This document shows, one piece after another, positions 1 to 64,000 of a stretch of DNA of 64,000 bases. Within the stretch, counting starts at the first letter, position 1; each line of letters starts with the position of its first letter. The translations under genes and the position numbers were made by a program. Source of the DNA: an uncultured Clostridia bacterium (GTDB lineage: Bacteria > Bacillota > Clostridia > Oscillospirales > Acutalibacteraceae); contig CALEJD010000040.1 of assembly GCA_937898195.1 (NCBI GenBank), positions 24,052 to 88,051 on the forward strand. Reading direction: 5' to 3'. Under the pieces are notes generated by a model. The model did not search any database. It was not told the origin of the DNA and saw nothing but the letters and a program-made list of their open reading frames with translations.

Positions 1-21
1 GCGTTATCTAAAATTGCCCCA

Positions 22-3000
22 ATGGTTCCTATGCTTGGTGCACTTGGTGCCGCCGCCGCTGTTGTTGGTTATGGTGTTTACGAAGCATATAAGTCTACTC
101 ATAAATATAGATTAGAAGTTGACAATTTAGAAGCGTCTAATAAAAAGTCTATTACCACAATTAACGAAAACGCTGAAGAAGCGAAAAGGCTTACAGAGAG
201 GATTGACGAACTTTCCAAAGTAGAAAATAAGACCAATCGTGAAAAAGCGTTGATGGCGGCTTACGTTGAGCACTTGAATGAACTTTATCCAGACCTAAAT
301 CTGCAATATGATAAAGAGAAGGATAAATTGAATCAGACAACTGATTCAATTTATAAATACATCGAAGCCAAGAAAGAAGAAGCAAAGGCGGCGGCGTATG
401 AAAAGAACTTTGAGAAAGCCTTAAACAAACAAATTAAACTGGAAGGCAAGCGAGCAGACGCACAGAAAGAATTAGACCGAGCGCAAAAGCAATATAATAA
501 AGAAGTCGAAAGTGGCTATGTTAACGACATGACCATCAAAAGACTACAAAAGGCTAAAGCGGAAGTTAAAGACTTAAACGTCGCATATGCTGAAATTACC
601 AAGGAAGTTACAAAACAAAGTAACAACATGGTAAAAAATTCAGACGCTTGGAAGGACTTGAAGAAAAAGGCTGACGAAGCGGGCGTTAGTATGTCTAAAG
701 GGCTTAAAGACGCTATTAATGAGGGTGTATACGCCATTCCAGAGTCACTAAAAGACTTAAAAAGTTTAATTTCTTTTGACGATATTGCCCAAGGATTAAG
801 TCTGTCTTCCGATGGTAGGGAACTTGTCGAGTCTTTACAACAAGGCATGCGTGAGGGTCATTTAGATATTAATGATGCATTGAACATTGCTACGCAAATG
901 GATGAAATGCGTGGCAAACTCAATTCAGAAGGTAGTGCCGCCGTTGCCGACCTTGCACAACAATTTTCTTCTGGTGAAATTGATTTTTCTGAATTCCAAA
1001 AGAAACTTCAGAGCGTCTTATCTAATGAAGATTACGAGACTAAATATCGTGTAGATGCAGAAGTTAATGACGAAGAAGTTGAAAATGCTAAAAGCGAAAA
1101 TAAGGAGCCAGTAAGTTATACTGCAACTGGTAAGGGCGACAATTCTGACGTAAAGAAAAAAAAGACTGACGATAAAAAACCAGTAAACTATAAAGCAACT
1201 GGTAAGGGCGATAATGAGGATGTAAAGAAAAAGAAAAAGGACGACAAGAAACCAGTAACTTATAAAGTTAAAGGGGAAGCAACTGGTGGAAAGTCGAGCA
1301 AGAGTGTTAAGGCTACCGCAGATACATCTGGAGCCACAAGCAAGATATCTGGCTTATCAAAATTGCTTTCTGGATTAAAGAATAAAGCCGTTAGTATCAA
1401 AGCAAATGTTTCTGGTAAAGGTAACGTATCTTCTCTTAAATCTGACATAAAGAATTTACCAAGTAGCAAAACTGTCAATATTTATGTTAAAAAACATGGT
1501 AGTGCAAACATCCCCGGTCAAGCGTCTGGCACTAAAAACGCCCCTGCTGGTTTATCCGAAGTTAACGAGGAAGGATTTGAGTTTATTCGTGATGCCAAAA
1601 CTGGCAAACTGCGTATTGCTGATGGCGGTAAGCGTACAATCACTTATCTGAATAAGGGTGACATCGTTTATACACATAAAGAATCGCAGAAGATGCTTGA
1701 AAGCGAAGGCGATGTTATCATCCCCCAACACAAGTCTGGTACCAAGAAAAAGCAAAAGGCCTACGACAAGGCATATAAAAATATAAGTAATGCACATGAG
1801 CGCAAAATGAAGGAACTTGAGTACGCCGCACAACGTGACCATTGGAGTGATGTAAAACTTGCCCAAGCGAAGAAGGCGCAATTAGATGCAACCAACAAGC
1901 AGATTGCCGCTCTGAATAGTAAATACGGTAAAAAAATCACCAAGCAATCTGCAATGGACACACTTGATGCCGAGTTTGATATCAAGAAGGCTCAACTTGA
2001 AGCCGAACACGATGCGCAGACACAGGCTGTCGAAAGCGCAATTAGCGGGCAACTTGGATACACCAAGGATTTATCAACCGTTGTTCGTCAGATTAATAGC
2101 AGTTCAAGGTTAAGCGCAGAAGAGAAGCAGAAATATCTCAAGGAAGCGTATAAGGAAAATGTTGAATATCTGCAAAAGTTATTTGACAAGAACAAGAAGA
2201 CATATGATGAAATGGCGGGCACCCTAAAGAGTTACTATGACCAAGGGATGATTACTGCCAAGGAGTATTATGACTATCTTGATGACCTTGCGGAAAAACA
2301 GTTAGATAAGGAAAAAGATAGGATATCTAAACTGAACGAAGTAAAGGAGAACGAATACGACCTTGCAAAAGCATATGTGCAATATCAGATTGACAAATTG
2401 GAAGAACAGAATGATTTGATTGAGAAACAGGCTGACTTGGAAAAGGCTCGCACACAGCGTGTTAAAGTGTATCGCCAAGGTGTCGGGTTTGTTTATGAAC
2501 AAGACACCGAAGCCATTCGTGAAGCGGAGAAGGCAATTGACGATTTGTCTGACTCCCCCGAACTAAAGAAGTGGAAGGATATTCTTGAGTTGTTTGGGGA
2601 TATGGAAGCGTTGGCTGACATCAAGGAACTTGAGAATAAACTTGGTAAGACTTCTGGCGAATTATTCGGTGGCATGGGCACAGATTTAGCACAATGGGAG
2701 ACGTTTATACGCTCCAACCTTGCAACCACACTTGGATATAGCAGTCTACTTGACGCTATGGACGAGTTAGAAGGACACGACGCTATTGTTGGCTGGCTAC
2801 AAGGTGTTGGCGAAACAGTATCCGAATCCCAAATCCAGCAAGCCATAGACCGTAATCGTTTTGCGTCTGGCACACTATCTGCACCAGCAGGGTTTGCCAG
2901 AGTAGCGGAAAACGGTTATGAGATTGCGCTTCTTGGTAAAGGCGATGCGGTGATGCCGCACAATGTGTCGGAGAACTTAATGCAGTGGGGACGGTATAAT

Positions 3001-3156
3001 CCTGTGGAAGTTATGCAGGGCGGCGTTGGCGGCACTGTTGAAAACTTCCATTTTGATAGTCTGGTTCTGCCGAATGTTACCGATGCAAACGGCTTCATGC
3101 GTGAATTACAGAATTTGCCTAACAGGGCACTACAATATAGTAGGAGCAGGGGGTAG
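22..3156 (+). CDS. tail tape measure protein (frame open to nt 1, probably 5' truncated by the window)
   Basis: 1044-aa ORF with long K/E/A/Q coiled-coil segments and internal 24-aa tandem repeats; followed by tail and fibre genes; no in-frame stop upstream of nt 22. Confidence 0.8.
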   Translation: MVPMLGALGAAAAVVGYGVYEAYKSTHKYRLEVDNLEASNKKSITTINENAEEAKRLTERIDELSKVENKTNREKALMAAYVEHLNELYPDLNLQYDKEKDKLNQTTDSIYKYIEAKKEEAKAAAYEKNFEKALNKQIKLEGKRADAQKELDRAQKQYNKEVESGYVNDMTIKRLQKAKAEVKDLNVAYAEITKEVTKQSNNMVKNSDAWKDLKKKADEAGVSMSKGLKDAINEGVYAIPESLKDLKSLISFDDIAQGLSLSSDGRELVESLQQGMREGHLDINDALNIATQMDEMRGKLNSEGSAAVADLAQQFSSGEIDFSEFQKKLQSVLSNEDYETKYRVDAEVNDEEVENAKSENKEPVSYTATGKGDNSDVKKKKTDDKKPVNYKATGKGDNEDVKKKKKDDKKPVTYKVKGEATGGKSSKSVKATADTSGATSKISGLSKLLSGLKNKAVSIKANVSGKGNVSSLKSDIKNLPSSKTVNIYVKKHGSANIPGQASGTKNAPAGLSEVNEEGFEFIRDAKTGKLRIADGGKRTITYLNKGDIVYTHKESQKMLESEGDVIIPQHKSGTKKKQKAYDKAYKNISNAHERKMKELEYAAQRDHWSDVKLAQAKKAQLDATNKQIAALNSKYGKKITKQSAMDTLDAEFDIKKAQLEAEHDAQTQAVESAISGQLGYTKDLSTVVRQINSSSRLSAEEKQKYLKEAYKENVEYLQKLFDKNKKTYDEMAGTLKSYYDQGMITAKEYYDYLDDLAEKQLDKEKDRISKLNEVKENEYDLAKAYVQYQIDKLEEQNDLIEKQADLEKARTQRVKVYRQGVGFVYEQDTEAIREAEKAIDDLSDSPELKKWKDILELFGDMEALADIKELENKLGKTSGELFGGMGTDLAQWETFIRSNLATTLGYSSLLDAMDELEGHDAIVGWLQGVGETVSESQIQQAIDRNRFASGTLSAPAGFARVAENGYEIALLGKGDAVMPHNVSENLMQWGRYNPVEVMQGGVGGTVENFHFDSLVLPNVTDANGFMRELQNLPNRALQYSRSRG
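1108..1290 (+). repeat. 72-bp (24-aa) tandem repeat inside the tape measure gene, about 2.5 copies
   Basis: Units start at 1108, 1180 and 1252; peptide PVxYxATGKGDNxDVKKKKxDDKK. Confidence 0.8.
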
Positions 3157-3202
3157 CAATATCCCCCTACTCCATTTTACATAATGGAAGGATGGTGATT
3201 AG

Positions 3203-3997
3203 ATGGGTGTTGCTAAAGACATACAGACCGCCATACGAACAATTACAGAACAGGCTATAACAGACGCTCCGTTTGATAAAACAAGAAGGGGCGTGGTAAG
3301 GGGAATAAACGAAGATAATAATACATATACTGTTCATGTAGATGGAATGACTTACGATGGAGTAAAGTCTACTAACGGTTCTGCCGTTCATATTGGTGAT
3401 GTTGTGGATGTGACTTATCCAACTAATAATACGTCTCAAATGGTGATTAGTGGTATCACCGATATGACACAAAGTGAGATTGACGACTTTGTACAGTCGC
3501 TTGGATTGCATGGACGGTCAATATGTCCATATGATGTTGGCGATATTTACGAAACGACTAACTCCGCAAACCCAAGCACAAAATGGGATGGCACGACTTG
3601 GAATCTGGTAAGTGAAGCCGCTGATTATATTGTTGAAGAAGGCGCAAGTGGTATTTGGACGTATCGTAAATGGGCAAGTGGCATTGCTGAATGTTGGGGG
3701 ACATATTTTGTTGCTTCTTCGACATACGCCAACGGCGGGTCGAAATCAATATCACAAACTCTACCAATAACTTTTTCGGACATACCGAGTGTTGTGACAA
3801 GCGGAAGTATCACAGGCACCACCAACTCTGGCACAAGATATACTCGTGGTAACAATAGCACCACAATCGAAACGTATTTAAATAACATGTCTGGTGGTTC
3901 TGTAACAAATACCGGATATGTTTACTTTTATGTGGTTGGTATATGGAAAACCAGAACAACTCCGCAAACGATTTATAAGTGGCGCAGAGTAAGTTAG
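3203..3997 (+). CDS. tail/baseplate protein with an N-terminal OB-fold-like segment and a C-terminal fibre-tip module
   Basis: SD GGTGA 4 nt upstream; N-terminus GVVRGI..HIGDVVDVTYP..VISG resembles gpV/gp5-type spike OB folds; C-terminal PYDVGDIYETTNSANPSTKWDGTTW motif shared with the 4009 and 6456 genes. Confidence 0.6.
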   Translation: MGVAKDIQTAIRTITEQAITDAPFDKTRRGVVRGINEDNNTYTVHVDGMTYDGVKSTNGSAVHIGDVVDVTYPTNNTSQMVISGITDMTQSEIDDFVQSLGLHGRSICPYDVGDIYETTNSANPSTKWDGTTWNLVSEAADYIVEEGASGIWTYRKWASGIAECWGTYFVASSTYANGGSKSISQTLPITFSDIPSVVTSGSITGTTNSGTRYTRGNNSTTIETYLNNMSGGSVTNTGYVYFYVVGIWKTRTTPQTIYKWRRVS

Positions 3998-4008
3998 GGG
4001 TGATGTGA

Positions 4009-4563
4009 ATGGATAATGAAGCAATAACAAAAAATGATTTACGAGCGATATTAGACCAACTTGGTATGCCATTTACACCGCTTGATTATTATCCCATAGG
4101 TGCATATTTTGAAACATCTGATTCAACCTTCGACCCCAACACAGTATGGGGTGGAACGTGGGTGCTTGAAACATCCGGGTATGTTCATGTATCTGGTGAT
4201 GCTTCTGGTACGTCAAGCCCATCATACCCGGTATCAAAAGCGAATAATAACAGTGGTGCTGGTGCGAGCGACGGTGGTTCGAGCACGGTTACGTTGACAG
4301 CGGAACAAAGCGGTGTCCCGGCTCATGCACATGGTTGGCAAGCAGCGATGGCTTTATTTGGGATAAAAGCAAACACAAAAGAAAACCTAAACCCCCAATT
4401 CGCATTAGTGTCCCAATCTAGAACATCGGGGGGTTATTTTTCTGATAGAATGAAGGACGGCTATGGTACGGCTACGGCAAACAACGCTACAAAAAACGCA
4501 ACATCTGCCCACAACAACATGCAACCATACATCAACGTCTATCGTTGGCACAGAACGGCATAA
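4009..4563 (+). CDS. short tail fibre / receptor-binding tip protein
   Basis: SD AGGGGTGA; motif YFETSDSTFDPNTVWGGTW and C-terminus NMQPYINVYRWHRTA, typical of Firmicutes phage fibre-tip proteins; paralog of 6456..7376. Confidence 0.7.
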   Translation: MDNEAITKNDLRAILDQLGMPFTPLDYYPIGAYFETSDSTFDPNTVWGGTWVLETSGYVHVSGDASGTSSPSYPVSKANNNSGAGASDGGSSTVTLTAEQSGVPAHAHGWQAAMALFGIKANTKENLNPQFALVSQSRTSGGYFSDRMKDGYGTATANNATKNATSAHNNMQPYINVYRWHRTA

Positions 4564-4619
4564 AAATATAAAATTACAAGATTGTACATAATATACATAA
4601 TAGAAGGTGGTGATAAGAT

Positions 4620-4925
4620 ATGATAAGAGGGACAACCCCCACGCTTGTGTTCCACACCCCATATAAGGGCGATATGGTAGCAAGCGGTTTTATCACTTTC
4701 ACCCAACGTGGTGATATTTTATTAGACATCCCCATTAGCGACAGCAGTGTGGAAGTGTCTAATAATGCTATTGCGCTGACGCTTACCCAAGCGCAGACGC
4801 TTTTGTTCGACCCACAAGGTAAAAATCTTGTTCAACTTCGATTGGTTCTTGAAGACGGGAGTGTCGTGGCAAGTAACATTGTCACTATATCCGTTGGGAA
4901 GATTTTGAAGGACGGTGAGATTTAA
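4620..4925 (+). CDS. hypothetical tail-associated protein
   Basis: SD GAAGGTGGTGA; lies within the fibre gene cluster; stop overlaps the next start (TAATG). Confidence 0.6.
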   Translation: MIRGTTPTLVFHTPYKGDMVASGFITFTQRGDILLDIPISDSSVEVSNNAIALTLTQAQTLLFDPQGKNLVQLRLVLEDGSVVASNIVTISVGKILKDGEI

Positions 4926-5191
4926 TGGATATGGAAAATGTATTCAAAATAAATCTTACGTTTGATAATGACGCTACATTTGATACGTTCTTTCAAGACC
5001 AAGATGGAGATTTTAATACGGATTTTGGAGAAACAACCACGGTCACAACATCTGACCATAGGGAGTTAACTCATAGGGATGCGTTGATGCAACACCCAAT
5101 TGCGTCCATTACGGATTTAACTGGCGAACTTGATGTGCGACCAGATGAATATATGTCGAACATAGAAATTTATGAGATATTGCAAGGTTAA
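4925..5191 (+). CDS. hypothetical acidic protein
   Basis: ORF translationally coupled to the upstream gene. Confidence 0.55.
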   Translation: MDMENVFKINLTFDNDATFDTFFQDQDGDFNTDFGETTTVTTSDHRELTHRDALMQHPIASITDLTGELDVRPDEYMSNIEIYEILQG

Positions 5192-5209
5192 GAAAAGGAA
5201 GGTATAAAA

Positions 5210-6433
5210 ATGTCAAAGAAATATTTAGACGATAGTGGGCTTTTATACTTTTGGCAACAGATAAAAACGAAGTTTGCTACCAAGGCGTTTGATAAAGTCA
5301 AGGTGGGCACAACAACCATCGAAGCCGATGGCACTTCTGACACGCTTGAACTGGTGGCTGGGACAAATATCACATTAACTCCCGACGCAACCAACGACGC
5401 TGTGACGGTTGCTACAAGTGCAGAAGTTAACCAGAATGCGTTCAGTAATGTTGCGGTTGGCAGTTCAACTATCGAAGCAGATGACAAAACAGACACGCTG
5501 ACATTGGCGGCTGGAAGTGGTGTGACATTAAGTGCGGACACAAGCACGGATACTGTGACGATTTCTGCTACTGGTACGCAAAATCAAGATGCGTTTAGTT
5601 ATGTAAAGGTCGGTAGTGACACTATTGCGGCTGATACGGAGACGGATACGTTAGAACTTGCGGCTGGTAATAATGTTACGCTGACCGCTGACACAACTAA
5701 CGATAAAGTTACAATTGCGGCAACGGACACAACGTACAGTGGAACCGCACCAATTACGGTAAGTGGCACTACAATCACTCATGATGCGTCTGGTGCTACA
5801 GCAGGTACATATGGTTCCACATCTGGGCAAACACCTGCGTTTGGCGCAAATGCTTCCGTGCCTTATGTGACGGTTGACGCAAAAGGACATGTGACTGCGG
5901 CTGGTACGGCGAACGTAACCATCCCCAACACGGCGGCGAGCGCAGATGGTGCTGGTTTAATGAGTTCCAGTGACTTTTCAAAACTGGCTGGAATTGAATC
6001 TGGTGCGCAAGTTAACACAGTCACTGGCGTAAAGGGAGACTCTGAATCCAGTTATCGGACTGGTAATGTGAACATCACCCCGGCGAATGTTGGTGCTGTT
6101 GCGACAAGCGCAGTTGGTAGTGCGTCTGGTGTGTGCCCGCTGAATTCATCCGGGACGGTTGATACGCAATATCTGCCATCCTATGTTGATGATGTTATTG
6201 AAGCGTATCCCCGGAGCGGTCAAACAGAACTGACAGCAACATGGCTGTCGTTGACCGATGGCGGTAGTGCACTTACACCAGAAACAGGCAAGATTTATAT
6301 CATTCTTACCGCATCGACATCATATGCTGTGAATACATGTTTCAGATGGAGTGGTTCGACCTATGTTGAATTAGCAGATGGAAATATTAGTTCCATTACA
6401 AACGCAGAAATTGATGTTATCCTTGCGGCATAA
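5210..6433 (+). CDS. tail fibre protein with three ~51-aa tandem repeats
   Basis: SD AAGGAAGG; N-terminus YLDDSGLLYFWQQIKTKF is shared with the 6456 gene; T/S/A/G/V-rich beta-type composition. Confidence 0.75.
   Translation: MSKKYLDDSGLLYFWQQIKTKFATKAFDKVKVGTTTIEADGTSDTLELVAGTNITLTPDATNDAVTVATSAEVNQNAFSNVAVGSSTIEADDKTDTLTLAAGSGVTLSADTSTDTVTISATGTQNQDAFSYVKVGSDTIAADTETDTLELAAGNNVTLTADTTNDKVTIAATDTTYSGTAPITVSGTTITHDASGATAGTYGSTSGQTPAFGANASVPYVTVDAKGHVTAAGTANVTIPNTAASADGAGLMSSSDFSKLAGIESGAQVNTVTGVKGDSESSYRTGNVNITPANVGAVATSAVGSASGVCPLNSSGTVDTQYLPSYVDDVIEAYPRSGQTELTATWLSLTDGGSALTPETGKIYIILTASTSYAVNTCFRWSGSTYVELADGNISSITNAEIDVILAA
5282..5725 (+). repeat. three in-frame tandem repeats (~153 bp each) in the fibre gene
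   Basis: AFxxVxVGxxTIxADxxTDTLxLxAGxxVTLxxDxxxDxVTIxAT starts at aa 25, 77 and 128. Confidence 0.75.
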
Positions 6434-6455
6434 GGATTGAAAGGAAGTGTCTAAT

Positions 6456-7376
6456 ATGGCAATAGAATATTTAGACAAAACGGGATTAACTTACCTTTGG
6501 AGCAAGTTAAAAACAAAATTTTCATCTGCAACAAATTGGCTTAACGGTAGTTCTACTGGTAGTGTAAGAACAAGTGGAAGTGCGGCTGAAGATAGTAGTT
6601 ATACTATTGGGGATTACGCTACGACTGAGGGGTTTAATACTAAGGCTAATGGGATGACTTCCCATGCTGAAGGTGACAGTACAACCGCTTCTGGTGTATG
6701 TTCTCACGCAGAAGGAATAGGCACAACCGCACAACGAAAATCTCAAACGGTTATAGGTGAGTACAACGTACTTGATACAACTGGCTCTGCATCAACTCGT
6801 GGCGACTACGCTTTTATCGTTGGCAACGGCACAGGCTCATCCGCTCGTTCCAATGCTTATGCTCTTGAATGGGACGGCGATTCAACGCAACAGGGTAGAG
6901 CGACTACGAAAGATATGACCTCTGCTGACATTGCCGATTTTATTACAGGTTTAGGTGGTCTTGGTACTCTCATATTCAATGCGGTATATCCTGTAGGCTC
7001 ATACTACGAAACCTCTGATTCTACATTTGACCCGAACAATTCATTTGTTGGAACGTGGACAAAAGTAAGTGATGGATATTTTCTGCAAGCAACTACGGAT
7101 AGTAGCAAAATAGGAACTACAGTAGCCGCAGGATTGCCTAATATTACTGGCGAGTTCTCTGCTATGACATACGGCGAAGGCTACTTTGTAAATGGCGCAT
7201 CCGGTGCATTTTATGCCGGGTCTAATTATCAATACAAAGGCGGTTCTACGGCATATTGGTCGAGTAATTCAAGAGGTCCGAAATTTGATGCGTCAAGGTC
7301 AAATTCAATATACGGAAACTCTACAACAGTTCAACCGCCCGCAATACTTGTATATATTTGGCACAGAACGGCATAA
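6456..7376 (+). CDS. tail fibre protein (shared N-terminal anchor, fibre-tip C-terminus)
   Basis: ATG at 6456 lies 8 nt after AAAGGAAG (the ORF track starts at GTG 6447); N-terminus IEYLDKTGLTYLWSKLKTKF; C-terminus YYETSDSTFDPNNSFVGTW...VYIWHRTA. Confidence 0.75.
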   Translation: MAIEYLDKTGLTYLWSKLKTKFSSATNWLNGSSTGSVRTSGSAAEDSSYTIGDYATTEGFNTKANGMTSHAEGDSTTASGVCSHAEGIGTTAQRKSQTVIGEYNVLDTTGSASTRGDYAFIVGNGTGSSARSNAYALEWDGDSTQQGRATTKDMTSADIADFITGLGGLGTLIFNAVYPVGSYYETSDSTFDPNNSFVGTWTKVSDGYFLQATTDSSKIGTTVAAGLPNITGEFSAMTYGEGYFVNGASGAFYAGSNYQYKGGSTAYWSSNSRGPKFDASRSNSIYGNSTTVQPPAILVYIWHRTA

Positions 7377-7388
7377 AAGGAGGTACAA

Positions 7389-7859
7389 ATGAGTAGTGAA
7401 GCAATAACAAAAAATGATTTATTGGCTATATTTGAAGGTATAGGCGTACAATCACCACTAATTACTGACGCAGAACTGGAGTCTTTGGGTACGGCTCTTG
7501 GAGTAACCAGTAATTTGTATAGCATTATCAATGAATTAGTGACACCGAAAATCGTCACGCCTTCCATAACCACAAGTACCGGGACGCTTAATAGTGCCGA
7601 GATTGTGAAGGTGGGAAGAGTAGTCACTTTGAAGTTAGATATAAAAAACTCAAGCACAGTAACTACAGGGAACAACATTTACAAAGGCACGATTGAACAA
7701 GCATACATCCCAAAGCGTTCCGCTTATGGTTGTGGCTACAATTATCAAACGGCTGGCATTTTAGCCGTCGTAGACAACGGCGAAGTAATTGTTAGATGCA
7801 CCGGAGCAAATCTATCAGCAAACTCCGGGCTTGTTGTAGCCGCCACCTATATCGTGTAA
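7389..7859 (+). CDS. tail fibre-associated protein (N-terminus paralogous to 4009 gene)
   Basis: SD AAGGAGGT; the first 25 coding nt after codon 2 are identical to the 4009 gene (EAITKNDL). Confidence 0.65.
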   Translation: MSSEAITKNDLLAIFEGIGVQSPLITDAELESLGTALGVTSNLYSIINELVTPKIVTPSITTSTGTLNSAEIVKVGRVVTLKLDIKNSSTVTTGNNIYKGTIEQAYIPKRSAYGCGYNYQTAGILAVVDNGEVIVRCTGANLSANSGLVVAATYIV

Positions 7860-7870
7860 ACCATCGAAAC

Positions 7871-7893
7871 AAGAGCATACGGCTCTTTTTTTT
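7871..7893 (+). terminator. rho-independent terminator
   Basis: AAGAGC-atacg-GCTCTT followed by a T run. Confidence 0.65.
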
Positions 7894-8016
7894 ATTGAAG
7901 GAGAAAACATGAACAGATTGCCCAAATGGGCACTCGACATAAACCGATGGGCGGCGGTTAAACCGCCCAATATTTTTACATAACGAAAACAAAATAGAAA
8001 GGAGAGTGATTACCAC

Positions 8017-9372
8017 ATGGCAAAACCTATGTTAGATATAGTGCCATCTTATGACGTAACTAAAGGTGTCACTTTAACCTTTAACGCAAACTATGGAACA
8101 AACTTGGTTCGTGGTAGCGAGTTAACAATCTATGACCAAGACCAAAATGTTGTGGCTCGACATTTATATGTCCCAAGTACATATAACGAAGCATCGACCA
8201 TACATAAAATTCCATCAAAGCAAGCACTTATAAACGAATCTATTACACCATCAGCGTATAGTGCTTCGGTTTCATATTCCGTTGACGCTGTGGTGGCTTA
8301 TGAAGATGCTACATACATTTGCATAGCACCCACTATTGGTAATGCGCCTACAAACACTACATATTGGGAGCGTATATTACCAGTTGAGTGGGAAGCAAGT
8401 TACATATCAAATGACTTTGCTACAAAATACGACAACCAAAAGCAATTACAATTTTCATTAATGACGTTTGTTTCGTGTGAAATAGACCCCATTATGGGAG
8501 ATTTTATTTTATCTGGAATAAGTGAACCCAGTAACACAAGGGGTGCATGGACATTACCTACTCCGACAGTTACATTTGATGAAATTGATGCGACAATTAG
8601 TACAACATCGTATACTATTGGTTTAACCTATGATACTAATCAGACTACAAGTGTAGGATTGGTTTATAATCCACCCAAGGTAGTGCAATTCGATTTATAC
8701 AACGCAGACGATGGGACATTAGTTAAATCCAGCGGCGAAGTGTACAATTCTGGAACGATGATATCTGACACGGAATATTACATGAATTACACATTTTCTG
8801 GGCTGGTAAATGGCACAACATACAATATTACCGCCACCATTACGTCGTTATTGGGCATGGAAGTTTCTGGTGAAAGTACAGATTTTCTTGTTAATGCTAC
8901 GACATATCAAATTAGTACGTTTAATGTAGAAAACGATTCTTGTAATGGTGGTGTAAAAGTTGTTAGTAATATCCTTGATGTATATGGGGAATCTAATCGT
9001 ACACCAGTGGATGGCGAACTTGATTTGACTAATGGTGGATATTGTACATGGACAGATGGACTTGGATTTACAAATAATTGGACGGCAAGAATTTGGGGTT
9101 ATGACTTTGAAGTAGCAGATACTATACCAAGCGACCAACATATTATTCACATGGCATCAACACAAGCAAGGGGAGTAATTGATGGATATATTGTCGAAGA
9201 CCCAGATGGATATAGGTTTGATTTATATGTATATCCAATTGGATACGATGGTGTAACAATGTACTTCCAAAGTAATGTGGTTAGTACACTTGGCACAAGC
9301 GCAGACCCATTGTGTATTGCTTTTGGATTTGATTACAATAATTCTGGTTCATACTTCGTAAAGATTGTGTAG
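8017..9372 (+). CDS. tail/baseplate structural protein with a CBM5/12-like motif
   Basis: SD AAAGGAGAG; YSVDAVVAYEDATYICIAPTIGNAPTNTTYWERI resembles chitin-binding type 3 repeats. Confidence 0.6.
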   Translation: MAKPMLDIVPSYDVTKGVTLTFNANYGTNLVRGSELTIYDQDQNVVARHLYVPSTYNEASTIHKIPSKQALINESITPSAYSASVSYSVDAVVAYEDATYICIAPTIGNAPTNTTYWERILPVEWEASYISNDFATKYDNQKQLQFSLMTFVSCEIDPIMGDFILSGISEPSNTRGAWTLPTPTVTFDEIDATISTTSYTIGLTYDTNQTTSVGLVYNPPKVVQFDLYNADDGTLVKSSGEVYNSGTMISDTEYYMNYTFSGLVNGTTYNITATITSLLGMEVSGESTDFLVNATTYQISTFNVENDSCNGGVKVVSNILDVYGESNRTPVDGELDLTNGGYCTWTDGLGFTNNWTARIWGYDFEVADTIPSDQHIIHMASTQARGVIDGYIVEDPDGYRFDLYVYPIGYDGVTMYFQSNVVSTLGTSADPLCIAFGFDYNNSGSYFVKIV

Positions 9373-9389
9373 AAGGGAGTGAGTGATAT

Positions 9390-10379
9390 ATGGCTAACTT
9401 TTTAATGGGCGATGTGTTATTTGGACAAAACGCTCTCACCAACACAACTGGATTTATGAATCAGATTGATTCTATTACTATCAGTAATGGAGTATTCACC
9501 CATGTTAATGTAGAAAATGTATTCGACGACAATCCATCTTCTACAGAACCAACAGAGTGGGGAGATACATTTATTATGGACGCTCCATTTACCGATGGTG
9601 TTAATGGGGGTTCTACTGGCAACCTTCTTGGTGTGGCTAACCAAATTCTTGTGAAGCGTAGACCATCTAATGTATACACAAACATAGGCGATGGATGGAT
9701 TACGATTGCCCGAATCCCGATTGCTACAAGTGAAGATTTGAAGTTTGTAATCTATGATTATACTTGTGCTAACAACACGCAATATGAATACGTCTTGATA
9801 CCAACATTGATTCAGAATCAAGGTGGGCTGGAAGTACAAGTTGAATCAAGCATTACAAATAACTCTACCGTTATTCCTGTGATGTCAGAATTTAATAAGA
9901 TATATATTTGCAATCTGACTGGCTCAAAAGGGATTGAAGCGAATACGTCCTATGACTCCATGAGTATTGAGAGATTGACAGGCACACACCAAACATTAGG
10001 GAGCAAATATCCAATTGTGGTTAGCAACTCAATTATCAATTATGAATCTGGCGGTGTGCATGGCAAGATTTTGAATGACAACTATGGTAATATCAACCCG
10101 GAAACCGGGCAAATGGTGCAATTAAATCGGAATGATATTGTCAAAGCCAGAGAAGAATATCGTGAGTTTATCACCAAGGGTAAGCCATACATCTTAAAAG
10201 ATTGGAACGGTAATTCATGGCTTGTCATGGTCACGGACTCCCCATCGTACACGTTTGATGATACTTGGGGAATGGGTATCGGTGAGATTGACTTCCACTG
10301 GACACAGATTGGTGAAGTTGAAGACCAAGAAGATTTAGATAAGGCTGGCATGGTCTATGTAGGTGGTGGTCAAGAATGA
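9390..10379 (+). CDS. tail/baseplate structural protein
   Basis: SD AAGGGAG; 4-nt overlap with the downstream gene. Confidence 0.6.
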   Translation: MANFLMGDVLFGQNALTNTTGFMNQIDSITISNGVFTHVNVENVFDDNPSSTEPTEWGDTFIMDAPFTDGVNGGSTGNLLGVANQILVKRRPSNVYTNIGDGWITIARIPIATSEDLKFVIYDYTCANNTQYEYVLIPTLIQNQGGLEVQVESSITNNSTVIPVMSEFNKIYICNLTGSKGIEANTSYDSMSIERLTGTHQTLGSKYPIVVSNSIINYESGGVHGKILNDNYGNINPETGQMVQLNRNDIVKAREEYREFITKGKPYILKDWNGNSWLVMVTDSPSYTFDDTWGMGIGEIDFHWTQIGEVEDQEDLDKAGMVYVGGGQE

Positions 10380-11899
10380 ACAACAAAGTCTTAATTCAAC
10401 CATATCGTGATATTAGTATCAAGATTTATATTCTTGATTATAAATACACTGTCATCGACGAATTAAGTGGGGTGGCAGAAGACATATCCTTCTCCAACGA
10501 TTCCACCAGCGATATCAGAAGAACAGCATCAATATCTATGGTTCTTGATAGTGGATACACAAACACTGGTGTGCTGAATGAAAGATACTTCTCTGCGGGA
10601 AACGGATTTTGGTTTGATAAATATCTACGAATTGATATTGGGATAGAGAACGAAGCGACTGGCGGTGAGATTGAGTATGTCCAACAAGGTACATATTTAA
10701 TTAACGAGCCGTCCGTAACATACAATGCCACAGATAACACCGTATCCTTTCAAGCGGTTGATTTAATGTCAAAGTTAACTGGTATGCGTAGTGGTAATAT
10801 GCAAGGGATTGCTTATGAAGTTCCCGCTGGAAGTATAATTAGTGATGTTATCGCTTCCACATTAAGAGAACAAGGATTTTATAACTTCGTGCTTGGTCAA
10901 CCAGAAGAACCAACGGTTCCTTATGATATAAAGATTGAGTCTGGTGGGACATCATACGACCTACTTTCCCAACTTCGTGATATTAATCCAAATTGGGAAA
11001 TCTTTTTTGACGTAGATGGAACATTTGTATTTCAGAAAATTCCGAGTGGCGAAATTATTGATGGCGTTCCAGAATATTCTCCAACAGTTGTGGCAGACGA
11101 TGATGTTTGGGATAGGTTACTAATTGATTATAATCTATCTACTTCTTTTGAGCAGGTTAAGAATTACATAGAAGTTTATGGAAAAACCATTGAGAGTGAT
11201 GACATAGCAGAAAATGTTACGGTTGATACAACCAATCGTTCAGTTAGTATGACTTGCTCGACGGCGAAGAAAAGCGACGAGTATTATAAATACGTTCTAT
11301 TTACTATTGGCGATACCACACAAGATAGGGTTGAGTTTACTAATTCATTACAAACATTAACCATTACGGATGGTGAAAACGTAACCACAACAGTTGATTG
11401 TACACCAAATATTTGGTATAACAATATGACTTATGTTGTTCGTGTGGGAATGGATGTTGTGGAATATCTTGGATATCAACAACCTTGTGCCGTTGCGTGG
11501 GAAAACAATGATTCTTCTCCGTTTTATGTCGGTGACACTATTGAACTTGGAGCAGAATCATACACCACACCAACAGATAAGATTATTGATGGCAGACCAT
11601 TTAGTAATATTGTTAGAGTGGTTATGTCTGGTGGTGAATATGATAATATTTATAGTAATCAACTTGCTATTGATAGAGCCGTGTACGAATTATATCAACA
11701 ATGCAGATTGCATGACCAATTAGATATTACATGTGTGCCAATATATTCATTAGATTCTAACCAGATTATCTCAATGACGCTTCCCAATGAGGACGAATTA
11801 AGTTATTGGATTATTAAAAGTGTTAACACAGATTTTAGTGTTACAGGTACACAAACAATTAATGCTATGAGATACTACGCAGAGTATCCTTCTAATTAA
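10376..11899 (+). CDS. baseplate / tail-tip (Tal-like) structural protein
   Basis: 507 aa; ATGA overlap with the upstream gene; N-terminus resembles siphovirus tail-tip protein N-domains (weak). Confidence 0.55.
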   Translation: MNNKVLIQPYRDISIKIYILDYKYTVIDELSGVAEDISFSNDSTSDIRRTASISMVLDSGYTNTGVLNERYFSAGNGFWFDKYLRIDIGIENEATGGEIEYVQQGTYLINEPSVTYNATDNTVSFQAVDLMSKLTGMRSGNMQGIAYEVPAGSIISDVIASTLREQGFYNFVLGQPEEPTVPYDIKIESGGTSYDLLSQLRDINPNWEIFFDVDGTFVFQKIPSGEIIDGVPEYSPTVVADDDVWDRLLIDYNLSTSFEQVKNYIEVYGKTIESDDIAENVTVDTTNRSVSMTCSTAKKSDEYYKYVLFTIGDTTQDRVEFTNSLQTLTITDGENVTTTVDCTPNIWYNNMTYVVRVGMDVVEYLGYQQPCAVAWENNDSSPFYVGDTIELGAESYTTPTDKIIDGRPFSNIVRVVMSGGEYDNIYSNQLAIDRAVYELYQQCRLHDQLDITCVPIYSLDSNQIISMTLPNEDELSYWIIKSVNTDFSVTGTQTINAMRYYAEYPSN

Positions 11900-11928
11900 A
11901 CGCAAGAAAATGAAAGGAGTGATGCAGA

Positions 11929-12618
11929 ATGAGTACGACATTTCCTAATGCTACGCAATCATTTAAGACTTGGCAAGATTTAACATCGGCTCAATTAAAT
12001 GCGTATGTACAGTATATAAATTACTTAAACCAAGGCAATTGGACGGCGGCGAGAAATGTGTTTGAGCAAGGTGGATTATCGCCTAATATGCTCCCCACAG
12101 CCGCAGATTTTAACGCCATGTGCGACACCATTTTGGAGTGCCAAGCGTTATACGAAGCGGAAGACACAAGTGCACAAGGTATACAAGACTTTATGGGTCA
12201 ATTTACATATCGTGGAACGTGGAGTTCGAGTTATATTAGTCAATATAAGAAATTCACGCTGGTGAAATATAATGGTGTGGTTTATCTTGCGGCTCAAGAC
12301 ATTACTACCACAACAGACCCTGCAACAAATTCTGCGTTGTCAAATCCACAGTGGTTAAAAATTGCGCCTGTGACGGCAACGAATGTTACAACTACATTTA
12401 CAGGACAATATGTGGGTGGAACGACGTATGCCGCTGGTGATGTCGTAATTTATAACAATAAATTCTATGTTGCGATAGATTCCACATCCGCAACTCCGAT
12501 AGACACATCCCATTGGACAATGTTGTTTGATATGAATCCATATATTTCGGTTATATCAACCACACGCCCAAACGATATCGTAACTGGCACAATTTGGTTC
12601 CAAGAAGTTACAACATAA
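11929..12618 (+). CDS. tail protein with two CBM5/12-like carbohydrate-binding motifs
   Basis: SD AAAGGAG; YKKFTLVKYNGVVYLAAQD...PQWLKI and YAAGDVVIYNNKFYVAIDS...SHWTML. Confidence 0.6.
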   Translation: MSTTFPNATQSFKTWQDLTSAQLNAYVQYINYLNQGNWTAARNVFEQGGLSPNMLPTAADFNAMCDTILECQALYEAEDTSAQGIQDFMGQFTYRGTWSSSYISQYKKFTLVKYNGVVYLAAQDITTTTDPATNSALSNPQWLKIAPVTATNVTTTFTGQYVGGTTYAAGDVVIYNNKFYVAIDSTSATPIDTSHWTMLFDMNPYISVISTTRPNDIVTGTIWFQEVTT

Positions 12619-12630
12619 GGCGGTGATAAG

Positions 12631-13239
12631 ATGACAAGATTATCACAAGATTATGAGCGCATGCAAAGCACACCGTCTGCTAATAAGGATTTAGTGGATG
12701 AATATCGTGACGATTTTGCACAGGGTGCGATTGGTACGGCGCAATCGTTAATCACATCTGCCACCGACCAGTTAGTAATGAACGCCAGCAAGTTGAATTC
12801 CCTTGTGGAAACCATCAACTACATGCAAGCGTTTTGGGCGGCTGATAAGGAGCAATTTGAGTCGTGGTTCTTGGGGCTGTTTGGTGCAAGCGCATATGAC
12901 ACAACCAAAACCTATCACTCTGGCACCATCGCATCATATAGCGGGGATTATTATATTTGTATCGTTGATGGTACGACGGGTGCGTGGAACGATTCTAAAT
13001 GGATGAAGTTGGGATATACTGGCGTTGGGTTGACATTCAAGGGTGAATATGACGTTAATGAGACATATCCAAATGGAGATTTGACCATTAAGGTTGTGGA
13101 TAATGTACCTACATGGCAATATTATAATGGGTCTGCGTGGACAACAATTGGTTATATGTATGGGAATTTAAGATATCTTGAAGACCCAACCGATGCGTAT
13201 GACGGGGAGATTTACATAACTCCCGGAGCGAATAGTTAG
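12631..13239 (+). CDS. tail protein with a CBM5/12-like motif
   Basis: SD GGCGGTGA; YHSGTIASYSGDYYICIVDGTTGAWNDSKWMKL. Confidence 0.6.
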   Translation: MTRLSQDYERMQSTPSANKDLVDEYRDDFAQGAIGTAQSLITSATDQLVMNASKLNSLVETINYMQAFWAADKEQFESWFLGLFGASAYDTTKTYHSGTIASYSGDYYICIVDGTTGAWNDSKWMKLGYTGVGLTFKGEYDVNETYPNGDLTIKVVDNVPTWQYYNGSAWTTIGYMYGNLRYLEDPTDAYDGEIYITPGANS

Positions 13240-13250
13240 GGGGTGGAGAT

Positions 13251-14090
13251 ATGGCGACATTTACGCAAGGCGATTACACATACGCTTATGACACAGGTTC
13301 AGTAGAACTGGCTGTCGAAGCCACGGATAAAACTAAAACGTCATACGGTACCATTCCTGCATATATTAATTATAACAATACACTATTTGTCGTAACGGGT
13401 GCGACTGAATGCTTTAAGAACTGTACTAATCTAACGAGTGTCGGTGGATTGCCGCATACATTGACGTATATGGACTACTGCTTTCAAGGATGCACATCAT
13501 TAGTAAACGCACCACAGGTTCCTTATGGTGTTATCCATATGGAGAGTTGTTTTAGGGATTGCACAAGTTTAGTTAATGCACCAGTGATTCCAGCCAGTGT
13601 ATATTATGCTAACTACGCATTCTCTGGGTGCACAAACCTTGAAGGATATGTTTTTATAGACCCAAGGGGCTACGTTGTCGCAAGGAGTGAGGGGTTAGCG
13701 GCTTCTTTTAATTTTATCTTTTATAACACTAACCTCGCGAAAGATATATATGTATACTTGGTTGGTACACATGGTCAAGAAACAAGTATGTCTTTTAAGC
13801 AATCAGACATTCGCTCAAGCATTTTACATGGTGCAGGGCACAATGTAAAATTTATGTGCGAACCACAAGATAAAATAACCTACAACAAGGCTTCAACATA
13901 TATGCTTAACAAGGATTCATCTGGTGCAATAAGGCAAACGTCGCTTTGCCCGGAAACTAACGCCAACATTATCCAAGTAGAAATCCCGGCTGTGACACAT
14001 CGTGGCGGCTATAATGAACAAGGGAGTAAACTGAGGGTTAGTCTTTATGATGCGCTAATGGATTTGGAAAACAGGACAATGGGGAGGTGA
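13251..14090 (+). CDS. BspA-type leucine-rich-repeat (LRR_5-like) tail/adhesion protein
   Basis: Repeated CFxxCTxLxxxPxxPxxV units (CFKNCTNLTSV, CFQGCTSLVNAP, CFRDCTSLVNAP, FSGCTNL). Confidence 0.65.
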   Translation: MATFTQGDYTYAYDTGSVELAVEATDKTKTSYGTIPAYINYNNTLFVVTGATECFKNCTNLTSVGGLPHTLTYMDYCFQGCTSLVNAPQVPYGVIHMESCFRDCTSLVNAPVIPASVYYANYAFSGCTNLEGYVFIDPRGYVVARSEGLAASFNFIFYNTNLAKDIYVYLVGTHGQETSMSFKQSDIRSSILHGAGHNVKFMCEPQDKITYNKASTYMLNKDSSGAIRQTSLCPETNANIIQVEIPAVTHRGGYNEQGSKLRVSLYDALMDLENRTMGR

Positions 14091-14096
14091 TGATGT

Positions 14097-15605
14097 ATGG
14101 CATACCATCGTGAGTTTACCGTTGGTGATTATAAATATATAGATGATTTGATATATATCCAGACCCCCGTTTATAATTATGTTCACGCAACGGCAACATC
14201 GAAAACAAAATCGTCATATGGGGCGATAACTAATAATTATATTATTATTAATGGCGTTCTGACCCCAACGATTTATTATGATGGCGAAGATTATATTGTA
14301 TTAAGTTTAGAGGGTTGTTTTAAGAATTGCACCAATTTGGTTAGTTCCCCATCAATCCCATCAACGGTAGAGTATTTGTCTGAATGTTTTAGTGGGTGCA
14401 CAAAACTAACGACTGTCGACGGGTTGCACGATTGTAGTGCTGATTCAATAGATTTATCATATTGCTTTTATAATTGTACTTCTTTAATAACGCCACCAAT
14501 GTTGCCACCATCGCCATCAGGATTAGATTTATCGGGTTGTTTTTCTGGTTGTACGTCTCTTATTGAAGGTGGAGTTCTGGACGGTAGTTACATTGCAAGT
14601 ATGTATCATTGTTACGATGGTTGCACTTCGTTGGTGACTCCACCTATTTTGCCAAATACGATTCAAACGATGGACGCTTGTTTTAAGAATTGTAGTAAAC
14701 TTCAGTCTGCGCCAATTATATACGACGAAGCATATGGCAACAATGTGTCGTTGGTAGACTGTTTCTTTGGTTGCACTTCGTTGAGTGGCGATGTTTATCT
14801 CCCAAGCAGTATTCGATACGTTGGTACAAGTATGTTTGAATCGACTGGCAACATTTCAAATAAAATTTACGTTCACACAAAGTCTGATAGGATAGATGAT
14901 ATAGTTGCAACAAGTTCGTTCACAGAAGACGGAGAAACAAAGTATACAGCGGTGGCTGGCTCAACAAATGTTAATATATGTAACACAAGAAGGTTGACCG
15001 ATGCGGAAAACACGTCGTTCGGTACAACCAACGGTGTTAGGATAGACATGTTGATAGACGGCTCAAAGGCTGGAATTATTGAAGGATTGTCAAGGTCTGG
15101 GATAGTATTTTACAATGCCATAACAAACACGCAAATTACCTTCCCGACCACTCTTGGTTGCGTTAGGTCTTATGCTATTGTTGATAACGTGCCGAACATT
15201 CCTACCGCCATTACGTTTAAGTTTTTAACACGGAATTATTATGAACCAACCATATCCGTTTATGCACCATGTACAGCCCAACCATGTGACCTTATACATG
15301 ACGGTGATACTAACCCCATGTCCATAAACATCACAACACAAAATGTTATTGTGCATGGTGCTGGGAGCGATGCTGTTACGCTATATACATTTCTTGGATT
15401 TCTTTATCGTTATATATATCCGAGCACATATGGCAGATTGATAGCAGACTTTATCGGAAAAAAAACAGATAGAATACAGCAATATGATGGCACAAACGAC
15501 AACACAAAACACATTAACATGACAGCGGATAGCATTAAGGTGACAAACGATTCAACTTTACAAGATGTTATTACGCAGTTATATAATGATTTGAGCGGGA
15601 CATAA
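14097..15605 (+). CDS. BspA-type LRR tail/adhesion protein, larger paralog
   Basis: At least 7 CFxxCTxL repeats; N-terminus FTVGDYKY..ATATSKTKSSYG parallels the 13251 gene. Confidence 0.65.
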   Translation: MAYHREFTVGDYKYIDDLIYIQTPVYNYVHATATSKTKSSYGAITNNYIIINGVLTPTIYYDGEDYIVLSLEGCFKNCTNLVSSPSIPSTVEYLSECFSGCTKLTTVDGLHDCSADSIDLSYCFYNCTSLITPPMLPPSPSGLDLSGCFSGCTSLIEGGVLDGSYIASMYHCYDGCTSLVTPPILPNTIQTMDACFKNCSKLQSAPIIYDEAYGNNVSLVDCFFGCTSLSGDVYLPSSIRYVGTSMFESTGNISNKIYVHTKSDRIDDIVATSSFTEDGETKYTAVAGSTNVNICNTRRLTDAENTSFGTTNGVRIDMLIDGSKAGIIEGLSRSGIVFYNAITNTQITFPTTLGCVRSYAIVDNVPNIPTAITFKFLTRNYYEPTISVYAPCTAQPCDLIHDGDTNPMSINITTQNVIVHGAGSDAVTLYTFLGFLYRYIYPSTYGRLIADFIGKKTDRIQQYDGTNDNTKHINMTADSIKVTNDSTLQDVITQLYNDLSGT

Positions 15606-15639
15606 AAAATAGGGCTATGCAATTTAGCCCTATTTTTTT
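15604..15639. terminator. bidirectional rho-independent terminator between the convergent late and leftward modules
   Basis: A run - TAGGGCTA-tgcaatt-TAGCCCTA - T run. Confidence 0.75.
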
Positions 15640-15985
15640 ACTCTTCATCTTCAAGGTTTAGGTCTGATACGGCACTCCATAAACCGTCACTAACCGTTTT
15701 AACTCTTCGCTCCTTCTTTGGTTTTGTTGGCATTGTTTTGAATACCCAATTTTCAGCCCCATCATATTCTTCTCGTTCGAGCCACCAATCATCGCCACAT
15801 ACGATTAAATCCATAGCGATTTCTTGTGCTCCAAATCCGTTGTCATAATTCACATCGAACAATTCTTGAAATTGGTTTTCTGGAATAGCAAACTCATCGC
15901 AACCAAACCACTTGATGTCATAAATGGTTTTTCCATACTCTCCTAACATGTCAATTGTTTCTTGTAGTAAGTTTATTTCACTCAT
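15638..15985 (-). CDS. hypothetical acidic protein
   Basis: Last gene of the leftward operon; start overlaps the dut stop. Confidence 0.6.
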   Translation of the reverse strand: MSEINLLQETIDMLGEYGKTIYDIKWFGCDEFAIPENQFQELFDVNYDNGFGAQEIAMDLIVCGDDWWLEREEYDGAENWVFKTMPTKPKKERRVKTVSDGLWSAVSDLNLEDEE

Positions 15986-16461
15986 TTTGTTGTACTCCCA
16001 AACCCACCAGTTCTATCTTCGTCAGACCAAGCACCTTCACAAATCATGTAGGGTAAGACAATTCCTTGTGCAAACCCCTTACCCTTCTCAATGGTTACTG
16101 CGTGGTCGGATGGGTTATATAATTTAATCATAATATGCCCTTCATTTTCTGCGTTACAGTAATCACCATCAATAATTCCAACAGTGTTGGCTAACCTAAT
16201 GCCATGCTTAAATCCAAGCCCAGAGCGTGGCACAATTATAAGCCCAAGCGTATAATCAATGTCGTTCACAACCCATCTTATTCCTGTAGGAATGGTGTGG
16301 TATTCGTTTGGGTTGATAGTGATGTCGTATGGGGCGAAGAAATCCATACCCATAGATTTTGCTGTGCCTTGCTTCGGTAGTTTAATATCTTCATATAATC
16401 CAGACATAAACGTACCAGCGTCCTTTATCCATTGTGATTCAGATATTTTTTCAAAGTGCAT
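15982..16461 (-). CDS. dut: dUTP diphosphatase (trimeric dUTPase)
   Basis: Motifs IVPRSGLGFKHGI, GIIDGDY and RTGGFGST; ATG 16461 is preceded by GGGAG and abuts the upstream stop (the track ORF extends to 16521). Confidence 0.85.
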   Translation of the reverse strand: MHFEKISESQWIKDAGTFMSGLYEDIKLPKQGTAKSMGMDFFAPYDITINPNEYHTIPTGIRWVVNDIDYTLGLIIVPRSGLGFKHGIRLANTVGIIDGDYCNAENEGHIMIKLYNPSDHAVTIEKGKGFAQGIVLPYMICEGAWSDEDRTGGFGSTTK

Positions 16462-16462
16462 A

Positions 16463-16894
16463 TTATACTCCCAGAATTGCCGTAAAGAATGCTCTTGCGA
16501 ATTCCTTTCCTTCTTTGTCATCCATAGTAATAGTAATTGGCTCCTCGCGGTGATACTCGTTTATCAACAGTGGTTTATCATAGGCACGGTGATACTCGTT
16601 TATCAACAGTGGTTTATCATAATTGTTGATTAGACGATGCCAATCATCTTTAACGACATCACGCTTCACATACTTGGGGTCGTTACCATATACATATTTC
16701 TTGAGTGCTTTTCTCCATTGTTTATGTGGCACCTTCTTCTTTAGCACACACATCAGAAATCCAGTCAGTTCATCGTACTCATCTTGCTCATCGCATTTAG
16801 AAATAGTCTTTGTGCCATCATCCCAAAACACAATGGTCGCTGGTTCGGAATAAATTACTCTCTCAATCTTTACCTTGTCACTCATCTTCATCAC
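16463..16894 (-). CDS. hypothetical protein containing an in-frame 13-aa tandem duplication
   Basis: Tightly packed in the operon; YDKPLLINEYHRA occurs twice. Confidence 0.6.
   Translation of the reverse strand: MMKMSDKVKIERVIYSEPATIVFWDDGTKTISKCDEQDEYDELTGFLMCVLKKKVPHKQWRKALKKYVYGNDPKYVKRDVVKDDWHRLINNYDKPLLINEYHRAYDKPLLINEYHREEPITITMDDKEGKEFARAFFTAILGV
16548..16621. repeat. 39-bp tandem duplication (35 nt identical)
   Basis: cggtgatactcgtttatcaacagtggtttatcata at 16548 and 16587. Confidence 0.85.
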
Positions 16895-17528
16895 TCTCCT
16901 TATTGATTCCAGTTAGTTCCTTAAACATTGGTAGCGTTAAGATATATTTACAAAATTCTCGCCACTCTGGTAGCCTATGATTGTATCTTTGCAGATACAT
17001 GGTTTTCAGTTGTCCATAATTGGTTACGATGTGTGCAGTTAGTTCAATTCCAGACGGAATGTTATACAATAGCCTTAAATAATTTTCCTTGTTCGGTTCT
17101 TCGTTATATTCATATAGAAGGCGATATACTTCCTTCTTCGTTCCTTCGGTGACGTAATCATTGAATACGTTTTGCTCCAGCAACCCCTTCACTCTATGCA
17201 TAGTGGACTGGCTACTTACAATCTCTGCAAAATGATAGCGTTGGAATTCCACCCACATCTTGTTTGTGCATGTTAGGTCGAATGACACAAGTACACCATG
17301 CAGAAAGTTATCATGTCCACTCCCACGTTCCATTGCACCTAATTTTTTAGCGATTCTTATAGCGTTGGAGTGGGTTACTTTAGCATCAACACTCATGGGG
17401 TAGCCGCTCGCTTCCATTGCTCTATGAAGATTATATACGTTGCAATCATTTATTCTCACCAAACCACGCCCTTTCGATGTGCTCAACAGCCTTACGCCTA
17501 TTTTCTGGCAAGAACTCCTTCGTGTCAT
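16878..17528 (-). CDS. ThyX-fold-like protein with a degenerate active-site motif (function uncertain; start uncertain, possibly GTG 17459)
   Basis: GHDNFLHGVLVSFDL...WVEFQRYHFAEIVSSQST and TNYGQLKTMYLQR align loosely to ThyX GHETPFEH...RHRxxSxxxxSxRY and NARSLMNFLNLR. Confidence 0.45.
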   Translation of the reverse strand: MTRRSSCQKIGVRLLSTSKGRGLVRINDCNVYNLHRAMEASGYPMSVDAKVTHSNAIRIAKKLGAMERGSGHDNFLHGVLVSFDLTCTNKMWVEFQRYHFAEIVSSQSTMHRVKGLLEQNVFNDYVTEGTKKEVYRLLYEYNEEPNKENYLRLLYNIPSGIELTAHIVTNYGQLKTMYLQRYNHRLPEWREFCKYILTLPMFKELTGINKESDEDE

Positions 17529-17859
17529 CTAATATAACTAAGTTTGACCATCTTGATAGTGACTTTCTTTGTTTTTCCGCTATGATGTTCATCCCTTCTT
17601 CAATATGTTCGTATCTAATTTCGTTAATCAGCAGACCACGAAGCAGAGCATTGGGAATGTCGCATGCTTTTAACTGATAAAACGGATTGACTTCATCTTT
17701 ATGTTCTGGCTCACCTGTCGGGATATAAAACAGCATATCTTGTCTCACATATTGCCACGGAAAGAATCCGTACTTCCACGCTACGCTGTAATACACGTCG
17801 ATGAAGTTATCGTTATTCTTTACTTCGTTAACCTTGAACCTAAACTTTACATCCTTCAT
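17446..17859 (-). CDS. hypothetical protein
   Basis: SD AAGGAG upstream of ATG 17859. Confidence 0.6.
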   Translation of the reverse strand: MKDVKFRFKVNEVKNNDNFIDVYYSVAWKYGFFPWQYVRQDMLFYIPTGEPEHKDEVNPFYQLKACDIPNALLRGLLINEIRYEHIEEGMNIIAEKQRKSLSRWSNLVILDDTKEFLPENRRKAVEHIERAWFGENK

Positions 17860-17995
17860 TTTGTGCTCCTTATTTTCGATTTAAGCAAGGTTTATATGTG
17901 CATTTGATACCTAACCCCATATCGGTATAAAAGTCGCTTAAATCTATATTTTCTTGCAAAATTTGCATTGTTTTAGGGGTAAGTAGGTGGGCAGA

Positions 17996-20992
17996 TTAAC
18001 CACACCTACTCCACCCACAAGACTTGCATATGTTACATCCACCTTCGTAGACAATCTTTGCTCCACATTCCGGGCATACTTCCCCATTTTCGCAACAATC
18101 AACTAACATATCTGGTGTTTCTTCATAAGGGAGACTCTCATGTTGGTAGTCCGTTTCTACACTATCCGAATCGTCAAATACCCTATTTTGAATTTTATCA
18201 TACAAGTCAAGCATGGCGTTTCCCAGCGCAGACGGACATGACGTTCCCTTGCTTGTATCATGCACCAGTTTTGTTCTATCGCAATATGCCTTGCATGGCT
18301 TGATAGACATGGCTTGGTCAATGATGGACTCAATAGGAATACCCCCACGCAGTGCAAGCGACATTAGCCTACTGATAAAGGTAAGGTTGCGCTCGCATCC
18401 ACCACCAGAGCCACATTCCACAAATGTCTCCATCGGTTCACCAGTAACTTCGTCAAAATCAAGGTGCATATATAACTTTCCGCAACCAGTTCTGATTGTT
18501 CGTTTTGCAGAAATTAAATCGTCACTTACATCCAGAATAATACCCCTTGGAATGTCTGTTGGCGTATCGTCGTTTTCTTTGTTACTGTCAGTAGACAAAA
18601 TGCCAACCCTTCTGCAACCATCCCTAAATACGGTGATGCCTTTCAGTCCAGCCTTCCACGCTTCCATATAAATTTTTTCCACTTCTTCTGGTGTGGTGTC
18701 ATTAGGAAGATTTATGGTCGAACTGATACTTGCGTCAACATACATCTGCCAAATGGATTGCATGTTGATTCTATCCATTGGGTGGATGGTGGAAGACGTG
18801 ACTACATACTTCGGTAATGCTCCGTCATCACTAATCCCCATTACTTCCATCAATTCCTTAATTGCCTTTGGGCGTTCTGTATACACCACATCTTCGCCAT
18901 GGAGTGATTTAGTTGTTCTCTGCCATGACGTAGCGTAGTAAGGCTCGATGCCGCCACTTACCTGTAGCATCGTTGACAATGTGCCAGTTGGTGCAATGGT
19001 AAGCAGTTGGGAGTTGCGAAGACCATCACGCATCACAAGGGCTTTGTATTTATCCATATCTTTCATTACGAAGTTGAAATATGTAGAGTCAAGCACCTTC
19101 TCGTTGAACTTTGGATATTCATCGTTTTCTCTTGCAAGGTCGGATGATACTATAATGGCAGTTTTTGCGATGGTCTGCGCTACCTTCCTACATACCTTTA
19201 GCGATGCTTCACTGCCATATTCAACACCAAGTTTAATTAACATATCGGCAATGCCGAATACGCCAAGCCCAATTTGCCGCCAATCTCTCACCGCTTCTCT
19301 CTGTATTTCAAGGGGATGGAGTGGCAATCCTTCATCAAGCACATCATTAAGTGCCTTAACCGCTATTGCGACAGTGTGCTGAAGTTTTTCAAAATCAATG
19401 TGCGATTCGCTAAATGGATTGTACGGATTTACCACAAATTCAGATAGGTTGATGCTACCAAGTAGACAAGACCCACCTGCTGGCAGTGGTTCCTCTGCAC
19501 AGTTATGCACAATCATGTCGTTTGCTACGAAATTGTGATATTTTTCTACCGCAATATCATATACGTCTTCTGTTTCTGAATTCCAGCGTACTTCTTTAAC
19601 ATACCAATTATTACCAACTTGCTTACCTTGGTTTTTATTTAAACGCTTCGCCTTATTTTTTTTAGGCAGAAACCTTCCGTTTCTGGAGTCCCTATTATAT
19701 TCAATAGTTCTTCCCGTGTTGGTAATTTTAGAATGTTCAGAATGACTTAACGCTTTAAGATTCCCAACTCTATTGTTAAATGTGTCTCCATCAACATGAT
19801 GAACATCTAAACCAGTAATATCTTCGTAGTATCCCAATACAAATCTATGCTCTGGCACATATTTTGTTCCACTTAAACCTACAGAAACATGACTCTCTCC
19901 CTTCATTTGACGATTCAAGCCTTTGATTTTGTCGCCCTTCTTGAGTGATTTTGCTTCTACCCACCCACGATTGGTGGTAAAAATCAAGTGGTCTGGGGTA
20001 CAAGTAATATTCCCCTTACCTGTAATTACAGTTATTGTTTGAGCGTCTTTTCGTGTACACCAAATTTTCTTTGCTCTACCAATAGTTAATTCACCATCAG
20101 AATTCATGCAATACACATCTGGTTGTAATCCTACCAAGTCCTTAATGGGTATATTGCCATCCGTGGTTTGAATTAATGTATTGCCAGATAAGCAGGGATT
20201 TGTACCTGCGTATTCAAATTCATCATCTTCGCTCAACAAATTCCAAGCATTAATCCTATCCCAAAACAGAACTCCCGGTTCACCCATATCCCAATTATTA
20301 TACGCAAGTTTTTTAAATAACCTTCTTGCATTAACCGTTTTCGTAATGGTTTGGTTGACTTCGGGGCGTTCGTAAGACAGGGTGATATCTTCGTTTCGCT
20401 CAACCGCTTCCATGAACGCATCTGTAACACGCACAGAAATGTTAGCCGTTGTTACCTTATCCAAATCGGATTTAATATCAATGAACTCTTCGATGTCGGG
20501 ATGGTCGCAAGCAATAGAAATCATAAGAGCACCCCTACGCCCATTTTGTCCAATTAGGCTTGTGGTCATTCCGTATAAATCCATAAAGGACACCGCACCA
20601 GAAGTCTCTTTTGCTGTGTTGTTGACCCTTGCTCCCTTCGGTGCAAGATTTGAAATATCAATCCCAACACCGCCACCATAAGAAAAAGTTCTTGCCAGTT
20701 TACTTGCTGTATCATAAATAGATTCAATACTATCTTGTGGGGGCGTCAATACATAGCAGTTACTGTAGGTAACTTTTATTCCTTCTTTATATAGCCCACG
20801 ATTAGCAAGAATTCTTCCACCAAAAATAAATCTCTTGGCTTCAATTTCTGAACGCACAGATTCATCGCCACCACTTACTCTGTCAAGCCATTCATCAAAT
20901 GACTCGTTATTGTGTCTATACTTCTTTTCCCAGATGTCAATGCCGATTTCGTTGTCTTTTCCGAGCCATTTTACGACTTTTTCATCAACCAT
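17996..20992 (-). CDS. nrdJ: adenosylcobalamin-dependent (class II) ribonucleotide reductase, intein-containing
   Basis: Motifs FIFGGRILAN, YSNCYV, catalytic GTNPC...AEEPLP split by the intein, and a C-terminal CPECG...CNICKSCGWSRCG Zn ribbon. Confidence 0.85.
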   Translation of the reverse strand: MVDEKVVKWLGKDNEIGIDIWEKKYRHNNESFDEWLDRVSGGDESVRSEIEAKRFIFGGRILANRGLYKEGIKVTYSNCYVLTPPQDSIESIYDTASKLARTFSYGGGVGIDISNLAPKGARVNNTAKETSGAVSFMDLYGMTTSLIGQNGRRGALMISIACDHPDIEEFIDIKSDLDKVTTANISVRVTDAFMEAVERNEDITLSYERPEVNQTITKTVNARRLFKKLAYNNWDMGEPGVLFWDRINAWNLLSEDDEFEYAGTNPCLSGNTLIQTTDGNIPIKDLVGLQPDVYCMNSDGELTIGRAKKIWCTRKDAQTITVITGKGNITCTPDHLIFTTNRGWVEAKSLKKGDKIKGLNRQMKGESHVSVGLSGTKYVPEHRFVLGYYEDITGLDVHHVDGDTFNNRVGNLKALSHSEHSKITNTGRTIEYNRDSRNGRFLPKKNKAKRLNKNQGKQVGNNWYVKEVRWNSETEDVYDIAVEKYHNFVANDMIVHNCAEEPLPAGGSCLLGSINLSEFVVNPYNPFSESHIDFEKLQHTVAIAVKALNDVLDEGLPLHPLEIQREAVRDWRQIGLGVFGIADMLIKLGVEYGSEASLKVCRKVAQTIAKTAIIVSSDLARENDEYPKFNEKVLDSTYFNFVMKDMDKYKALVMRDGLRNSQLLTIAPTGTLSTMLQVSGGIEPYYATSWQRTTKSLHGEDVVYTERPKAIKELMEVMGISDDGALPKYVVTSSTIHPMDRINMQSIWQMYVDASISSTINLPNDTTPEEVEKIYMEAWKAGLKGITVFRDGCRRVGILSTDSNKENDDTPTDIPRGIILDVSDDLISAKRTIRTGCGKLYMHLDFDEVTGEPMETFVECGSGGGCERNLTFISRLMSLALRGGIPIESIIDQAMSIKPCKAYCDRTKLVHDTSKGTSCPSALGNAMLDLYDKIQNRVFDDSDSVETDYQHESLPYEETPDMLVDCCENGEVCPECGAKIVYEGGCNICKSCGWSRCG
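19502..20194 (-). mobile_element. 231-aa intein with an HNH homing-endonuclease domain
   Basis: Starts with Cys (CLSGNTLIQT) and has a TPDH block B; HNH motif HHVDGDTFNNRVGNLKALSHSEH; ends IVHN followed by Cys +1; removing it restores TNP-CAEEPLPAGGSC. Confidence 0.85.
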
Positions 20993-21152
20993 GCAATCCT
21001 CCTACTACATAAAATCCAATTCCAGAAAACGTCATCAACAGTGCCGTAATTCCACAAGGAACATAGTATTCCTTATACTCATTATACAACACATCAATGG
21101 CGCACTGAATAGCCAAAAAAGTCATAAGTGCTCCAATGTTCATAAGTACCAT
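20985..21152 (-). CDS. 55-aa small membrane protein
   Basis: SD AAGGAG 8 nt before the ATG; two hydrophobic segments; stop overlaps the nrdJ start (ATGGTTGA). Confidence 0.45.
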   Translation of the reverse strand: MVLMNIGALMTFLAIQCAIDVLYNEYKEYYVPCGITALLMTFSGIGFYVVGGLHG

Positions 21153-21214
21153 TTTGTCTTCTCCTTTTGTTTCTTTTGTTACGTTACTTTCTATTATTTC
21201 TTTTGACTACTTAT

Positions 21215-21243
21215 ATTATACCACTTATATATTATTCTGTCAA
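21215..21243 (-). promoter_or_regulatory. consensus sigma-A-type promoter (leftward)
   Basis: TTGACA-17 nt-TATAAT with TGG before the -10. Confidence 0.65.
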
Positions 21244-23481
21244 GGCTAAAAACTCATATAGCCTTGTATTTCTATTATCATCACCAGTTCTGCTAATGGC
21301 TTCCCTAATTACATTTGGGTCGCCAATTTCAATTAATCTATCTGTCATTCTCGTTTGACTTGTATAAAGCAGTTGCCTATTCCATACACGCTCATGCGCA
21401 CCAATAATGACATTGATAATATATCTACATTGACTACCTTGGAACTTATAGGGATTTGAACTATACGAAAGATGTAGGTTATTAATATCTTTAGTGGTAT
21501 AAATGAAGTTTTCGCCTTCAATTTCTACCACTAACATATTGCCGTTGACCACACCACTTTCTTTTCTCGCATCAATTACCTTTCCTACTTGACCATTATA
21601 TACGGCACTTTTTTTCGCATCGTCGAGTGAAAAAGAATCGTCCCAAGAAATCTCTTCATATCCATCAAGTGTAACGGCATTATAATTGTTCTTAACATTC
21701 ATTACAAGGTCGCCTTTGTGAATTAAAACCGTAGTGTCGTTGTGCTTCGTCTTCATTTCAATATCACCACGACCAAGCGGATTAATTTCGGCTTGGATAA
21801 GATTGTTTAGTTTAATTGTTCCGTAGGCTCCAATATTGTATGGCACGAGAAGCATAATGTCTTTAGGACTAACTCCATCTTCTACAAGACACATATATAC
21901 ATCAACAATTTGTTCAATATCACCATTAAATGGGATGAACGTATAGTCACCTTTTTCTCCCATAGTAATTGGCTTACCATCTTCGACTTGTTCTTTGGTC
22001 AAATACATCTTCCCTTGTCTGGTTAATGCAGATACATAACTCGCACCACCTTCTTCAAATCGAAAACATTTTGTTAGGGTATACTTTGGAATCATGCCGC
22101 TTCTACCCATATCTTTGAATATCCTACCAAGACCAATAGAAGGTATTTGTGCAGAATCTCCAACAAATACATACCTATGTGATTGGTAGTTGTCGCCTAC
22201 AGCATAAAATATCATTTGGAGAAGTGACACGGACAACATAGATGATTCATCAATGATAATTGCGTCTACATCGACAAGCCCGCTACCCATAACCGCTCTA
22301 TGGATTGTGCTTGCAGGTCTGCCAGTTTGTTCTGATAATCTGCTTGCGGCTTTTCCAGTTGGAGACATCATACAGTATGTCATATCGTTATCTTCAATCA
22401 TTTGAATCAATGCCATTAATGACGATGTTTTTCCTGTGCCACTTGGGGCATCAAGCATGATAATATTATGCTCACAGAATCCACGCAATACGTTCTTTTG
22501 TTCCTGCGTTAGTTCCCCATCTTTAATTTTAGTGTACTTCTTAAAATCCCAATCGGTAAGTGGAGTTGAAGCCACACGGATTTCTTTTATAGTTTCTGCA
22601 CAAAACAATTCCGCACGATATGTCGATTCTCTTTGAATTATATTTTTATCTTCTTCGTAATGAATCAATTCAGAATCTATTGCAACATCTTTAATCAGTG
22701 GGAGAATGTCTGCGTCAATACTATAGATATAATCACCAAGTCGCACAGCGTCTACATAAGTTGAGCCGTCTTCTTCAAACCTTTGAATAGCATAATCCAA
22801 CATATATTCAATGCGCCTATTTGACTCTTTTAGGGTTTTGTCGTGGCTTAATATGCAAACATCTGCACTACGAAATCCACGATGACATACAGATATGAGT
22901 GCATAATATGGGTCGTCATATATAAGTTCAATAGCATTTTCCATATCTCCGCACTCGTTCATAAGGTTGTTGCACTCTTCTACCGATAGAGCGAATGGCT
23001 CACATTTTTTACGAAGAAGGAACGTATTATATTTTCTCCCAACCTTTCGTACATATTGTTCAAATCTTTTGTTGGATACGTTATAGATTTTATCTACATC
23101 AATCTTATCCTTGTTGCCGCTTAAAATAAGACGAACAAAATCTGGATACGCATCATGCACATATTGCGCTTGACTCTCCGACATAATTTCTGTCAGAAGT
23201 TCGTAATCCATATCGTTGGTAATATCCTTAATGTCATCAAAAGATAGCGCAGGAATATCCACCAATAGATACGTTGTGCCGTATTGCGTTGGCGGTAGTT
23301 CCTTTAACTCCAATTCATATTTTTTATTTACCGTCAGTCGATGCTGTGTGTCCTTCACAGCAATGGTATGGTAGCGTGGATTGATGGCAAGATTATCGTA
23401 CTCACCAATAGGTATACATGCTATGAGTTGAAATTTATCATTCCGATGTATTGTTCTTATTGCTTCACAGTTTACTATCAT
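21232..23481 (-). CDS. SF1 RecD/Dda-like DNA helicase
   Basis: Walker A DAPSGTGKTSS and Walker B IIIDESSM; C-terminal SF1 motifs (YSSNPYKFQGSQCRYI, LLYTSQTR). Confidence 0.8.
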   Translation of the reverse strand: MIVNCEAIRTIHRNDKFQLIACIPIGEYDNLAINPRYHTIAVKDTQHRLTVNKKYELELKELPPTQYGTTYLLVDIPALSFDDIKDITNDMDYELLTEIMSESQAQYVHDAYPDFVRLILSGNKDKIDVDKIYNVSNKRFEQYVRKVGRKYNTFLLRKKCEPFALSVEECNNLMNECGDMENAIELIYDDPYYALISVCHRGFRSADVCILSHDKTLKESNRRIEYMLDYAIQRFEEDGSTYVDAVRLGDYIYSIDADILPLIKDVAIDSELIHYEEDKNIIQRESTYRAELFCAETIKEIRVASTPLTDWDFKKYTKIKDGELTQEQKNVLRGFCEHNIIMLDAPSGTGKTSSLMALIQMIEDNDMTYCMMSPTGKAASRLSEQTGRPASTIHRAVMGSGLVDVDAIIIDESSMLSVSLLQMIFYAVGDNYQSHRYVFVGDSAQIPSIGLGRIFKDMGRSGMIPKYTLTKCFRFEEGGASYVSALTRQGKMYLTKEQVEDGKPITMGEKGDYTFIPFNGDIEQIVDVYMCLVEDGVSPKDIMLLVPYNIGAYGTIKLNNLIQAEINPLGRGDIEMKTKHNDTTVLIHKGDLVMNVKNNYNAVTLDGYEEISWDDSFSLDDAKKSAVYNGQVGKVIDARKESGVVNGNMLVVEIEGENFIYTTKDINNLHLSYSSNPYKFQGSQCRYIINVIIGAHERVWNRQLLYTSQTRMTDRLIEIGDPNVIREAISRTGDDNRNTRLYEFLALTE

Positions 23482-23777
23482 TCTTCTTCCAATTCAGTTA
23501 GTTTATAGTCGCACCACGCACTAATCCAATTTTCCACTGCTTCGCTTGGATGCTCGTTTACCCACCGCATACCAATAGAACGAAGTTCAAAACACGGCTC
23601 TTTGTCATCGTAGATTAAATTTGCTACGGAATAACAATATTCTTTTGGTTCGTCATATTCATTCTTTGTCCATTTAACAACATCAAATTGAATTGGTGTA
23701 TTTTCTGGCGACTCTCCAAAGTAGTTAATATCACGAATTTGAAATCCGTGGAATCTATCTGTATACTCTCTCAACAT
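23478..23777 (-). CDS. hypothetical protein
   Basis: Overlapping start/stop within the operon. Confidence 0.6.
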   Translation of the reverse strand: MLREYTDRFHGFQIRDINYFGESPENTPIQFDVVKWTKNEYDEPKEYCYSVANLIYDDKEPCFELRSIGMRWVNEHPSEAVENWISAWCDYKLTELEEE

Positions 23778-24097
23778 TCATCCCACCTTTCGTAATAATC
23801 ATATTCTTCCGGGTTCCAAAATTTCTCCATCCAATTTTCAATTTCTTCGATGTTCTCCCATCCATTGAGCCATGTGATGTTTATGGCGTTGTGAGTCCCC
23901 TTCTGGTAGAGTTGAGTCTCCGCTTCATATCGTGGTTCATCGAAGTGTTTGTGTATACACTTTTTTACATCAATATAATACTTCTTTCCAACATTGTCAT
24001 CAAATCGCTTCTGGAAAAGCGTTTCTACAAAATCTCCCCAGATAGAGGGTGGTGTAAATTTTTTATATCCAGCGTTGATTAATTTTTCATCATTCAT
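23771..24097 (-). CDS. hypothetical protein
   Basis: Lies within the operon. Confidence 0.6.
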   Translation of the reverse strand: MNDEKLINAGYKKFTPPSIWGDFVETLFQKRFDDNVGKKYYIDVKKCIHKHFDEPRYEAETQLYQKGTHNAINITWLNGWENIEEIENWMEKFWNPEEYDYYERWDEC

Positions 24098-24099
24098 AA

Positions 24100-24291
24100 C
24101 TATTCTCCAATCTTTTGGTTTATCAGATTCTTATAAGCAAGAATCATAGCGTAGCCACCACGCAAGTTTTCTTCTTGAATGATTCTAAATGTCTCTCTGA
24201 TTAATTCGGTCAACGCATCTACTCTTCCTTTAACATATCCATGCTTATATGCTTCAGTTCCTTCATATGAATGTTTTGCTCTATCTGCCAT
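24100..24291 (-). CDS. hypothetical protein
   Basis: Lies within the operon. Confidence 0.55.
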   Translation of the reverse strand: MADRAKHSYEGTEAYKHGYVKGRVDALTELIRETFRIIQEENLRGGYAMILAYKNLINQKIGE

Positions 24292-24820
24292 GTAAATATC
24301 TCCAATCTCTATATTTATATTTTATATCTCTAAACCATGTCTTAATTCTAAACCAAGGCGTTCCATAATAATCAATAATATGCGTCTTCTTGTAGTAACC
24401 GATATCTACGCCATAACCAAACGCCACCTTATATTTGTGTCCACGATATTTCATTTTGCAGATGTAATAGTTGTGCCCACGTCTTTTCTTGACCTTGATA
24501 TCGCAAAGGTCATCGCCAACATAGAACCAATCGTGCCAATATTTCCACTTGACGAATTTTTCACAGCCGAAGTATACTCTACCTTCGTCTCCCTTATGCC
24601 ACGGAAATTCCTTGCAATAAATAGTCATGACATACTTATAGAATCCAATGGTCAAATCTTCGTCACCAATATATGCGAATTGGTTGTTGTTGAGTCTCCC
24701 GCAATACAGTTCTTCGTCTTTGTCAGACCATCCAACCATCTTCTCCATATCTTCAAACATTTCGGTCTGAATCAGTTTGCCATCCTTCCATGCGATGGCT
24801 CCATAGTCAATCATAGCCAT
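24281..24820 (-). CDS. hypothetical protein
   Basis: First gene downstream of the promoter at 24845..24873; SD AAGGAG. Confidence 0.6.
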   Translation of the reverse strand: MAMIDYGAIAWKDGKLIQTEMFEDMEKMVGWSDKDEELYCGRLNNNQFAYIGDEDLTIGFYKYVMTIYCKEFPWHKGDEGRVYFGCEKFVKWKYWHDWFYVGDDLCDIKVKKRRGHNYYICKMKYRGHKYKVAFGYGVDIGYYKKTHIIDYYGTPWFRIKTWFRDIKYKYRDWRYLHGR

Positions 24821-24844
24821 TTCTTTTATCTCCTTTCTTTATAT

Positions 24845-24873
24845 ATTATACCACATATATAAAGAAAAGTCAA
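24845..24873 (-). promoter_or_regulatory. consensus promoter (leftward)
   Basis: TTGACT-17 nt-TATAAT with TGG. Confidence 0.65.
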
Positions 24874-24875
24874 TA

Positions 24876-25061
24876 TTAATTTGACTTACTTCTTAATTCA
24901 TCCAATATTTTCTGCGCAATCCTTCGGTCTATCTCATTGATGTCTTCGCTATTAGCCAATAGTTGCAAGCCGTGCTTTATATTCATCAATTCAGTTATGT
25001 TTGTTTCCATTCGTGCACCACTGATGTACTCACCATCATGGTATATAAACTTGAACTTCAT
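24876..25061 (-). CDS. hypothetical protein
   Basis: 61-aa ORF; weak SD. Confidence 0.45.
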   Translation of the reverse strand: MKFKFIYHDGEYISGARMETNITELMNIKHGLQLLANSEDINEIDRRIAQKILDELRSKSN

Positions 25062-25129
25062 TTAATTACCTATCTATTTCCATCAACTTTCACATCTGAA
25101 ACTGTTTTTTCCTATCATTTTTTCTATAC

Positions 25130-25393
25130 TCATTCTTCCCTCCGTTCTCCGTGGTGGCAGAAGCCTTGTATGTACACTGCCCTGTCCATTTCATCGCAGT
25201 ATACCGACTCCGGCACAAGGGATTCGCTTGCGTTTTTGCAATCCTTACACCTAACCACTTCCCGGAGAGGGCACCAATCTGGTTTTGCGTCACTGTCCTC
25301 TTTTTGTAGTTCTTCGACCATGCAGAATCCACAAACATCGAACTTGCAATAATAGCAAGTCTTCGGCATTGGCATATCAATCAGTATTGCCAT
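25130..25393 (-). CDS. Cys-rich small protein (AILIDMxMPxTC...CPLREV type)
   Basis: ATG 25393 after GGGAG; paralog of 38094..38399; ends FCHHGERREE like the 27186 gene. Confidence 0.6.
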   Translation of the reverse strand: MAILIDMPMPKTCYYCKFDVCGFCMVEELQKEDSDAKPDWCPLREVVRCKDCKNASESLVPESVYCDEMDRAVYIQGFCHHGERREE

Positions 25394-25721
25394 CACTTAC
25401 TCCCCTCGTCCTTGCTCCCACAATCTTGCATCCACACTGTGGGCAATACTTACTTCCTGCCCAGTTCATCGGATTGCTACCTATGCCTTTGTCTGCAATA
25501 CCTATATGTGTTGCAACGTATCCGCACTCGGAACATCGCCACGCAGGAATGTTCCAGTCCATGCCGTTCGGGTCATACTCCCACTCGCCTTTAGGTCTAT
25601 CGCCATAATCTCCGTAAGCAAAATATTCAATGATATCCGTTATTTTTGGCTCAAATATCTTTGGCATCATTGGATGTCTTCTTAATTCCACTAATTCGCC
25701 TATCATTCCTTCATACGTCAT
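25377..25721 (-). CDS. Zn-ribbon protein (PKGEW...CSECG...CPQCG)
   Basis: Member of the tandem Zn-ribbon family. Confidence 0.65.
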   Translation of the reverse strand: MTYEGMIGELVELRRHPMMPKIFEPKITDIIEYFAYGDYGDRPKGEWEYDPNGMDWNIPAWRCSECGYVATHIGIADKGIGSNPMNWAGSKYCPQCGCKIVGARTRGVSDGNTD

Positions 25722-25971
25722 GTTTTTTACCTCTCATATCAGCACCGCAGTTGGGGCAGAAATTTGCCGTGTACGAACTCGTTATTTTTTTGCAATTCGT
25801 ACAGCGGTAATCTTCATTAACAGTAATTTGCCACTCCCCCTTTGGTGGCTGTTCTCGCACGTCTGCCTTGAATTGTGCTTCTACTCCAGTTTTCCAACCT
25901 TTTATAAATGCTTCAGAATAATATCCTTCGTTATCAATATTTAATCGTAGTTTTTTCACTTTATTTTTCAC
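25711..25971 (-). CDS. Zn-ribbon protein ending CPNCGADMRGK
   Basis: PKGEW motif; CTNC...CPNCG ribbon. Confidence 0.65.
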   Translation of the reverse strand: MKNKVKKLRLNIDNEGYYSEAFIKGWKTGVEAQFKADVREQPPKGEWQITVNEDYRCTNCKKITSSYTANFCPNCGADMRGKKHDV

Positions 25972-26260
25972 CTCTCATATATGCTCCGCAGTTGGGGCAG
26001 TATTTGAATTCTGATAACTCCATGCTCCCACACTCGGAACAGGTGTATGTTGTTATTAGGCATAACTCATCTGCATATCCTTTGTTCCACTCCCCTTGCG
26101 GTCTATTTATGTCAATTGTTGGTGCTTCATCAATTTCCATCATTAATGACACAACTATATCTGTTTCAAAAGGGTACTCTTTTTCCTCTCTTCCACAAGG
26201 GTCGGAAGGCATCCACTCAAGCACCTTGCGTTTCAATGCAGTTGCATCAATCAATCTCAT
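25961..26260 (-). CDS. Zn-ribbon protein ending CPNCGAYMRGEK
   Basis: PQGEW motif; CSECG...CPNCG ribbon. Confidence 0.65.
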   Translation of the reverse strand: MRLIDATALKRKVLEWMPSDPCGREEKEYPFETDIVVSLMMEIDEAPTIDINRPQGEWNKGYADELCLITTYTCSECGSMELSEFKYCPNCGAYMRGEK

Positions 26261-26754
26261 TCATCCTCACCGCCTCTCATCTTCGCTCCGCACTCTGTAC
26301 ACCAATTCCTTGCATCCGCAAAGTCAAAAACCTCTCCGCACTTTGAACATCTGACAGCATCAACATCGTCTGGGTATGTTGCCGTTTCCCATTCAATGTG
26401 TGTATTTGGGAAATCGACATCATTAGTCCTGTAAACTTTCTTTACAGGAATCCACACACCACTCTCTCGCTCGTTCTTGCCTTTTGTGTAGCCATACAAA
26501 AGCATTTCCTTGCAATCTTCTTTTGCTCTCTGTGTTAGTTCTCCACCATCTGCTTCTGCATAGTATTCCCACACATCATCTGCTTCTGCTGATAGCCATT
26601 CTCTAAACTTGACATACATATCCTCTCGCTCTGACGGGATAGACATAAGGATTTTTACGGCACTCTTTGTGTCAACGTAACCATAAGCACCGTCTTGATT
26701 TGCTTCTTTGACTATCGCTTCTATCGCCGCCTGTCTGCTGATTAAGTCACTCAT
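26257..26754 (-). CDS. Zn-ribbon protein (LISRQAAIEAI N-terminus) ending CTECGAKMRGGEDE
   Basis: Family motifs; ATGA overlap with the neighbour. Confidence 0.65.
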   Translation of the reverse strand: MSDLISRQAAIEAIVKEANQDGAYGYVDTKSAVKILMSIPSEREDMYVKFREWLSAEADDVWEYYAEADGGELTQRAKEDCKEMLLYGYTKGKNERESGVWIPVKKVYRTNDVDFPNTHIEWETATYPDDVDAVRCSKCGEVFDFADARNWCTECGAKMRGGEDE

Positions 26755-26997
26755 TTACTCACCTCTCATCTTCGCTCCGCAGTTCGGGCAGTAGTTGTCC
26801 ACAATCCTAATGGCATGACAAACTGAACATTCTCCATGAACGTGTCCTTCCACGGTGTTTGGAATGAGTTCTTCGTGTAGCCACTCGCCACTCTCTCGCT
26901 CTGCATCCAATGCTTGTATTGCCATGTCAATAGCTTCGTCATATTCATCATCACACATTAGCTCACGAAGCAAGTCTTTTGCTTTTTCCCTTGTCAT
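26755..26997 (-). CDS. Zn-ribbon protein ending CPNCGAKMRGE
   Basis: N-terminus MTREKAK..AIDMAIQAL is paralogous to the 27186 gene; SGEW motif. Confidence 0.65.
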   Translation of the reverse strand: MTREKAKDLLRELMCDDEYDEAIDMAIQALDAERESGEWLHEELIPNTVEGHVHGECSVCHAIRIVDNYCPNCGAKMRGE

Positions 26998-27000
26998 TAT

Positions 27001-27219
27001 TTATCCTTTCAATATGTCCTTCTCTGCTATCCCCTCTACGTGTTGTTTGTTGCTTTGACCATCTTCAACAAAAAAGCAATCTTTAATGATTAAACCGTAG
27101 GTTATTCCGTGGTCTTTATCAATGCAGATGTGCTCTATCTCTGCCTTTACTAATACACTCTCTCCGACTTCAAACTTTGTTGTAATCACTCTTCTTTTCT
27201 TTCCGCCCTTGAACACCAT
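27001..27219 (-). CDS. hypothetical protein (start uncertain; GTG 27189 would remove the overlap)
   Basis: ORF within the operon. Confidence 0.5.
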   Translation of the reverse strand: MVFKGGKKRRVITTKFEVGESVLVKAEIEHICIDKDHGITYGLIIKDCFFVEDGQSNKQHVEGIAEKDILKG

Positions 27220-27443
27220 TCAATAGGATTTGCACTATGTTCGCTATAACCAAGTCTGACTTTCGTATAAGAAACTGCTTGGTAGCAATAATCTTGATGT
27301 ATACACTCATTACAGTATATTGGCTCTGCCGATAGTGCTTCTATTGCCATATCTATGGCTGTATCCATGCTCGGAAAAATATTTGCTTCTTTTAATTTAA
27401 TCTTTGCGTACAACATTTCTTTTATTGCTTCTTCCCTTGTCAT
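27186..27443 (-). CDS. Cys-rich small protein (MTREEAIK..AIDMAIEAL) ending CSRAERKEE
   Basis: Paralogous N-terminus to 26755..26997. Confidence 0.6.
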   Translation of the reverse strand: MTREEAIKEMLYAKIKLKEANIFPSMDTAIDMAIEALSAEPIYCNECIHQDYCYQAVSYTKVRLGYSEHSANPIEWCSRAERKEE

Positions 27444-27604
27444 TCTGAATCACCTTCCTCAAACCATATCTCTACGAATTGATTTGCCCATTCTGATAGT
27501 TCTTGTTCCATTTCTTCTTCCGTATAGTCGTCGGGAAACTCAAAATCTTCTTCGTATGTTGCATCTGGGAAACCAAAACTACACTTCCCCGTCCTTTTAA
27601 TCAT
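27440..27604 (-). CDS. 54-aa acidic protein (below the ORF-track size cut-off)
   Basis: ATGA overlaps at both ends; SD GGTGA 6 nt upstream. Confidence 0.55.
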   Translation of the reverse strand: MIKRTGKCSFGFPDATYEEDFEFPDDYTEEEMEQELSEWANQFVEIWFEEGDSE

Positions 27605-27987
27605 TCCGTATCACCGCCCATCTTCTGTATCAGTTCTGTCACTACCGCTTCGTGCATATCATTTGCGCTGTTGTCAATTTGTGGATATGTCACACACAAT
27701 TCTTCCCATGTTTCAGCGAACAACCCCCACGGCGATTCAAACTCAATAATCTTGGTTACATCAGCATCCCAATACCCATATTCAAACGTCGCCTTGAAAG
27801 CCATTGTTTCAAACCACCGATTAACACCTATGGTTTCCATTCTGCCATTAGGTGATTCGTATGCTCCAACAGTTGACACGACAACCTTTTTCTCGCCACA
27901 TTCAAGCAACGTATTTCGTCTAAAACGGCATCTATGCCCACCGATAAAGTGCCCTACCCATCCTCGTTCTGTTCTCTTTACGCTCAT
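27601..27987 (-). CDS. hypothetical protein (GWVGHFIGGHRCRFRRNTLL motif)
   Basis: SD GGTGA; lies within the operon. Confidence 0.6.
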   Translation of the reverse strand: MSVKRTERGWVGHFIGGHRCRFRRNTLLECGEKKVVVSTVGAYESPNGRMETIGVNRWFETMAFKATFEYGYWDADVTKIIEFESPWGLFAETWEELCVTYPQIDNSANDMHEAVVTELIQKMGGDTE

Positions 27988-28002
27988 TCCGTATCACCGC
28001 CC

Positions 28003-28233
28003 TCATCGTATGTCCCAATGTAAATACTCATATTCTTCTTCAATCTCTTTTTGCCAATCTGGTATACTTTCATTCCGACTGATACAGTCTGTGGTCGTTG
28101 CGGATTCTGCATCACCCTCTTTTGCGCACTCACCGCCAAAAAATTCATAGTTCCCTTTCGGCTTTACATATTCGCTCTTCTCTCCAGCCAGACACCTCGT
28201 TTTAGAAAAGTTTTTATGAACTGTCTGACTCAT
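28003..28233 (-). CDS. hypothetical protein
   Basis: Start overlaps the upstream MRGEK tail, which acts as its SD. Confidence 0.55.
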   Translation of the reverse strand: MSQTVHKNFSKTRCLAGEKSEYVKPKGNYEFFGGECAKEGDAESATTTDCISRNESIPDWQKEIEEEYEYLHWDIR

Positions 28234-28403
28234 TTTTCACCTCTCATATAAGCAACCTTGTCTGTGCGGTTGGTATACACTTTCCTGTCATACCCTTTTG
28301 CACAACGGTATGTCTCGGAGTTACAATTCCCAAGCCTGTCTGCATATTCACATAGCCTATAAAAGTGTCGGCATATACGCTTATTCGGTGTTGTTATCTT
28401 CAT
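28230..28403 (-). CDS. small Cys-rich protein ending YMRGEK
   Basis: ATG 28403 lies 5 nt after GAGGTGA (the track starts at GTG 28412). Confidence 0.5.
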   Translation of the reverse strand: MKITTPNKRICRHFYRLCEYADRLGNCNSETYRCAKGYDRKVYTNRTDKVAYMRGEK

Positions 28404-28992
28404 TGGTTTCACCTCTCATATCAGCACCACACTCTGGGCAGAAGTTCGCTTCGCAAGTGATTATAACACCACACTCCGAGCAAGAACATTTTGGTGAAAA
28501 ATAATAGCCAGTTATGCTTGAATCACTTGCAATGTGTTCATGTATCCACACCCCCTTCTTCCGCTCTGGCTCTACTGGTGGACATTCATTCAACGCTTGG
28601 TTTATTCCAGTCAGTGTCATGCCCTTTTCTTTTGATGTTTCGTTGTATGTAACCCAATAGGCATTATCTTCTATGATTCTCCACAAATCATGTTTACTAA
28701 TAGCGTCCTCACATACTGGCTTTGGTTTGACTGGTGGGAGAATGTTGAGAATCTCTTGTACTCCTTTGCCTGTAAAGTACGGCACCTCCCCATTAGTGCA
28801 ATCATGTAGTGCTATTTCTTCTATCGCCTGTTGCCGACTGATACAGTCCTCGCTATTCTCCCACTTCCCCCTTGGTCTACCTTCATAAGCGCGAATCAAA
28901 TCGTCAATATCAGCCCTTTTCCACTCGTCAGATTCTTTGTGCTTCCAAAGAATCCTGCTCTCATCAACCTCTGTTCCTATCTGTATAATCAT
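28381..28992 (-). CDS. Zn-ribbon protein (ISRQQAIEEI) ending CPECGADMRGE
   Basis: First gene after the promoter at 29019..29047; family motifs RPRGKW, KKGVWI and CSCSECG...CPECG. Confidence 0.65.
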   Translation of the reverse strand: MIIQIGTEVDESRILWKHKESDEWKRADIDDLIRAYEGRPRGKWENSEDCISRQQAIEEIALHDCTNGEVPYFTGKGVQEILNILPPVKPKPVCEDAISKHDLWRIIEDNAYWVTYNETSKEKGMTLTGINQALNECPPVEPERKKGVWIHEHIASDSSITGYYFSPKCSCSECGVIITCEANFCPECGADMRGETNEDNNTE

Positions 28993-29018
28993 TTTGTATG
29001 CCTCCTATCACTATATAT

Positions 29019-29047
29019 ATTATATCACATATATTTATCATTGTCAA
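29019..29047 (-). promoter_or_regulatory. consensus promoter (leftward)
   Basis: TTGACA-17 nt-TATAAT. Confidence 0.7.
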
Positions 29048-29171
29048 TAAAAATATGGCTATAACGCCATATTTTATCTTTGCCACCACGCACAATTAAG
29101 TCTTTGCGGCACCCTATACCACCAGTAATCTTTTTCGCTCATACGCTTTAATACGTCTTCAATTGTAATTT

Positions 29172-29423
29172 TTACCAATTTGTAAAGTCCTTTCCCTTTT
29201 CAGTAAAAACATATAGTGGATATTCACCTTTTACACAATCCCAAAAGCATTGTTTTGCTTCTTCAATATCTTTTAAGTTAAATGTCTGTTCTGCTCTAAT
29301 TGTTTCACCACTTTCAAAGATGGTAACTTCAACACTCATTTCTACTGTGTTTTCTGGAATGGAGATAATAATATCGTCACATTCACCTTCATACATTTTT
29401 CGGTCTGTCATTTTGTTAGTCAT
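29172..29423 (-). CDS. hypothetical protein
   Basis: Lies within the operon. Confidence 0.55.
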   Translation of the reverse strand: MTNKMTDRKMYEGECDDIIISIPENTVEMSVEVTIFESGETIRAEQTFNLKDIEEAKQCFWDCVKGEYPLYVFTEKGKDFTNW

Positions 29424-29619
29424 GTTTAATTTCGTCCTCCTTGTTAAGAAACATCGTATATACGGGCACTCTATCGCAACACACTAATCTTCTATCTTCA
29501 CACGCACTTACATATTTTGCAAATTTCTGTTGCGATTTTTCGTTGTTGAAGGCGGTTACTATTGGTTCTGTTTGACCTATTTGTTCGTATATTATGGTAT
29601 ATACATATTGACTAATCAT
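29416..29619 (-). CDS. hypothetical protein
   Basis: Lies within the operon. Confidence 0.55.
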   Translation of the reverse strand: MISQYVYTIIYEQIGQTEPIVTAFNNEKSQQKFAKYVSACEDRRLVCCDRVPVYTMFLNKEDEIKHD

Positions 29620-30603
29620 TTATCTCCACCTTTCGCTCTGAATTTCTGGTATAAAACTTAATATGTGTTTAATAACGTCTACTGTCCATCCATCGCCAAT
29701 AACATCGCAAGCCTGTCCGTATGAAAGATTATCACAATAGCCAGTGGGTAGAGTCTGCGCCATTTCCATTTCTCTTCTCGTTAAAAATCTGCACCAATCC
29801 TTATACGGCATCATGCCACTATTAGGACACCTATCTTGTTTGCGACTAATACAACCGACCTTATCAGCGTTGATTAAATTAGCACATTTGGTCATTGTGT
29901 TAATGGGCGATTCGCCATTACTCCACATACGAATTCGACTTGGCGTTTTATTTGGTATCGCTTCGTTGCACCTATTTATATCCGTATCTATATAGTCTTG
30001 ATAAGATATATGTTTGTCTTTTGGGGATGTTACATTTGGTATATTAGTCCAATAATATCTCGCTCTGGTTTGATATGATACTAACTTACTATCAATCATA
30101 ATGCCATTTACGTCAAGGTAATTATCTAATTCTTCCTTACTGTCTTTTCTCATTCGGACGTTTTCAAGCAAGAAATATTTGGGTTGTATTTCTTTAAGTA
30201 ATCTTATATACTCATAGAACAATACGCTTTTATCACCTTTCAGCCCATCAATTGTATTTCCGTTACCGCTTGTTACTCTTAATGTACTAAAATTCTGGCA
30301 TGGACTACCACCTATAATTATATCTGGCTTTTCTTCCAAGATTTTGGTAGGTTCTTCTCCGTAACATTTATTATGATGAAAATCCCAATCGGAATATAAT
30401 GCGTGTGTCTCTTCGTCCCAATGAAGTTTAGTCACATCACCAACCTGTATGGTGTTAGGGTAGTGTAGTTGAGTCGTTTCAATAGCAATTTTCTTAATTT
30501 CAGACGAGATATACTTGTTTTTAACGCCATCAAAAGTTATACCAAGACGCTCAAACGCAATTTGTCCACAACTAATGCCATCAAATAAACTTAATACTAT
30601 CAT
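29620..30603 (-). CDS. DNA (cytosine-5)-methyltransferase
   Basis: Motif I LSLFDGISCG, motif IV GGSPCQNFS, motif VI LLENV, and C-terminal GDGWTVDV. Confidence 0.85.
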   Translation of the reverse strand: MIVLSLFDGISCGQIAFERLGITFDGVKNKYISSEIKKIAIETTQLHYPNTIQVGDVTKLHWDEETHALYSDWDFHHNKCYGEEPTKILEEKPDIIIGGSPCQNFSTLRVTSGNGNTIDGLKGDKSVLFYEYIRLLKEIQPKYFLLENVRMRKDSKEELDNYLDVNGIMIDSKLVSYQTRARYYWTNIPNVTSPKDKHISYQDYIDTDINRCNEAIPNKTPSRIRMWSNGESPINTMTKCANLINADKVGCISRKQDRCPNSGMMPYKDWCRFLTRREMEMAQTLPTGYCDNLSYGQACDVIGDGWTVDVIKHILSFIPEIQSERWR

Positions 30604-30622
30604 AATGCGCTCCTAATAAATG

Positions 30623-32278
30623 TTATACTATCTTTATTTCAAATTCTTCAATAACTATTTGCTTCGTCTTCTTACCACGAAATTCATTAACGCTTGGTTT
30701 CCCAATTATATCTATATTAATTATACCACCTGTACCAACCTTTAGCAAGTCTTTTTTTTCTTTTGAACAAAAGAACATGATAAACTCAATATCCCCATAT
30801 AGAAATTTAATTGTAGTTTTACCAGCACCAAGTTCTTTAATATCTTCGCCGCTAATGGTTATATTAGAAAAATATACTGTTGGCTCCGGGATACCGTGAC
30901 CCCACAACATTTTACCAGCGTCATTCATATCGAATATCTCTGGTGGCATAAACACGTTATCTGTAGCATACATAACGTGAATGGTTGGCTCTTCTAAATT
31001 CAGTTGTCTACAAAATGTTGACAACTCATCTGTGTTTTCTGCTGACCAACCGATTCCACAAGATTGTTCATGCCCAGCACAAAATGCTACGCCTTCGCAT
31101 CCTAACAACTGACTTCTAATTGGTATTGGGCTACGAACAGAGCCAGATAGGAATTTATCTCCATGTACAACAATGCATGGGCATTGGTATTTATCGCTTA
31201 ACTTTGTAGCAACTAATCCTGTGTATGGTGTATTAGGTGACTTAAAAATCTTAATCCTGTCGCCAATGTATCCGTTAGATAACACTTCCTCGTACAACTT
31301 GTTTGTTTCATTTCGTTGCTTGGCGTGTTGCTCCTTGATTTTATTAATAAAATCATTCACACTATTGCTTAATACATCACCAAGCGCAAGCATATCAAAC
31401 AATTGTGTTTTTAGTGATTTGTTATCGCTCCTACACACAGCGTTGATTTTAGGTATGACGTTCCATGCCAATGTGGTTGGTGTTATATCAGCGTTAGATA
31501 TAAACTCGTGACACATAGCACGAAGGGTTGGGTTGGCGATATGCTCCAATCCCCACTTCACAATCATTCGATTTTCGTTGTAGCGCATATCCATAACATC
31601 GCCAATGGTTGCCAGAGCAACAAGGTCAAGGCACGATTGATGAAGCTTGCTATTATGCTTCTTGCAAAATGCGGTGATTAACTTATGCGTCACGCCAGCA
31701 CCACACAGTTGCTTGTTCTTTACACCACGGCTCTCTTGGTTGTTAATGATGGTGGCATATATGTTATCTTCGTTTGCTTCATGGTGGTCTGTAACTAATA
31801 TCGGGATGTCCATCACATTATACAAATACGCACACGCATCTATGTCGTTTGTGCCAGCATCTGGTAGCCATATAAGCCCCACTTCTTGGTCATTGTCATC
31901 GCTTATGTAGCAATTTATCTGCTCCATCATTTCTTTACTTAATCCGTGTTGCTTACCACCATGAAAAAGTGCCTCGATATTTGTTGAACTTACACCTTCT
32001 GATAACAGAAATTTGTATGCAATAGTAGTAGCACAATAGCCGTCGCAGTCGCTATCACAAATTAGGAGAATCATTTTGTCATGAATGTTGGCTTCGTAAA
32101 TTGCTCCTTCTAATACTTCAACACCCTTTTCTATATTGTCGTAGTTTTCATAAGGCTCTACAAAACTTGCAGGTGGGTTAAGATAATTCTCTACATCTAC
32201 TACACCACATCTACGCAGATATTCGTTTATGGTTGGTGTTTCGTTTTTCTGAAATAAAGATTCAATTTTCATTATCAA
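30623..32278 (-). CDS. DHH-family RecJ-like single-strand exonuclease
   Basis: Motifs CDSDCDGYCA, LPDAGTND and VTDHHEA. Confidence 0.7.
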   Translation of the reverse strand: MIMKIESLFQKNETPTINEYLRRCGVVDVENYLNPPASFVEPYENYDNIEKGVEVLEGAIYEANIHDKMILLICDSDCDGYCATTIAYKFLLSEGVSSTNIEALFHGGKQHGLSKEMMEQINCYISDDNDQEVGLIWLPDAGTNDIDACAYLYNVMDIPILVTDHHEANEDNIYATIINNQESRGVKNKQLCGAGVTHKLITAFCKKHNSKLHQSCLDLVALATIGDVMDMRYNENRMIVKWGLEHIANPTLRAMCHEFISNADITPTTLAWNVIPKINAVCRSDNKSLKTQLFDMLALGDVLSNSVNDFINKIKEQHAKQRNETNKLYEEVLSNGYIGDRIKIFKSPNTPYTGLVATKLSDKYQCPCIVVHGDKFLSGSVRSPIPIRSQLLGCEGVAFCAGHEQSCGIGWSAENTDELSTFCRQLNLEEPTIHVMYATDNVFMPPEIFDMNDAGKMLWGHGIPEPTVYFSNITISGEDIKELGAGKTTIKFLYGDIEFIMFFCSKEKKDLLKVGTGGIINIDIIGKPSVNEFRGKKTKQIVIEEFEIKIV

Positions 32279-35200
32279 TCATCCTTTATAATTGCATAAC
32301 ATTGGACTATCTGCTCATACTCACCAGTTTTCATCCATTGCTTCTTGCCATTAGCGTCTTCGCCAATAAGTTTGACCTTCTCTTTGGTTCTAAATGCCAC
32401 TTTTAACAAATCGTCTTGTGCACACGGTAACTTCTTGTACCATTTCGCATCACATTTGTATTCAAATGATTGGTTAGAAGCAAGATGATATAACGATAAC
32501 CAAACCCTATCCCATTTATCCTTATGTGCTGATTGCACTACATATTCGTCCATGGCAACACTCACATTCCCAACATCAACGTAACCAAGATGTTTGATTT
32601 GGTTACGAATCAACATTGGAACATCCTCCCCATGCAAAGGAGTAATGTCTATAATGTGCTGGATTAAACCCTTGTTATTTATTTTGCTAAATGTTTTTTC
32701 TGTTTCCTTGTCCGAATACTCACGCACAACAGGAATAAGCCAAGGTTCGTTCTCTATTTTTTCTTTCTTGATGGTCTTACATTTGTGAAATTTATCATAC
32801 CACCCACGCATATCCTTTAGTGTTCCAACGGTTCCAAATTTATCGAAAAACCCAATGTCAATTAGAATATCCATAGACTTGGAATTGATTCTATTATTAT
32901 CCACTTTGATATCTTCACACATTTCAAGCACATCAATGAACGTCTGTGGGTTTCTTTCTGCTACCTGTAGCATAATATCGGCGGCTACAGACTGCATGGA
33001 CTTAATTGAGCCAAGCCCCTTATATATAGTGTTGGTTAACTTGTCGCACACATAAACATTCTTTGCATATCCAAGTTTTGGTGCTTTAATAGTAAACCCT
33101 TTAGACTTGGCGAACTTTGTGCCCCTTGCGATATCATCATCAGTTCTTGCGTTATTAAGAAACGCTGTAATAAATTCAAGTGGATAATAGTATCTTAACA
33201 TAGCACATGTATATCCAATCATTGAATATCCAGTTGAATGATTGTAACCAAACATATAATTGCTACTGTCTTCAATGATTTGGAGGAATGCCTTCGCTTC
33301 CTTTTCTGCTACGTCTCTTGGCTTGTCTGATTTTTCACAATACCCTTCGAGAATTTGTGGTAACGCCGCTTGCAGTCTGTCCATTTGCTTGCGCCCAATG
33401 GCTCTTCTTACATTGTCAGCATCAGAACCAGACAGCCCACATATATCTTGTAGGAACTTAATTACGTCTTCTTGGAATACAAGAAATCCATTATTATCCT
33501 TTAATAATTCATCAATCTGTTCAGAAGGATTATGATTGGTTTCGTGTGCAAACAATCTATCCCTATAAGATTCTCCACTTGGTCTAATAGCGGCGTTGAC
33601 TAATGACATATGATTAAGCATGTGTGGTTCAAAATCTTTTAGACACTTAAACGCATAATCAGATTCAAATTGGAATAACCCTACTGGTGATGTAATCATA
33701 TCTTTCCATACGTTTTCATCATTCCAATTTATTTCATGAGATTTAGGATATGGTATTCCAGCGAGCCTACATGTATCACGAATAATCTGCACGTTTTGTA
33801 ATCCTAAAATATCATACTTAACCAAATTAATTTCATGAATTTCCTCCATATTGATTGGCAGTACAACTTGCCCATCGGAGTTAATAAACCCACCATAATT
33901 ATCAATTAAATTAATTGGCGATGCGATGATGCCAGCAGGATGTTGGGATTGTGAGATTACACATCCGAGCATACCATCATAATAGTAAAATACTTCTGGA
34001 TATTTTTTTCTTGTTGCTTCTTCGTCTTCTTCAAATTCTCTCTTAATCTGGTCTGCTAATTTGAGTGAATATTCAGACTCCTTTCCACTCTTTTCTTCTT
34101 TGTGTCTCAATGCACGACATATATCATCAATAGTCCCTTTTGATTGAATCGTATCGCTCGCAAGTATATATGCTGTATTCTCTATGCCAAAACGGTCAAT
34201 AATGTATTGATACACCAATGACCTTTGGTCTGGAGACACATCAATATCAATATCACCAATTTCTTTCCTGTGCTCGTTACAAAACCTTGAGAACATAGTA
34301 TGCCATACTACAGGGTCAACATCAGTAATGTCTGACAAATATGCGGTTTCGCTACCCCCAACAGACCCACGACAAAATCCAATAGGAATGTCATTTTCCC
34401 AACACCAAGAAATCATTTCAGACATGAATAGCATAAAGCCACTCATGCCAACTTTATGGAATACGCTTAATTCTTCTTTGATTTTATCACCATATTCTTT
34501 TGCTTTAGATTTATCAATAGTGCCTGTGTTGACCTTTTGCTTGTATTTATCACGCAACCTCTCAAGTAAAACCTTCTCGTCTTCTTCTCCGTAAAGGATT
34601 GGATACTTAAACGATGTGTCTAACTCAAAATCAACAATGCTGTCTGCCATAATGTTAGTGTTTTCAATCGCTTGAAGATATATTTCTTCATGAGTCCCTT
34701 GCTCCTTAAACGCCTCACAGAGTTCATCATATGATTTGTATGTTAAATCAAAAATATCCTCGTCGCCAAACTCAATTTCTTTTGACCATTGTAACATAGT
34801 ACGACACTCTGCCTTGTACTGATTGAGACTATGTGTGTCCGTACCTGCAATAAGGGGTATGTTGAATTGTTCAGATAGAGTAGTAAGGTATCTGTTATAT
34901 ACGATTTGCTCTGGATGGTTATGTGGTTGAATTTCTAAATAATCATAGTGTTTAATTAAAGACCAAAAGTTATCAAAGTTGTCATCTTTAGATTCGTGCA
35001 TGTAACACAAGGTATTAAGCGGACTCGCTAAACATGCAGAAATTTTAATAACATTATCACTAATGTTCATAAATTCATTAAAAGATAATCTTGGTCTATA
35101 ATAAAAGTGGTCTGGTTGCGATGCGATATAGCATAGCCTGTTTATTTCCTTTACTCCTTCATAATTTTTAGCCAACAAAACAGTATGATAATTATCTCTT

Positions 35201-35436
35201 ACCTTTGGTTCAAGTTGTTCTGTCAGATAACATTCTACACCATGGATGTACTTGATTCCGTTGGCATCACAATACATTTTTTTTTCGACCCAATTATAAA
35301 CATTACCATGCTCCGTAAAAGCGATGGCTGTTTGACCAAGTTCTTTTGCTTTGTTTACATAGTCTTTATAATTAGTGCAACTGTCAAGCAAAGATTGTTC
35401 AGTATGAAGATGATAAACTACATAATTCTTTTCCAT
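32275..35436 (-). CDS. dnaE: DNA polymerase III alpha subunit (DnaE-type, N-terminal PHP domain)
   Basis: 1053 aa; PHP motifs YHLHTEQSLLDS and FTEHGNVYNW; polymerase core GIDIDVS and HPAGII. Confidence 0.85.
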   Translation of the reverse strand: MEKNYVVYHLHTEQSLLDSCTNYKDYVNKAKELGQTAIAFTEHGNVYNWVEKKMYCDANGIKYIHGVECYLTEQLEPKVRDNYHTVLLAKNYEGVKEINRLCYIASQPDHFYYRPRLSFNEFMNISDNVIKISACLASPLNTLCYMHESKDDNFDNFWSLIKHYDYLEIQPHNHPEQIVYNRYLTTLSEQFNIPLIAGTDTHSLNQYKAECRTMLQWSKEIEFGDEDIFDLTYKSYDELCEAFKEQGTHEEIYLQAIENTNIMADSIVDFELDTSFKYPILYGEEDEKVLLERLRDKYKQKVNTGTIDKSKAKEYGDKIKEELSVFHKVGMSGFMLFMSEMISWCWENDIPIGFCRGSVGGSETAYLSDITDVDPVVWHTMFSRFCNEHRKEIGDIDIDVSPDQRSLVYQYIIDRFGIENTAYILASDTIQSKGTIDDICRALRHKEEKSGKESEYSLKLADQIKREFEEDEEATRKKYPEVFYYYDGMLGCVISQSQHPAGIIASPINLIDNYGGFINSDGQVVLPINMEEIHEINLVKYDILGLQNVQIIRDTCRLAGIPYPKSHEINWNDENVWKDMITSPVGLFQFESDYAFKCLKDFEPHMLNHMSLVNAAIRPSGESYRDRLFAHETNHNPSEQIDELLKDNNGFLVFQEDVIKFLQDICGLSGSDADNVRRAIGRKQMDRLQAALPQILEGYCEKSDKPRDVAEKEAKAFLQIIEDSSNYMFGYNHSTGYSMIGYTCAMLRYYYPLEFITAFLNNARTDDDIARGTKFAKSKGFTIKAPKLGYAKNVYVCDKLTNTIYKGLGSIKSMQSVAADIMLQVAERNPQTFIDVLEMCEDIKVDNNRINSKSMDILIDIGFFDKFGTVGTLKDMRGWYDKFHKCKTIKKEKIENEPWLIPVVREYSDKETEKTFSKINNKGLIQHIIDITPLHGEDVPMLIRNQIKHLGYVDVGNVSVAMDEYVVQSAHKDKWDRVWLSLYHLASNQSFEYKCDAKWYKKLPCAQDDLLKVAFRTKEKVKLIGEDANGKKQWMKTGEYEQIVQCYAIIKDD

Positions 35437-35437
35437 T

Positions 35438-35827
35438 TTACCACCATAAGTATCTATGACATACCTTTAACATATCGTAAACTTCATCCATAATCTCCAC
35501 ATGGTCTGTGCTTATACTACTAAAATTCATGGCATCTTTACATTTGCCAATCATCTTATCAATCATTTCTAATTCTGTATATTCTTCACCAAGATACTCA
35601 CACTTGTGATAGTTTAAGTCAACAATTTCTCCACCAATTTCTTTATACATCATAAGACGCTCATAGATAAGTTGTGCGAATGTTGAATCTAAATCCCATG
35701 TTTCTATATCACAAAACCCATAGATTTTTTCTTGCTCGCACCAACGCTCATGTCGCTCGTCGGTTTCATCATGATAACCAAATATTTTTTCTTTGGGTAT
35801 TATCTCTTCAAGATATTTCCTATTCAT
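35438..35827 (-). CDS. hypothetical protein
   Basis: Lies within the operon. Confidence 0.6.
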   Translation of the reverse strand: MNRKYLEEIIPKEKIFGYHDETDERHERWCEQEKIYGFCDIETWDLDSTFAQLIYERLMMYKEIGGEIVDLNYHKCEYLGEEYTELEMIDKMIGKCKDAMNFSSISTDHVEIMDEVYDMLKVCHRYLWW

Positions 35828-35853
35828 ATGTATACCGCAACCTCTCTGTTATC

Positions 35854-37077
35854 CTATTCCTTTGCTTTATAATTATATATTGGTTTGATTATGCGCTCAA
35901 TTTTTACGGTATCTCCAATGTGGTTTATAATTTCATCAGCTGGTTTATAAGCCATTGGGGACTCATCTAACGTAGATACATCAACAGATGTGGTATATAT
36001 TCCCACCATAGATTCCTTAAAATCAATCATGGGGATGCTTTCTTTTGCTTGTTTTCTACTCATTAGCCGCCCTGCGCCATGTGGAGCCGAGCAATTCCAA
36101 TCTTCATTTCCTTTTCCAATAGCAATAATGCATCCATCACGCATATTCATAGGGATTACAACCCTTTCTCCTTTCTTTGCGGAGATTGCCCCTTTACGAA
36201 CCATGTTGGTTCTCGGCTCTATGTAATTATGGATTGTTTCAAAAGACTCATTTGTATCCCACTTCATTTTTTCCATAATTGTACGAGCTATCATAAAACG
36301 ATTATCAGAAGCAAATGTTTGACACAGACGCATATCATTAAGATAATCTAATCGGTCTTTTCCCGTGAGATAGCTAAGTTCTTTTGGTAATTCTGGTATA
36401 TATTTTTTAAACCACTGATTTAATTCTTGCCACGCACTGTTAATTTCTTTTTCTTTCCCTTGTGATTTAAAATTTTCAATTAACTCATTATGATAATAAT
36501 TTATTTTATGTTTTCTATCACATTTTTCAATTGCAAGATTTTGATAATAGTCTGCGACCTGTTTTCCTAAGTTGCGAGAACCAGTGTGAATAACTAAATA
36601 CCTATTACTTTCGGAATCTTCGTCAATTTCAATAAAGTGATTACCTCCACCAAGAGTACCCAATGATTTTTGTAATCTATCTATATTTTGTAAATGCTTA
36701 TAACAGCGAAACCTTCTAAAAAAATATTCTTTACATATTTCAATTGAATGTATACTGCGACCGCTCGGTATGTATCGTTTTACAACTTCATCTAACTTCT
36801 CAAAGTCAATATAAATTTGTCCAAGATTAACTGTAAGCATACCGCAACCAATGTCTACTCCTACAATGTTCGGTATAACCTTATCGCCTAAGTCGGCTGT
36901 AAAACCAATAACACAACCAGCACCAGCGTGTACGTCGGGCATAATGCGAATTTTGCAATCCGAAAAAGCGGGGTGCCCTGTCAAAGTTTTAATTTGTTCG
37001 AGTGCTTCATATTCAATATTATCAGTAAATATTTTAAGATTCAAAGTAGCTCCCCCCCCCTTTTTTTTTAAGGACAA
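35854..37077 (-). CDS. rtcB: RtcB-family RNA 3'-phosphate ligase (start uncertain: TTG 37077 or TTG 37044)
   Basis: Motifs MPDVHAGAGCVIG, GVDIGCGM, GGGNHFIE, HTGSRNLG and APHGAGR. Confidence 0.85.
   Translation of the reverse strand: MSLKKKGGGATLNLKIFTDNIEYEALEQIKTLTGHPAFSDCKIRIMPDVHAGAGCVIGFTADLGDKVIPNIVGVDIGCGMLTVNLGQIYIDFEKLDEVVKRYIPSGRSIHSIEICKEYFFRRFRCYKHLQNIDRLQKSLGTLGGGNHFIEIDEDSESNRYLVIHTGSRNLGKQVADYYQNLAIEKCDRKHKINYYHNELIENFKSQGKEKEINSAWQELNQWFKKYIPELPKELSYLTGKDRLDYLNDMRLCQTFASDNRFMIARTIMEKMKWDTNESFETIHNYIEPRTNMVRKGAISAKKGERVVIPMNMRDGCIIAIGKGNEDWNCSAPHGAGRLMSRKQAKESIPMIDFKESMVGIYTTSVDVSTLDESPMAYKPADEIINHIGDTVKIERIIKPIYNYKAKE
37052..37069. repeat. C9T9 homopolymer pair (A9G9 on the coding strand) at the glycosylase-rtcB junction
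   Basis: tccccccccc ttttttttta read directly from the sequence. Confidence 0.9.
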
Positions 37078-37502
37078 AACCTCATTTCTTCATCAAACCT
37101 ATTTGCTATAACCATCCATTCGCTTTCGCTAATACCACCACAATCATATTTTTCTTGTAAGTTACATAAACATTGGACGAGATATCTATCATTATGCCAA
37201 TTAACAAATACATCCTCTATTGGTATGGTTAATATGTCATAACAATCCTCGTATGCAAAATCAAAATACTTTATAAACTTTTCAAATTCAAGTTTATAAT
37301 CACGATTTAACATATAACATTGTACTAACATAGTATATCTGATAAAATGCTCAATAGGGTAATCCATAATTTTATTTACAAGAATATGATTCGGCGTACC
37401 TTTATCTCGTATACTTTTAGCAATGCAACAACACTCTCGCCATTGCCCAAGAAGTTGCTGGCGTGGTAAGTATTGAACTAAATCTTTGTGCCACAACCGC
37501 AT
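37068..37502 (-). CDS. pyrimidine-dimer DNA glycosylase-like protein (DenV / TIGR02328-like)
   Basis: N-terminus MRLWHKDLVQYLPRQQLLGQWRECC matches the MRLWH..LP.QQLLGQHRE signature. Confidence 0.6.
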   Translation of the reverse strand: MRLWHKDLVQYLPRQQLLGQWRECCCIAKSIRDKGTPNHILVNKIMDYPIEHFIRYTMLVQCYMLNRDYKLEFEKFIKYFDFAYEDCYDILTIPIEDVFVNWHNDRYLVQCLCNLQEKYDCGGISESEWMVIANRFDEEMRFCP

Positions 37503-37510
37503 GTTTCAAA

Positions 37511-37696
37511 TTACCTGCCTTCAAAACTCTCATCAATATCACCAACTTCAATCATCATAGAATAAGTATTATCATTATATTTTGTTGGAGTAATTGTAAG
37601 AATGTAACCTTGTTCCAGAAAACATTTAATCACATCGTCCCCATGGTAGGAATCAAAATACTTATCTGTTTTAATTTCAAAAATCTTATCGCTCAT
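37511..37696 (-). CDS. hypothetical protein
   Basis: Lies within the operon. Confidence 0.5.
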   Translation of the reverse strand: MSDKIFEIKTDKYFDSYHGDDVIKCFLEQGYILTITPTKYNDNTYSMMIEVGDIDESFEGR

Positions 37697-37991
37697 CGTT
37701 CATATACTCTCCTATCTCATATTTTTTCTTTTTACTATATAGATTTCTAATAATTTTACTTACTTCATCTTTTGTAATGTATTTTGGGCAATCGTATGGT
37801 TCTGGTTTGTCCCACTCGTTATAGTATGTTATATTGCACGGGCACTCATATAGACCCGTTGCTTCTTCACAATACACAATCGTTGCCCCATGCTCATGGT
37901 CTTCACCATAGAAATAACAATCTGTATGCGCTACGCTTTTCATCCATTCTTCCCTTCGTATTCGTCCCACCACATACCGCACTTGGTGCAA
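37686..37991 (-). CDS. Cys/His-rich hypothetical protein
   Basis: Lies within the operon. Confidence 0.55.
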   Translation of the reverse strand: MHQVRYVVGRIRREEWMKSVAHTDCYFYGEDHEHGATIVYCEEATGLYECPCNITYYNEWDKPEPYDCPKYITKDEVSKIIRNLYSKKKKYEIGEYMNDER

Positions 37992-38093
37992 ATCTTATTT
38001 GGCTCTGCTCTACATTCATCTTCAGCGTCACCAAATTTAATTTCTTCCACTTCTTCCCATTCGTGGTCGCAGAACCTCGATTTAATCAGATAC

Positions 38094-38399
38094 TTAATCC
38101 TTCTTAACTTGCTCATCTTTATTTCTCATTTTTGTGCAATTAGTGTAATCCAAATAATACACCAAGCAAGATTTACATGGCTCATCATATATGAACGTAT
38201 TAACATCCTTACACGAATCACACACCCTACTATGCATTATCTCTTGTTTTGTATACACTTCACGAAGCGGGCAGTCCTTATATCTCATGTTTGGATTCCC
38301 GGAAAAATCTCTCCATAGAATAGGACATCTTTTTCTGTCTATACCGAATATGCAATTGCCACAAGTATCTGGCATATCCATATCAATCAGTATCGCCAT
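38094..38399 (-). CDS. Cys-rich small protein (AILIDMDMPDTC...CPLREV), paralog of 25130..25393
   Basis: ATG 38399 after GGTGGTGA; the track starts at GTG 38411. Confidence 0.6.
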   Translation of the reverse strand: MAILIDMDMPDTCGNCIFGIDRKRCPILWRDFSGNPNMRYKDCPLREVYTKQEIMHSRVCDSCKDVNTFIYDEPCKSCLVYYLDYTNCTKMRNKDEQVKKD

Positions 38400-38400
38400 A

Positions 38401-39060
38401 TCACTCACCACCTTTACTTACAACCTCGCCGTCTGCCTTTAACGAAAAGTTTATGAGAGATTCTTTAGTTAGCATCTTCGCTCCGCACCACCAGCAGTAC
38501 GGCACTTCTTGGCTCTTGGAGTGCAAATCGCTATGTCCGCACTCGGAGCAAATGTATCTGTAATTGTCGTTATCGGTATCCTCTTTACGTTGTTCGTCTG
38601 CCAGTATCCACTCACCATGTACTGGCTCTGCGGATGGCGTGGTTTCCGTTTTTGCGTCTCGCAATCCCATTACATAGGCGTCTCGCATATCCGATTCGCC
38701 ATACGCACCTTTTCTTTTCCAAGTTCCTTTTGGCTCTGCGGATGGGAGTGATTTAACCTTATCAGATAGTTCCGTCATAGCAGAATCGGTAAGACCTAAT
38801 CTTCGATAGTTTTCTAATATAACATTTCTCACCGCCTGTCTGCTGATAAGGTCGTCGTCTGTAATAGTTTCTACTGGCGACAATTCATCTACAGCAATAT
38901 ATGCGTCAGACAATCCGCATTGTCGCTCTCTTGAAAACGATATGAAGTTGTCAGTATATTCGTCTGGGTGCTTCGTTGCGTTGTTTATTTCTCTTTCAAT
39001 AAATTCCGATTCTTTATCAATAGCATCTAATGCCGACTGCTTGGTAATCAGTTCAACCAT
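38401..39060 (-). CDS. Zn-ribbon family protein (LISRQAV, two LPSAEP-x-G-x-W modules, CSECG...CWWCGAKM)
   Basis: Family motifs. Confidence 0.65.
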   Translation of the reverse strand: MVELITKQSALDAIDKESEFIEREINNATKHPDEYTDNFISFSRERQCGLSDAYIAVDELSPVETITDDDLISRQAVRNVILENYRRLGLTDSAMTELSDKVKSLPSAEPKGTWKRKGAYGESDMRDAYVMGLRDAKTETTPSAEPVHGEWILADEQRKEDTDNDNYRYICSECGHSDLHSKSQEVPYCWWCGAKMLTKESLINFSLKADGEVVSKGGE

Positions 39061-39202
39061 TATCGCTCACCTCGTCATATCCTTCCCAATAATCTTTTTC
39101 TCCGCTATACGCTCTGCAACACTCCCAGCACACGCCTTTAATGATGCCATGGTTGTGCTTGCAGTTGTCGCAAGATTTGTTGTTGTTTATTTCGTTATTC
39201 AT
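39053..39202 (-). CDS. 49-aa Cys-rich protein (CDNC...CWECC)
   Basis: SD AGGTGA 4 nt upstream; stop overlaps the next start (ATGGTTGA). Confidence 0.5.
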   Translation of the reverse strand: MNNEINNNKSCDNCKHNHGIIKGVCWECCRAYSGEKDYWEGYDEVSDNG

Positions 39203-39206
39203 GTTA

Positions 39207-39293
39207 TCACCTATGGTTCCAACTATCATCTACTTCAAAGTTCCAGACAAAGAATGCTACAAACGCTACTCCAATTCCTATCAAAATCATCAT
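39207..39293 (-). CDS. 28-aa hydrophobic micro-protein
   Basis: SD GGAGGTG 6 nt upstream; first ORF after the promoter at 39328..39356. Confidence 0.35.
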   Translation of the reverse strand: MMILIGIGVAFVAFFVWNFEVDDSWNHR

Positions 39294-39327
39294 GTTTAAC
39301 ACCTCCACCCTTTCTTTTGTTGTATAT

Positions 39328-39356
39328 ATTATACCACACTTTTGTGATGGTGTCAA
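39328..39356 (-). promoter_or_regulatory. consensus promoter (leftward)
   Basis: TTGACA-17 nt-TATAAT with TGG. Confidence 0.7.
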
Positions 39357-39364
39357 CATTTTTT

Positions 39365-39616
39365 TTATTTTGATTTACTCACCCACTCACCAATTTTACA
39401 ATGTATAAAATCTTCTGTAGTAAATTCTGTTTTATTGTCTTTCTTTTGCGGCTGTTCAACTTGCATGCCACTAATCAATCCAAGAATACACGCTCCAATA
39501 AATACCGCAATCCATATAATTGCCCCACTTCCAAAAAGCAAAAGTAAAATAAAGATTGTGCCAAAAAAGAATAGTCCTAATAAAATCCATCCTACCCAAT
39601 TTATTCCACTATACAT
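39365..39616 (-). CDS. membrane protein (two TM segments)
   Basis: Hydrophobic N-terminal 50 aa. Confidence 0.6.
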   Translation of the reverse strand: MYSGINWVGWILLGLFFFGTIFILLLLFGSGAIIWIAVFIGACILGLISGMQVEQPQKKDNKTEFTTEDFIHCKIGEWVSKSK

Positions 39617-40694
39617 TTATCGCAATCCTTTCTTTGTACAACTTCTCGTACACTTCTCTCCCACGGTCTGTCGGAGATTCCTTATGTCCCAACGAATCAT
39701 CCGTGTCATATAGAACGCTACATTTTGCATAGCCTTTAAAAAGCCTTGCGATTCTTTTGACGTTCTGTATATATGCTTGATGCTCCTTACTATCTCTTTT
39801 TTCATAATCTTTATCTATTCCTATAATTACTTCCGAGACACCCATTTTGAGAATCATATCTCTGCGTTGCTTGCCCAGATTCATGCCAAACATTCCAACC
39901 CCTGTGTTTTGTGGATATATGCTGTCAAGTTGAAGTACCGCTTTTGGCGATTCAAACAGTTGAATTTGTTTAGTGTAGCGGATATACGGTTCATTCATGT
40001 TCAGTCCGTATAATACTTCATGGCTTTTGAATCTGTAATCCAATCCGCTTACCGTGTGTAACGGGATGTATTTCTTACCCTTGCTTAATTCATGCTGACT
40101 TAAATTCCTACAATGTATACCAATTAGTTCTCCATCCAAATCATAAACAGGAATTGTGATTTGGTTTTTCGCTGGGTAAAATCCAATGCCAAATTTTTCC
40201 ATAGTGTCTTCCGATATACCATCAGATAAAAACGCCCGATGGTGGTATGGCTTCAAAAAACGTAGGATGTCCTTGGGGTATCTTTTACCAAGATATGTTG
40301 ACTTTTTTTCTACTTGGTAGACAGATAAGCGTTCTTTCCATGGTGGTAGGGTAAATCCTTGACCTATACCTTCTCTGCCAGTTTTAATGCCGCTTACCTT
40401 GCATATATAGTTAAGTATATCTTGGAATCGAAATCGCTTCCCCTCTAATTTCCATCGGTCAGAAATTAGGTCAATGATGTCCCTTGACTTATTACATTCG
40501 GTAAAACAAAATGTAGTGCGTGTGTTTAGATAGAAATAAAGTTTATATGACGCATCCGCTGGGTCAAGGTTGTGGCATATGGTTGGAAGTTGCCAATATT
40601 CACTCGATTTTTTTATTTCTTCCACGCCAAGTGAATGAAATATGGCTTCGTAATTTTCTAATGTCAGTTGTGATAAAATTTCCTTTGCGTTCAT
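39609..40694 (-). CDS. dnaG: DnaG-like DNA primase (degenerate CHC2 Zn finger plus TOPRIM)
   Basis: ICHNLDP...FCFTECNKSRDIIDL; TOPRIM-like EVIIGIDKD. Confidence 0.7.
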   Translation of the reverse strand: MNAKEILSQLTLENYEAIFHSLGVEEIKKSSEYWQLPTICHNLDPADASYKLYFYLNTRTTFCFTECNKSRDIIDLISDRWKLEGKRFRFQDILNYICKVSGIKTGREGIGQGFTLPPWKERLSVYQVEKKSTYLGKRYPKDILRFLKPYHHRAFLSDGISEDTMEKFGIGFYPAKNQITIPVYDLDGELIGIHCRNLSQHELSKGKKYIPLHTVSGLDYRFKSHEVLYGLNMNEPYIRYTKQIQLFESPKAVLQLDSIYPQNTGVGMFGMNLGKQRRDMILKMGVSEVIIGIDKDYEKRDSKEHQAYIQNVKRIARLFKGYAKCSVLYDTDDSLGHKESPTDRGREVYEKLYKERIAINV

Positions 40695-40792
40695 TACTTA
40701 AATCTTCTGCCACCACCTACGACTAACCACGATGCGTATAAAATCAGTGCGCATGTTCCGAAAAAGCATATATCAAGAATCGACATCTTCAT
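40694..40792 (-). CDS. 32-aa hydrophobic micro-protein
   Basis: SD GGTGGTGA; stop overlaps the primase ATG. Confidence 0.3.
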   Translation of the reverse strand: MKMSILDICFFGTCALILYASWLVVGGGRRFK

Positions 40793-40931
40793 TCACCACC
40801 TTTGTTCCTGCGTCACACATAGCATCTATAAAATCATTAAACGGATAGATATCATCAAACCCCCTTGAGAGCCAATAGTCATAAAGTTCTATCGTGCTCG
40901 CTTCTACAATAATTCCATTTTCTATTTTCAT
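40773..40931 (-). CDS. 52-aa acidic protein
   Basis: SD GGTGGGGTGA upstream; TAAATG junction with the upstream gene. Confidence 0.5.
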   Translation of the reverse strand: MKIENGIIVEASTIELYDYWLSRGFDDIYPFNDFIDAMCDAGTKVVNEDVDS

Positions 40932-41384
40932 TTATTCACCCCACCATTTATTAACATTATATAAAACTTTATGAGATTTGCCTTCTTGCATACTGTTGTG
41001 GCAGTCCTCAAGGATGTCTGCGAATTCTTCTTGTGTCAACCTTCTGTTACTTCTAACTCCACGCAAGGGATATTTATACCATTCAAGTCTTACACCGCTT
41101 GGTTTATGCCAGAAATGCCACTCGTTTGAGTCATCGTCATCCCAACTATATGGAATGATTTGAAACGTATCGTTCTGAAAGTATTCTCTACCCATGTCTT
41201 TCATATAATAAACCCAAACAATTTGATTCACACGACGCTCCATATGAAATTGAATTGGGTCAATTTCCTTATCGTACAAATTACATTGGTTACAACTGCG
41301 CCTAAATGAGTCCCTACACACCGCCACCTCTTTGCAATTCTTACATCCCATATTTACTCCTTTGGTATATCTTCTTCGCTCCAA
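40932..41384 (-). CDS. hypothetical protein with an N-terminal Cys cluster
   Basis: CKNCKE...CNQC. Confidence 0.6.
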   Translation of the reverse strand: MERRRYTKGVNMGCKNCKEVAVCRDSFRRSCNQCNLYDKEIDPIQFHMERRVNQIVWVYYMKDMGREYFQNDTFQIIPYSWDDDDSNEWHFWHKPSGVRLEWYKYPLRGVRSNRRLTQEEFADILEDCHNSMQEGKSHKVLYNVNKWWGE

Positions 41385-41641
41385 TAATTATTGTAAAATT
41401 CAATCCTTGCTTCCTTTTGTGTCCAATCGCCGTCTGGCTTTTGAATGTCTTTCATTCCTTGGCACACACACTTCATTGGTTGTTGCTCGTTAGCAATTTG
41501 TTCGCACAATCCTGCGAATTGCATGACGAGCATTTCAAAAGCCAATGGCTTAATTGTTTGTGTTTGTATTAATGCGTTGCCTACATATAGTTCTATTTTA
41601 TATGTAGGCAAGTCAATTGTGTTAAAGTTAAATATGTTCAT
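41354..41641 (-). CDS. hypothetical protein
   Basis: Lies within the operon. Confidence 0.55.
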   Translation of the reverse strand: MNIFNFNTIDLPTYKIELYVGNALIQTQTIKPLAFEMLVMQFAGLCEQIANEQQPMKCVCQGMKDIQKPDGDWTQKEARIEFYNNYWSEEDIPKE

Positions 41642-41643
41642 GA

Positions 41644-41982
41644 TTAGATAAACTCAATCTTGTATCCAAGTTCTTCTTCTAACTTTTCTTTGCTGACATA
41701 TCTTTTTGATGCAACATAGTAACAATCTGCTTTGTCCTTTGCGTTTCTCCAATTATATGGGGAATAAAATGCAGGATGCTTCGGGCGATAGACGCACTGG
41801 ATATCTTTATATACATCTTCGAGATAATCAAAACCCTCCTTGTAAATAACAACGAATCCATCTTCGTATGACATAATCATACCATACAAATCGTATTCGT
41901 TATTATACTTATCAAACAAAATTATGATGTCTCCAGTTTTGGGCTTCACTTCCAATACCCATTTAGTATAATTATTTTCCAT
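41644..41982 (-). CDS. hypothetical protein
   Basis: First gene after the promoter at 42027..42055. Confidence 0.6.
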   Translation of the reverse strand: MENNYTKWVLEVKPKTGDIIILFDKYNNEYDLYGMIMSYEDGFVVIYKEGFDYLEDVYKDIQCVYRPKHPAFYSPYNWRNAKDKADCYYVASKRYVSKEKLEEELGYKIEFI

Positions 41983-42026
41983 CTTTGCTCTCCTTTTATA
42001 ATAAAATAACCCTTACCTATGGTTAT

Positions 42027-42055
42027 ATTATACCACTTGGCAAGGGAAAAGTCAA
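42027..42055 (-). promoter_or_regulatory. consensus promoter (leftward)
   Basis: TTGACT-17 nt-TATAAT with TGG. Confidence 0.65.
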
Positions 42056-42059
42056 TAAC

Positions 42060-43550
42060 TTATTGATGGTAGATGTGCAATTTTTCTATTGTTTCCAACG
42101 GCTCCAACGCTTTTGTCGTTGCGTATAGGTCTTGCACTCTGCCAGTTCCAAGGTCAACATATTGATATACACGAATATATTTTGGAAACCTTGATGCTCT
42201 ACCTTTGATGTTATGGGTAATCATGTTTGGTTTAGGAAGGTCTGGATACATGGCTATGTATGGTTCAATCTCTGACATTTGCTTTTCTGATAATGGTGTG
42301 ATTATCATAGAGCAATCAGCCTTGCGTACTTGCGACTTACCACCAGCCAAACACGCTTCTGTAGGATATGGCATTTCTAATTCTCTACCATTTAGTTGCG
42401 TTCCAGTAAGAATAGGTATGTTGTGCTTTCTTGACATTTGCTTTAGTCTGTCTGTCAATGTAAGCAACACCATATCTTCACGCATTGGAATTCCAGACTC
42501 TTGCGCTAATTCGTTCGCAACATATCCTTGATTTTGTACATAATCAAATACTACCAGTTTTACGTTCTTATTTATAATGTAGTCTTCAATAATCTCTTCC
42601 AAATTTTTCGCTGTGAATTCCGGGTCATCAACAACATAAATCCCGCTTTGTTCAAGTATCTGTCTGGCTTTGTCTACACGCTCTTCTTCGTCGTGGATGT
42701 AAAGCCCATCCATAATTTTGTTCCTTGACACCCCAGAAATCCAAGCAATAAACATTACATCAAGTTCTTCCCTTAAATCCATTTCTGTGTTGATGAACAA
42801 CACATTCCCAATATAGGATTTATTTGTCCTATATTTTTTCTTTTCAAGGTCGTAGTAATATTTAATTCCACTCATACAAGCATCGCCAATAGATGTGACG
42901 GTTTTGCCGCTTCCACTTGCGCCAGACCGTAGTGTAAGTCCCATAATGCCACGATATATGTCGTTCAAGTATGGAGACTGGAACGATAATCCAAGTCTTG
43001 GAGTTTCTTTAAACACTTCCTTCGTATGTTCAAAATCACTACCAGCCTTATAGTGCTCTACGTTTTCTGTGGATATATAATTTTGTTTTATATTTAGACG
43101 CTTTTGTTCAAAGTGTTTGTCAATATCACGAAGAGAAATTGAATTTAATTTATTTCGTTGTGAGACTTCATCTTTCGCTTCGTCATACAATTCTTTAATA
43201 TCAAATCCAACCGCCTTATATTCACGAAGCATAGCGAACTTACGAACTACGTCATAATGCACAGCGATATTTTTCTCACTCGCAATTTGCTTTATCTCTG
43301 GTATAAATGACATAAAATCATATTGGTTGCAGAGATTATATTGCTCTGGGTAGTTGCGCAGAAAAGTATCAACAACAACATTGTCAATTTCTTCCGCACC
43401 AGACGCAACAAGATTATACATTGTTCGATACAAGATGTGGTGAAATTTAGATTCATCACATCCTTTGCAACGAAAATCATTCTCACCAATGCGATATTTG
43501 TTGCTCAATATTAAGTTGGGTTTGTTAGCGAAGCACCCAAGAAGTAGCAT
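42060..43550 (-). CDS. dnaB: DnaB-like replicative DNA helicase
   Basis: Walker A RSGASGSGKT and Walker B LVVFDYVQ; RecA-like C-domain. ATG 43550 lacks an SD, but an in-frame ATT 24 nt upstream follows GGAAGGT. Confidence 0.8.
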   Translation of the reverse strand: MLLLGCFANKPNLILSNKYRIGENDFRCKGCDESKFHHILYRTMYNLVASGAEEIDNVVVDTFLRNYPEQYNLCNQYDFMSFIPEIKQIASEKNIAVHYDVVRKFAMLREYKAVGFDIKELYDEAKDEVSQRNKLNSISLRDIDKHFEQKRLNIKQNYISTENVEHYKAGSDFEHTKEVFKETPRLGLSFQSPYLNDIYRGIMGLTLRSGASGSGKTVTSIGDACMSGIKYYYDLEKKKYRTNKSYIGNVLFINTEMDLREELDVMFIAWISGVSRNKIMDGLYIHDEEERVDKARQILEQSGIYVVDDPEFTAKNLEEIIEDYIINKNVKLVVFDYVQNQGYVANELAQESGIPMREDMVLLTLTDRLKQMSRKHNIPILTGTQLNGRELEMPYPTEACLAGGKSQVRKADCSMIITPLSEKQMSEIEPYIAMYPDLPKPNMITHNIKGRASRFPKYIRVYQYVDLGTGRVQDLYATTKALEPLETIEKLHIYHQ

Positions 43551-43653
43551 CGCATCATCTATACTGTACAGAATTTTATTTACCTTCCTTTGTTATACCC
43601 TTTAGGGTGCAATTTACTATCTGATATACGACTTTGTACCCTATTGGGTATAA

Positions 43654-43791
43654 TTATGGCAATCGTGGTGAGATAATAGAGTAGCACATGATTTTAGCCA
43701 TAAATATAAGGATTGGCTTTAGTTCTTTGACCGAAGACGCTTGATTAATCTTTGCCACAAGTTTATCACACACATCTTTGTTTCTAACCAT
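43654..43791 (-). CDS. 45-aa hypothetical protein
   Basis: SD AAGGAGA 5 nt upstream; start overlaps the upstream stop. Confidence 0.4.
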   Translation of the reverse strand: MVRNKDVCDKLVAKINQASSVKELKPILIFMAKIMCYSIISPRLP

Positions 43792-43909
43792 CACGTCTCC
43801 TTGCGCTTTTGCTTTTACGCTTTCCTTCTTCTATCTTTAACTTATATTCCAGTTTAGATAGTCTACTTCTGCGCTCTGAAAATTCTGTCTTACCCTTTTT
43901 CTTTGCCAT
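43784..43909 (-). CDS. 41-aa highly basic protein (MAKKKGK...KSARRRDG)
   Basis: ATG 43909 after AAGGAA, directly after the upstream stop. Confidence 0.5.
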   Translation of the reverse strand: MAKKKGKTEFSERRSRLSKLEYKLKIEEGKRKSKSARRRDG

Positions 43910-43910
43910 G

Positions 43911-44108
43911 CTAATTCCTTTCGTAATATAATATAAGGAAAAATCCAAGAATAACCCCAATTCCAACCTCAATCCAAATTGGTGCAAGAACCCACACCCA
44001 TGACCAAGATATCACGTTGCATAATTTGAGTACGATAAACATGATGCCGAGCATGCCGCCAAAACTAACGCCACCACCTGTACTGATTTTTTTATCTATA
44101 TCTCTCAT
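43911..44108 (-). CDS. small membrane protein (two TM segments)
   Basis: Hydrophobic; W-rich. Confidence 0.6.
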   Translation of the reverse strand: MRDIDKKISTGGGVSFGGMLGIMFIVLKLCNVISWSWVWVLAPIWIEVGIGVILGFFLILYYERN

Positions 44109-44578
44109 TCTAAACTCAACGCCTTTCCACGCACAGGTTTGCTCCTTGCTATAACCTTGCGTTCATTACTGTTCAATTCCTTCTTCTTTAGTTCTTCTTG
44201 AAGTTTATGTTGTTGTTCGTATAATTGCTTTAGTTCTTCATAGGCTTGTGGTAAGAACTGTCCCATACCATATTCATTATACCACCTTTTTTCGAGTGTG
44301 TCAATATGATACTTTGCCGCCATCAACATCCCCTTATACTTCATGCCTTGCTTATGATATTTTTCCGCTTGATTCAGTAATTGAAAATACAAGGTTGAGT
44401 TACGATACTCTTTGTCGTATAGATGCCATACATAATCAATAAACCTGTCACGTTGTCCTTCTTCTGTCTGTAGCCATTGCTTTAGGCATTCCGGGCAGAA
44501 CCATCTATTGATATACTCTATCATATTTTCTTTATCGTGTACTTCCTTGCACACATAACAAGTTCTTATTTCTGCCAT
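44105..44578 (-). CDS. hypothetical protein with an N-terminal Zn ribbon
   Basis: CYVC...CPEC. Confidence 0.6.
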   Translation of the reverse strand: MAEIRTCYVCKEVHDKENMIEYINRWFCPECLKQWLQTEEGQRDRFIDYVWHLYDKEYRNSTLYFQLLNQAEKYHKQGMKYKGMLMAAKYHIDTLEKRWYNEYGMGQFLPQAYEELKQLYEQQHKLQEELKKKELNSNERKVIARSKPVRGKALSLE

Positions 44579-44580
44579 TT

Positions 44581-45255
44581 CTATTTACTCATTGACTCCA
44601 AATAAATATCGTGCTCAAGTTTTGCTTGGTCTATTACGTTAGGAGATATCTGCTCGCTTGCCTTATATATATTAACCACTCCAATAGGTGGCATATCTTC
44701 ATTGTATGGACTGATATCCATATCAACACACACAGTCTTATTGATTAACTCGCTATAATCTCCATCGCACTTCACATGAATAATGTTGTGATAATATGGG
44801 TTGATAATCAATATTCTATCCACATCGTCATACTTGTCCAAATACACTCCAACTATATGTGCTAAAAAAGACGGATGAAACGCAGACGCAGATATATAAT
44901 CAGCCCGGATGCTGTTCGGACTTATAATACCACCATGCATATAGATTCTACTTGCCTTATTAGAATAGGAAGTATCAACTACTTCTCCGTCTTCTGATTC
45001 GGTTTTGATTTCTGATTCAAGCGCATTGAGTTCCTTTGCTACCGAAGTAAACATGCTTGAGCCATTACTTACTCTACCGTAAAAAGATATGTAAGAATCG
45101 TTCACATCAACTACACCTTTGTATGTTAATGTGATATCATTATCGGATGTGCGTCTGACATCTATGTTGAGTTCAGACAGCACACCCTTTAATATTACTT
45201 CGTTCTTACATAATTTGATAGCGTCTTCTATGGTACTAATCATTAGAACGGACAA
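44581..45255 (-). CDS. hypothetical protein
   Basis: Lies within the operon. Confidence 0.6.
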   Translation of the reverse strand: MSVLMISTIEDAIKLCKNEVILKGVLSELNIDVRRTSDNDITLTYKGVVDVNDSYISFYGRVSNGSSMFTSVAKELNALESEIKTESEDGEVVDTSYSNKASRIYMHGGIISPNSIRADYISASAFHPSFLAHIVGVYLDKYDDVDRILIINPYYHNIIHVKCDGDYSELINKTVCVDMDISPYNEDMPPIGVVNIYKASEQISPNVIDQAKLEHDIYLESMSK

Positions 45256-45857
45256 TCATCAGCATCAACTTCTTCAAAGCCAACAGGCAGGTCATCAGTG
45301 GGGGGTGTCTCAACAGGCTTGGCTCCGTTGTTGGCAAACGGATTTGCAGACCTATCGACAGTGGATTCTTGCTCAAGTTTCTTGAATTCGGGCACATCGA
45401 AATCGCCATCCTTAATAGTCTGCACACTCCTGCGTTCAGCCACATAAGTTCTCACCTTGACCTTCGGTGCACCGTTCTTATCCTGCCCCATGTACTGCTC
45501 TTCGCCAATAACGAACCCAATGTTCAACCCAACAAACTTCTGCTCGTCATTGTCCCACTTGTATCCATTGTTTGACTCTTCCAGTGCTGTAACAAATCCC
45601 TTAAAGAACGGAAGAGACTGCTCCTTATAGGACACTACGGTGGAAGGATAGTTGAAGTCACGCTCCTTCTTGCGCTTCTCATACATACCAACAAACTCTT
45701 GCTGGTCTGGTGTAACGGCTTCTGCGATATCATACCCAACACGCAGATATTCCTTTTCTGGAACGTCTTCTACGCTCTTAATCACACAAATAAACCCGCC
45801 TACTGGATTTCTAAACTTGGTAAATTCCTGTACATTATCGAGATTAATTTTCTTCAT
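45243..45857 (-). CDS. DUF669-like putative ssDNA-binding protein with an SSB-type acidic tail
   Basis: Ends EEVDADDCPF (compare the bacterial SSB tip DDDIPF); adjacent to a Sak4-like ATPase. Confidence 0.55.
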   Translation of the reverse strand: MKKINLDNVQEFTKFRNPVGGFICVIKSVEDVPEKEYLRVGYDIAEAVTPDQQEFVGMYEKRKKERDFNYPSTVVSYKEQSLPFFKGFVTALEESNNGYKWDNDEQKFVGLNIGFVIGEEQYMGQDKNGAPKVKVRTYVAERRSVQTIKDGDFDVPEFKKLEQESTVDRSANPFANNGAKPVETPPTDDLPVGFEEVDADDCPF

Positions 45858-45875
45858 GGTTTAATTTCTCCTTTA

Positions 45876-46532
45876 TTATTCTGCTTTCTTGGTTGTTTTG
45901 GATTTCTTTACCGTCAGTGGCGGCATTTCATAATAATCTCTAATAGTAGCGTCCACCGCTTTCAAATCGTTATCAATCATTTCTGACTCAAACATACCCA
46001 TAGGAGACTTTGCCGTGGACACATTGTCGTCTCTTGTGATAAACTTATATCCTTCTTCGGTCTGCATTGCACGAAGAACAATAGTAAATAGTCCTTCCAG
46101 TTTCAATTGCTGGTCAATCATTTTACCAATTGTCTTTGCCTTAACCTTGTGCATTTCCGCATCATCTTCTGTGTGCATGGTAATATAAACAATTACATCG
46201 TCTGGCACCGACTTGGTAATGAAGCCCAACATGTCCACGAACTTCTTCGCCATTTCGGTAAACTTCTGAAAACCAGTCTCATTTGCTCTTGAAAATGATT
46301 CAAACACCATGAGATAGCCAGCATCGTCAATGACATACGCCTTCTTGGTAGGGTTAGCAAGATGTTTGGCAATATCTTCATAAGTTGCGTTATGAATAAT
46401 AGGCAACTTGCCTTTGAAGGGCAGGTCTTTATTCGTCACGTTAAACACGCTGACTTCTTCTGGCTTGAAGTTTCGCAGTGAAGCCGATTTACCACTTCCA
46501 CTTTCTCCAATAATCAATACACATTTAGCCAA
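45876..46532 (-). CDS. Sak4-like / AAA_24 RecA-core ATPase (recombination)
   Basis: Walker A IIGESGSGKS near the N-terminus; about 218 aa; Walker B-like AYVIDDAG. Confidence 0.6.
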   Translation of the reverse strand: MAKCVLIIGESGSGKSASLRNFKPEEVSVFNVTNKDLPFKGKLPIIHNATYEDIAKHLANPTKKAYVIDDAGYLMVFESFSRANETGFQKFTEMAKKFVDMLGFITKSVPDDVIVYITMHTEDDAEMHKVKAKTIGKMIDQQLKLEGLFTIVLRAMQTEEGYKFITRDDNVSTAKSPMGMFESEMIDNDLKAVDATIRDYYEMPPLTVKKSKTTKKAE

Positions 46533-46538
46533 TTCTTA

Positions 46539-46793
46539 TCACTCCTTTTCTTCTAAATAACCGTTTAAGATATCTTCTCGCATTACAAAATCATTGGCTG
46601 TAATGGTCACGCTCGTATGTGGCGTTCCATTTTCTGAAATGAAATCTGACACATCTTGACACATAGATTTTAATCTATGATATTTAATCATATCAATATG
46701 TCCAAGATTCTTTTCTTCTCTCTCTTCTATGTTAGGAAACAACACGCAATCATTCCTCCTTTTTAAAATATTTCCCATAAATCTCTCTTGCAA
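46539..46793 (-). CDS. hypothetical protein (start uncertain; GTG 46745 follows AAGGAGGA)
   Basis: Lies within the operon. Confidence 0.5.
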   Translation of the reverse strand: MQERFMGNILKRRNDCVLFPNIEEREEKNLGHIDMIKYHRLKSMCQDVSDFISENGTPHTSVTITANDFVMREDILNGYLEEKE

Positions 46794-47637
46794 TATCTTT
46801 TATTTTACTCATGGAATCACCATTATTTACATATATTTCCACGGCGTAGTCTTGGATGTTTTGGAACGCAGTGGCATCATACGTTAACCTACCGTGTACT
46901 TTCCATTTGGGGTCGCCCCGCAGAAGCATCCGCTCTTCTCTCACATCTTCATCTGCATCAATGTAAATTACCATAGGAATTTTCTTCCCATCATAATGTT
47001 TGAGCAGATACTCCACTCCATCAACATCAATGACATACAAATCTGCTTCGTCAATCTGTTCTCTGGTTGCTCCATATAATTCGCCGTTGTAATTGGTAAC
47101 AGCACACATGTTTTCCAATTCATTAAATTTCTTCTCTGAAACAAAGATGTGCGCATCGTCAAACACATTGCGTCTTTGTCTTGTGGTGTATGATTTGACT
47201 TCCTTCAACCCATAGGTTTCTCGCATGTATCTGCACAACATAGATTTGCCGCTCCCAGATTTACCTACGATTAAAATAATATAATCACTCATTGTTCTTT
47301 TCGTCCCTAATTTCTTTTGATACTCTTTTTCCTTTTCTAATGAAGCAATCTCTTTCTTTCTTGATAACAACACACGGATACTTTCGTCTTGTAAGTATCC
47401 ATACACTTTTCTTAATGGGTAGCCGTGCTTGAGCATATCTTTCGCTTTGAATTCTACAAACATTGGCACGTTGCTCAAATCACAATACCTTGATACTTTA
47501 AGACAATTATTTTCTAATTCTTTTTTCTTCCTACGTTTTGCTATCCAATCTTGAAGTTGAATGAATCCAAATGCCATGGTGCCAAATGTGACGATAATCG
47601 CAACACATAGCAACAAAATTGTTGTAAACTTAACCAT
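46750..47637 (-). CDS. guanylate-kinase-like nucleotide kinase with an N-terminal transmembrane anchor
   Basis: TM segment FTTILLLCVAIIVTFGTMAFGFI; P-loop GKSGSGKS followed by SYTTRQRR. Confidence 0.6.
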   Translation of the reverse strand: MVKFTTILLLCVAIIVTFGTMAFGFIQLQDWIAKRRKKKELENNCLKVSRYCDLSNVPMFVEFKAKDMLKHGYPLRKVYGYLQDESIRVLLSRKKEIASLEKEKEYQKKLGTKRTMSDYIILIVGKSGSGKSMLCRYMRETYGLKEVKSYTTRQRRNVFDDAHIFVSEKKFNELENMCAVTNYNGELYGATREQIDEADLYVIDVDGVEYLLKHYDGKKIPMVIYIDADEDVREERMLLRGDPKWKVHGRLTYDATAFQNIQDYAVEIYVNNGDSMSKIKDIAREIYGKYFKKEE

Positions 47638-48467
47638 CAGAACACCTCAATATCCATCGTGTCTCTAACTACCTTCTGTTCATTCCTAATCTTGGCGTAA
47701 CGTGTAGTAACACTGATATCGCTATGCCCCATACATAATTGAATTCTTTCAAGTGGCACATTGTGGTCAAGCATGGACGTTGCCCACAGATGTCTAAAGG
47801 AATGGTTGTGAACATTCTTATCAACTCCAGCCTTTTTAGCGGCGAGTTTAAGAGACTTATTAATCCCTTCCTTCGTCATCGGTGTGCCATTATTACTAAC
47901 AAATAAGTTGTCGATGCAATTATTGCGGATGGTCATATAATGGTTAATATACTCCATGGTCTTGTCATTAATATGTACCATCCTGCGCTTGCCACCCTTG
48001 CCAAGAATATTTACATCATTACCATTAAAGTCATCAACCTTTATGCTAATCAGTTCAGATACACGCATACCAGTAGAAGCCAAGGTTGCCATGATTGCCT
48101 TGGTTCTAACACCATTAGCCGTACACCCTACAGCATTAAGCATCATGTTTACGTCTTCCGATGTTAGCGTTGGCTCTACTTTGTTGGTAATGCGTGGGGG
48201 TTTTAGTTTCTTGGTGGGATTGGATTCCAGCACATCAATGTCAAAAAGAAAATCATAGTATCTTTTCACAGACCCTATACGCCTTGCGATGGTTGCGCTG
48301 GACAGACCTTCGTTGGTCATACAGTTCTTCCACTCAAGCAGGTCTGCGAGTGTGATTTCTTCTTCTGGTTTGTTGACATAGTTAAGCATAGATGTGATGT
48401 CTGCGCCATAACTTGCCTTCGTATTCTCATTATTGAATGTTCCAAGATAAAGATTTAATTTATTCAT
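47637..48467 (-). CDS. tyrosine recombinase (XerC/D / phage integrase family)
   Basis: R in GMRVSEL, HSFRHLW, GHSDISVTTRYAK (R-H-R-H/Y catalytic pattern). Confidence 0.8.
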   Translation of the reverse strand: MNKLNLYLGTFNNENTKASYGADITSMLNYVNKPEEEITLADLLEWKNCMTNEGLSSATIARRIGSVKRYYDFLFDIDVLESNPTKKLKPPRITNKVEPTLTSEDVNMMLNAVGCTANGVRTKAIMATLASTGMRVSELISIKVDDFNGNDVNILGKGGKRRMVHINDKTMEYINHYMTIRNNCIDNLFVSNNGTPMTKEGINKSLKLAAKKAGVDKNVHNHSFRHLWATSMLDHNVPLERIQLCMGHSDISVTTRYAKIRNEQKVVRDTMDIEVF

Positions 48468-48516
48468 TTGATTATTTTCTTTCTGTTTTGGATTTTTATT
48501 TTATCTTGCTATATAT

Positions 48517-48545
48517 ATTATACTACTCTTATGACGAAATGTCAA
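48517..48545 (-). promoter_or_regulatory. consensus promoter directly upstream of the recombinase gene
   Basis: TTGACA-17 nt-TATAAT; the -35 box lies inside the 3' end of the methylase gene. Confidence 0.65.
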
Positions 48546-49290
48546 GCGCTTTCTCTATTCTTTCTTTCGAAATATTAAAATATTGTTCTTCTAATTCTAT
48601 CCCTATAAAATCTCGATTTGTATTTATGCATGCTATTCCTGTTGAGCCAGACCCCATGCAATTATCAAGAACAAGATTCTTTTCTTCTGTATAAGTTTTA
48701 ATTAAATACTCAAGTAATTCTGTTGGTTTTTGTGTTGGGTGCAATCTCTGTCTTGGTGGCACTGGTGGAAATTTTATAATACTGCTTGGATGTTTATCTG
48801 TGTATGTATTATACTGTTTTTTCATATTATTATTATGCAACATTTTGCATGTATTCAATCCACCACCATTATAGACAGGCTTATCTCTTTGAATTTTTTG
48901 TGGATAATAAACCATAGATGTATCATTACTTGTATAGCATGCTTTACCATCACTAAACACACATATTAATTCATGTATTCTACCACATTGATAATTCATT
49001 ACTTGAAAATTACTTGGCTTTCCTTTATCCCAAATCCAATCGTATTTATAATCTTCTAAATTACTATATCTTAATGTAGTTGCAAATGGTTCATTAGCGA
49101 ATAAAACTATTGCATGTAATGGTTTAATGATTCTTTTATATTGTTCCCACAGAGCGTCAAATGGAATCACGCTATCCCACTTACAAGCAGTGCTCCCATA
49201 TGGTAGGTCACATAATATCATATCTATACATTGGTCTGGAATATCATTCATTAATTCGATACAGTCGCCATGATATATATTATATTTCAT
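48529..49290 (-). CDS. DNA methyltransferase, N6A/N4C beta class
   Basis: N-terminal ILCDLPYG (DPPY-type) and C-terminal DNCMGSGSTG (FxGxG-type). Confidence 0.8.
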   Translation of the reverse strand: MKYNIYHGDCIELMNDIPDQCIDMILCDLPYGSTACKWDSVIPFDALWEQYKRIIKPLHAIVLFANEPFATTLRYSNLEDYKYDWIWDKGKPSNFQVMNYQCGRIHELICVFSDGKACYTSNDTSMVYYPQKIQRDKPVYNGGGLNTCKMLHNNNMKKQYNTYTDKHPSSIIKFPPVPPRQRLHPTQKPTELLEYLIKTYTEEKNLVLDNCMGSGSTGIACINTNRDFIGIELEEQYFNISKERIEKALDISS

Positions 49291-49495
49291 TTAATACCCT
49301 CTCCACTTCTGATGTATGTTTAATCCAGTTTATCATTTCTTCTTCTGTATTGCCTGTAATCATCTTTTCATTATCCCATGCTTGACAATCTAAATATGAA
49401 TCAACAATGTCTAAAAGCATGTTATTATTGAACACATATCCCTTATATGTTAGATATTCTGAAAATATATTTTTTATCGTTCTATTGTTATCCAT
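49280..49495 (-). CDS. hypothetical protein
   Basis: Lies between the two methylase paralogs. Confidence 0.55.
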   Translation of the reverse strand: MDNNRTIKNIFSEYLTYKGYVFNNNMLLDIVDSYLDCQAWDNEKMITGNTEEEMINWIKHTSEVERVLNEI

Positions 49496-49497
49496 TA

Positions 49498-50244
49498 TTA
49501 CTTCTTTTGATTACTTATATTTTCTATCCTTTCTTTTGCGATATTAAAATACCCTTCGTTTAATTCCATCCCAATAAATTTACGATTTGTATTTATACAA
49601 GCAACACCTGTGGAGCCAGAACCCATGCAGTTATCAAGAACTACATCGTTTTCATTTGTAAATGTTTTAATTAGATTTTCCAATAATTTAATTGGCTTCT
49701 GAGTTGGATGCAAGTTGCTTGTCAAGCAATCACGTTGATATTTCCAGACTTGCGTCGGGTATCGCCAACCAGTATCTTTATATTCAAATACCCTCTTTTC
49801 TTGTTGGTCAGTTAGCGTGCCTAATTTGCCATTCTTTACTTTATTACTCCTTGGCTTACCATCATACTTTATCATTTGCGGGTTATATGTTGGTTGCTTA
49901 TTATAAAATATTGATATTGTTTCTATTGTTTTACCAACACGCTTTTTAACTTGATTGACGTTAGTTAATCTTTCTTTTTCCCAATATATATCATATTTAT
50001 ACCACGACAGATTTGAACATCGCAATAAACTGCTAAATGGTTCTTGTCCAAATAATGCAATGACACCATTAGACTTAATAATACGCACATATTCCTTCCA
50101 TAAATCATTAAATGGGATAATTGTGTCCCATTTACATGCAGTTGTACCATAAGGCAAATCACACAATATCATATCTACGCTACCACTTGGAATGTCCTGC
50201 ATTAATTCTATGCAATCGCCTTCATGTATTTCAAAATCACTCAC
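49498..50244 (-). CDS. DNA methyltransferase, N6A/N4C beta class (paralog of 48529..49290)
   Basis: Motifs ILCDLPYGTTACKWD and LDNCMGSGSTG. Confidence 0.8.
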   Translation of the reverse strand: MSDFEIHEGDCIELMQDIPSGSVDMILCDLPYGTTACKWDTIIPFNDLWKEYVRIIKSNGVIALFGQEPFSSLLRCSNLSWYKYDIYWEKERLTNVNQVKKRVGKTIETISIFYNKQPTYNPQMIKYDGKPRSNKVKNGKLGTLTDQQEKRVFEYKDTGWRYPTQVWKYQRDCLTSNLHPTQKPIKLLENLIKTFTNENDVVLDNCMGSGSTGVACINTNRKFIGMELNEGYFNIAKERIENISNQKK

Positions 50245-50265
50245 TTTAATACCTTTCCCTTATTA

Positions 50266-51077
50266 TTAAATACTTTGTAATCTGTTTTTTATAATCTCAC
50301 AATAATCCTCACTCAATTCTATACCAACCCATCTTCTGTTAGTTAGAGTAGCCATTTTTGCAGTCGTTCCACTTCCCATAAATGGGTCTAAAATTATATC
50401 GTTTTCGTTAGACCAAGAAAGTATATGGTCTTTTACTAAACTTTCTGGGAATGGTGCTGGATGCTTTTTAGAAAACTCGTCATGACCTGTAGTTTGGTTA
50501 TATTTCCATATATTGAACCTTCTTCCCATTTTTTTAGTCTCTATCTTACGATACTTTCTACCTTCGTCTGCTGTATATTTATCTCTATTCGTGTTTACGA
50601 CACTATTGCCAACAACTTTATTTTCTCTGTCATATATTAAATTATACGTTGATATTTTTCCTTTAGAAAGTACAAACATATATTCAAAATTTTGAATATA
50701 ACATTTATTACTTCCACATGCACCCACACCATTTTTTTCATATATCATAGTATCGAGTACATTCCAACCAATTTCTTTGAAATATAACGCTTGCTTGAAG
50801 GAAGTTAAAGATTCACAACCGTCTTTTGTTGCATCACCCACAATCCAAACACAAGCCCCCCCGTCTTGGTTACTCTTAACAATTCTTTAGCAACATTTTC
50901 AAAATCAAAAGAATATCCTTCTTTGTATTTTCTTAAATCGTCGTATGGTGGACTTGTAACAGTCAAATCAATACATTCATCATCTATGTCTCTTAATTTC
51001 TTAACACAATCTCCTTGAAGCAAGAATCCAGACTTGTCTTTATAATATGATGTTTTATATAATTCTCTTAAATTCAT
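50266..51077 (-). pseudogene. SPPY-type DNA methyltransferase interrupted by a frameshift at a G7 tract (C7 at 50856..50862 on the plus strand)
   Basis: N-terminal ORF (TSPPYDD...RVTKTGG) and C-terminal ORF (ACVWIVGDATKDG...PFMGSGTT) join into one ~270-aa methylase if the run has 8 G. Confidence 0.75.
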
Positions 51078-51223
51078 TATTCCTTCTCCTTAAACTTTTT
51101 ACACCTTTTACCACACTCGCATTTACGCAATTCGCCAGTCTTTCCAAAGTAATCGCAGAACTTATCCCATCCATAAATATAGATATCATCTTGATATTCG
51201 CACTTATTACATCTTTCGTCCAT
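51077..51223 (-). CDS. 48-aa Cys-rich protein (CNKC...CECGKRC)
   Basis: SD AGGAG 9 nt upstream; TAATG junction with the downstream gene. Confidence 0.5.
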   Translation of the reverse strand: MDERCNKCEYQDDIYIYGWDKFCDYFGKTGELRKCECGKRCKKFKEKE

Positions 51224-51235
51224 CTTTCTTATCTC

Positions 51236-51316
51236 CTATCCTTTCTTATCAATCATCGTGTTCCATATGGCTCCACTAAAGAAACCAAACACAAACGCTA
51301 CTGTTAATGCTACCAT
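51236..51316 (-). CDS. 26-aa hydrophobic micro-protein
   Basis: SD AGGAG 5 nt upstream; starts just after the upstream stop. Confidence 0.3.
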   Translation of the reverse strand: MVALTVAFVFGFFSGAIWNTMIDKKG

Positions 51317-51317
51317 A

Positions 51318-51629
51318 TTATCTCCTTGCGTTTATACGTTCTATAACATCTTCTGCGGTAAGAAATCCAACAACAGTATCGCCATCTGTTTTCGGGTCAA
51401 CAATGTTGCCATAAATCTCCAGAAGTCCATCTTCATATCCATAAGAACCGTACTGACACATAGCGTCCCATTCACATTCCTTGCCGTCTTTAGGTACACA
51501 AATTTGATGTCTGTCCATAATATATACTGACAAATCTTCATCACATTCCCACCGATGACTAACTTCGTATCTCTCGTATGGTATGTTGTTTTCTTTTAGA
51601 TACACTTCCAGTTTATCGAGTTCGCTCAT
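51318..51629 (-). CDS. hypothetical protein
   Basis: Lies within the operon. Confidence 0.6.
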   Translation of the reverse strand: MSELDKLEVYLKENNIPYERYEVSHRWECDEDLSVYIMDRHQICVPKDGKECEWDAMCQYGSYGYEDGLLEIYGNIVDPKTDGDTVVGFLTAEDVIERINARR

Positions 51630-52291
51630 TATCTATTCTCCTTTAGCCATTTACAATATTCATCCCAATATCCATGCTTGTGTAGCCAGTTATTAGCCTT
51701 TAACATTTCCAACTTCATTTGTGCTTTAGCGTTTGCTCCACAATGAGATTCAATAAATTCATCTTGCGACCTTGCAATCTGCAAACCTTTGAGTTCACCC
51801 CTTGCTTTTTTATATTTGTCCATATCCTTCTCCGGTATGGTATAGGGGGCTTTAGGTAGGTTCCGATTACTAAATGGGGATATGGATGCGCCACTCGTTT
51901 TCAATTTTATAATTGGGGCAAGCGCATCTAAATGCTTGGCATCAAATGTGAAGTACACTTCCCAATCCATAATATCCACATCGTTTACGAATCCAGCGTT
52001 ATGCAATTCATCCACAATTTTATCAACAGATTTACCCCCAACCTTACCAATTACGGACTCGTAATAACTACGCAGGACATTGGTTCCTAATTTCAGTTTT
52101 GGACAGTAGCATGCCAATTCGCTACCAACGCCATGCTTGATTTCAATTCCAGAGCGTCCACTCAAGTAAAAATCTCCAAATGATTCTTCAAGGTTGCCAT
52201 CTTCGTCTCGCACAAAATCATTTGTGCTCTGGTCATAATGCGCCTTAACCCTATACTTCCCTTTATAATGCTGTGCCAGATAGTTATCCAT
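51629..52291 (-). CDS. hypothetical protein
   Basis: ATG 52291 lies 8 nt after AAGGTGA (the track ORF starts at TTG 52330). Confidence 0.6.
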   Translation of the reverse strand: MDNYLAQHYKGKYRVKAHYDQSTNDFVRDEDGNLEESFGDFYLSGRSGIEIKHGVGSELACYCPKLKLGTNVLRSYYESVIGKVGGKSVDKIVDELHNAGFVNDVDIMDWEVYFTFDAKHLDALAPIIKLKTSGASISPFSNRNLPKAPYTIPEKDMDKYKKARGELKGLQIARSQDEFIESHCGANAKAQMKLEMLKANNWLHKHGYWDEYCKWLKENR

Positions 52292-52400
52292 TTTTCTTAT
52301 CACCTTCTTTTGTGGTACTGGAGAACACAATGCGTTTCTCCCCAGCCTTCTTGGGTCTGCCTACAAAGGCATAATTCGATTTCGATTTTGATTTTTCCAT
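52284..52400 (-). CDS. 38-aa basic protein with a GRPKK (AT-hook-like) motif; first ORF of the long leftward operon
   Basis: SD GGAGGT 7 nt upstream; directly downstream of the promoter at 52427..52455. Confidence 0.45.
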   Translation of the reverse strand: MEKSKSKSNYAFVGRPKKAGEKRIVFSSTTKEGDKKNG

Positions 52401-52426
52401 ATCGCTTACCTCCTTCGCTTGCCTAT

Positions 52427-52455
52427 ATTATACCACAAGTTGTGTCGCATGTCAA
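52427..52455 (-). promoter_or_regulatory. perfect consensus promoter heading the replication module
   Basis: TTGACA-tgcgacacaacttgtgg-TATAAT. Confidence 0.75.
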
Positions 52456-52466
52456 CAACTTTTGCA

Positions 52467-52620
52467 GGGGGTGGTTATCCAAATTTCATTTTGAAAACAA
52501 AGTCGCATACTAAAAATCTGATTTCAATTTTCTTTTTTCAACCGGGTGGTTATCCAAATATATATGGCTGAATACGATTTTAATTTAGGATTTTGATTTC
52601 AATTTTCATTTTACCAAAAA
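52467..52620. repeat. repeat block 1: two GGGTGGTTATCCAAAT boxes plus TGATTTCAATTTTC units
   Basis: Boxes at 52467-52484 and 52544-52559; TGATTTCAATTTTC at about 52519 and about 52594; homologous to 61849..61990. Confidence 0.8.
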
Positions 52621-53112
52621 TTGGCACCACCTGCTACCATATACATATACCCTAATTCCTTTAGAAAAATTGAGATAATGATACCTATTTTCGATTTTAT
52701 ATACGATGTGGATACATTACTCATATAGTATATATCCATTCGTTATAACGTGAGTAACGTAACATATTATATTATGGTATATGCGTTATATATATAGATA
52801 TATGTATATACATAATGCATATTGATATGTTATATGTTACGCCGTTTTGCTTCATCGTAGCGTCGTGGCTCAACTCGATGCCAAGATATACATGTTCATT
52901 GACATTTGCGTTTAGATTATCTACGACACGTTCATAATTAAATTTATTTGCTATCGTTTTGGTGTAGGTTGGCTTTTGTTTATATATTATGCTTTCATTA
53001 AACACAATGTTAAAATTACAACGATACATTGAAGCAAAATCAACAACACGCTTTAATAAATCAAAATAACAAAACAAAATTTATTAACATAAAACGTGTT
53101 AATAAATCAAGA

Positions 53113-53150
53113 TAAGGTGTTTAGTTCTAACTTTCATACTAAACACCTTA
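53113..53150. terminator. perfect 13-bp stem hairpin (possible end of a leftward non-coding transcript)
   Basis: TAAGGTGTTTAGT-12 nt-ACTAAACACCTTA. Confidence 0.45.
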
Positions 53151-53455
53151 AACAAAATGGAGGTAAAAAAATGAAAAACACGCTTTCCTTCTTTTTATTT
53201 TTCAAAATCAATTTATAAAACAAAATTAATTTTGAATTTTGAAAATTGAATAATATTTTTGTGGGAGTTTTTGTTTTGCGCACTTTACCCCTTCGCTCGT
53301 CGCAAGCCTATATATTATGGGGGAAACTGATTGCGCGTACTTTACCCCTTTTCACACACCCTATACGCTTTCACACGCTAATGCGTTAATGCGCGTCGCA
53401 CTTTATCACGTTATCACGCTAATGCTTTAGCGAATGAAAGTGCATAATTATTCAC

Positions 53456-53530
53456 GAAGAACGTGCGTTTGCAAACATTTGTTCTTGCCGAAATCAGTCG
53501 CAAACATTCGTTCGCAAACGCACGTTCTTC
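53456..53530. repeat. perfect 17-bp inverted repeat with a 41-nt spacer
   Basis: GAAGAACGTGCGTTTGC ... GCAAACGCACGTTCTTC. Confidence 0.9.
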
Positions 53531-53752
53531 ACGTTCCCGGATACTTGTCAAAATTTTCCTGTAAATTTTTGACAAATTATTTTTTTGCATCTTGAGTGTT
53601 TGCGACTATAGATTCCAATTATCTGCCATTCCGTTCTTAAACATAACTTATTTGTTCAGATTGAACAAACAAGTTTTCTCCGTTTCTGATTCCAATTATC
53701 AGAACGTGAAATATTAAATTGTATTTTTTACTGTATCCTATTGACTATATAC

Positions 53753-53781
53753 ATTATACCACTTATTGATACTAAAGTCAA
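53753..53781 (-). promoter_or_regulatory. consensus promoter firing leftward into gene-free structured DNA
   Basis: TTGACT-17 nt-TATAAT with TGG. Confidence 0.6.
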
Positions 53782-53826
53782 GAGAAAATTTTATAAAACA
53801 TACAGAAAATATTTTTTTAAAAAATG

Positions 53827-53855
53827 TTGACAATAGATGCAAAGTATGGTATCAT
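53827..53855 (+). promoter_or_regulatory. rightward promoter, divergent from 53753..53781
   Basis: TTGACA-17 nt-TATCAT with TGG; followed by GGGGAAGTGTGAAGTGTAA and A17. Confidence 0.55.
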
Positions 53856-54121
53856 AAAAAGGGGAAGTGTGAAGTGTAAAAAAAAAAAAAAAAACGAATG
53901 GGAAACGATGGTATTTCTTATTCAAGATGCACGATTCTGTACAATATGCCCATCAGACGCTCTATTTTACGTTTTGGCGGGATTTATAATGTAAAGGATG
54001 TTTATATTGACTACCTATATAAAAGTCCATTAGAACGTAAATTAGGGCTTCCATATATTTCCAATTCAACAGAATCGGGACGCATGCTTTAATGCTTTAG
54101 TGTGATAAAGTGAATGTGGAT

Positions 54122-54158
54122 AAAAAAATGATGGTCTGTGTTAACCATCATTTTTTTT
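54122..54158. terminator. bidirectional rho-independent terminator
   Basis: A7-ATGATGGT-ctgtgtta-ACCATCAT-T8. Confidence 0.75.
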
Positions 54159-54163
54159 CTGTT

Positions 54164-54352
54164 TTATCTTTTGAGATTGTATTTTAACACCAAATCTTCG
54201 ATGTCCTCTTCTACCTCCATTCTGTTATCCGCACTTGACCAAAACTCATCATCTACATACGTTTCGTAGTGTTCCATTACTTTTCTAACCTCAATATGAT
54301 AAGCGAGCATTCTGTCATCGTACATTGTCATTCTATCTACTACGTTTTTCAT
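54164..54352 (-). CDS. 62-aa acidic early protein
   Basis: SD AGGAGGT; own promoter and terminator. Confidence 0.7.
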   Translation of the reverse strand: MKNVVDRMTMYDDRMLAYHIEVRKVMEHYETYVDDEFWSSADNRMEVEEDIEDLVLKYNLKR

Positions 54353-54393
54353 CTTATACCTCCTGTATGTTCTGATGTCTTTAACTTGATTAC

Positions 54394-54422
54394 ACTATAC
54401 CATACCATCGGTATGTTGTCAA
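54394..54422 (-). promoter_or_regulatory. early consensus promoter
   Basis: TTGACA-17 nt-TATAGT with TGG. Confidence 0.7.
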
Positions 54423-54737
54423 GTATTTTTTTTATAAATTTTTCTGCAAAATATTTTGCACCATAATTGCCATGTTTACATAGAACATCGTACACAAAAT
54501 ACTTACTACCATTTCTTTCCAATAAATCGGTAAATCGAAAAATAATAGCTTATAGGCATATGCTTCTGTTTTTCCTATCGTTTGAAATAGATTGTATAAG
54601 TACAAAAATTTCATCGAGAACAGGGGAAATCGTCGATTTAAGCGATTTTTTAAAAGAAAAGGTATTTTAGTACGCCAAACCCCCGAAACCCCCAAAACTT
54701 TAGCACGTTAAAACTTTAATGTGATAAAGTTTTGGCA

Positions 54738-54768
54738 ATAAAAAAATCGGATTAATACATCCGATTTT
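54738..54768 (-). terminator. rho-independent terminator (leftward)
   Basis: AAATCGGAT-taataca-ATCCGATTT followed by T7 on the minus strand. Confidence 0.65.
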
Positions 54769-54953
54769 CCATAATAAATATAATTCTATCCGCTAATTCA
54801 TTCATCTGTTTTTCTGTAATATGCTTCCATTTATAGCACCAATCAATTCTATTGCATATCCAATCAATGCTTTTGGTTTTGTAGTTGTATACACAATTTT
54901 ATTACTTTATCACTTTAACGCACTAAAGTTAAGGGGTAAAAATAAAAGAACAT

Positions 54954-55148
54954 TTAATGTTCTTTTATCTCTTCAAACCCAATGAAATTGATTATTGAAT
55001 ATTTCACTACATCATTATTATATCTAATAAAATTGAATGTATCATTTACCTGTTTCAGCGTTTCACCGTCAACGTGTTTAATAATTGGTGAACCAATTAA
55101 CTTACCATTGTTGTCTTTTCTGAAATAACTATAAGTGATTCTAAACAT
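54954..55148 (-). CDS. 64-aa early protein
   Basis: SD GGAGGT. Confidence 0.65.
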   Translation of the reverse strand: MFRITYSYFRKDNNGKLIGSPIIKHVDGETLKQVNDTFNFIRYNNDVVKYSIINFIGFEEIKEH

Positions 55149-55250
55149 AATATACCTCCATAAAGCTCTAATTTTAGTTTTAAACGTGTCTTATATGCTC
55201 ATTGATAGTTTATATTATCTTTATATAAAACACGCTTAAATCGCCATTTT

Positions 55251-55811
55251 TTACCTTGATTCCATATAACTATATCTTGGCGTACTTGTCAAAATCTGAC
55301 AATTACTTTTTTCTGCGTCAAATCTCAAATCGCTTCCGCATTTTCCACATCTATAGTTATGGTAATTTTTGGTAAATTTACTTGCACGTTCTCTGATAAT
55401 AACTTGCCCACATCCTTCACATACAAATACATAATTATGCTTCTTTTCTCTTGTTGGTTTTTCAATTCCAAAATCTGAATATGAATTTGTGCGTGTGATT
55501 GTATACTTTGTGTTGCGTGTTACATAATCCGCCAATCTTTTCCATTCATTTTTATGCGTCATGCAATCCTTACATGTGTGCAATACCTCATGGATAATTG
55601 TACTCATAATCGCAACATCATTAGCATTGTCATCAAAGATAAGATAGTTAAAATTAAGTGAATATGTATTTGTTACGTTATTTCTTCTACATTGTCCGAA
55701 TCTGTTTTTAGCACGATAGTTCAATTTGACTTCAACGATGTTACCATACTCAATATTTAAGTCATCAAGAATTTCAAGTGCACTATGATACATTTCCATA
55801 TAGTTTTTCAT
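55251..55811 (-). CDS. SprT-like zinc metalloprotease with a C-terminal Zn ribbon
   Basis: RFGQC..., HEVLH (HExxH), CEGCG...CGKCG; ATG 55811 after GGAGGT lies downstream of the promoter, so the longer track ORF is unlikely. Confidence 0.65.
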   Translation of the reverse strand: MKNYMEMYHSALEILDDLNIEYGNIVEVKLNYRAKNRFGQCRRNNVTNTYSLNFNYLIFDDNANDVAIMSTIIHEVLHTCKDCMTHKNEWKRLADYVTRNTKYTITRTNSYSDFGIEKPTREKKHNYVFVCEGCGQVIIRERASKFTKNYHNYRCGKCGSDLRFDAEKSNCQILTSTPRYSYMESR

Positions 55812-55852
55812 TTCATACCTCCGATAATGTATGTGCTTTATCTTACGATAAC

Positions 55853-55881
55853 AATATATCATACATCGTTATATTTGTCAA
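55853..55881 (-). promoter_or_regulatory. early consensus promoter
   Basis: TTGACA-17 nt-TATATT. Confidence 0.65.
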
Positions 55882-55924
55882 GTTCTTTTTTAAGTACAAT
55901 TCTTTAGTGCTTTAGTGTGATAAA

Positions 55925-56116
55925 TTACCTTACATCCTCCATTTCCATATGTGGATATTTCTCTTTAAGCATTAACATAATTTCATGGTATGTTGCAAAA
56001 TAATCTTTTTCCTCAAGATAAGAATAACTAAACAGAAATTCATCCATGCTTAACGTCATAAAATCATGCATTTTGTTCATGTCATCCGCAAATGTCCAAT
56101 TACTAATATCCTTCAT
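55925..56116 (-). CDS. 63-aa acidic early protein
   Basis: SD AGGAGGT. Confidence 0.7.
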   Translation of the reverse strand: MKDISNWTFADDMNKMHDFMTLSMDEFLFSYSYLEEKDYFATYHEIMLMLKEKYPHMEMEDVR

Positions 56117-56156
56117 GTTAACCTCCTATAATGTTACACTATCAATTTACAATATC

Positions 56157-56185
56157 ATATTATCATACATTGGTTTATTTGTCAA
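56157..56185 (-). promoter_or_regulatory. early consensus promoter
   Basis: TTGACA-17 nt-TAATAT. Confidence 0.65.
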
Positions 56186-56230
56186 GTAAAATGTGCAAAA
56201 TATTTTTATAAATATTTTTCTAAAAACTAC

Positions 56231-56259
56231 TTGACAAACGTTGAAAAATATGTTAATCT
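56231..56259 (+). promoter_or_regulatory. rightward promoter, divergent from 56157..56185
   Basis: TTGACA-17 nt-TAATCT; followed by GGGGAAGTCTAAGTCTAA and an A run. Confidence 0.5.
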
Positions 56260-56295
56260 AATAGGGGAAGTCTAAGTCTAATAAAAAAAAGATAT

Positions 56296-56324
56296 AAAAA
56301 AAACGGTCTGAATTTTCAGACCGT
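56296..56324 (-). terminator. rho-independent terminator (leftward)
   Basis: ACGGTCTG-aattttc-CAGACCGT followed by T8 on the minus strand. Confidence 0.7.
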
Positions 56325-56332
56325 TCCTATAT

Positions 56333-56527
56333 TTACAACAAATCAGTTTCCATTTCCCTAATATAAAATTCATCCATATCATAAAGTTTTTTAATAAGTT
56401 CTAATTTTTCCCTTGCTCTTTTTTCGCTTGCGTATGCCATAATCATACTACTGGTTATAACATTGTCTTTAGATTTTGTTTGTAATGATATAACACCAAA
56501 TTTATCACATATTGCATATACTACCAT
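56333..56527 (-). CDS. 64-aa early protein
   Basis: SD GGAGGT. Confidence 0.65.
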   Translation of the reverse strand: MVVYAICDKFGVISLQTKSKDNVITSSMIMAYASEKRAREKLELIKKLYDMDEFYIREMETDLL

Positions 56528-56549
56528 AATTTACCTCCAAATATTTATG

Positions 56550-56993
56550 TCAATTTTTTTCTTCAACCATTTCTTTAATGTCATCAATTGTAATGGTTTG
56601 ATTTTTATAATTTTCAAAGAGTGCCTTGCAATCATCTACTGTAGAACAAATATTGTTGCAAATACAAGTGTCGCAATCGTTACAAAAATCTTCAAAGTCA
56701 TTTTCAAGTTCTAAACTTTCAATTGATTCATTCAAAGTTTCTTCCATTTCATCTTCGGGCAAATTTCCATTTTCTGTCAATCCAATATTCTCATAAATAT
56801 AGTCACGTTCAAACCATATAAAATCGTTTACTTCCGTATCAGTCGGAACATTATCACAAAACACCATCTCAAGAAAATCCATAAATTCATTTTCTTTGTT
56901 TGCGTTCTGAATGTCTGCAATAGTATCTATTGCTCCACTCCATACCATATCAGCAAGTTCATAAAACCCATTGATTTCTTTTCTAACTTCCAT
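56550..56993 (-). CDS. 147-aa strongly acidic early protein
   Basis: SD GGAGGT; D/E-rich with a CNDCDTCICNNIC cluster. Confidence 0.7.
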   Translation of the reverse strand: MEVRKEINGFYELADMVWSGAIDTIADIQNANKENEFMDFLEMVFCDNVPTDTEVNDFIWFERDYIYENIGLTENGNLPEDEMEETLNESIESLELENDFEDFCNDCDTCICNNICSTVDDCKALFENYKNQTITIDDIKEMVEEKN

Positions 56994-57031
56994 GTTGTTA
57001 CCTCCAATTATATAACCTTTAACATAGTTAT

Positions 57032-57060
57032 ACTATATCATGCTTTATTGTCATTGTCAA
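57032..57060 (-). promoter_or_regulatory. early consensus promoter
   Basis: TTGACA-17 nt-TATAGT. Confidence 0.7.
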
Positions 57061-57067
57061 GTATTTT

Positions 57068-57295
57068 TTAATAATAATTTTTTGGTGCGTTATCAATTTC
57101 TCTGCGAGTAAATCCCATTTCCAAAAGTTTCTTAATCATGGTTTCTTTTTTAACATACCACCTTAATTCAATATCATGGTATGTAGAATTATATACTTGA
57201 TTTGACGGTCTTGTGTATGAATTCATTTTATATAATTCTAATTCATAACTATTATTCATTGATTTTAATTTATATCCATAATATGTTCTTCTCAT
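57068..57295 (-). CDS. 75-aa early protein
   Basis: ATG 57295 lies 6 nt after GAGGTG. Confidence 0.6.
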   Translation of the reverse strand: MRRTYYGYKLKSMNNSYELELYKMNSYTRPSNQVYNSTYHDIELRWYVKKETMIKKLLEMGFTRREIDNAPKNYY

Positions 57296-57308
57296 TTTAT
57301 GCACCTCA

Positions 57309-57578
57309 TTATTCCATCATTTCATTAATGTAAATCGTTTCTCTGTCATCATGTTTAAGCCATGATACCCATTCACATTCTACTTTTATATTACGTCTGT
57401 TAAGCACTTCTTTCCACATGTCGTTAATGAACATATAAAAATCATTTAATGCTTCTGCTTTTGCGTTATCTTTATTATTAGAGATTACGATTTCACTATA
57501 CAATTTTTCGTTTCTAATTCCACTAAATATTGTATTTGTTCTTCCGTAAATTGTTACATAATATTTCTTCATGCTCAT
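57309..57578 (-). CDS. 89-aa early protein
   Basis: SD GGAGGT. Confidence 0.65.
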   Translation of the reverse strand: MSMKKYYVTIYGRTNTIFSGIRNEKLYSEIVISNNKDNAKAEALNDFYMFINDMWKEVLNRRNIKVECEWVSWLKHDDRETIYINEMME

Positions 57579-57592
57579 TGTCTATACCTCCA

Positions 57593-57841
57593 TCAATCCC
57601 ATCCTAACATTTCATATATTTCATCCATGTTAAATGGTTTACTATTTACATCGTGCTTCGGTGTATCTAATATCTTGTCAATTCTCGCTTGTTCTGTTTT
57701 GTGTTGCCATAACAATGGTTCGTTACCTTTTACCATATTTTCTGTGACTGTATATCTTTTTCCCCTATATTCATATTCAAGATATACGGTTTCCCTGTCG
57801 TATCCTGTGCCATACCATTTATCAATAAATTTTGCCTTCAT
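57593..57841 (-). CDS. 82-aa early protein
   Basis: SD GGGAGGT. Confidence 0.65.
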   Translation of the reverse strand: MKAKFIDKWYGTGYDRETVYLEYEYRGKRYTVTENMVKGNEPLLWQHKTEQARIDKILDTPKHDVNSKPFNMDEIYEMLGWD

Positions 57842-57869
57842 TCTTTCAACCTCCCTTATTTACAATACC

Positions 57870-57898
57870 ACTATACCATATTTCAATCCCATTGTCAA
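57870..57898 (-). promoter_or_regulatory. early consensus promoter
   Basis: TTGACA-17 nt-TATAGT with TGG. Confidence 0.7.
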
Positions 57899-58290
57899 CA
57901 ACTTTTTTTCAACAAAATAAAATAAAAAAAACTACCATTTTTTCAATGTTTTTTACCACTATTTTATAAAATTACGTTCGGCAAATCGCAAATTAGAGCC
58001 TCGCAAAAATCAAAAGAATGTTGGAATTTCAACGATTATAGCCATTCTTTAGCACTTTAGTGTAATTTTGCCATATAGTTATACCTTGAATTTATGTATT
58101 TTTATGCAAATTTCATACATAAATCGTTATAAATGTTGAAATTGCAAGGGTTTCGACGTTTTTACCTATCGTACAACAAGCCTAAAATAAGCCTAAAATC
58201 GTCGATTTAAGCGTTTTTCCCAAAATATGGTATGAATACTCATGTATATTATACATAAGGGTTGGCACGATACTTGCATAGCCAAATTTG

Positions 58291-58546
58291 CTTTAATGCT
58301 TTAGAATACAAAAGTAAAATTTTACTTTTGTACTTTATAATTTGAATACTTTAATTTGCTAAAGTGTAACATTATAATCCACTTTTATGTTGTAAAGCAT
58401 TAAAGCATTATCGCTTTAATATGGTAAAGTTATAAAATATTAACGTCTTAATACATTAAAATATCATTGCTTTAATATGGTAAAGTCTTGTGTATTGAAT
58501 ATTGTATACACATTTTTAGCACATTAATACTTTAATGCGTTAAAGT
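58291..58546. repeat. gene-free cluster of ACTTTA-N6-TAAAGT palindromes, a 22-bp perfect palindrome and a TGTATACA palindrome
   Basis: Sites at 58348, 58413, 58469 and 58529; CAAAAGTAAAATTTTACTTTTG at 58309-58330; TGTATACA at 58503-58510. Confidence 0.85.
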
Positions 58547-58556
58547 TTTTGAACAT

Positions 58557-58594
58557 GAAAAAAGGTTACCAATATTTTACACGGTAACCTTTTC
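58557..58594 (-). terminator. rho-independent terminator (leftward)
   Basis: AAAGGTTACC-12 nt-GGTAACCTTT followed by a T run on the minus strand. Confidence 0.7.
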
Positions 58595-58629
58595 CAATTT
58601 ATTTATAGGAGGTTTTAGAGAATTTCTGA

Positions 58630-59193
58630 TTAATAATCATATTGTACTATTCTACCATCCCAAAGTTCATAATAGTAACCATCTTCAATAATCGCTTCGC
58701 CAAGTCCTTCATAATCAATATAATTTGTTAACCAAGATTCAATATTACAACATTCATCAACATAATTTTCTGCAACGTCATACGCATCATTCCATACATA
58801 CGATATAATACTCATATCAAAATAATCATTGTTGTAATTGTTAAGCACTTCTTCAACATCTTCTTCGTTAAGTGCGTATTCATCATGCATCTTTTCAATT
58901 TCAGATTCACGCACATATGATTCAAATTCTTCATGTTCACCATTTGCAATCATATCAGCAACATCGCTAAACGTATCATCGCCATCAGTATTTTTCATAC
59001 GATTAAACACATCTTTCGTAACCCATGTTTCAACATCATCAAAATCTTCATCAATACGCACACTACAACGTGCATTTGATACAATAGGTTTACCACTATA
59101 ATCTAAATGAATTATGCCATCACTATTAAGTTCAATATATCTGCATCCATCGCATTCATCTTTAATTCTATAAAGGATAATGTACTTACTCAT
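58630..59193 (-). CDS. ardA: ArdA-like anti-restriction protein (acidic DNA-mimic family)
   Basis: C-terminus YDVAENYVDE...LTNYIDYEGLGEAIIEDGYYYELWDGRIVQY parallels Tn916 Orf18 ArdA YDVARYYIEE...LQNYIDYQAYGRDLDLSGTF...GIFEI (recalled from memory); very acidic. Confidence 0.55.
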   Translation of the reverse strand: MSKYIILYRIKDECDGCRYIELNSDGIIHLDYSGKPIVSNARCSVRIDEDFDDVETWVTKDVFNRMKNTDGDDTFSDVADMIANGEHEEFESYVRESEIEKMHDEYALNEEDVEEVLNNYNNDYFDMSIISYVWNDAYDVAENYVDECCNIESWLTNYIDYEGLGEAIIEDGYYYELWDGRIVQYDY

Positions 59194-59207
59194 ATTTATA
59201 CCTCCAA

Positions 59208-59750
59208 TTACGCACGTTCTTCAACTTCGTTAAGCAAATCTTCAACTTCAGTTTCGCAAAACTCGCCAATACTTGTATCGTTATCCCAATCCCAAACATT
59301 ATAGCACTCTGCCATAATATCTATATCACAACAATATTTACCATCGGCAATGGTTTTATATTGCATACGAGATTCAAGTTCAAACCATTCTGTTTCATCG
59401 TCAAATCTTACTAAAAATCTATCCGTATAATTTGCTCTTACATCACCATATCTATGTACCATAATCGCCATATATGTATATCCATTTATTCCCAATTCTG
59501 CTACATCAATATCGTGGTCTATATTAGCATTCCAATTATAAGTATTCCATCTATGGGCTGCATGTTCTACAATCCAATCAATTGACTTTCCTGTAGTTTC
59601 AATTTCATAATCCTTTAATTCATAAAGCAATTCAAGAACATTGCCACAAATTACATCATCTTTAATTTCACCGTTCGGCTCATATATCCAAGCCTTACAT
59701 TCTTTATTGACTTCCTTAATATCCTTAATTACTGCGTCCAATCTTGTCAT
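59208..59750 (-). CDS. 180-aa acidic early protein
   Basis: ATG 59750 lies 8 nt after GGAGGT (the track starts at TTG 59765). Confidence 0.65.
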   Translation of the reverse strand: MTRLDAVIKDIKEVNKECKAWIYEPNGEIKDDVICGNVLELLYELKDYEIETTGKSIDWIVEHAAHRWNTYNWNANIDHDIDVAELGINGYTYMAIMVHRYGDVRANYTDRFLVRFDDETEWFELESRMQYKTIADGKYCCDIDIMAECYNVWDWDNDTSIGEFCETEVEDLLNEVEERA

Positions 59751-59793
59751 ATTCATAACCTCCAATTATGTTATAACTTTATCTTACAATAAT

Positions 59794-59822
59794 ACTATAA
59801 CATATCTTTAATCATTTATCAA
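59794..59822 (-). promoter_or_regulatory. early promoter
   Basis: TTGATA-17 nt-TATAGT. Confidence 0.6.
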
Positions 59823-59961
59823 GTGTTTTTTTTAACAAATAATCAATATCCGACAATTTACTATTCATCGCCAATTGCAAATCAATACCATTGATTCCAA
59901 TTTTTTCCAATTCCCTTTTTATCTCGTTTTGTTTTGTTATTGGTAGTTCTGCAATATACAT
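59812..59961 (-). CDS. 49-aa early protein
   Basis: Weak SD AGGAAA; starts right after the upstream stop. Confidence 0.4.
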   Translation of the reverse strand: MYIAELPITKQNEIKRELEKIGINGIDLQLAMNSKLSDIDYLLKKTLDK

Positions 59962-59962
59962 T

Positions 59963-60109
59963 TTATTTATTTCCTAACTTTATTCTTATAATTTTATGCT
60001 CCAAAATCTTTAGTTCATCTTTTTGATGGTTATATTCCATTTCAATTCTTTTGCCTTGCTTTAATTTCTGTGTAATTACCTCTAATGCTTCCTTATTAAT
60101 ATATTCCAT
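59963..60109 (-). CDS. 48-aa early protein
   Basis: SD GGGAGGT 5 nt upstream. Confidence 0.55.
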   Translation of the reverse strand: MEYINKEALEVITQKLKQGKRIEMEYNHQKDELKILEHKIIRIKLGNK

Positions 60110-60126
60110 TTATTACCTCCCAAATT

Positions 60127-60549
60127 TTACCATTCTTCATCTTCTTCATCTTCCAAAAGTGCCCAATGAATACTTCCATCACAATCCGCATCCATATAGT
60201 CCTCAATAGATTCATCCCATAAATTGTTCATGTCAAATGTTCTATAAAGGAAATTTGCAAGCTCCAATGGGTTTTTATAATAGTGTCTTTCAAGTTCCTT
60301 TGTCGGGCGCATACCACCATCAGCATAAACATAAATTGTAATGAGATTATCATTATCCACCATTAGTTTAATATATCCCATTTCATTTTCATGGAACACC
60401 ATAAACTCACAAACACGCTCGTTACAATTCCAGTCAAAATCTGTACCATCATTACCATTCATATAGTAAATTTTTCCATCAAGTTCATTTCCGATAATTG
60501 GATATTCTTCCCTAACTTCATTAATAATGTTCAAAATCTGTTTAAGCAT
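60127..60549 (-). CDS. 140-aa acidic early protein (ends EDEEDEEW)
   Basis: SD AGGAGGT. Confidence 0.7.
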   Translation of the reverse strand: MLKQILNIINEVREEYPIIGNELDGKIYYMNGNDGTDFDWNCNERVCEFMVFHENEMGYIKLMVDNDNLITIYVYADGGMRPTKELERHYYKNPLELANFLYRTFDMNNLWDESIEDYMDADCDGSIHWALLEDEEDEEW

Positions 60550-60587
60550 ATGTTACCTCCTATTACATAACTTCTTTTAACACATAT

Positions 60588-60616
60588 ACTATATCATACA
60601 TTGGTTATATTGTCAA
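60588..60616 (-). promoter_or_regulatory. early consensus promoter
   Basis: TTGACA-17 nt-TATAGT. Confidence 0.7.
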
Positions 60617-60625
60617 GTATTTTTT

Positions 60626-60922
60626 TTAGATTTTGTTAAAATCTTCATCATACCAATTTCCATCTTTATCCAATGTATATTCCGATACCTTCCAAAATTC
60701 CCTTACGCAATATTCAAGTTCTTCAATACTCTTCAAATCATCAAAATGTTCATAAGCACAAATCGTATATACATATGTTGTTAGGCAATTCAATTTTGCT
60801 TCTGCATTAAGTTCGTCATATGTGAGAAATGTTTCTTCTCCCATATCATTCAATTCATCTTCAATTAATGTAATTACATTACTTGACAAACACATGTGCT
60901 CTATTACATCGCCTAAATTCAT
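60626..60922 (-). CDS. 98-aa acidic early protein
   Basis: ATG 60922 lies 6 nt after GGAGGA. Confidence 0.65.
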   Translation of the reverse strand: MNLGDVIEHMCLSSNVITLIEDELNDMGEETFLTYDELNAEAKLNCLTTYVYTICAYEHFDDLKSIEELEYCVREFWKVSEYTLDKDGNWYDEDFNKI

Positions 60923-60924
60923 CC

Positions 60925-61122
60925 TTATTCCTCCATCCAATCATACCATGAGCGCACTTCATCTTCATGCAATCCCATATCAACATAAATTCCTATAAGT
61001 TCTTCACGTTCCTTAATATTTCTATAATTGTAATAATTATCCAAATGTTCACCAATCCAATTGCACATATTAGTTAACAAGTTTTCAATTTCTGCATTTG
61101 TATAGTCATTATGCCAAGTCAT
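60925..61122 (-). CDS. 65-aa acidic early protein
   Basis: SD AGGAGGT. Confidence 0.65.
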   Translation of the reverse strand: MTWHNDYTNAEIENLLTNMCNWIGEHLDNYYNYRNIKEREELIGIYVDMGLHEDEVRSWYDWMEE

Positions 61123-61125
61123 AAT

Positions 61126-61341
61126 TTACCTCCTATCAATCGTACCAAGCCAACTATTGAATTCATCCCAATCAACTTCACACACATCATAGTCCTCAAA
61201 GAATTCAAGAACATTCTCAAACATATTCTTACAAGCGATAAATTCATCATCAGAAAGTTTTGTACCTTCATAAAGTGCTTCAATACAATCGTTTACATCC
61301 ATGTTTGTATTGTGAAATCTGCAATAATTCATATTTGCCAT
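61126..61341 (-). CDS. 71-aa acidic early protein
   Basis: SD AAGGAGGT. Confidence 0.65.
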   Translation of the reverse strand: MANMNYCRFHNTNMDVNDCIEALYEGTKLSDDEFIACKNMFENVLEFFEDYDVCEVDWDEFNSWLGTIDRR

Positions 61342-61352
61342 ATCGTACCTCC

Positions 61353-61445
61353 TTAATAAATACCATCAATATAATGATTTCCAAGCCCTGTAATAATAGT
61401 CACCAATGCGAAAGCGATAATCGCCTTTATTGTTTCTCTATCCAT
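61353..61445 (-). CDS. 30-aa hydrophobic micro-protein
   Basis: SD AGGAGGT 6 nt upstream; first ORF after the promoter at 61492..61520. Confidence 0.4.
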   Translation of the reverse strand: MDRETIKAIIAFALVTIITGLGNHYIDGIY

Positions 61446-61491
61446 ATTCAACCTCCTACCATATCAATTATTATTTTTCAATTTCAACGTA

Positions 61492-61520
61492 ATTATATCA
61501 TATCTGTTTTTATTTGTCAA
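61492..61520 (-). promoter_or_regulatory. early consensus promoter
   Basis: TTGACA-17 nt-TATAAT. Confidence 0.7.
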
Positions 61521-61827
61521 GAAAAATCTCAATATTTTTCATTCCAAAATATTCCAATGTTAGTACAAATGCGACAAGATTTTTCACGTTATGATTATTG
61601 ATTTTTCTTTTTTCATTCGCATAATCTTCAAATGCAAATCGAAAAGCATAAAGGTCATAAGCCATACCACGCATCACAATATCCTCTAACCTATCATCCC
61701 AATGCTCATTTTCCATTGTGTGATACTTAATAAAATCCTCTGCATAATCCTTTTCCTCAATATAATGGTCATAAAATCTCCCCATAAATTCAAATCCATC
61801 CATTGTAATTTCTGTTTTGATTTTCAT
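61510..61827 (-). CDS. 105-aa early protein
   Basis: SD GGAGGT. Confidence 0.65.
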   Translation of the reverse strand: MKIKTEITMDGFEFMGRFYDHYIEEKDYAEDFIKYHTMENEHWDDRLEDIVMRGMAYDLYAFRFAFEDYANEKRKINNHNVKNLVAFVLTLEYFGMKNIEIFLDK

Positions 61828-61848
61828 TTCATACCTCCGATTACATAA

Positions 61849-61990
61849 GGGGTGGTTATCCGATTATCAAAATCAATAAGGGGTGGTTATCCAATTATTG
61901 ATTTCAATTTTCGTTTTTTGATTCTGAAATTGATTTCATTTTTCATTTTTTGATTTTGAAATTGATTTCATTTTTCAATTTTTCATTTTG
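61849..61990. repeat. repeat block 2: two ATAAGGGGTGGTTATCC boxes plus three TGATTTCAWTTTTC units
   Basis: Boxes at 61849-61864 and 61880-61895; same orientation as block 1. Confidence 0.8.
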
Positions 61991-62056
61991 CTATCGTGCG
62001 CACCTTGTACCAATATTTTACACGTTGAATTAAAATCAATTTTCATTTGCAAACGT

Positions 62057-62085
62057 ATAATATCATATCTCGTTTTATTTGTCAA
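62057..62085 (-). promoter_or_regulatory. early consensus promoter with a ~230-nt leader containing repeat block 2
   Basis: TTGACA-17 nt-TATTAT. Confidence 0.65.
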
Positions 62086-62931
62086 TACCTTTTTTTATTT
62101 TGTTTTATTTTTTTTATCATGCGCATGTTATATATAATGTATGCTTTTGATTATAAGTATATTGTTGTTGTTATTTTTACATACAATATTTTTCATATCA
62201 CCTTATAACGCTTTAATTTGCGTTTTAAGCGATTTTTTATATTGAATGATAAATTACCTTACATTGATACAAAATGCTCTTAAAACTTAAAATAAGCACA
62301 TTAAACACTCGTTTTTAGGGATAATCATATAACATCATGTATTATTTTTCTACCATATTATTATATGTGATTTTGATATAAAAAAAATAATCAATTTGTT
62401 ATCAAAATATTACTAATTTGTTTATGAAAAAATAAACAAACATGCTTTAAGAATAAAGAAAAAGATTTTAATGATTTAATACTTTAATTAATTAAAGTAA
62501 AAAAAATGAAACAATACGCTTTAAGAATAAGAAAATAAAATCAATTTTACTTTTTTTCAATTTAACACTTTAATCAATTAAAGTGTTATCAAAAAAAAAC
62601 ATTATCAAAATCAAAATTCAAAATTAAAAGAATTTTTAAGAATAAAAAAATCAAAAAAATTTTCATTTTTTTTTCAAAAATCTCTGTGGCATATATATAT
62701 GGGGAAATATAAAAAACGCACTTTACCCTCCGCAAGCGAGTCCCCCTCTGCTTTTTCACATTAAAGTAATGAATCGAATCAAATTTTAACGCTTTAACGC
62801 TTTATCGCTTTAATTGAATAAAGTGCATATTCATTCATTCCAAATTTTTCCATTTTTGGCAATTTTTCCATTTCTATTTTCTTCCATAAACAAGCGTTTG
62901 CGCTCGCCTGTTCTGTCAGATTTTGGAAGTG

Positions 62932-62965
62932 AACAATTGTTTTTATCCATATAAAAACAATTGTT
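62932..62965. repeat. perfect 15-bp-stem hairpin / cruciform
   Basis: AACAATTGTTTTTAT-ccat-ATAAAAACAATTGTT. Confidence 0.9.
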
Positions 62966-62968
62966 TGT

Positions 62969-62977
62969 TGTGGATAA
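62969..62977. promoter_or_regulatory. perfect DnaA-box 9-mer
   Basis: TGTGGATAA (reverse complement TTATCCACA), 3 nt from the 15-bp hairpin. Confidence 0.4.
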
Positions 62978-64000
62978 CCCACGTTATCATTCTACCACAA
63001 ATTAGTATTAAATACAATGCAAAAATTTTTGCATTTCATACGCTAATACTTTAATGTATGAAAGTTATTTTTATAGTATCGTGCAATTGTATATTGTATA
63101 CACAATTTTAATACTTTAATGCAATAAAGTGCCTCTGTCAGAAACCTTTACAATTTAATACTTTAATTTAATAAAGTATGTATATTGTATACATCTTTTA
63201 ATACTTTATAACTTTAATTGATTAAAGTATTAAAGTATACAATTTTGCATACTGTATACAATATTTTATTGCTTTAATTGAATAAAGTGTTAATGTGTTA
63301 AAATATATATTTGCATATTGTATACAATAGTTTAATGATTTATCATTTTAATATTTTAACTTGCTAAAGTATTTTATACGTTATAACTTTATTGAATTAA
63401 AGTATTAAATTGTTAATATGGTAATATTTTAATGTGTTAAAGTTTTGTATACAAAACACACAAAAATACATTGATTTTTTTATGGTCTGAAATTTATTTT
63501 TTGTATCGGGAAATCGAAAAATAAAGCCTCAAAAAATCTTAAAAAATCGCTTAATTGCAAGGGTTTGAGGCGATTTTTTAACGCTTTAGCGTATTTTTGT
63601 CATGTAGTTATACCTTGAAATTATAAAAATTTTTTTGTTTTTGCACACAAAAACGCTCGAAAGCCTTGTACCGCAAGGGTTTGCCGACTTTTGATTTTGA
63701 AAAATTAGCGCAAAATGACGCCTTATTTTTTGATTTCCCGGTTTTTTGTGTGTTGTGGTCTGATTTTATTGTGTGAAAACACAATAATGATTGGTATAAC
63801 TTTTGCATAGGATAATTTTTGCTTTAGCATATTAAAACTTTAATGCGTTAAAGTAAGAATCACGTACACTTTAGCACGTTAAAATTTTAATGTATTAAAA
63901 TTTCTTGACCAAAAAAATAGTAAAAAATGGTAAAATTTTGGCATAAATTTTGCTACATTATATATAAAAAAGGCACTAAAAAATAATTTCAAAACATGCA

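Follow-up and report, generated by a model that had tools for sequence, protein, structure and literature searches.

Two conserved non-coding arrays at the edges of an early-gene island in an uncultured gut/rumen phage

The uncultured gut/rumen phage of about 100 kb studied here carries two non-coding arrays of about 190 bases, one at each edge of a fast-evolving island of small early genes. A preliminary description of the 64-kb stretch of DNA that was analysed (the window) had offered regulator or initiator binding sites, among them sites for host DnaA, or else recombination boundaries of a mobile cassette. On sequence grounds, the two blocks are best read as old paralogous copies of one cis-acting array, and regulator or initiator binding sites remain the most reasonable class of explanation for them.

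Boxes and units in the window

The GGGTGGTTATCC box is present in exactly four copies in the window, all on the plus strand (52469, 52544, 61850 and 61881), and the TGATTTCAWTTTTC unit in five copies (52519, 52594, 61899, 61931 and 61963), two of which belong to block 1 and three to block 2, as had been counted before. Shuffled sequence gave none of these: the extended box pattern GGGTGGTTATCCRAW has four matches compared to 0.00 expected (100 shuffles of the 64-kb window), and 0.00 copies were likewise expected for the unit. The genes of the region are encoded on the minus strand, on which the box reads GGATAACCACCC. Both blocks align with 75% identity, in line with their proposed homology. 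Small corrections concern the boxes themselves, whose starts had been placed 1-2 nt off; at 52544 the leading run counts only three G residues, and the boxes of block 1 continue with AAA and not with the (A/G)AT tail assigned to them. The features are, in the direction of transcription:

62057..62085, minus strand, first early promoter, TTGACA-17-TATTAT with TG, from which array 2 is transcribed as part of a leader
61897..61990, minus strand, array 2 units (61964-61976, 61932-61944 and 61900-61912), contained in a tandem repeat with 2.9 copies of 32 nt
61881..61892, minus strand, array 2 box B, an exact box
61850..61861, minus strand, array 2 box C, which follows box B by 31 nt and stands 10 nt ahead of the first early gene's GGAGG
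61510..61827, minus strand, first early gene, 105 aa, no known family
52621..61848, minus strand, early-gene island, about 20 small family-less ORFs and a SprT-like gene
52595..52607, minus strand, unit GAAAATTGAAATC of box A, starting 52 nt upstream of it
52544..52555, minus strand, array 1 box A (GGATAACCACCC), an exact 12-mer
52520..52532, minus strand, unit GAAAATTGAAATC of box B, starting 52 nt upstream of it
52469..52480, minus strand, array 1 box B, which follows box A by 75 nt and stands 13 nt ahead of the -35 hexamer
52427..52455, minus strand, strong sigma-A-type promoter after array 1, TTGACA-17-TGgTATAAT, 12/12 matches and TG
51629..52400, minus strand, first replication-operon genes: a 38-aa ORF (52400-52284, first in the operon) and a conserved 220-aa protein (52291-51629, 113 homologues)

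Counted upstream from boxes B and C, the second and third units of array 2 start at 52 and 51 nt, respectively. The positions reported earlier for both blocks were verified: block 2 is found downstream of the promoter at 62085..62057 and ahead of the first early gene, and block 1 lies directly upstream of the -35 element of the perfect promoter at 52455..52427. The latter heads an SPbeta-like replication operon, and the gene types of the replication module are Sak4-like, YorH-like, DnaB-like, primase, RecJ-like and DnaE. An AlphaFold2 model of the 220-aa protein (pLDDT 93) gave no fold match in the PDB. Within the island, nine strong minus-strand promoters are found in 9 kb, together with two internal gene-poor repeat regions. 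With an array at only two of the 17 strong minus-strand promoters, a role as a general early shut-off device is excluded.

Conservation and geometry of the arrays

The relatives are metagenome sequences with 51-98% identity to the neighbouring 220-aa protein, and the array was found in every one of them; it is absent from relatives at 33-41% identity. Orthologues of the array 2 boxes are present in L109, L104, L107, L108, L111 and L118, and orthologues of array 1 box A in most block-1-type relatives (L091, L094, L097, L099, L102, L105, L106, L110 and L118). Both arrays are seen together in three genomes, the window, L101 and L118, and in all three, which are those with both ends visible, they bracket the early region as proposed. 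In every relative, the replication module is headed by array 1. Because the arrays, which mark both island edges, are kept in all relatives, we consider them real control or boundary signals. The genes between them behave differently: they are reshuffled one by one among relatives, with island lengths of 6.8 to 9.4 kb, and the identity of the first early gene changes from relative to relative.

A full array consists of up to three boxes with the sequence GGATAWCCACCC(C) on the transcribed (minus) strand, with 74-77 nt from box A to box B and mostly 31-32 nt from box B to box C. In every array seen, each box is preceded by a GAAAWTYGAAATC unit whose start is 51-53 nt upstream, and a metagenome scan that allowed unit-to-box gaps of 47-55 nt returned only gaps of 51-52 nt. 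GAAAWY hexa/heptamer repeats with a period of 6.25-6.75 nt surround boxes and units throughout the array. Eleven three-box arrays gave a nearly gap-free alignment with 74% mean identity and diverged spacers; the internal distances are kept while the spacer sequence drifts. The box core TGGATATCCA is a 10-bp palindrome in many copies. In addition, the box variants within one genome depend on position: L118 has GGATAACC, GGATATCC and AGATAACC in array 1, and GGATAACT followed by GGATAACC twice in array 2, and the same pattern was seen in L097, L099, L102, L105 and L110.

Every array adjoins a strong sigma-A-type promoter, array 2 being downstream of the first early promoter and array 1 upstream of the replication-operon promoter. 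An equivalent of the first early promoter precedes every block-2-type array, which begins about 18-100 nt past it and finishes 10 nt before the ribosome-binding site. Block-1-type arrays are followed by a sigma-A-type promoter 13 to 52 nt past the last box in every relative read out. Those of L097, L099, L101 and L106 also have a promoter of their own upstream, whereas no convincing promoter was found directly upstream of array 1 in the window, L091 and L094, yet the geometry is kept.

Possible functions of the arrays

We tentatively favour, as a possibility rather than a probability, that the array is a double-stranded DNA scaffold for the cooperative binding of a predicted sequence-specific protein beside two gateway promoters. 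Several copies of one such protein, phage- or host-encoded, would occupy the array cooperatively, and the bound complex would gate transcription at both entrances of the early programme. At array 2 it could stand as a roadblock in the way of RNA polymerase from the upstream promoter, and at array 1 it could insulate or modulate the replication-operon promoter. The position-specific variants of the three boxes might provide graded affinities, as in tripartite phage operators. In favour of such a scaffold are the rigid geometry, in which the spacings of 31-32 and 51-53 nt approximate 3 and 5 turns of the helix, the non-random occurrence and conservation of the array, the palindromic core and position-specific variants of the boxes, the lack of a conserved RNA fold, the strong promoter beside every array and the array 1 copies that keep their distances with no convincing promoter ahead of them. 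Several observations count against a DNA scaffold: the A-B spacing is about 7.2 turns and thus non-integer, the A-rich repeats do not follow a 10.5-nt period, and the boxes never overlap -35 or -10 elements. Since the last box is 13, 15, 16, 17, 19, 26, 37, 38 or 52 nt away from the downstream -35 element without helical phasing, a direct activator-type contact is unlikely. Nor was a binding protein recognised, as the genes that come first behind the two arrays vary between relatives and gave no match to a DNA-binding family.

All arrays are oriented with transcription and most are transcribed from a nearby promoter, which would also fit a role at the RNA level. The array might be an A-rich leader without structure, in which a predicted RNA-binding protein, for instance one that is ring-shaped or multimeric, recognises the GAAAWY repeats and the GGAUAWCCACCCC boxes and controls transcription elongation, the stability of the RNA or how the first early gene is translated. 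The sense orientation of all arrays, the stretch from promoter to ribosome-binding site that the block-2-type arrays fill, the upstream promoters of the four block-1-type arrays and the repeat period, which suits single-strand-binding proteins, are in line with this, as are a 10-bp hairpin with box B of array 2 of the window in its loop and a stem with wobble and compensatory changes that encloses unit A in L102, L105, L106 and L110. We nevertheless regard it as distinctly unlikely. Such local stems are restricted to particular lineages, the 11 arrays have no consensus structure or covariation (RNAalifold, -2.24 kcal/mol and zero covarying pairs), array 1 has a fold z-score of +0.5 and an Rfam search with the array gave no match. 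Flexible unstructured RNA would also hardly explain distances fixed over about 190 nt, array 1 of the window, L091 and L094 has no convincing promoter ahead of it, and the boxes of block-1-type arrays precede a second promoter, so that they are missing from the operon's own transcripts. Somewhat less improbable, but still unlikely, is that the arrays are replication origins, or an origin and a cis-acting helper, with the boxes as iterons for a predicted initiator; the A+T-rich repeats and the very A+T-rich neighbouring DNA would unwind and the strong promoter would provide transcriptional activation. The place of array 1 at the head of the replication module, the direct repeats in one shared orientation, the 1.5-2.2 kb of gene-poor A+T-rich DNA upstream of both arrays and the promoters reading into most of them agree with an origin. 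However, no initiator was recognised, the adjacent 220-aa protein having no known fold, the boxes are 31 and about 76 bp apart whereas classical iterons are contiguous, and box C of array 2 is very close to a ribosome-binding site. The cumulative GC skew has its minimum at 62-64 kb but says little on an origin, as the skew follows gene orientation. Similarly, DnaA-like 9-mers are mildly enriched in the window (40 compared to 27.5 expected), with a cluster at 51972-52715, but the part of this cluster within the 220-aa gene is a product of Val-Asp(-Lys) codons. That the boxes are themselves host DnaA sites, coupling early or replication gene expression, or DNA entry, to DnaA, had been suggested because of their similarity to DnaA boxes, and we now judge it very unlikely. 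TTATCCAAA differs from the DnaA box TTATCCACA by one mismatch, the variant GGATATCCACCC includes TATCCAC, the 7-nt DnaA-box core, in the other register, near-perfect and perfect DnaA boxes are found at 52707, 54115 and 62969, and T5-like phages retain DnaA boxes in early untranslated repeat regions. However, the part that is invariant across relatives is GGATAWCCACCC(C), of which the 5' GG and 3' CCC(C) fall outside any DnaA box, while the positions relevant for DnaA vary: the CACA end is replaced by AAA, AAT or GAT in one register, and in the other one position is A or T and a terminal C stands where the DnaA box has A. A unit at a fixed 52 nt also has no counterpart in DnaA biology. The sequence previously listed as a fifth copy is indeed a perfect DnaA box (TTATCCACA, minus strand, 62969-62977), but it does not belong to the box family: it points the other way, has no GGGTGG part and is retained solely in the closest relative L109, not in L118 or L101.

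The remaining readings concern the island as a whole. It could be, or be part of, a long direct terminal repeat or first-entering segment of the kind found in T5, SPO1 and Twort-like phages, with the arrays as boundary, cutting or injection-stop signals. Its content of family-less small ORFs, closely set strong promoters and untranslated repeat regions is typical of such segments, and contigs L096, L100, L102, L112 and L122 break 0.05-1.7 kb upstream of array 1. Conserved non-coding arrays within a hypervariable gene set are likewise seen in the T5 long terminal repeat (preprint 10.1101/866236), and the terminal repeat of T7 is flanked on both sides by one-orientation arrays of a 7-bp motif. 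We consider such a putative terminal redundancy improbable on balance, as repeats and strain variation can account for the contig breaks, and the long contigs of relatives are rotations of one circle, which would fit a collapsed repeat and a permuted genome equally. Array 2, past the first early promoter and just before a ribosome-binding site, would also be an awkward genome end. Least plausible of all, and in our view extremely unlikely, is the mobile early-gene cassette, exchanged by the phage XerD-like recombinase or as a module, of which the blocks would be the recombination boundaries. It would explain the direct repeats on both sides of the island, and a XerD-like recombinase gene with all six catalytic residues lies 4 kb away. 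However, among the relatives the island is a patchwork of genes in differing orders that is never lost or exchanged as a unit, no relative without the island or with a whole swap being found, and the boxes do not have two inverted arms around a 6-8-bp spacer. Frequent recombination between the arrays is disfavoured, since it would have erased the position-specific differences that both arrays keep across lineages. Between the window and L094, the identity rises from 82-88% to 97-98% in a sharp step exactly at box A, which suggests that the conserved boxes may serve as patches for ordinary homologous recombination.

Comparison with known systems

In the two-site origins of SPP1 (oriL/oriR) and P4 (ori/crr), the same short direct boxes are found at two distant places, of which one is beside or inside the replication genes, with A+T-rich DNA adjacent. 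The two arrays share these traits, but their boxes are widely spaced, no initiator is recognised and one array lies in a 5' leader. The lambda OL and OR regions, with up to three related sites each that are conserved and position-specific, flank a block of genes, as the arrays do. In lambda, the sites are 17-bp near-palindromes that overlap their promoters and are set about 24 bp from one another, whereas the boxes described here are asymmetric, stand off the -35 and -10 elements and are each tied to a companion unit 52 nt away. In T7, both copies of the 160-bp terminal repeat have CCTAAAG-type repeats just inside them, so that there, too, a defined stretch of the genome is bracketed by two one-orientation arrays of a single short motif. 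They consist of a single 7-bp motif with a 13-bp period and have no bipartite unit-box module, and the bracketed segment is 160 bp of non-coding DNA instead of a 7-9-kb gene island; any role of the T7 arrays is likewise putative.

The T5 terminal repeat contains untranslated repeat regions with DnaA-type boxes and a constant 52-bp spacer (5 turns), which are a candidate injection stop signal (10.1101/866236). As in the phage studied here, these non-coding regions keep order and spacing while the surrounding early ORFs vary, DnaA-box-like motifs are present, a constant distance of about 52 bp is reported, and related copies of the regions are found at two places of the early region. The T5 copies are mutually inverted and carry pairs of true DnaA boxes, whereas the copies here are direct and their motif is not a DnaA box; the function of the T5 regions is itself only proposed, and a terminal repeat of the present phage is hypothetical. 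In SPbeta, MrpR, a protein that has lost the XerD catalytic residues, binds one element at the promoter of yorE, the gene with which the replication operon begins (PMC10516654). This SPBRE operator was recovered as ATACAAAAAATATGTAT, overlapping the -10 element, and has no resemblance to the box. What the two phages share is an SPbeta-like replication module and a protein of the tyrosine-recombinase fold, with weak MrpR_C_cat matches in relatives, although the recombinase-like protein of the window, unlike SPbeta MrpR, keeps all XerD catalytic residues.

Box and unit arrays at the edges of the early-gene island

The 12-mer GGGTGGTTATCC is present exactly four times in the window, at 52469, 52544, 61850 and 61881 and always on the plus strand, and its 15-nt extension gives four matches versus 0.00 in shuffled sequences. 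The companion unit TGATTTCAWTTTTC is found five times (0.00 in shuffles), twice in block 1, the array beside the replication-operon promoter (array 1), and three times in block 2, the array before the first early gene (array 2). The counts, positions and strand of boxes and units agree with the preliminary description apart from coordinates that differ by 1-2 nt, and the homology of the two blocks claimed there is confirmed by their alignment, which gives 75% identity. As the minus strand carries the genes from approximately 16 kb to 62 kb, the array is to be read on this strand, on which the box reads GGATAACCACCC and its companion unit GAAAATTGAAATC. The main features are as follows:

32275-35436, DnaE-type polymerase
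47637-48467, minus strand, 276-aa XerD-like tyrosine recombinase (integrase family)
51629-52291, minus strand, 220-aa protein, second ORF of the replication operon
52455..52427, perfect extended -10 promoter of the replication operon
62085..62057, promoter of the leader that precedes the first early gene

The -35 of the replication-operon promoter starts 13 nt after the end of block 1, and a 38-aa ORF followed by the conserved 220-aa ORF is located downstream of this promoter. Block 2 lies within the leader of the first early gene, whose GGAGG is found 10 nt downstream of the last block 2 box. A fuller array, as seen in relatives of the phage, comprises three boxes, termed A, B and C; in the window, block 1 has lost C and retains A and B, and block 2 has lost A and retains B and C. 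The interleaved units of block 2 still precede its two boxes by 52 and 51 nt.

The window derives from an uncultured phage, which possesses SPbeta-like replication genes, which, besides the DnaE-type polymerase (best match 43% identical at the protein level), code for a RecJ-like exonuclease, a DnaB-like helicase, a primase, a YorH-like protein and a Sak4-like protein. Megablast searches with 52-64 kb of the window gave no match to cultured phages. The contigs of the relatives are 97-106 kb in length and are rotated circles. Seventeen near-consensus TTGACA-17-(TG)TATAAT promoters are found on the minus strand between 21243 and 62085, 10 of them between 52.4 and 62.1 kb, and the plus-strand structural genes (1-15.6 kb) have a single near-consensus site at 14148, which is without the TG extension. 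This scarcity of promoters suggests that transcription of the late genes relies on a different polymerase or factor, as it does in SPbeta-like phages. Three adjacent genes for N6/N4 DNA methyltransferases and a gene for an RtcB-type RNA ligase are also present (48529-50841 and 35854-37077), and the number and type of the methyltransferase genes vary among close relatives.

Conservation of the arrays and patchwork of the island

The contigs of 113 metagenome homologues of the 220-aa protein were fetched for comparison, which covered loci of 20 kb. Boxes are present upstream of the orthologous operon, in the same orientation, in every relative down to 51% identity; they are absent from relatives at 33-41% identity, in which the gene order is different. 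The spacing is 74-77 nt between boxes A and B and mostly 31-32 nt between boxes B and C, and each box is preceded by a unit whose start lies 51-53 nt before it. When JGI metagenomes were scanned for the bipartite unit-box pattern with a permitted distance of 47-55 nt, only distances of 51-52 nt were returned. Eleven three-box arrays could be aligned nearly without gaps at a mean identity of 74%, with invariant boxes and units and diverged spacers; the invariant columns are TTGGATA.C.A.CC (box A), GGATA.CCACCC (box B) and the TGAAATC unit. A strong promoter always adjoins the array, and the distances to it vary (18-100 nt to an upstream and 13-52 nt, unphased, to a downstream promoter). The array is an autonomous module.

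Further searches were made. No record was found for the first early protein of the window itself. A tblastn search with the 220-aa protein gave a single remote uncultured record, and scans of IMG/VR yielded only single chance matches to the box, no relative of the 220-aa protein and no bipartite pattern. With a loose pattern, at least 119 chance matches were obtained in genome contigs, and among the matches listed no locus had two boxes close together; the only unit-plus-box match among them, in a Ureibacillus genome (L138), is located inside an 830-aa ORF and was discarded.

Both arrays are seen in three genomes, namely the window and the metagenome contigs L101 and L118. In all three, one array is located downstream of the first early promoter and ahead of the first early gene, and the other comes before the strong promoter that heads the replication operon. 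The distance between the two is 6.8 to 9.4 kb. Array 1 of L118 contains the boxes GGATAACC, GGATATCC and AGATAACC, whereas its array 2 contains GGATAACT and two copies of GGATAACC, and the array 1 pattern recurs in L097, L099, L102, L105 and L110. Due to this position-specific difference and the recurrence of the array 1 pattern, the two arrays are, as judged from their sequences, old paralogues, each under its own constraint, rather than copies of recent origin that recombination has homogenised.

The island between the arrays contains approximately 20 small ORFs without a family match and one SprT-like gene. Nine strong minus-strand promoters lie between the arrays, compared to seven across the 28 kb that comprise the replication genes and the later genes of the minus strand. 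Island genes are shared among relatives as a patchwork and in differing orders, and the module downstream of array 1 is syntenic. No relative was found that lacks, inverts or exchanges the island as a unit, and all three genomes that could be followed end to end retain it. The suggestion that the blocks bound a mobile early-gene cassette is therefore not borne out, as the island content varies gene by gene and is not absent or swapped as a whole in any relative seen. Nucleotide identity between the window and the relative L094 rises from 82-88% upstream to 97-98% downstream in a sharp step at box A. This step fits ordinary homologous recombination in which the conserved box would serve as the patch, and lends no support to a dedicated cassette mechanism. 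A site-specific recombination site of the dif, att or lox type was also considered and rejected, as two inverted arms around a 6-8-bp central region were not found; the core of the box consists of a spacer-less palindrome of 8-10 bp, after which comes the asymmetric CCC(C).

Taken together, the two arrays are real, conserved and unusually rigid cis-acting elements that mark both edges of a hypervariable early region.

Candidate binding proteins and neighbouring elements

The preliminary description had considered the boxes to be DnaA boxes. As criterion for such a box, we used the 9-mer TTATCCACA or the relaxed consensus TTWTNCACA, with the CACA end kept. The boxes read TTATCCAAA, TTATCCAAT or TTATCCGAT in the register of that description and ATAACCACC or ATATCCACC in the other register, the GGATATCCACCC variant in the opposite register includes TATCCAC, and the relaxed consensus is matched in neither register. 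The DnaA assignment is not supported: the invariant parts of the box, the leading GG and the trailing CCC(C), are both outside the DnaA box, and the DnaA-critical positions as well as the bases flanking the TTATCC core vary across relatives. The window has slightly more DnaA-like 9-mers than expected (40 versus 27.5), and a cluster of them inside the 220-aa gene is accounted for by Val-Asp(-Lys) codons. The perfect DnaA box at 62969, which had been taken as a related copy, is conserved only in the closest relative, L109, and not in L118 or L101. DnaA is possible as a co-factor, but does not explain the element.

No DNA-binding family was found next to either array in searches of Pfam and PHROGs with the island genes, the operon-head genes of five relatives and the replication module; the genes that come first after each array vary from relative to relative and matched no such family. 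For the 220-aa protein, a confident AlphaFold2 model with a pLDDT of 93 and a pTM of 0.80 was obtained; searches of the PDB by sequence and by fold returned nothing for this protein, nor did it match any Pfam or PHROG family. The 276-aa recombinase is encoded inside the replication module of an otherwise virulent-looking phage and is conserved in all relatives. Since all six XerD catalytic residues are kept, it is probably an active recombinase, which could, for example, resolve dimers or a plasmid-like state. In this respect it differs from MrpR of SPbeta, which has lost its catalytic residues (PMC10516654). The 15-bp MrpR site SPBRE, derived here as ATACAAAAAATATGTAT and common to nine of the ten MrpR-bound SPbeta promoters, is unrelated to the box, and an MrpR operator was rejected. 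By eye, the box also bears some likeness to the 16S rRNA 3' end, a T-box sequence and CodY, CsrA and IHF sites; these resemblances are weak and leave the invariant positions unexplained.

Several other elements are found in the vicinity. The motif (A)TACATTATATATA, an ATACA...TGTAT inverted repeat like the SPBRE, is present at 62129-62141 and, on the other strand, at 63954-63966, as well as in L103, L104, L107, L108, L109, L111 and L118. All block-2-type arrays have it approximately 160-250 nt before their first box and some 55 nt before the -35 of the first early promoter, in surrounding DNA that varies; L102 and L110 have palindromic forms (TACATTATATGTA) close to array 1. An operator-like palindrome, ACTTTAAT-N4-TTAAAGT, is present in many copies (window 62465-63918, 58289-58563 and 53400-54930; L118 4350-5211) and may be a candidate site of a different regulator. 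The pattern CTTTAA-N4-6-TTAAAG has 19 matches in the last 14 kb of the window, concentrated in three gene-poor early regions. In L118, a further 11 are found in the non-coding DNA that precedes array 2, and L101 has none. In two non-coding regions, the ACTTTAAT palindromes are adjoined by a 66-nt repeat family centred on TGYATAYTGTATACA, which has five copies in the window (58487-58552 and 63079-63368). A perfect 15-bp inverted repeat, AACAATTGTTTTTAT / ATAAAAACAATTGTT (62932-62965), directly adjoins the perfect DnaA box at 62969-62977, and a one-mismatch DnaA box (62943-62951) overlaps its left arm. Directly upstream of array 1 is a very A+T-rich, TATATA-type low-complexity stretch (52640-52840; compare L094 3900-4200), the segment most divergent (30-67% identity) from the otherwise 98%-identical L094. 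The gene-poor region upstream of array 1 also contains a short gene of the plus strand (53898-54092), which codes for 64 aa and is antisense to every gene around it, with its own strong promoter (53827), a bidirectional terminator (54122-54157) and a homologue of 78% identity in L091.

Possible functions of the arrays

The array could act as RNA, as part of a sense leader: every array is sense to transcription, a strong promoter is located 18-100 nt before all block-2-type and several block-1-type arrays, A-rich repeats recur with a period of 6.25-6.75 nt, and in one subgroup a stem around unit A shows compensatory and wobble changes. However, RNAalifold on the 11 arrays gave a consensus of -2.24 kcal/mol with six trivial pairs and no compensatory change or covariation, no Rfam family was matched between 51000 and 64000 on either strand at E values up to 1, and the geometry of array 1 is kept in the window, L091 and L094 although no convincing promoter precedes the array there. 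Single leaders folded with shuffle z-scores of -2.4 and +0.5. A structured cis-acting RNA, such as a nut/put-type antiterminator, a riboswitch or a leader, was rejected for want of a conserved covarying structure or an Rfam family. Distances fixed over approximately 190 nt of drifting, unstructured sequence are the constraint of a stiff double helix and not of a flexible RNA; the distances of 31-32 and 51-53 nt correspond to about three and five helical turns, and the core TGGATATCCA is a palindrome. Based on the missing RNA consensus, the promoter-less copies of array 1, the rigid, near-integer spacing and the palindromic core, we favour a DNA-level nucleoprotein complex over a role at the RNA level, without certainty. 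DNA curvature does not fit, as the A-tract period is 6.25-6.75 nt and not 10.5.

For such a complex, we tentatively propose, as the best-supported mechanism, that several copies of one putative sequence-specific protein bind the array cooperatively. The complex at array 2 would form a roadblock to RNA polymerase, and the complex at array 1 would either insulate the replication-operon promoter or modulate its activity; in their gradation, the box variants would be reminiscent of tripartite operators. The earlier idea of binding sites for a putative regulator or initiator is retained as the right class of explanation. A repressor operator overlapping the promoter was rejected, as the boxes overlap neither the -35, the -10 nor the transcription start: the array 1 boxes are 13-52 nt upstream of the -35, and the array 2 boxes occupy, relative to the predicted start, about +150 to +210 in the case of the window and about +70 to +200 in most other block-2 arrays. 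Ranking second to cooperative binding, and in our view unlikely, is a putative origin, or an origin plus helper site. The array heads the replication module, and its two to three (rarely one) direct boxes with flanks of 24-33% G+C resemble iterons in an A+T-rich setting, but a cognate initiator was not recognised in the genes examined. We consider it less probable still that the arrays are boundary signals of a putative long terminal repeat or first-entering segment, a reading that is based on analogy and comes third, after the origin; it would account for homologous arrays flanking one segment in the window, L101 and L118.

The early regions of large virulent phages evolve too fast for nearly any comparison between relatives. 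Here, a non-coding array of approximately 190 nt is the most conserved feature of the early region and stands at both its edges, and it therefore offers a handle on how this clade of approximately 100-kb Firmicutes-type gut and rumen phages with SPbeta-like replication genes starts its programme, be it as a control point of the first transcripts and the replication operon, as an origin or as a terminal-repeat boundary. Its sequence can serve as bait for the protein that reads it, its strict distances allow a simple experimental test, and it provides a practical marker of the early region in metagenomic contigs of this clade.

The array pair can be regarded as a variant of familiar repeat arrays, i.e. 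operators, iterons or terminal-repeat flanks. The island resembles the early terminal repeats of T5, SPO1 or Twort-like phages. In T5, the variable terminal repeat contains conserved untranslated repeat regions with DnaA boxes and a constant 52-bp spacer (preprint 10.1101/866236), and in T7 the terminal repeat has arrays of a single short motif on both sides, just as two arrays flank a segment here. If the arrays did bound a terminal repeat, the bipartite unit-box modules would constitute a new kind of genome-end, cutting or injection-stop signal, with a logic analogous to that of the flanking arrays of T7 and the stop region of T5.

Follow-up and report, generated by a model that had tools for sequence, protein, structure and literature searches.

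A near-perfect promoter that stands in front of no gene raises the question of what the DNA behind it is for. Such a promoter was found in the 64-kb stretch of DNA analysed here (the window), within a gene-poor stretch at about 52330-54164. The earlier note on this DNA had claimed a gene-free extent of about 640 nt; the lack of genes was borne out, while the stretch turned out to be longer. Every feature that it listed was recovered in place, and the list as a whole brings together genuine RNA helices, operators for proteins, and insertions confined to one lineage. To our knowledge, phage genomes seldom contain long conserved non-coding regions, and those that occur are usually origins or master switches; we know of no work on this family of large uncultured phages.

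Conservation and coding potential of the locus

The phage is a large, uncultured one of gut/rumen Clostridia. Its relatives formed about 12 distinct lineages (numbered L001 and so on), phage contigs of about 100 kb with SPbeta-type replication genes, and one of them, L001, was 86% identical. A gene-poor gap of 1.4-2.4 kb was present at the equivalent place in all relatives, and the module formed by the locus stood upstream of the recombinase-YorH-DnaB block even where the recombinase identity was just 38-39%. The replication-gene block beside the locus encodes a tyrosine recombinase, a YorH-like protein, a DnaB-like helicase, a primase and Pol III alpha.

Wider searches added no further relative. 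With 52400-54400 as query, neither megablast nor blastn matched any of 50,697 phage records, and looking up the identical protein or scanning for an exact 22-mer was equally fruitless; in IMG/VR, a search for related loci with the flanking protein found none, and a relaxed motif scan returned only L014, which was already among the relatives. The anchor motif had 29 matches in 185,579 species-representative genomes, all of them chance as judged by nhmmer, with no true relative. No tRNA was detected in a tRNA scan, and comparison of the neighbouring proteins with Pfam and PHROGs revealed no regulator, initiator or sigma factor. The adjoining conserved 220-aa downstream protein has a confident predicted fold (pLDDT 92); it matched no family or fold (top PDB match E = 0.05, TM-score about 0.16) and gave no functional clue.

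It had been stated earlier that the locus contains no ORF preceded by an SD sequence. This needs correction in so far as two short ORFs, the last two of those listed here, do have SD-like sequences:

53590-53414: 58-codon ORF, one of several ORFs of 40-58 codons at the locus
53283-53134, minus strand: 49-codon GTG ORF with the SD-like AAGGGG
53159-53164, plus strand: SD-like GGAGGT of a 15-codon ORF, the ATG of which is ATA in L005

Neither of the two is conserved. One or more small protein genes might in principle be hidden here, as the 58-codon ORF, the 49-codon GTG ORF or plus-strand mini-ORFs, and the length of these frames together with AAGGGG before one and GGAGGT before another would speak for it. 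However, 1-nt indels relative to L001 break the frame of the GTG ORF, many relatives have GCG in place of its start codon, stops occur in relatives, and among the relatives compared no ORF at the locus was conserved beyond L001; a conserved ORF with codon-position bias was likewise not found at the locus. The earlier note had named a conserved coding frame in relatives as the result that would count against it, and the lack of one favours a non-coding element. We regard a hidden protein gene as extremely improbable.

A conserved promoter without a gene

Two promoters that point in the same direction flank the non-coding stretch:

53753-53781, minus strand: P1, sigma-A-type promoter, TTGACT-17-TGgTATAAT, score 11/12 plus TG extension
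52427-52455, minus strand: P3, context promoter, perfect TTGACA-17-TGnTATAAT, which drives the next genes

P1 has the -35 element, the 17-nt spacer and the TGnTATAAT of an extended -10 sigma-A (sigma-70-type) promoter, with a predicted transcription start at about 53746. Promoter-like sites as a class were not enriched in the region (21 found against 21.1 expected), and P1 was judged real because of its phylogenetic footprint: the -35 and -10 hexamers were kept in 12 lineages, that is, in all relatives examined, while the spacer diverged, and the TGn extension was present in 11 of the 12. The leftward consensus promoter reported earlier at 53753-53781 was confirmed in this way. It is the sole gene-less member of the near-perfect TG-extended promoter class of this phage. 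Since perfect promoters recur within the gene array at intervals of 4-8 kb, P1 is not needed for gene expression. P3 lies about 650 bp past T1, the predicted terminator described below, and stands between T1 and the first gene. The locus is very probably a conserved non-coding transcription unit directly upstream of the phage replication-gene block.

A covarying RNA domain near the start of the predicted transcript

About 45 nt past the predicted P1 start begins a structured domain of about 130 nt, and the conserved fold takes in roughly the first 180 nt of the predicted transcript, with the following parts:

53537-53712, minus strand: conserved structured RNA domain, consisting of HP1, a three-tier helix capped by HP2, and then a single-stranded tail UGCAAAAAAUU
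53684-53704, minus strand: HP1, first GATTCCAATTATC copy, stem UUCUGAU/AUCAGAA, loop AAUUGGA
53610-53624, minus strand: HP2, second GATTCCAATTATC copy, stem AGAU/AUCU, loop AAUUGGA
53630-53672, minus strand: window-specific insertion of about 42 nt, a 14-bp hairpin that holds the TTTGTTCA dyad
53545-53575, minus strand: HP3, inverted repeat with a conserved UUUACAGG at its centre, folding as 9+3 bp

The two GATTCCAATTATC copies had been described as direct repeats at 53611 and 53688. Both are present and 100% identical; by class, however, they are two minus-sense hairpins with a conserved AAUUGGA loop and covarying stems. In the relatives, HP1 was made of eight different complementary stems at a fixed offset around the conserved loop (A)AUUGG(A), and in a chance control random T[TC]GG sites gave stems of at least 7 bp in only 3.9%. 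In HP2, all four pairs showed double changes and pairing was 100%. HP2 is enclosed by the helices GYGG/YCGC and GGUG/CACY, the 3′ strands of which lie in the invariant TCGCAAACAC (53596-53605); in the outer helix C-G and U·G alternate 7:7, and G·U pairs were kept in 12-13 of 14 sequences. These conserved G·U pairs are possible in the minus sense alone, which assigns the domain to the leftward strand. An antisense promoter inside the anchor was also considered and rejected: its supposed spacer GTGTTTGCGA is invariant, which an RNA helix explains better.

A covariance model (R1) was built from nine relatives with the window left out. It matched the window at 90.5 bits (E 1e-15) and gave one match per genome, always in the identical sense. 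In the R1-aligned matches 90.6% of the cells paired, against 35-54% when the partners were slid; double changes were seen in eight pairs (26 cells), and none of 500 shuffles reached the observed values. The covariation check proposed in the earlier note thus gave a positive answer, which favours a non-coding structured element. With RNAalifold on plain MAFFT alignments, energies of only -2.9 and -4.3 kcal/mol were obtained, because differences in loop length shift the stem register, and a structure-anchored analysis with the covariance model was needed. The search of Rfam with Infernal, likewise proposed, matched no family at the locus: Rfam 15 gave no match over the whole window at gathering thresholds, and only miRNA-hairpin noise (18-23 bits against thresholds of 50-100) for 52300-54400 at permissive E-values. 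Judged by the alignments, the twin AAUUGGA hairpins in their three-tier helix are a new predicted RNA motif, backed by covariation and absent from Rfam.

The other two elements listed above behaved differently. The TTTGTTCA dyad at 53651-53669 is present and forms the 14-bp hairpin, but it is not a conserved structure, as it belongs to the lineage-specific insertion, which is absent in L001, L005 and all other relatives. The stem sequence of the insertion resembles the terminator stem of L090. The inverted repeat TTGTCAAAA noted at 53545-53575 was found with the fold given for HP3. Its arms change from GUC/GAC to ACC/GGU in L005, L009 and L023; support for HP3 is inconsistent, with the pairing broken in L001 and another register in L019, L050 and L090.

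A divergent non-coding unit with complementarity to the loops

Beside P1, one further unit is read in the opposite direction:

53827-54160, plus strand: rightward unit (context), with promoter TTGACA-17-TATCAT, A17 tract, long hairpin and terminator at 54122-54157

Transcription from its divergent promoter to its terminator would yield a non-coding RNA some 300 nt long, read rightward. The promoter and the 5′ end are conserved, the fold z-score is -4.3, and its 64-codon ORF is interrupted by stops in distant copies, with substitutions of 5:7:9 by codon position. The tail AUAUAUUUCCAAUU of the rightward RNA is complementary to both AAUUGGA loops.

This complementarity raises the possibility that the leftward transcript is a trans-acting regulatory RNA or a target, the two AAUUGGA loops of which would either act as a sponge for a dimeric protein or form a kissing complex with a complementary RNA. 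An element beside P1 with UUCCAAUU and 6-11 nt of loop complementarity was found in the window, L005, L012, L016, L023, L014, L092 and L010, the rightward unit has its own conserved promoter and terminator together with the stops in distant relatives, and T1 would give a discrete P1 product. Yet L001 is without the complementary part and has kept both hairpins, and in L019/L050 the loops differ (GUUGGAA, UAAGUCGGU) with no matching change in the element. The motif is also partly sequestered in a small predicted hairpin, and the rightward element is a member of a multi-copy intergenic hairpin family which may be mere terminator-like hairpins. We consider a trans-acting role unlikely. As for a CsrA sponge in particular, it was rejected on the loss of GGA from the HP1 loops of L009, L023 and L019.

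Predicted LexA operators downstream of the RNA domain

About 80 bp past the structured RNA domain begins a group of elements of another kind:

53456-53530: four predicted LexA boxes GAACnnnnGTTT, at 53459-53470 (+), 53473-53484 (-), 53502-53513 (-) and 53516-53527 (-)
53447-53475, minus strand: P2, putative promoter TTTGCA-17-AATAAT, score 9/12, weak alone, overlapping LexA boxes 3 and 4
53424-53443: degenerate palindrome CTTTA-N6-TAAAG with one mismatch, just downstream of P2

GAAC-N4-GTT(T/C) is the clostridial LexA consensus (PMC4234289). Four exact matches to this Firmicute/clostridial operator sequence, arranged as two abutting pairs, lie within 53459-53527; GAACnnnnGTTY was found five times in the whole 64 kb against 3.35 expected, and four of the five fall within 70 bp here. 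LexA boxes occupy the equivalent place in most relatives examined, with varying number and exact position; L005 has only one, and none was found in L019/L050. At the P2 position a -10-like block (A)TGTATAAATATGCAC is conserved in relatives, with operators next to it.

The boxes bear on what had been the main RNA structure of the earlier reading, a 17-bp perfect inverted repeat with AATGTTTGC repeats in its loop. The repeats are there, the 17-bp one sitting inside 28-nt arms (53456-53483 and 53503-53530), but the reading as RNA structure did not hold. The repeat is better explained at the DNA level, as four predicted operators of the host LexA; in L001, the pairing is broken by a change within the N4 spacer, which LexA ignores. 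Such an SOS-operator cluster suggests that the phage family is temperate or plasmid-like, not strictly lytic.

The palindrome next to P2 belongs to a family with 19 perfect copies in the window against 1.7 expected, all of them early intergenic and confined to 54-64 kb; relatives have one to five palindrome copies at the position equivalent to 53424-53443. The LexA boxes, the CTTTA-N6-TAAAG palindromes and the TGGAAAAT repeats are DNA-type motifs whose order is kept and whose exact position is not, as would be expected if the whole locus were a DNA-level operator array for P1, the rightward promoter, P2 and P3, with a functionless transcript. Operators alone do account for the 17-bp inverted repeat. 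They fit poorly with HP1, HP2 and the outer helices, however, where variable compensating arms surround a conserved asymmetric centre and where the opposite strand would have A·C mismatches in place of the conserved G·U pairs. Compensating arms and G·U pairs therefore point to a single-stranded nucleic acid and not to the site of a dimeric DNA-binding protein, and an array of operators as the entire function of the locus is highly doubtful.

Oriented modules, an AT-rich tract and a predicted terminator

The last part of the predicted transcript contains three elements:

53262-53349, minus strand: two oriented modules GGGGUAAAGURCG-N12-13-CCC(C), the CGCACTTTACC units of the earlier note
53180-53260: AT-rich tract, flanked by TAAAGYGCG-type motifs, with AAAGCGTGTT next to it at about 53175-53184
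53100-53150, minus strand: T1, predicted intrinsic terminator, with AUCUUGAUUUAUU after its 13-bp stem and a conserved UUUUUUUACCUCC before it

CGCACTTTAYC units had been listed as structures at 53277-53410, with a related copy at 62716. They exist (GCGCACTTTACCCCTT-type units at 53278, 53335 and 53396, and a third module copy at 62717-62727), and the CGCACTTTAYC pattern gave seven matches against 1.66 expected, including the one at 62717. They do not pair consistently as hairpins, and are GGGTAAAGYGCG…CCCC strand-oriented modules by the AT-rich tract: over the window and the relatives 26 were in sense and 2 in antisense, with two per locus and nearly all sense matches in non-coding DNA. A hairpin reading was discarded since the GGGG/CCCC ends change without covariation in L010, L012 and L019, and a reading as SD plus GTG start since the GTG is GCG in many relatives. 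The AT-rich tract was found in most lineages; L019/L050 have neither this tract nor a terminator, and there the modules abut the next promoter.

The T1 stem is a perfect 13 bp (arms 53113-53125 and 53138-53150) with a loop of 12 nt. It was left unflagged by both terminator scans, as its U-tract AUCUUGAUUUAUU is interrupted and its loop is 12 nt long, and the criteria of the dedicated scan were too strict to flag it. The earlier proposal that this hairpin is a leftward terminator is nevertheless upheld as a prediction. The equivalent in L005 has compensatory changes, a T-run and a dG of -16 kcal/mol, and is clearer than that of the window, and at the place of T1 L090 has a strong hairpin of unrelated sequence with a T-run. 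With the strict scan no clear terminator, or only a hairpin in the operator region, was found in L009, L010, L012 and L092.

A terminator behind promoter-proximal hairpins is also what a cis-acting leader or processive antiterminator would need. In such a scheme RNA polymerase would be altered by the twin hairpins, with or without the help of a phage protein, and would then read past T1 and subsequent signals as far as the replication genes, with entry gated by LexA. The closeness of the structured domain to the start, its strict sense and its single occurrence per genome agree with this, as do the conserved loops on covarying stems (the boxB pattern), the downstream terminator in the window/L001, L005 and L090 lineages, and L019/L050, where the transcript would enter the next operon directly. 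RNA-based antiterminators are known in Firmicutes mobile elements (PMC8191782). However, the gene array has promoters of its own, the perfect P3 stands between T1 and the first gene, the 37-kb array has no excess of terminators (13 against 9.8 expected; 12 against 10.6), four lineages gave no clear terminator in the strict scan, and no Rfam family is similar. An antiterminator is in our opinion improbable, to about the same degree as the trans-acting RNA.

Discussion

The earlier note had proposed a structured regulatory RNA or an RNA-primed origin. Its promoter, the non-coding nature of the stretch and a transcript that is partly structured RNA have stood up; its main inverted repeat, dyad and units have not done so as RNA structure. 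The reading that we tentatively put forward, with a probability somewhat short of even, is that the locus is an SOS-gated, transcription-dependent replication origin or replication-control region. Non-coding transcription from P1/P2 would cross the G-rich modules and enter the AT-rich tract, where the transcript may open or prime the DNA, and would end at T1. P2 and read-through would be curbed until DNA damage occurs, by LexA and probably also by a phage repressor that binds the palindrome, and the twin-loop domain at the 5′ end would be a regulatory handle for a protein or a complementary RNA. The layout agrees with this in the strong sense bias of the modules, which adjoin the AT-rich tract, in the terminator function kept in L005 and L090, in the lack of a gene behind P1 and in the constant place of the module upstream of the recombinase-YorH-DnaB block. 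Against it stand L019/L050, which have no AT-rich tract, terminator or LexA boxes, and L005 with its single box; conserved loops on hairpins would equally fit a regulatory RNA that binds a protein or kisses another RNA. No origin-binding protein was identified among the neighbouring proteins with Pfam and PHROGs. GC skew was uninformative on the origin position because the genes on both sides all run the same way. DnaA-box-like sites were mildly enriched in the window (40 sites when up to one mismatch was allowed, 27.5 expected), and a DnaA-dependent origin was rejected, the sites near the locus being mostly in a GGGTGGTTATCC repeat.

A close parallel is the c2-type origin of lactococcal phages, which occupies non-coding DNA from the first early promoter to the second, lacks an RBS behind PE1 and depends on its non-coding transcript (PMC7150918). 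The present stretch, between the co-directional P1 (53781) and P3 (52455), contains no conserved ORF, and it resembles PE1-T of the c2-type Ceduovirus in being gene-free, in its two co-directional host-type promoters and in having no RBS after the first (PMC7150918), and further in its structured non-coding transcript and in a layout that is kept while the lineages diverge in sequence. The c2 origin, however, is about 0.6 kb long and lies between divergent early and late modules, whereas the gap here measures 1.4-2.4 kb and both of its flanks run in one direction. The two are not similar in sequence, and predicted LexA operators and a twin-loop RNA domain are additions of the present locus, which is a candidate origin only.

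T4 oriF/oriG and ColE1 RNA II/RNA I represent R-loop or RNA-primed origins. The locus is similar to them in having a promoter followed by a putative AT-rich unwinding element, G-rich RNA segments ahead of the AT-rich tract, and a long non-coding RNA with 5′ stem-loops as a possible regulatory target; it differs in that no cis-antisense promoter was found here, and the candidate partner RNA is divergent, not antisense. Models of antitermination include lambda nut/boxB, HK022 put, Bacillus EAR and conAn2. With these the locus shares hairpins close to the promoter, in which the loop is conserved and the stems covary (PMC8191782), an expected cis-only action and, in some lineages, downstream terminators. 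On the other hand, it has no sequence or Rfam similarity to them, carries two identical tandem loops, and is followed by genes with strong promoters of their own and no terminator excess.

Host LexA operators in a phage control region are described for GIL01 (PMC4551915). The dinBoxes of GIL01 P1, CTXphi PrstA and coliphage 186 p95 are alike in having LexA boxes upstream of replication or regulatory genes, whereas here four predicted boxes form two abutting pairs and the promoter that they overlap has no protein gene. In SPbeta, the short repeat SPBRE is scattered over intergenic promoter regions (PMC10516654). The CTTTA-N6-TAAAG family is similarly scattered in a phage with SPbeta-type replication genes, a likeness to SPBRE/MrpR in distribution, and it differs in its confinement to 54-64 kb. 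The tyrosine recombinase was considered as an MrpR-like repressor; it is not an obvious one, because all catalytic residues (R, K, HxxR, H, Y, read by eye) are kept.

RNA-RNA switches have models in P1 c4/ant, P4 CI and ColE1 RNA I/II. A more specific version of the origin reading, which we hold to be distinctly unlikely, would make the P1 RNA of this locus a primer or activator, the twin loops of which are captured by the single-stranded UUCCAAUU tail, with the four LexA operators adding the input of DNA damage. If true, this would be an RNA-plus-SOS-controlled origin in a gut/rumen Clostridia phage of about 100 kb, with kissing like that of ColE1 or P1 c4 and a partner that is not antisense.

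Feature lists that are read from sequence as RNA structures can mix RNA helices, operators and insertions, as was the case here. For the biology of these phages, the dense cluster of predicted SOS operators suggests that DNA damage controls a non-coding transcription unit adjoining the replication genes, and a concrete candidate origin or control region is hereby defined for a large uncultured phage family.

Genomic setting of the locus

The window comes from a large phage genome, with genes on the plus strand from 22 to 15605 and on the minus strand from 15638 to about 61827. The following genes were assigned by Pfam, except for the primase, which was recognised with PHROGs, the Pfam DnaG match there being weak:

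32275-35436, minus strand, Pol III alpha
39609-40694, minus strand, DnaG-type primase
42060-43550, minus strand, DnaB-like helicase
47637-48467, minus strand, tyrosine recombinase
minus strand, RecJ-like protein, RtcB and RecD-like helicase
minus strand, ribonucleotide reductase with intein
minus strand, several DNA methylases

The reductase large subunit gene (17996-20992, minus strand) is interrupted by an intein with an HNH endonuclease domain. At 50266-51077 (minus strand), overlapping ORFs of 90 and 191 aa resemble the two halves of a single DNA methyltransferase, the N-terminal one with an SPPY motif and the C-terminal one with the C-terminal AdoMet region, a sign that the gene may be split or frameshifted. 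It is adjoined by two intact paralogous N6/N4 methylases (48529-50244).

By Pol III alpha, the closest named phages were the 130-kb C. difficile phages LIBA6276 and LIBA2945 (41% identity), and the non-coding DNA here (52400-54400) had no match among 50,697 phage records. The locus (53080-53781) sits within a larger gene-poor stretch (about 52330-54164), which divides the small early genes from the block leading into the replication genes. Just downstream, a conserved 220-aa protein (51629-52291, minus strand; 113 homologues) had no Pfam or PHROG match; its AlphaFold model was confident (pLDDT 92.4), and with a best PDB match of E = 0.05 and a TM-score of about 0.16 it appears to adopt an uncharacterised fold. 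The start of this gene is overlapped by a very basic 38-aa ORF (MEKSKSKSNYAFVGRPKKAGEKR…; 52284-52400, minus strand) with a GRP AT-hook-like core, which is the first ORF after promoter P3 and a gene call in several relatives (L003, L004, L005, L007).

The homologues came nearly all from metagenome assemblies, with few NCBI records and contigs of up to 97-106 kb. Related loci were taken from several of them, and further lineages were obtained by a scan for a conserved 24-nt pattern. About 12 distinct lineages were assembled, all with a gene-poor gap of 1.4-2.4 kb at this position. DNA identity to the window was 86.5% over 53891-51600 in L001-L003 and 70-76%, in blocks, in L005/L006; in more distant lineages similarity was confined to islands. 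No ORF within 53080-53781 was conserved on either strand beyond L001 among the relatives examined, and hidden small genes are a hardly credible explanation of the locus. The non-coding module was found upstream of the recombinase-YorH-DnaB block even where the recombinase was just 38-39% identical.

Promoters

Four near-perfect TG-extended promoters were found in 51500-55500:

54422..54394, minus strand, promoter of the preceding gene
53827..53855, plus strand, divergent promoter facing a bidirectional terminator (54122-54157)
53781..53753, minus strand, P1, the leftward promoter of the earlier note
52455..52427, minus strand, P3, for the following genes (12/12)

In the relatives, the -35 hexamer and TGnTATAAT of P1 were kept while the spacer was almost wholly changed. 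Within the 37-kb gene array lie TG-extended promoters of its own, perfect or nearly so (at 52455, 48545, 44304, 42055, 39356, 29047, 24873 and 21243), so that P1 is the sole promoter of this class without a driven gene and is unnecessary for expression of the array. Terminators were not in excess in the array. Both observations weaken a role in processive antitermination, and a cis-acting leader or antiterminator is unlikely; they favour instead a role for the act or the product of non-coding transcription itself.

Across 15600-52500 (minus strand), at least 8 perfect or near-perfect TTGACA-17-TGnTATAAT promoters stand 4-8 kb apart along co-directional genes, an unusual regularity of consensus host-type promoters. 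A second shared module, with two copies each of GGGTGGTTATCCRAWT plus TGATTTCAATTTTCATTTT-type repeats, was observed at 52460-52620, upstream of P3, and at 61850-61990, where it separates the first early promoter from the first early gene; relatives carry GGATA(A/T)CCACCC copies at equivalent places.

A conserved structured RNA domain

All features listed in the earlier note were present in the sequence, and its proposal of a structured RNA gained covariation support for the 5′ domain, an RNA motif without an Rfam match. The two GATTCCAATTATC copies form minus-sense hairpins, HP1 (53684-53704) and HP2 (53610-53624), each with the loop AAUUGGA. Every relative has two hairpins at offsets fixed relative to an invariant TCGCAAACAC, with the loop core (A)AUUGG(A) preserved and with stems that stay complementary despite unrelated sequences (HP1: UUCUGAU, CAAUUUGCA, CCUAA, UUUCAAU, UCAAUUAUU, CGAUCAA, CAAUCAA, UCUG; HP2: AGAU, GAACGU, AACAU, AAAUU, AAGUU, CAAAA, UAGAU). 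Seventeen stem variants gave 98 Watson-Crick pairs, 6 G·U, and neither A·C pairs nor mismatches. With the identical hairpin finder, random T[TC]GG sites in these loci gave stems of at least 5, 7 and 9 bp in 17%, 3.9% and 1% of cases, so the joint chance origin of the series is negligible.

RNAalifold on nine relatives added two helices enclosing HP2 (GYGG/YCGC and GGUG/CACY), which explain why the anchor sequence is invariant. A covariance model built from these nine relatives, with the window left out, matched the window at 53537-53712 (minus strand; 90.5 bits, E 1e-15), and each of the fourteen genomes matched exactly once, always in the sense orientation. The resulting alignment, being fitted to the model, leans towards structure, and the independent HP1 and HP2 stem tables agree with it.

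Model-guided alignment: observed value, and value with partners slid 1-3 columns
Cells with a standard pair: 90.6%; 35-54%
Pairs changed on both sides: 8; at most 2
Cells changed on both sides: 26; at most 5
Covariation score: 0.346; at most 0.119

Neither the percentage paired nor the covariation score was attained in any of 500 shuffles. At two pairs, 12-13 of 14 sequences have G·U, and one pair alternates C-G/U·G 7:7; on the opposite strand such pairs would become A·C mismatches, so the functional strand is that of the P1 transcript.

Centred on a conserved UUUACAGG, the TTGTCAAAA inverted repeat (HP3) shows some compensating changes, yet its pairing was inconsistent among lineages. The TTTGTTCA dyad, read earlier as part of the structure, belongs to a 42-nt insertion (53630-53672) unique to the window and absent from relatives. 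This insertion forms a 14-bp hairpin whose stem, AACTTGTTTGTTCA, resembles the terminator stem of L090, a hint of a small mobile hairpin. The putative 647-nt transcript folded with z = -8.0 and its 5′ 207 nt with z = -3.8, scores that partly reflect DNA-level palindromes.

LexA boxes, oriented modules and putative terminator

The 17-bp inverted repeat and its loop repeats had also been read as RNA structure, and are better explained by LexA-type boxes. On the minus strand, 53530-53456 reads AGAACGTGCGTTTGC, CGAACGAATGTTTGC, AGAACAAATGTTTGC and then an opposite-strand AGAACGTGCGTTTGC, giving four matches, in two abutting pairs, to GAACnnnnGTTT, the clostridial LexA consensus that defined the C. 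difficile SOS regulon (PMC4234289); the whole window has just five. Relatives carry 1-4 boxes at the equivalent place, and L019/L050 none. The inverted repeat is broken in L001 by a change within the N4 spacer of a box, and the outermost pair changes compensatorily. Judged by sequence, the repeat is a LexA operator cluster, and this reading accounts for the sequences of both arms and of the loop repeats. A putative weak promoter, P2 (TTTGCA-17-AATAAT), is overlapped by boxes 3 and 4; its -10 region aligns with a block, (A)TGTATAAATATGCAC, conserved in relatives and followed there directly by CTTTA-N6-TAAAG palindromes and/or more LexA boxes, apparently a classical operator arrangement. A purely DNA-level operator array would contain such boxes; beside the strand-specific RNA domain, it is a quite improbable account of the locus.

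The palindrome CTTTA-N6-TAAAG (16 bp, spacer nearly always 6 nt) occurs 19 times against 1.7 expected (54095-63853), clustering between early genes (four at 58349-58545, about ten at 62445-63853). These copies are candidate operators of a phage repressor and behave like the SPBRE of SPbeta. In the 2-kb region 62000-64000 (24-27% GC, no convincing genes), CTTTAAT..ATTAAAG palindromes form arrays in alternation with TTGTATACAA palindromes. A single GGGTAAAGTGCG module (62717-62727) and the fifth LexA box (62931-62942) also lie there, the box flanked by inverted DnaA-box-like TTATCCATA and TGTGGATAA (62943, 62969). The region could mark either the end of the genome or a second site of control or origin type.

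Read on the minus strand, the CGCACTTTAYC units have the form GGGGTAAAGYGCG-N11-13-CCCC. With window and relatives counted together, 26 such modules lie in this sense and 2 in the other, the sense copies nearly all in non-coding DNA and usually two per locus. They were also considered as hairpins; their GGGG/CCCC ends do not covary, so they are sequence modules. Beyond them lie an AT-rich tract (about 53260-53180) and another AAAGCGTGTT motif, and in the window, L001, L005 and L090 lineages next come UUUUUUUACCUCC and a hairpin with a T-rich tail. Its place is constant while its sequence varies, as expected for a terminator, the role the earlier note had proposed.

The divergent rightward unit

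In the rightward unit (53827-54160, plus strand), both the promoter and the 5′ end (GGGGA, then a tandem 6-7-mer and an A-run) are conserved. With its A17 tract, a long hairpin of about 95 nt and a terminator, the unit would yield an RNA of about 300 nt. The 64-codon ORF in it is intact in L005 (amino-acid identity 78%; substitutions by codon position 5:7:9) and has stop codons in more distant copies. The hairpin is one of a multi-copy family of early intergenic hairpins of about 110 nt, with a weaker window copy at 55165-55243 and 2-3 copies each in L005, L011, L012, L016 and L090. In eight lineages the copy adjoining P1 contains AUAUAUUUCCAAUU, which could pair with the HP1/HP2 loops by complementarity, and in the window it has UUCCAAUU, a complement of the AAUUGGA loops in the leftward RNA; AUAUAUUUCCAAUU is missing from L001, and L019/L050 showed no covariation with the loops. 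This is suggestive of an RNA-RNA contact. As a reading of the locus, a trans-acting or RNA-targeted regulatory RNA is about as unlikely as a cis-acting leader or antiterminator.

Function of the locus

The locus is non-coding. It combines a conserved promoter with a structured domain that is likewise conserved and strand-specific, a cluster of SOS boxes, oriented modules adjoining an AT-rich tract, and a predicted terminator. Among documented systems, its layout comes closest to the origin of lactococcal c2-type phages, where a gene-free stretch separates the first two early promoters, no RBS follows PE1, and a structured non-coding transcript is implicated in transcription-mediated initiation (PMC7150918). 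Because of this likeness, the position of the module and the gene-less P1, we rank first, tentatively, a LexA-gated transcription-dependent origin or replication-control unit. Absence of the AT-rich tract and terminator from L019/L050 counts against an origin, as does the failure to find an initiator protein or a direct sign of replication. The locus had no match in Rfam, phage records or characterised systems. Its parts are of known kinds, namely conserved-loop hairpins, LexA operators, and a non-coding region of origin or control type flanked by promoters; what is new is the RNA motif and the combination of parts.

Follow-up and report, generated by a model that had tools for sequence, protein, structure and literature searches.

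The 64,000 nucleotides analysed here, referred to as the window, cover positions 24052-88051 of a 106,350-bp contig, which is the largest contig in a 2.0-Mb MAG. The contig is phage-like and encodes a DnaE-type polymerase, RNR, RecJ, DnaB, a primase, RtcB, tail genes and methylases; the source element is an uncultured gut Clostridia phage of about 100 kb. The PolA of the MAG is 96-97% identical to those of Candidatus Fimenecus / Clostridia MAGs from animal guts, which agrees with the Firmicutes-type signals on the contig, namely TTGACA-17-TATAxT promoters with TG and GGAGG ribosome-binding sites. No match to the region was found by megablast and blastn among 50,697 deposited phages, and the contig has no near relative among them. 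From 62 to 53 kb, the early genes are small, mostly acidic orphan genes on the minus strand, and they are split into many short units with a near-consensus promoter on each. The island studied here, 58291-58546, is located inside a 788-nt gap between the genes 58630-59193 and 57593-57841. The former, which lies upstream of the island in the direction of early transcription, encodes a protein of 187 aa that retrieved no relatives when used as a query; the gene is an indel and is missing in G001, the closest IMG/VR contig (DnaE 79% identical). As described in the earlier note, the island itself is gene-free, with no ORF of at least 30 aa within its borders.

The features of the gap and of the two regions related to it are as follows.

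54084-54929, unstranded: sister cluster with three more terminator-locked sites (54095, 54714 and 54913), the last of which is accompanied by TGTATACA at 54886.
57870-57898, minus strand: strong sigma-A-type promoter, TTGACA-17-TATAGT with TG (11 of 12 matches), kept in relatives, which drives the downstream early operon (gene 57593-57841).
57978-58165, plus strand: conserved non-coding module consisting of a 120-nt box and then a hairpin with a plus-strand T-run (58132-58165), about 90% conserved in relatives.
58262-58281, plus strand: conserved sigma-54-like box TTGGCACGATACTTGCATAG, with a -24 GG / -12 GC spacing that fits the consensus.
58291-58306, plus strand: two direct octamers, CTTTAATG CTTTAGAA, almost invariant in eight genomes.
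58307-58332, unstranded: perfect 26-bp palindrome TACAAAAGTAAAATTTTACTTTTGTA, a near-palindrome in seven relatives.
58333-58365, unstranded: four octamers, CTTTATAA TTTGAATA CTTTAATT TGCTAAAG, containing site 1 (58348-58365).
58390-58485, unstranded: twelve contiguous octamers in one register, holding site 2 (58413-58430) and site 3 (58469-58486); variable, indel-rich core.
58499-58514, unstranded: TGTATACA-centred palindrome ATATTGTATACACATT, invariant in eight genomes.
58514-58546, unstranded: terminator-locked site made of four octamers, TTTTAGCA CATTAATA CTTTAATG CGTTAAAG, containing site 4 (58529-58546).
58557-58594, minus strand: bidirectional intrinsic terminator of the early gene 58630-59193, with T6 and a z-score of -3.75 (plus strand -13 kcal/mol), kept in all eight aligned islands.
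62481-63900, unstranded: main array with nine perfect sites and five copies of TGTATACA, located in the gene-free control region of 2.4 kb that separates divergent early operons.

All features that the earlier note had described at this locus are present, partly with corrections. The terminator adjoins the island as claimed and forms a hairpin of -15.7 kcal/mol, after which the minus (coding) strand has T6. It begins 35 nt past the stop codon of the gene 58630-59193 and qualifies as an intrinsic (Rho-independent) terminator. Four ACTTTA-N6-TAAAGT sites had been reported, and all four CTTTA-N6-TAAAG cores were recovered (58349-58364, 58414-58429, 58470-58485 and 58530-58545), but the outer A and T are limited to sites 1 and 4, as sites 2 and 3 read GCTTTAATATGGTAAAGT and start with G instead of A. 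The 56-bp direct repeat is real but imperfect, since its 47-nt copies at 58384-58430 and 58440-58486 are only 79% identical. A perfect palindrome of 22 bp had been placed at 58309-58330; it exists, but the perfect stretch is longer and comprises 26 bp. The single TGTATACA palindrome was found at 58503-58510, starting 27 nt before the start of site 4 on the plus strand; the distance from the terminator's T-run to the start of site 4 is 12 nt. Together, the two octamers at 58291-58306 serve as the left arm of an inverted repeat of 27 nt, whose partner lies at 58381-58407.

The dyad CTTTA-N6-TAAAG is strongly enriched, with 17 copies in the window compared to 0.13 expected, a number that was reached in none of 100 shuffles. 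All 17 dyads of the contig fall within 54.1-63.9 kb of the window, and there only into three non-coding clusters, at 54.1-54.9 kb, in the island and at 62.5-63.9 kb. The remaining 1.9 Mb of the MAG contain just five dyads, which is near the number expected by chance. Likewise, TGTATACA occurs in 12 copies compared to 2 expected. Half-sites in the same orientation are spaced by 8, 16, 24 or 32 bp, and the distance from CTTTA to TAAAG is 11, 19 or 27 bp; no spacing is favoured for the tail-to-tail order. These spacings indicate a DNA made of 8-bp units, CTTTAnnn / nnnTAAAG, in register. In the island, the units are CTTTAAnn and the inverse nnTTAAAG, and they keep a strict register in both direct and head-to-head arrangement. 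All six TTAA in 58390-58485 are in the same phase, which none of 2000 shuffles matched, and shorter octamer runs occupy 58291-58306, 58333-58364 and 58514-58545. A position matrix built from 74 perfect sites in seven genomes reads TTAAyR-CTTTAAT-nn-Rn-TAAAG-Yr-TTAA and describes the full site as a 28-32 bp ->-><-<- element in which the arms are conserved, the centre varies and the flanks are symmetric. In the same matrix, the sites have a consistent polarity with a stronger left half on the plus strand. The only result of a pattern scan of IMG/VR for two spaced sites was a tandem repeat within coding sequence of unrelated contigs.

The earlier note had interpreted the island as a miniature copy of the array at 62.5-63.9 kb, inserted into the early genes. 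Aligning the island with 62481-63900 gave a best local score of 62, compared to 32.9 +/- 4.3 (maximum 49) for dinucleotide shuffles, and the two regions share 45 11-mers where 2.9 are expected. The similarity is thus significant, but it is patchy and made of shared repeat units; blastn aligned 58515-58546 with 63823-63854 (94%) and 58334-58449 with 63339-63446 (68%). A further match lies outside the island, where the box at 57978-58095 aligns with 63506-63624 at 76% identity over 120 nt (E 2e-15). Moreover, the order of box, hairpin with T-run, sigma-54-like box and sites is identical at 57978-58546 and 63506-63900. In collinear order, the intergenic module 57978-58546 as a whole is thus a paralogue of the right-hand edge (63506-63900) of the control region and not of the core array, with which it shares repeat units. 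The idea of a (recent) insertion did not hold, as the module is old and kept in seven relatives, that is, in eight genomes together with the window, while units in its middle come and go. The two outcomes that the note had named as refuting, no significant alignment and no conservation in relatives, were both absent, and its reading is partly supported.

In these seven related uncultured phage contigs, the island is kept at the same position with differing flanking genes. The genomes with a positional island are the window, G001, G006, L099, L108, L111, L114 and L116. G006 is a contig of a goat-colon MAG, L099 is, like L098, a metagenome contig of about 100 kb, and L108, L111, L114 and L116 were reached via a neighbouring protein of 113 aa. 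In G001, which has the same three clusters, the intergenic region matches 57849-58632 at 78%, in the absence of the 187-aa gene and with different downstream genes. In the eight-way alignment, the left 490 nt (57842-58330) are about 90% conserved, and the right part with site 3, TGTATACA, site 4 and the terminator is conserved as well. Entire units are gained and lost in the middle, 58335-58470, with five to six perfect sites in L111 and a deletion in G006 and L099. Across the lineages, the number of perfect sites per island ranges from one to six. Overall, this non-coding DNA is conserved as well as the best neighbouring genes. In L098, the island is reduced to the terminator, site 4 and TGTATACA, with the promoter directly after, and in L100, which has no island, the promoter directly follows the terminator. 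Four relatives at a larger distance, of which three are complete genomes and one is partial and whose DnaE is 57-63% identical, contain zero to one dyad each and show no enrichment; one of them, G003, has an unrelated ATATTATA-rich array.

The constant part of the island is the terminator-locked site, which recurs at 54.1, 54.7 and 54.9 kb. The spacing of 12 nt found at site 4 is repeated at 54729, 54110 and 54928, behind three different terminators, and the sequences of terminator and spacer differ between these locked copies, with no spacer sequence conserved. A simple terminator finder identified 26 terminators in the early regions of nine genomes, and 17 of them are followed, 10-13 nt beyond the T-run, by a site with at most one mismatch. 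Where locked copies carry TGTATACA, it lies at a fixed 27-37 nt from the site, start to start. Of the 94 strong early promoters, in contrast, only 10 are preceded by a perfect site at up to 200 nt, and the distance from the site to the next promoter varies from 71 nt in L098 over 94-95 nt up to about 650 nt. Taken together, the terminator spacing and the promoter counts indicate that the element is coupled to terminators and not to promoters. At junctions that lack a site, the sense promoter is instead paired back to back with an antisense promoter, which is conserved. The core appears to be a recurrent boundary element of this clade, composed of an intrinsic terminator, 10-13 nt, an octamer site and TGTATACA, and sites 1-3 would be a copy-number-variable extension of it.

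Two promoter readings were considered for this DNA and set aside. A sigma-A promoter formed by the site and TGTATACA was rejected, as no acceptable -35/-10 pair was seen by eye and a promoter scan flagged none. The second reading concerns the sigma-54-like box TTGGCACGATACTTGCATAG, which matches TGGCAC-N5-TTGCW. The window and six relatives have the box in perfect form, L108 has GA in place of its GG, and a second copy is located at about 63795. The same 19 specified bases, however, occur in diverse, unrelated bacteria. No Sigma54_DBD was detected in the source MAG, G000 (88% complete), or in the incomplete goat MAG; since rpoB is also missing from G000, the absence of RpoN is weak evidence. 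With a pattern that also matches unrelated bacteria, no rpoN in the two MAGs and PF00158 matches that are generic AAA+, the sigma-54 reading was set aside as unsupported.

A protein that could read the sites was sought among the genes of the phage. Scans with Pfam, PHROG and NCBIfam found no HTH or RHH domain in about 150 ORFs. Searches for RHH, Omega_Repress and ParA gave no matches in 112 small and about 40 larger ORFs, although small RHH proteins can evade profile searches. The profile scans returned two HU/IHF-like proteins, a XerD-like recombinase, zinc ribbons, a MazF-like protein and methylases, and only the two tandem HU/IHF-like proteins and the recombinase are recognisable DNA binders. 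The recombinase, 47637-48467, aligns with XerD and has kept the R, K, HxxR, H and Y residues. Relatives of the HU/IHF-like proteins and of the recombinase are also found in genomes lacking the motif. The 113-aa protein (65245-65586) that neighbours the control region is basic and strongly conserved, with 1508 homologues, and it is missing in the distant relatives without motif enrichment. Its model (pLDDT 75.5) had no fold match in Foldseek (best E 0.2), and sequence searches of the PDB were empty. Candidate binders would be, besides this protein, the recombinase and the two HU/IHF-like proteins (equivalent to window 78115-78912), a DUF8033 protein (about 64900-65242) and the basic small ORFs 59963-60109 and 57068-57304.

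The interpretation we prefer, to which we give about an even chance, is that the island is a cis-acting docking array for a phage DNA-binding protein that would control the boundary between early transcription units. It differs from a reading in which the palindromes act as RNA. According to the latter, the region would be a plus-strand gene for a structured ncRNA, starting at the sigma-54-like box (TSS near 58290) and ending at the bidirectional terminator, with the palindromes as its hairpins. The box would suit such a gene through its -24/-12 consensus and spacing, its conservation in seven of the eight genomes and its second copy, as would the conserved antisense consensus promoters elsewhere in the early region. 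The 313-nt stretch also folds well compared to shuffles, with a z-score of -6.5, but the minus strand reaches -6.0, and equal folding of both strands is expected of any set of palindromes. In the orthologous sites 1, 3 and 4 of the eight genomes, 27 changes in arm pairs include no compensated one and 21 broken pairs; site 1, for example, is identical in G001 and has decayed without compensation in G006 and L108. The site centres vary freely among genomes. The uncompensated arm changes argue against a hairpin function and for the recognition of half-sites on DNA, and the sites fit sequence-specific DNA half-sites better than hairpins. The exception is the 26-bp palindrome, in which one compensatory double change (CA..TG vs TG..CA) separates the window from six relatives; it is the only sub-element with hairpin- or cruciform-like behaviour and may act as such a structure. 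Further points against an ncRNA gene are the insertion and deletion of whole units, the broken GG of the box in L108, the lack of Sigma54_DBD in the two MAGs, both of which are incomplete, and the search of Rfam 15, which gave no match in the window at the gathering score and only noise with E>1 in 57700-58700. We therefore regard this gene as improbable. Even less probability is assigned to an island without its own function, that is, a decaying or drifting duplicate of the control-region repeats carried along with the conserved leader. The indel-rich middle, the decay of sites in some relatives and the loss of most or all of the island in L098 and L100 are what drift would produce, but perfect sites are kept or re-created in each lineage, site 4, TGTATACA and the terminator spacing are conserved in eight genomes and repeated at other terminators, and the level of conservation equals that of the best neighbouring genes.

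Two other explanations accept a DNA target and assign it to a different process. The octamers could be iterons or centromere-like units of a secondary site for replication, partition or packaging, a satellite of an origin or centromere at 62.3-64 kb. The main array lies in DNA of 23% GC, in the gene-free region between divergent operons and at the minimum of the cumulative GC skew, and the intact XerD-like recombinase and the MazF/PemK-like toxin hint at a plasmid-like lifestyle. Omega-type centromeres share the ->-><-<- grammar, and KorB sites are similarly dispersed at variable promoter distances (PMC11790492). Nevertheless, profile scans of the phage ORFs detected no ParA, ParB, ParM, TubZ or Rep initiator, the fixed terminator spacing of 10-13 nt has no obvious role in such a process, and L100 does without the island and L098 with a single site of it, so that this explanation is considered unlikely. 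The sites might also be targets of the XerD-like tyrosine recombinase 47637-48467 and serve the exchange of cassettes or the resolution of multimers, or the recombinase might double as a repressor, as in the case of MrpR and SPBRE. The 11-bp inverted arms and 6-bp centre seen in the 74-site matrix (TTAAyRCTTTA-N6-TAAAGYrTTAA) correspond to the core geometry of dif/lox-type sites, which have inverted arms of 11-13 bp and a centre of 6-8 bp, the enzyme is intact, the genes flanking the island differ between relatives, and MrpR of SPbeta is a recombinase-fold repressor acting on a dispersed repeat (PMC10516654). Recombination targets would be few, but 17 perfect sites occur here and 74 in seven genomes, and dozens of sites per genome together with contiguous octamer runs are unlike core sites. 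Moreover, the mapped breakpoints in gene content are located in gene 3' ends and promoters and not in the sites, and the gain and loss of units resembles unequal exchange between direct repeats. Homologues of the recombinase (38% identity) are present in the complete genomes G003 and G004, both without motif enrichment, and MrpR is catalytically dead while the phage enzyme is not. This use of the sites has a small probability, similar to that of the ncRNA gene.

Under the docking-array reading, the island is neither a gene nor, in its repeats, a set of RNA hairpins. A phage-encoded protein would oligomerise along the octamers and thereby occupy the sites, and a second factor may bind TGTATACA. 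Located just beyond the U-tract, the protein could hold RNA polymerase on the terminator. With the active site of the polymerase on the U-tract, a protein edge 10-13 bp past it would meet the polymerase front, and for this reason a roadblock-assisted termination is proposed; the spacing is the observation from which the idea is drawn. The outcome would be a stronger or switchable insulation between early units, the silencing of the downstream unit, or both. Terminators do not adjoin the main array or sites 1-3, where another role is needed. The large distal array could be the main loading or occupancy centre and could, together with the extra units of the island, supply cooperative occupancy. 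The grammar, the conservation, the locking to terminators and the absence of hairpin covariation are direct results, and the binding of a protein, the identity of this protein and the roadblock are what we infer. Several points count against the docking-array reading, namely the absence of HTH and RHH matches among 112 small ORFs in Pfam or NCBIfam, the presence of HU/IHF and recombinase homologues in genomes lacking the motif, the position of the main array and sites 1-3 away from terminators, the site polarity, for which a simple symmetric dimer fails to account, and the compensatory change in the 26-bp palindrome, according to which a part of the island may act through its structure.

The feature is real, conserved and functional-looking, and it is a member of a genome-wide system of probable docking arrays that is unusually coupled to terminators. 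The early regions of large uncultured gut Clostridia phages are full of orphan genes, and in the island their control DNA has a clear and conserved grammar. This grammar combines in-register 8-bp units with a second palindrome and a constant distance to the terminator, and it can be used to fish out the regulator. If the coupling to terminators is functional, it would represent a mode of temporal control unlike classical operators that overlap promoters, and it could provide a compact and portable insulator part for synthetic biology in Gram-positive bacteria. A broader and doubtful proposal is that octamer sites turn intrinsic terminators into protein-controlled boundaries, at which the docked protein would decide between stopping and reading on, with the larger arrays setting its local concentration. 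If true, such a 'terminator-locked operator' would be a general, previously undescribed regulatory device of large Gram-positive phages.

Several known systems share single properties with the island. The oligomerising small repressor MetJ binds tandem 8-bp metboxes. The omega/ParB protein of the inc18 plasmid pSM19035 binds contiguous short repeats in ->-><-<- arrangements (PMC9499535). As in the phage, the units of pSM19035 are short and contiguous, in direct and head-to-head order, and form several arrays on one Firmicutes element. An omega array has at least four gapless units, both direct and inverted, and the island, with spacings of 8n and 11+8n and twelve contiguous octamers, has this organisation. 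By its grammar, the array may thus be said to resemble the targets of ribbon-helix-helix proteins such as omega or MetJ. The unit itself is different, with 7 bp (WATCACW) for omega and 8 bp (CTTTAAnn) in the phage. In addition, the phage sites are locked to terminators and not to promoters, and no RHH protein or ParA was found for them. The omega arrays are read by a small oligomerising protein as a repressor, a centromere binder or both.

A short repeat dispersed in the intergenic early part of a large Gram-positive phage genome is also known from SPBRE, a 15-bp motif in promoter regions that is bound by MrpR (YopR) and keeps the SPbeta prophage silent (PMC10516654). The phage sites described here differ from it in being mostly far from promoters, with 10 of 94 strong promoters having a perfect one within 200 nt upstream, and no sign of lysogeny was seen. 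MrpR has a catalytically dead recombinase fold (PMC10516654), whereas the phage recombinase keeps its catalytic residues. For KorB, the likeness lies in a palindromic operator dispersed at variable promoter distances. The KorB operator OB is a palindromic operator of the TTTAGC type. Its dyad, TTTA-N5-TAAA, is spaced differently from the TTTA-N6-TAAA of the phage. On RK2, KorB operators are dispersed at very different promoter distances and act over a long range (PMC11790492). KorB itself belongs to the ParB/CTP clamps, and the phage ORFs yielded no ParB-like protein.

With regard to terminators, roadblock termination by a DNA-bound protein downstream of a T-rich release element is known for Reb1 and TTF-I with RNA polymerase I, and CodY and CcpA form roadblocks in Bacillus. 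The likeness, which is a pure analogy, would consist in a protein site at a short fixed distance past the release element, here 10-13 nt. The PeSL cassettes of T4-type phages combine a terminator stem-loop and a strong sigma-70-type promoter between small early genes (PMC2839356). The phage region has the same layout of repeated terminators and TTGACA-17-TATAxT promoters, with a flanking gene content that is shuffled between relatives. PeSL cassettes have no separate palindromic or octamer array, whereas the phage carries an additional conserved element between terminator and promoter.

Intergenic junctions of the early region that lack an octamer site (CTTTA-N6-TAAAG) carry predicted back-to-back consensus promoters, and it is the antisense member that takes the place of the octamer site there. 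This member and the other features discussed here are located as follows.

Features in and beside the window (window coordinates)
47637-48467, minus strand: XerD-like tyrosine recombinase, all catalytic residues present
54780-54885: unit of roughly 100 nt between two terminators
56185-56259: back-to-back consensus promoters, with orthologues in all relatives
57978-58165 and 63506-63700: two paralogous copies of a non-coding module
58196-58218 and 54627-54649: repeated box AAATCGTCGATTTAAGCG
58262-58281 and about 63795-63812: two -24/-12 boxes on the plus strand, sigma-54-like and conserved
58630-59207: 187-aa gene, an indel among relatives
59160-59175: dyad in codons 7-12 of the 187-aa gene
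65245-65586 (contig equivalent, L053:1245-1586): 113-aa basic protein adjoining the control region
78115-78912 (contig equivalent, L053:14115-14912): two tandem HU/IHF-like genes

The antisense promoter reads TTGACAAAyGyTGAAAAATATGTTAATCT and faces a bidirectional terminator (56304-56325), so that it would yield an RNA of roughly 60 nt. Small RNAs are also candidates elsewhere. In the paralogous module, a 120-nt box containing TAGTTATACCTTGAA, which occurs in exactly two copies on the contig, is followed by a hairpin that has CAAGGGTTT in its loop or 3' arm and, on the plus strand, a T-run. The module is a possible gene for a small RNA of the plus strand, which would run antisense to early transcription. 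The unit flanked by two terminators shows 92% identity in G001, the closest IMG/VR relative; its extended -10 box and the lack of any credible ORF make it a candidate for a small RNA from the minus strand.

The sigma-54-like boxes are likewise oriented against the direction of early transcription, and the two incomplete MAGs that carry phages with such boxes yielded no rpoN. The repeated box has a palindromic core of 13 bp (AAATCGnCGATTT), is invariant in relatives, and its copies in the island leader and in cluster A share 96% identity.

The 187-aa gene is absent from G001, where the neighbouring 185/186-aa gene ends with the same final codons, spacer and terminator, which indicates that cassettes are exchanged at gene 3' ends. 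Its dyad, the only intragenic one, is also retained in the comparison stretch L097 and is probably a coincidence of the coding sequence. No CTTTAA dyad was found in the more distant, complete relative L117 (G003:C1), in which a region of 16-23% GC (2500-3300) is dense in ATATTATA-type 8-mers and is possibly an equivalent array with a different unit.

Apart from the XerD-like recombinase, the phage shows no sign of lysogeny. Together with a small MazF/PemK-like ORF on the contig, this recombinase hints at a plasmid-like or resolvase-dependent lifestyle.

The 113-aa basic protein has 1508 homologues, with 71-83% identity for the best 120 of the 1508, and its conservation is far above that of its neighbours; its AlphaFold model (pLDDT 75.5) had no PDB match. 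The tandem HU/IHF-like genes resemble TF1 of phage SPO1, a protein that binds early-promoter regions.
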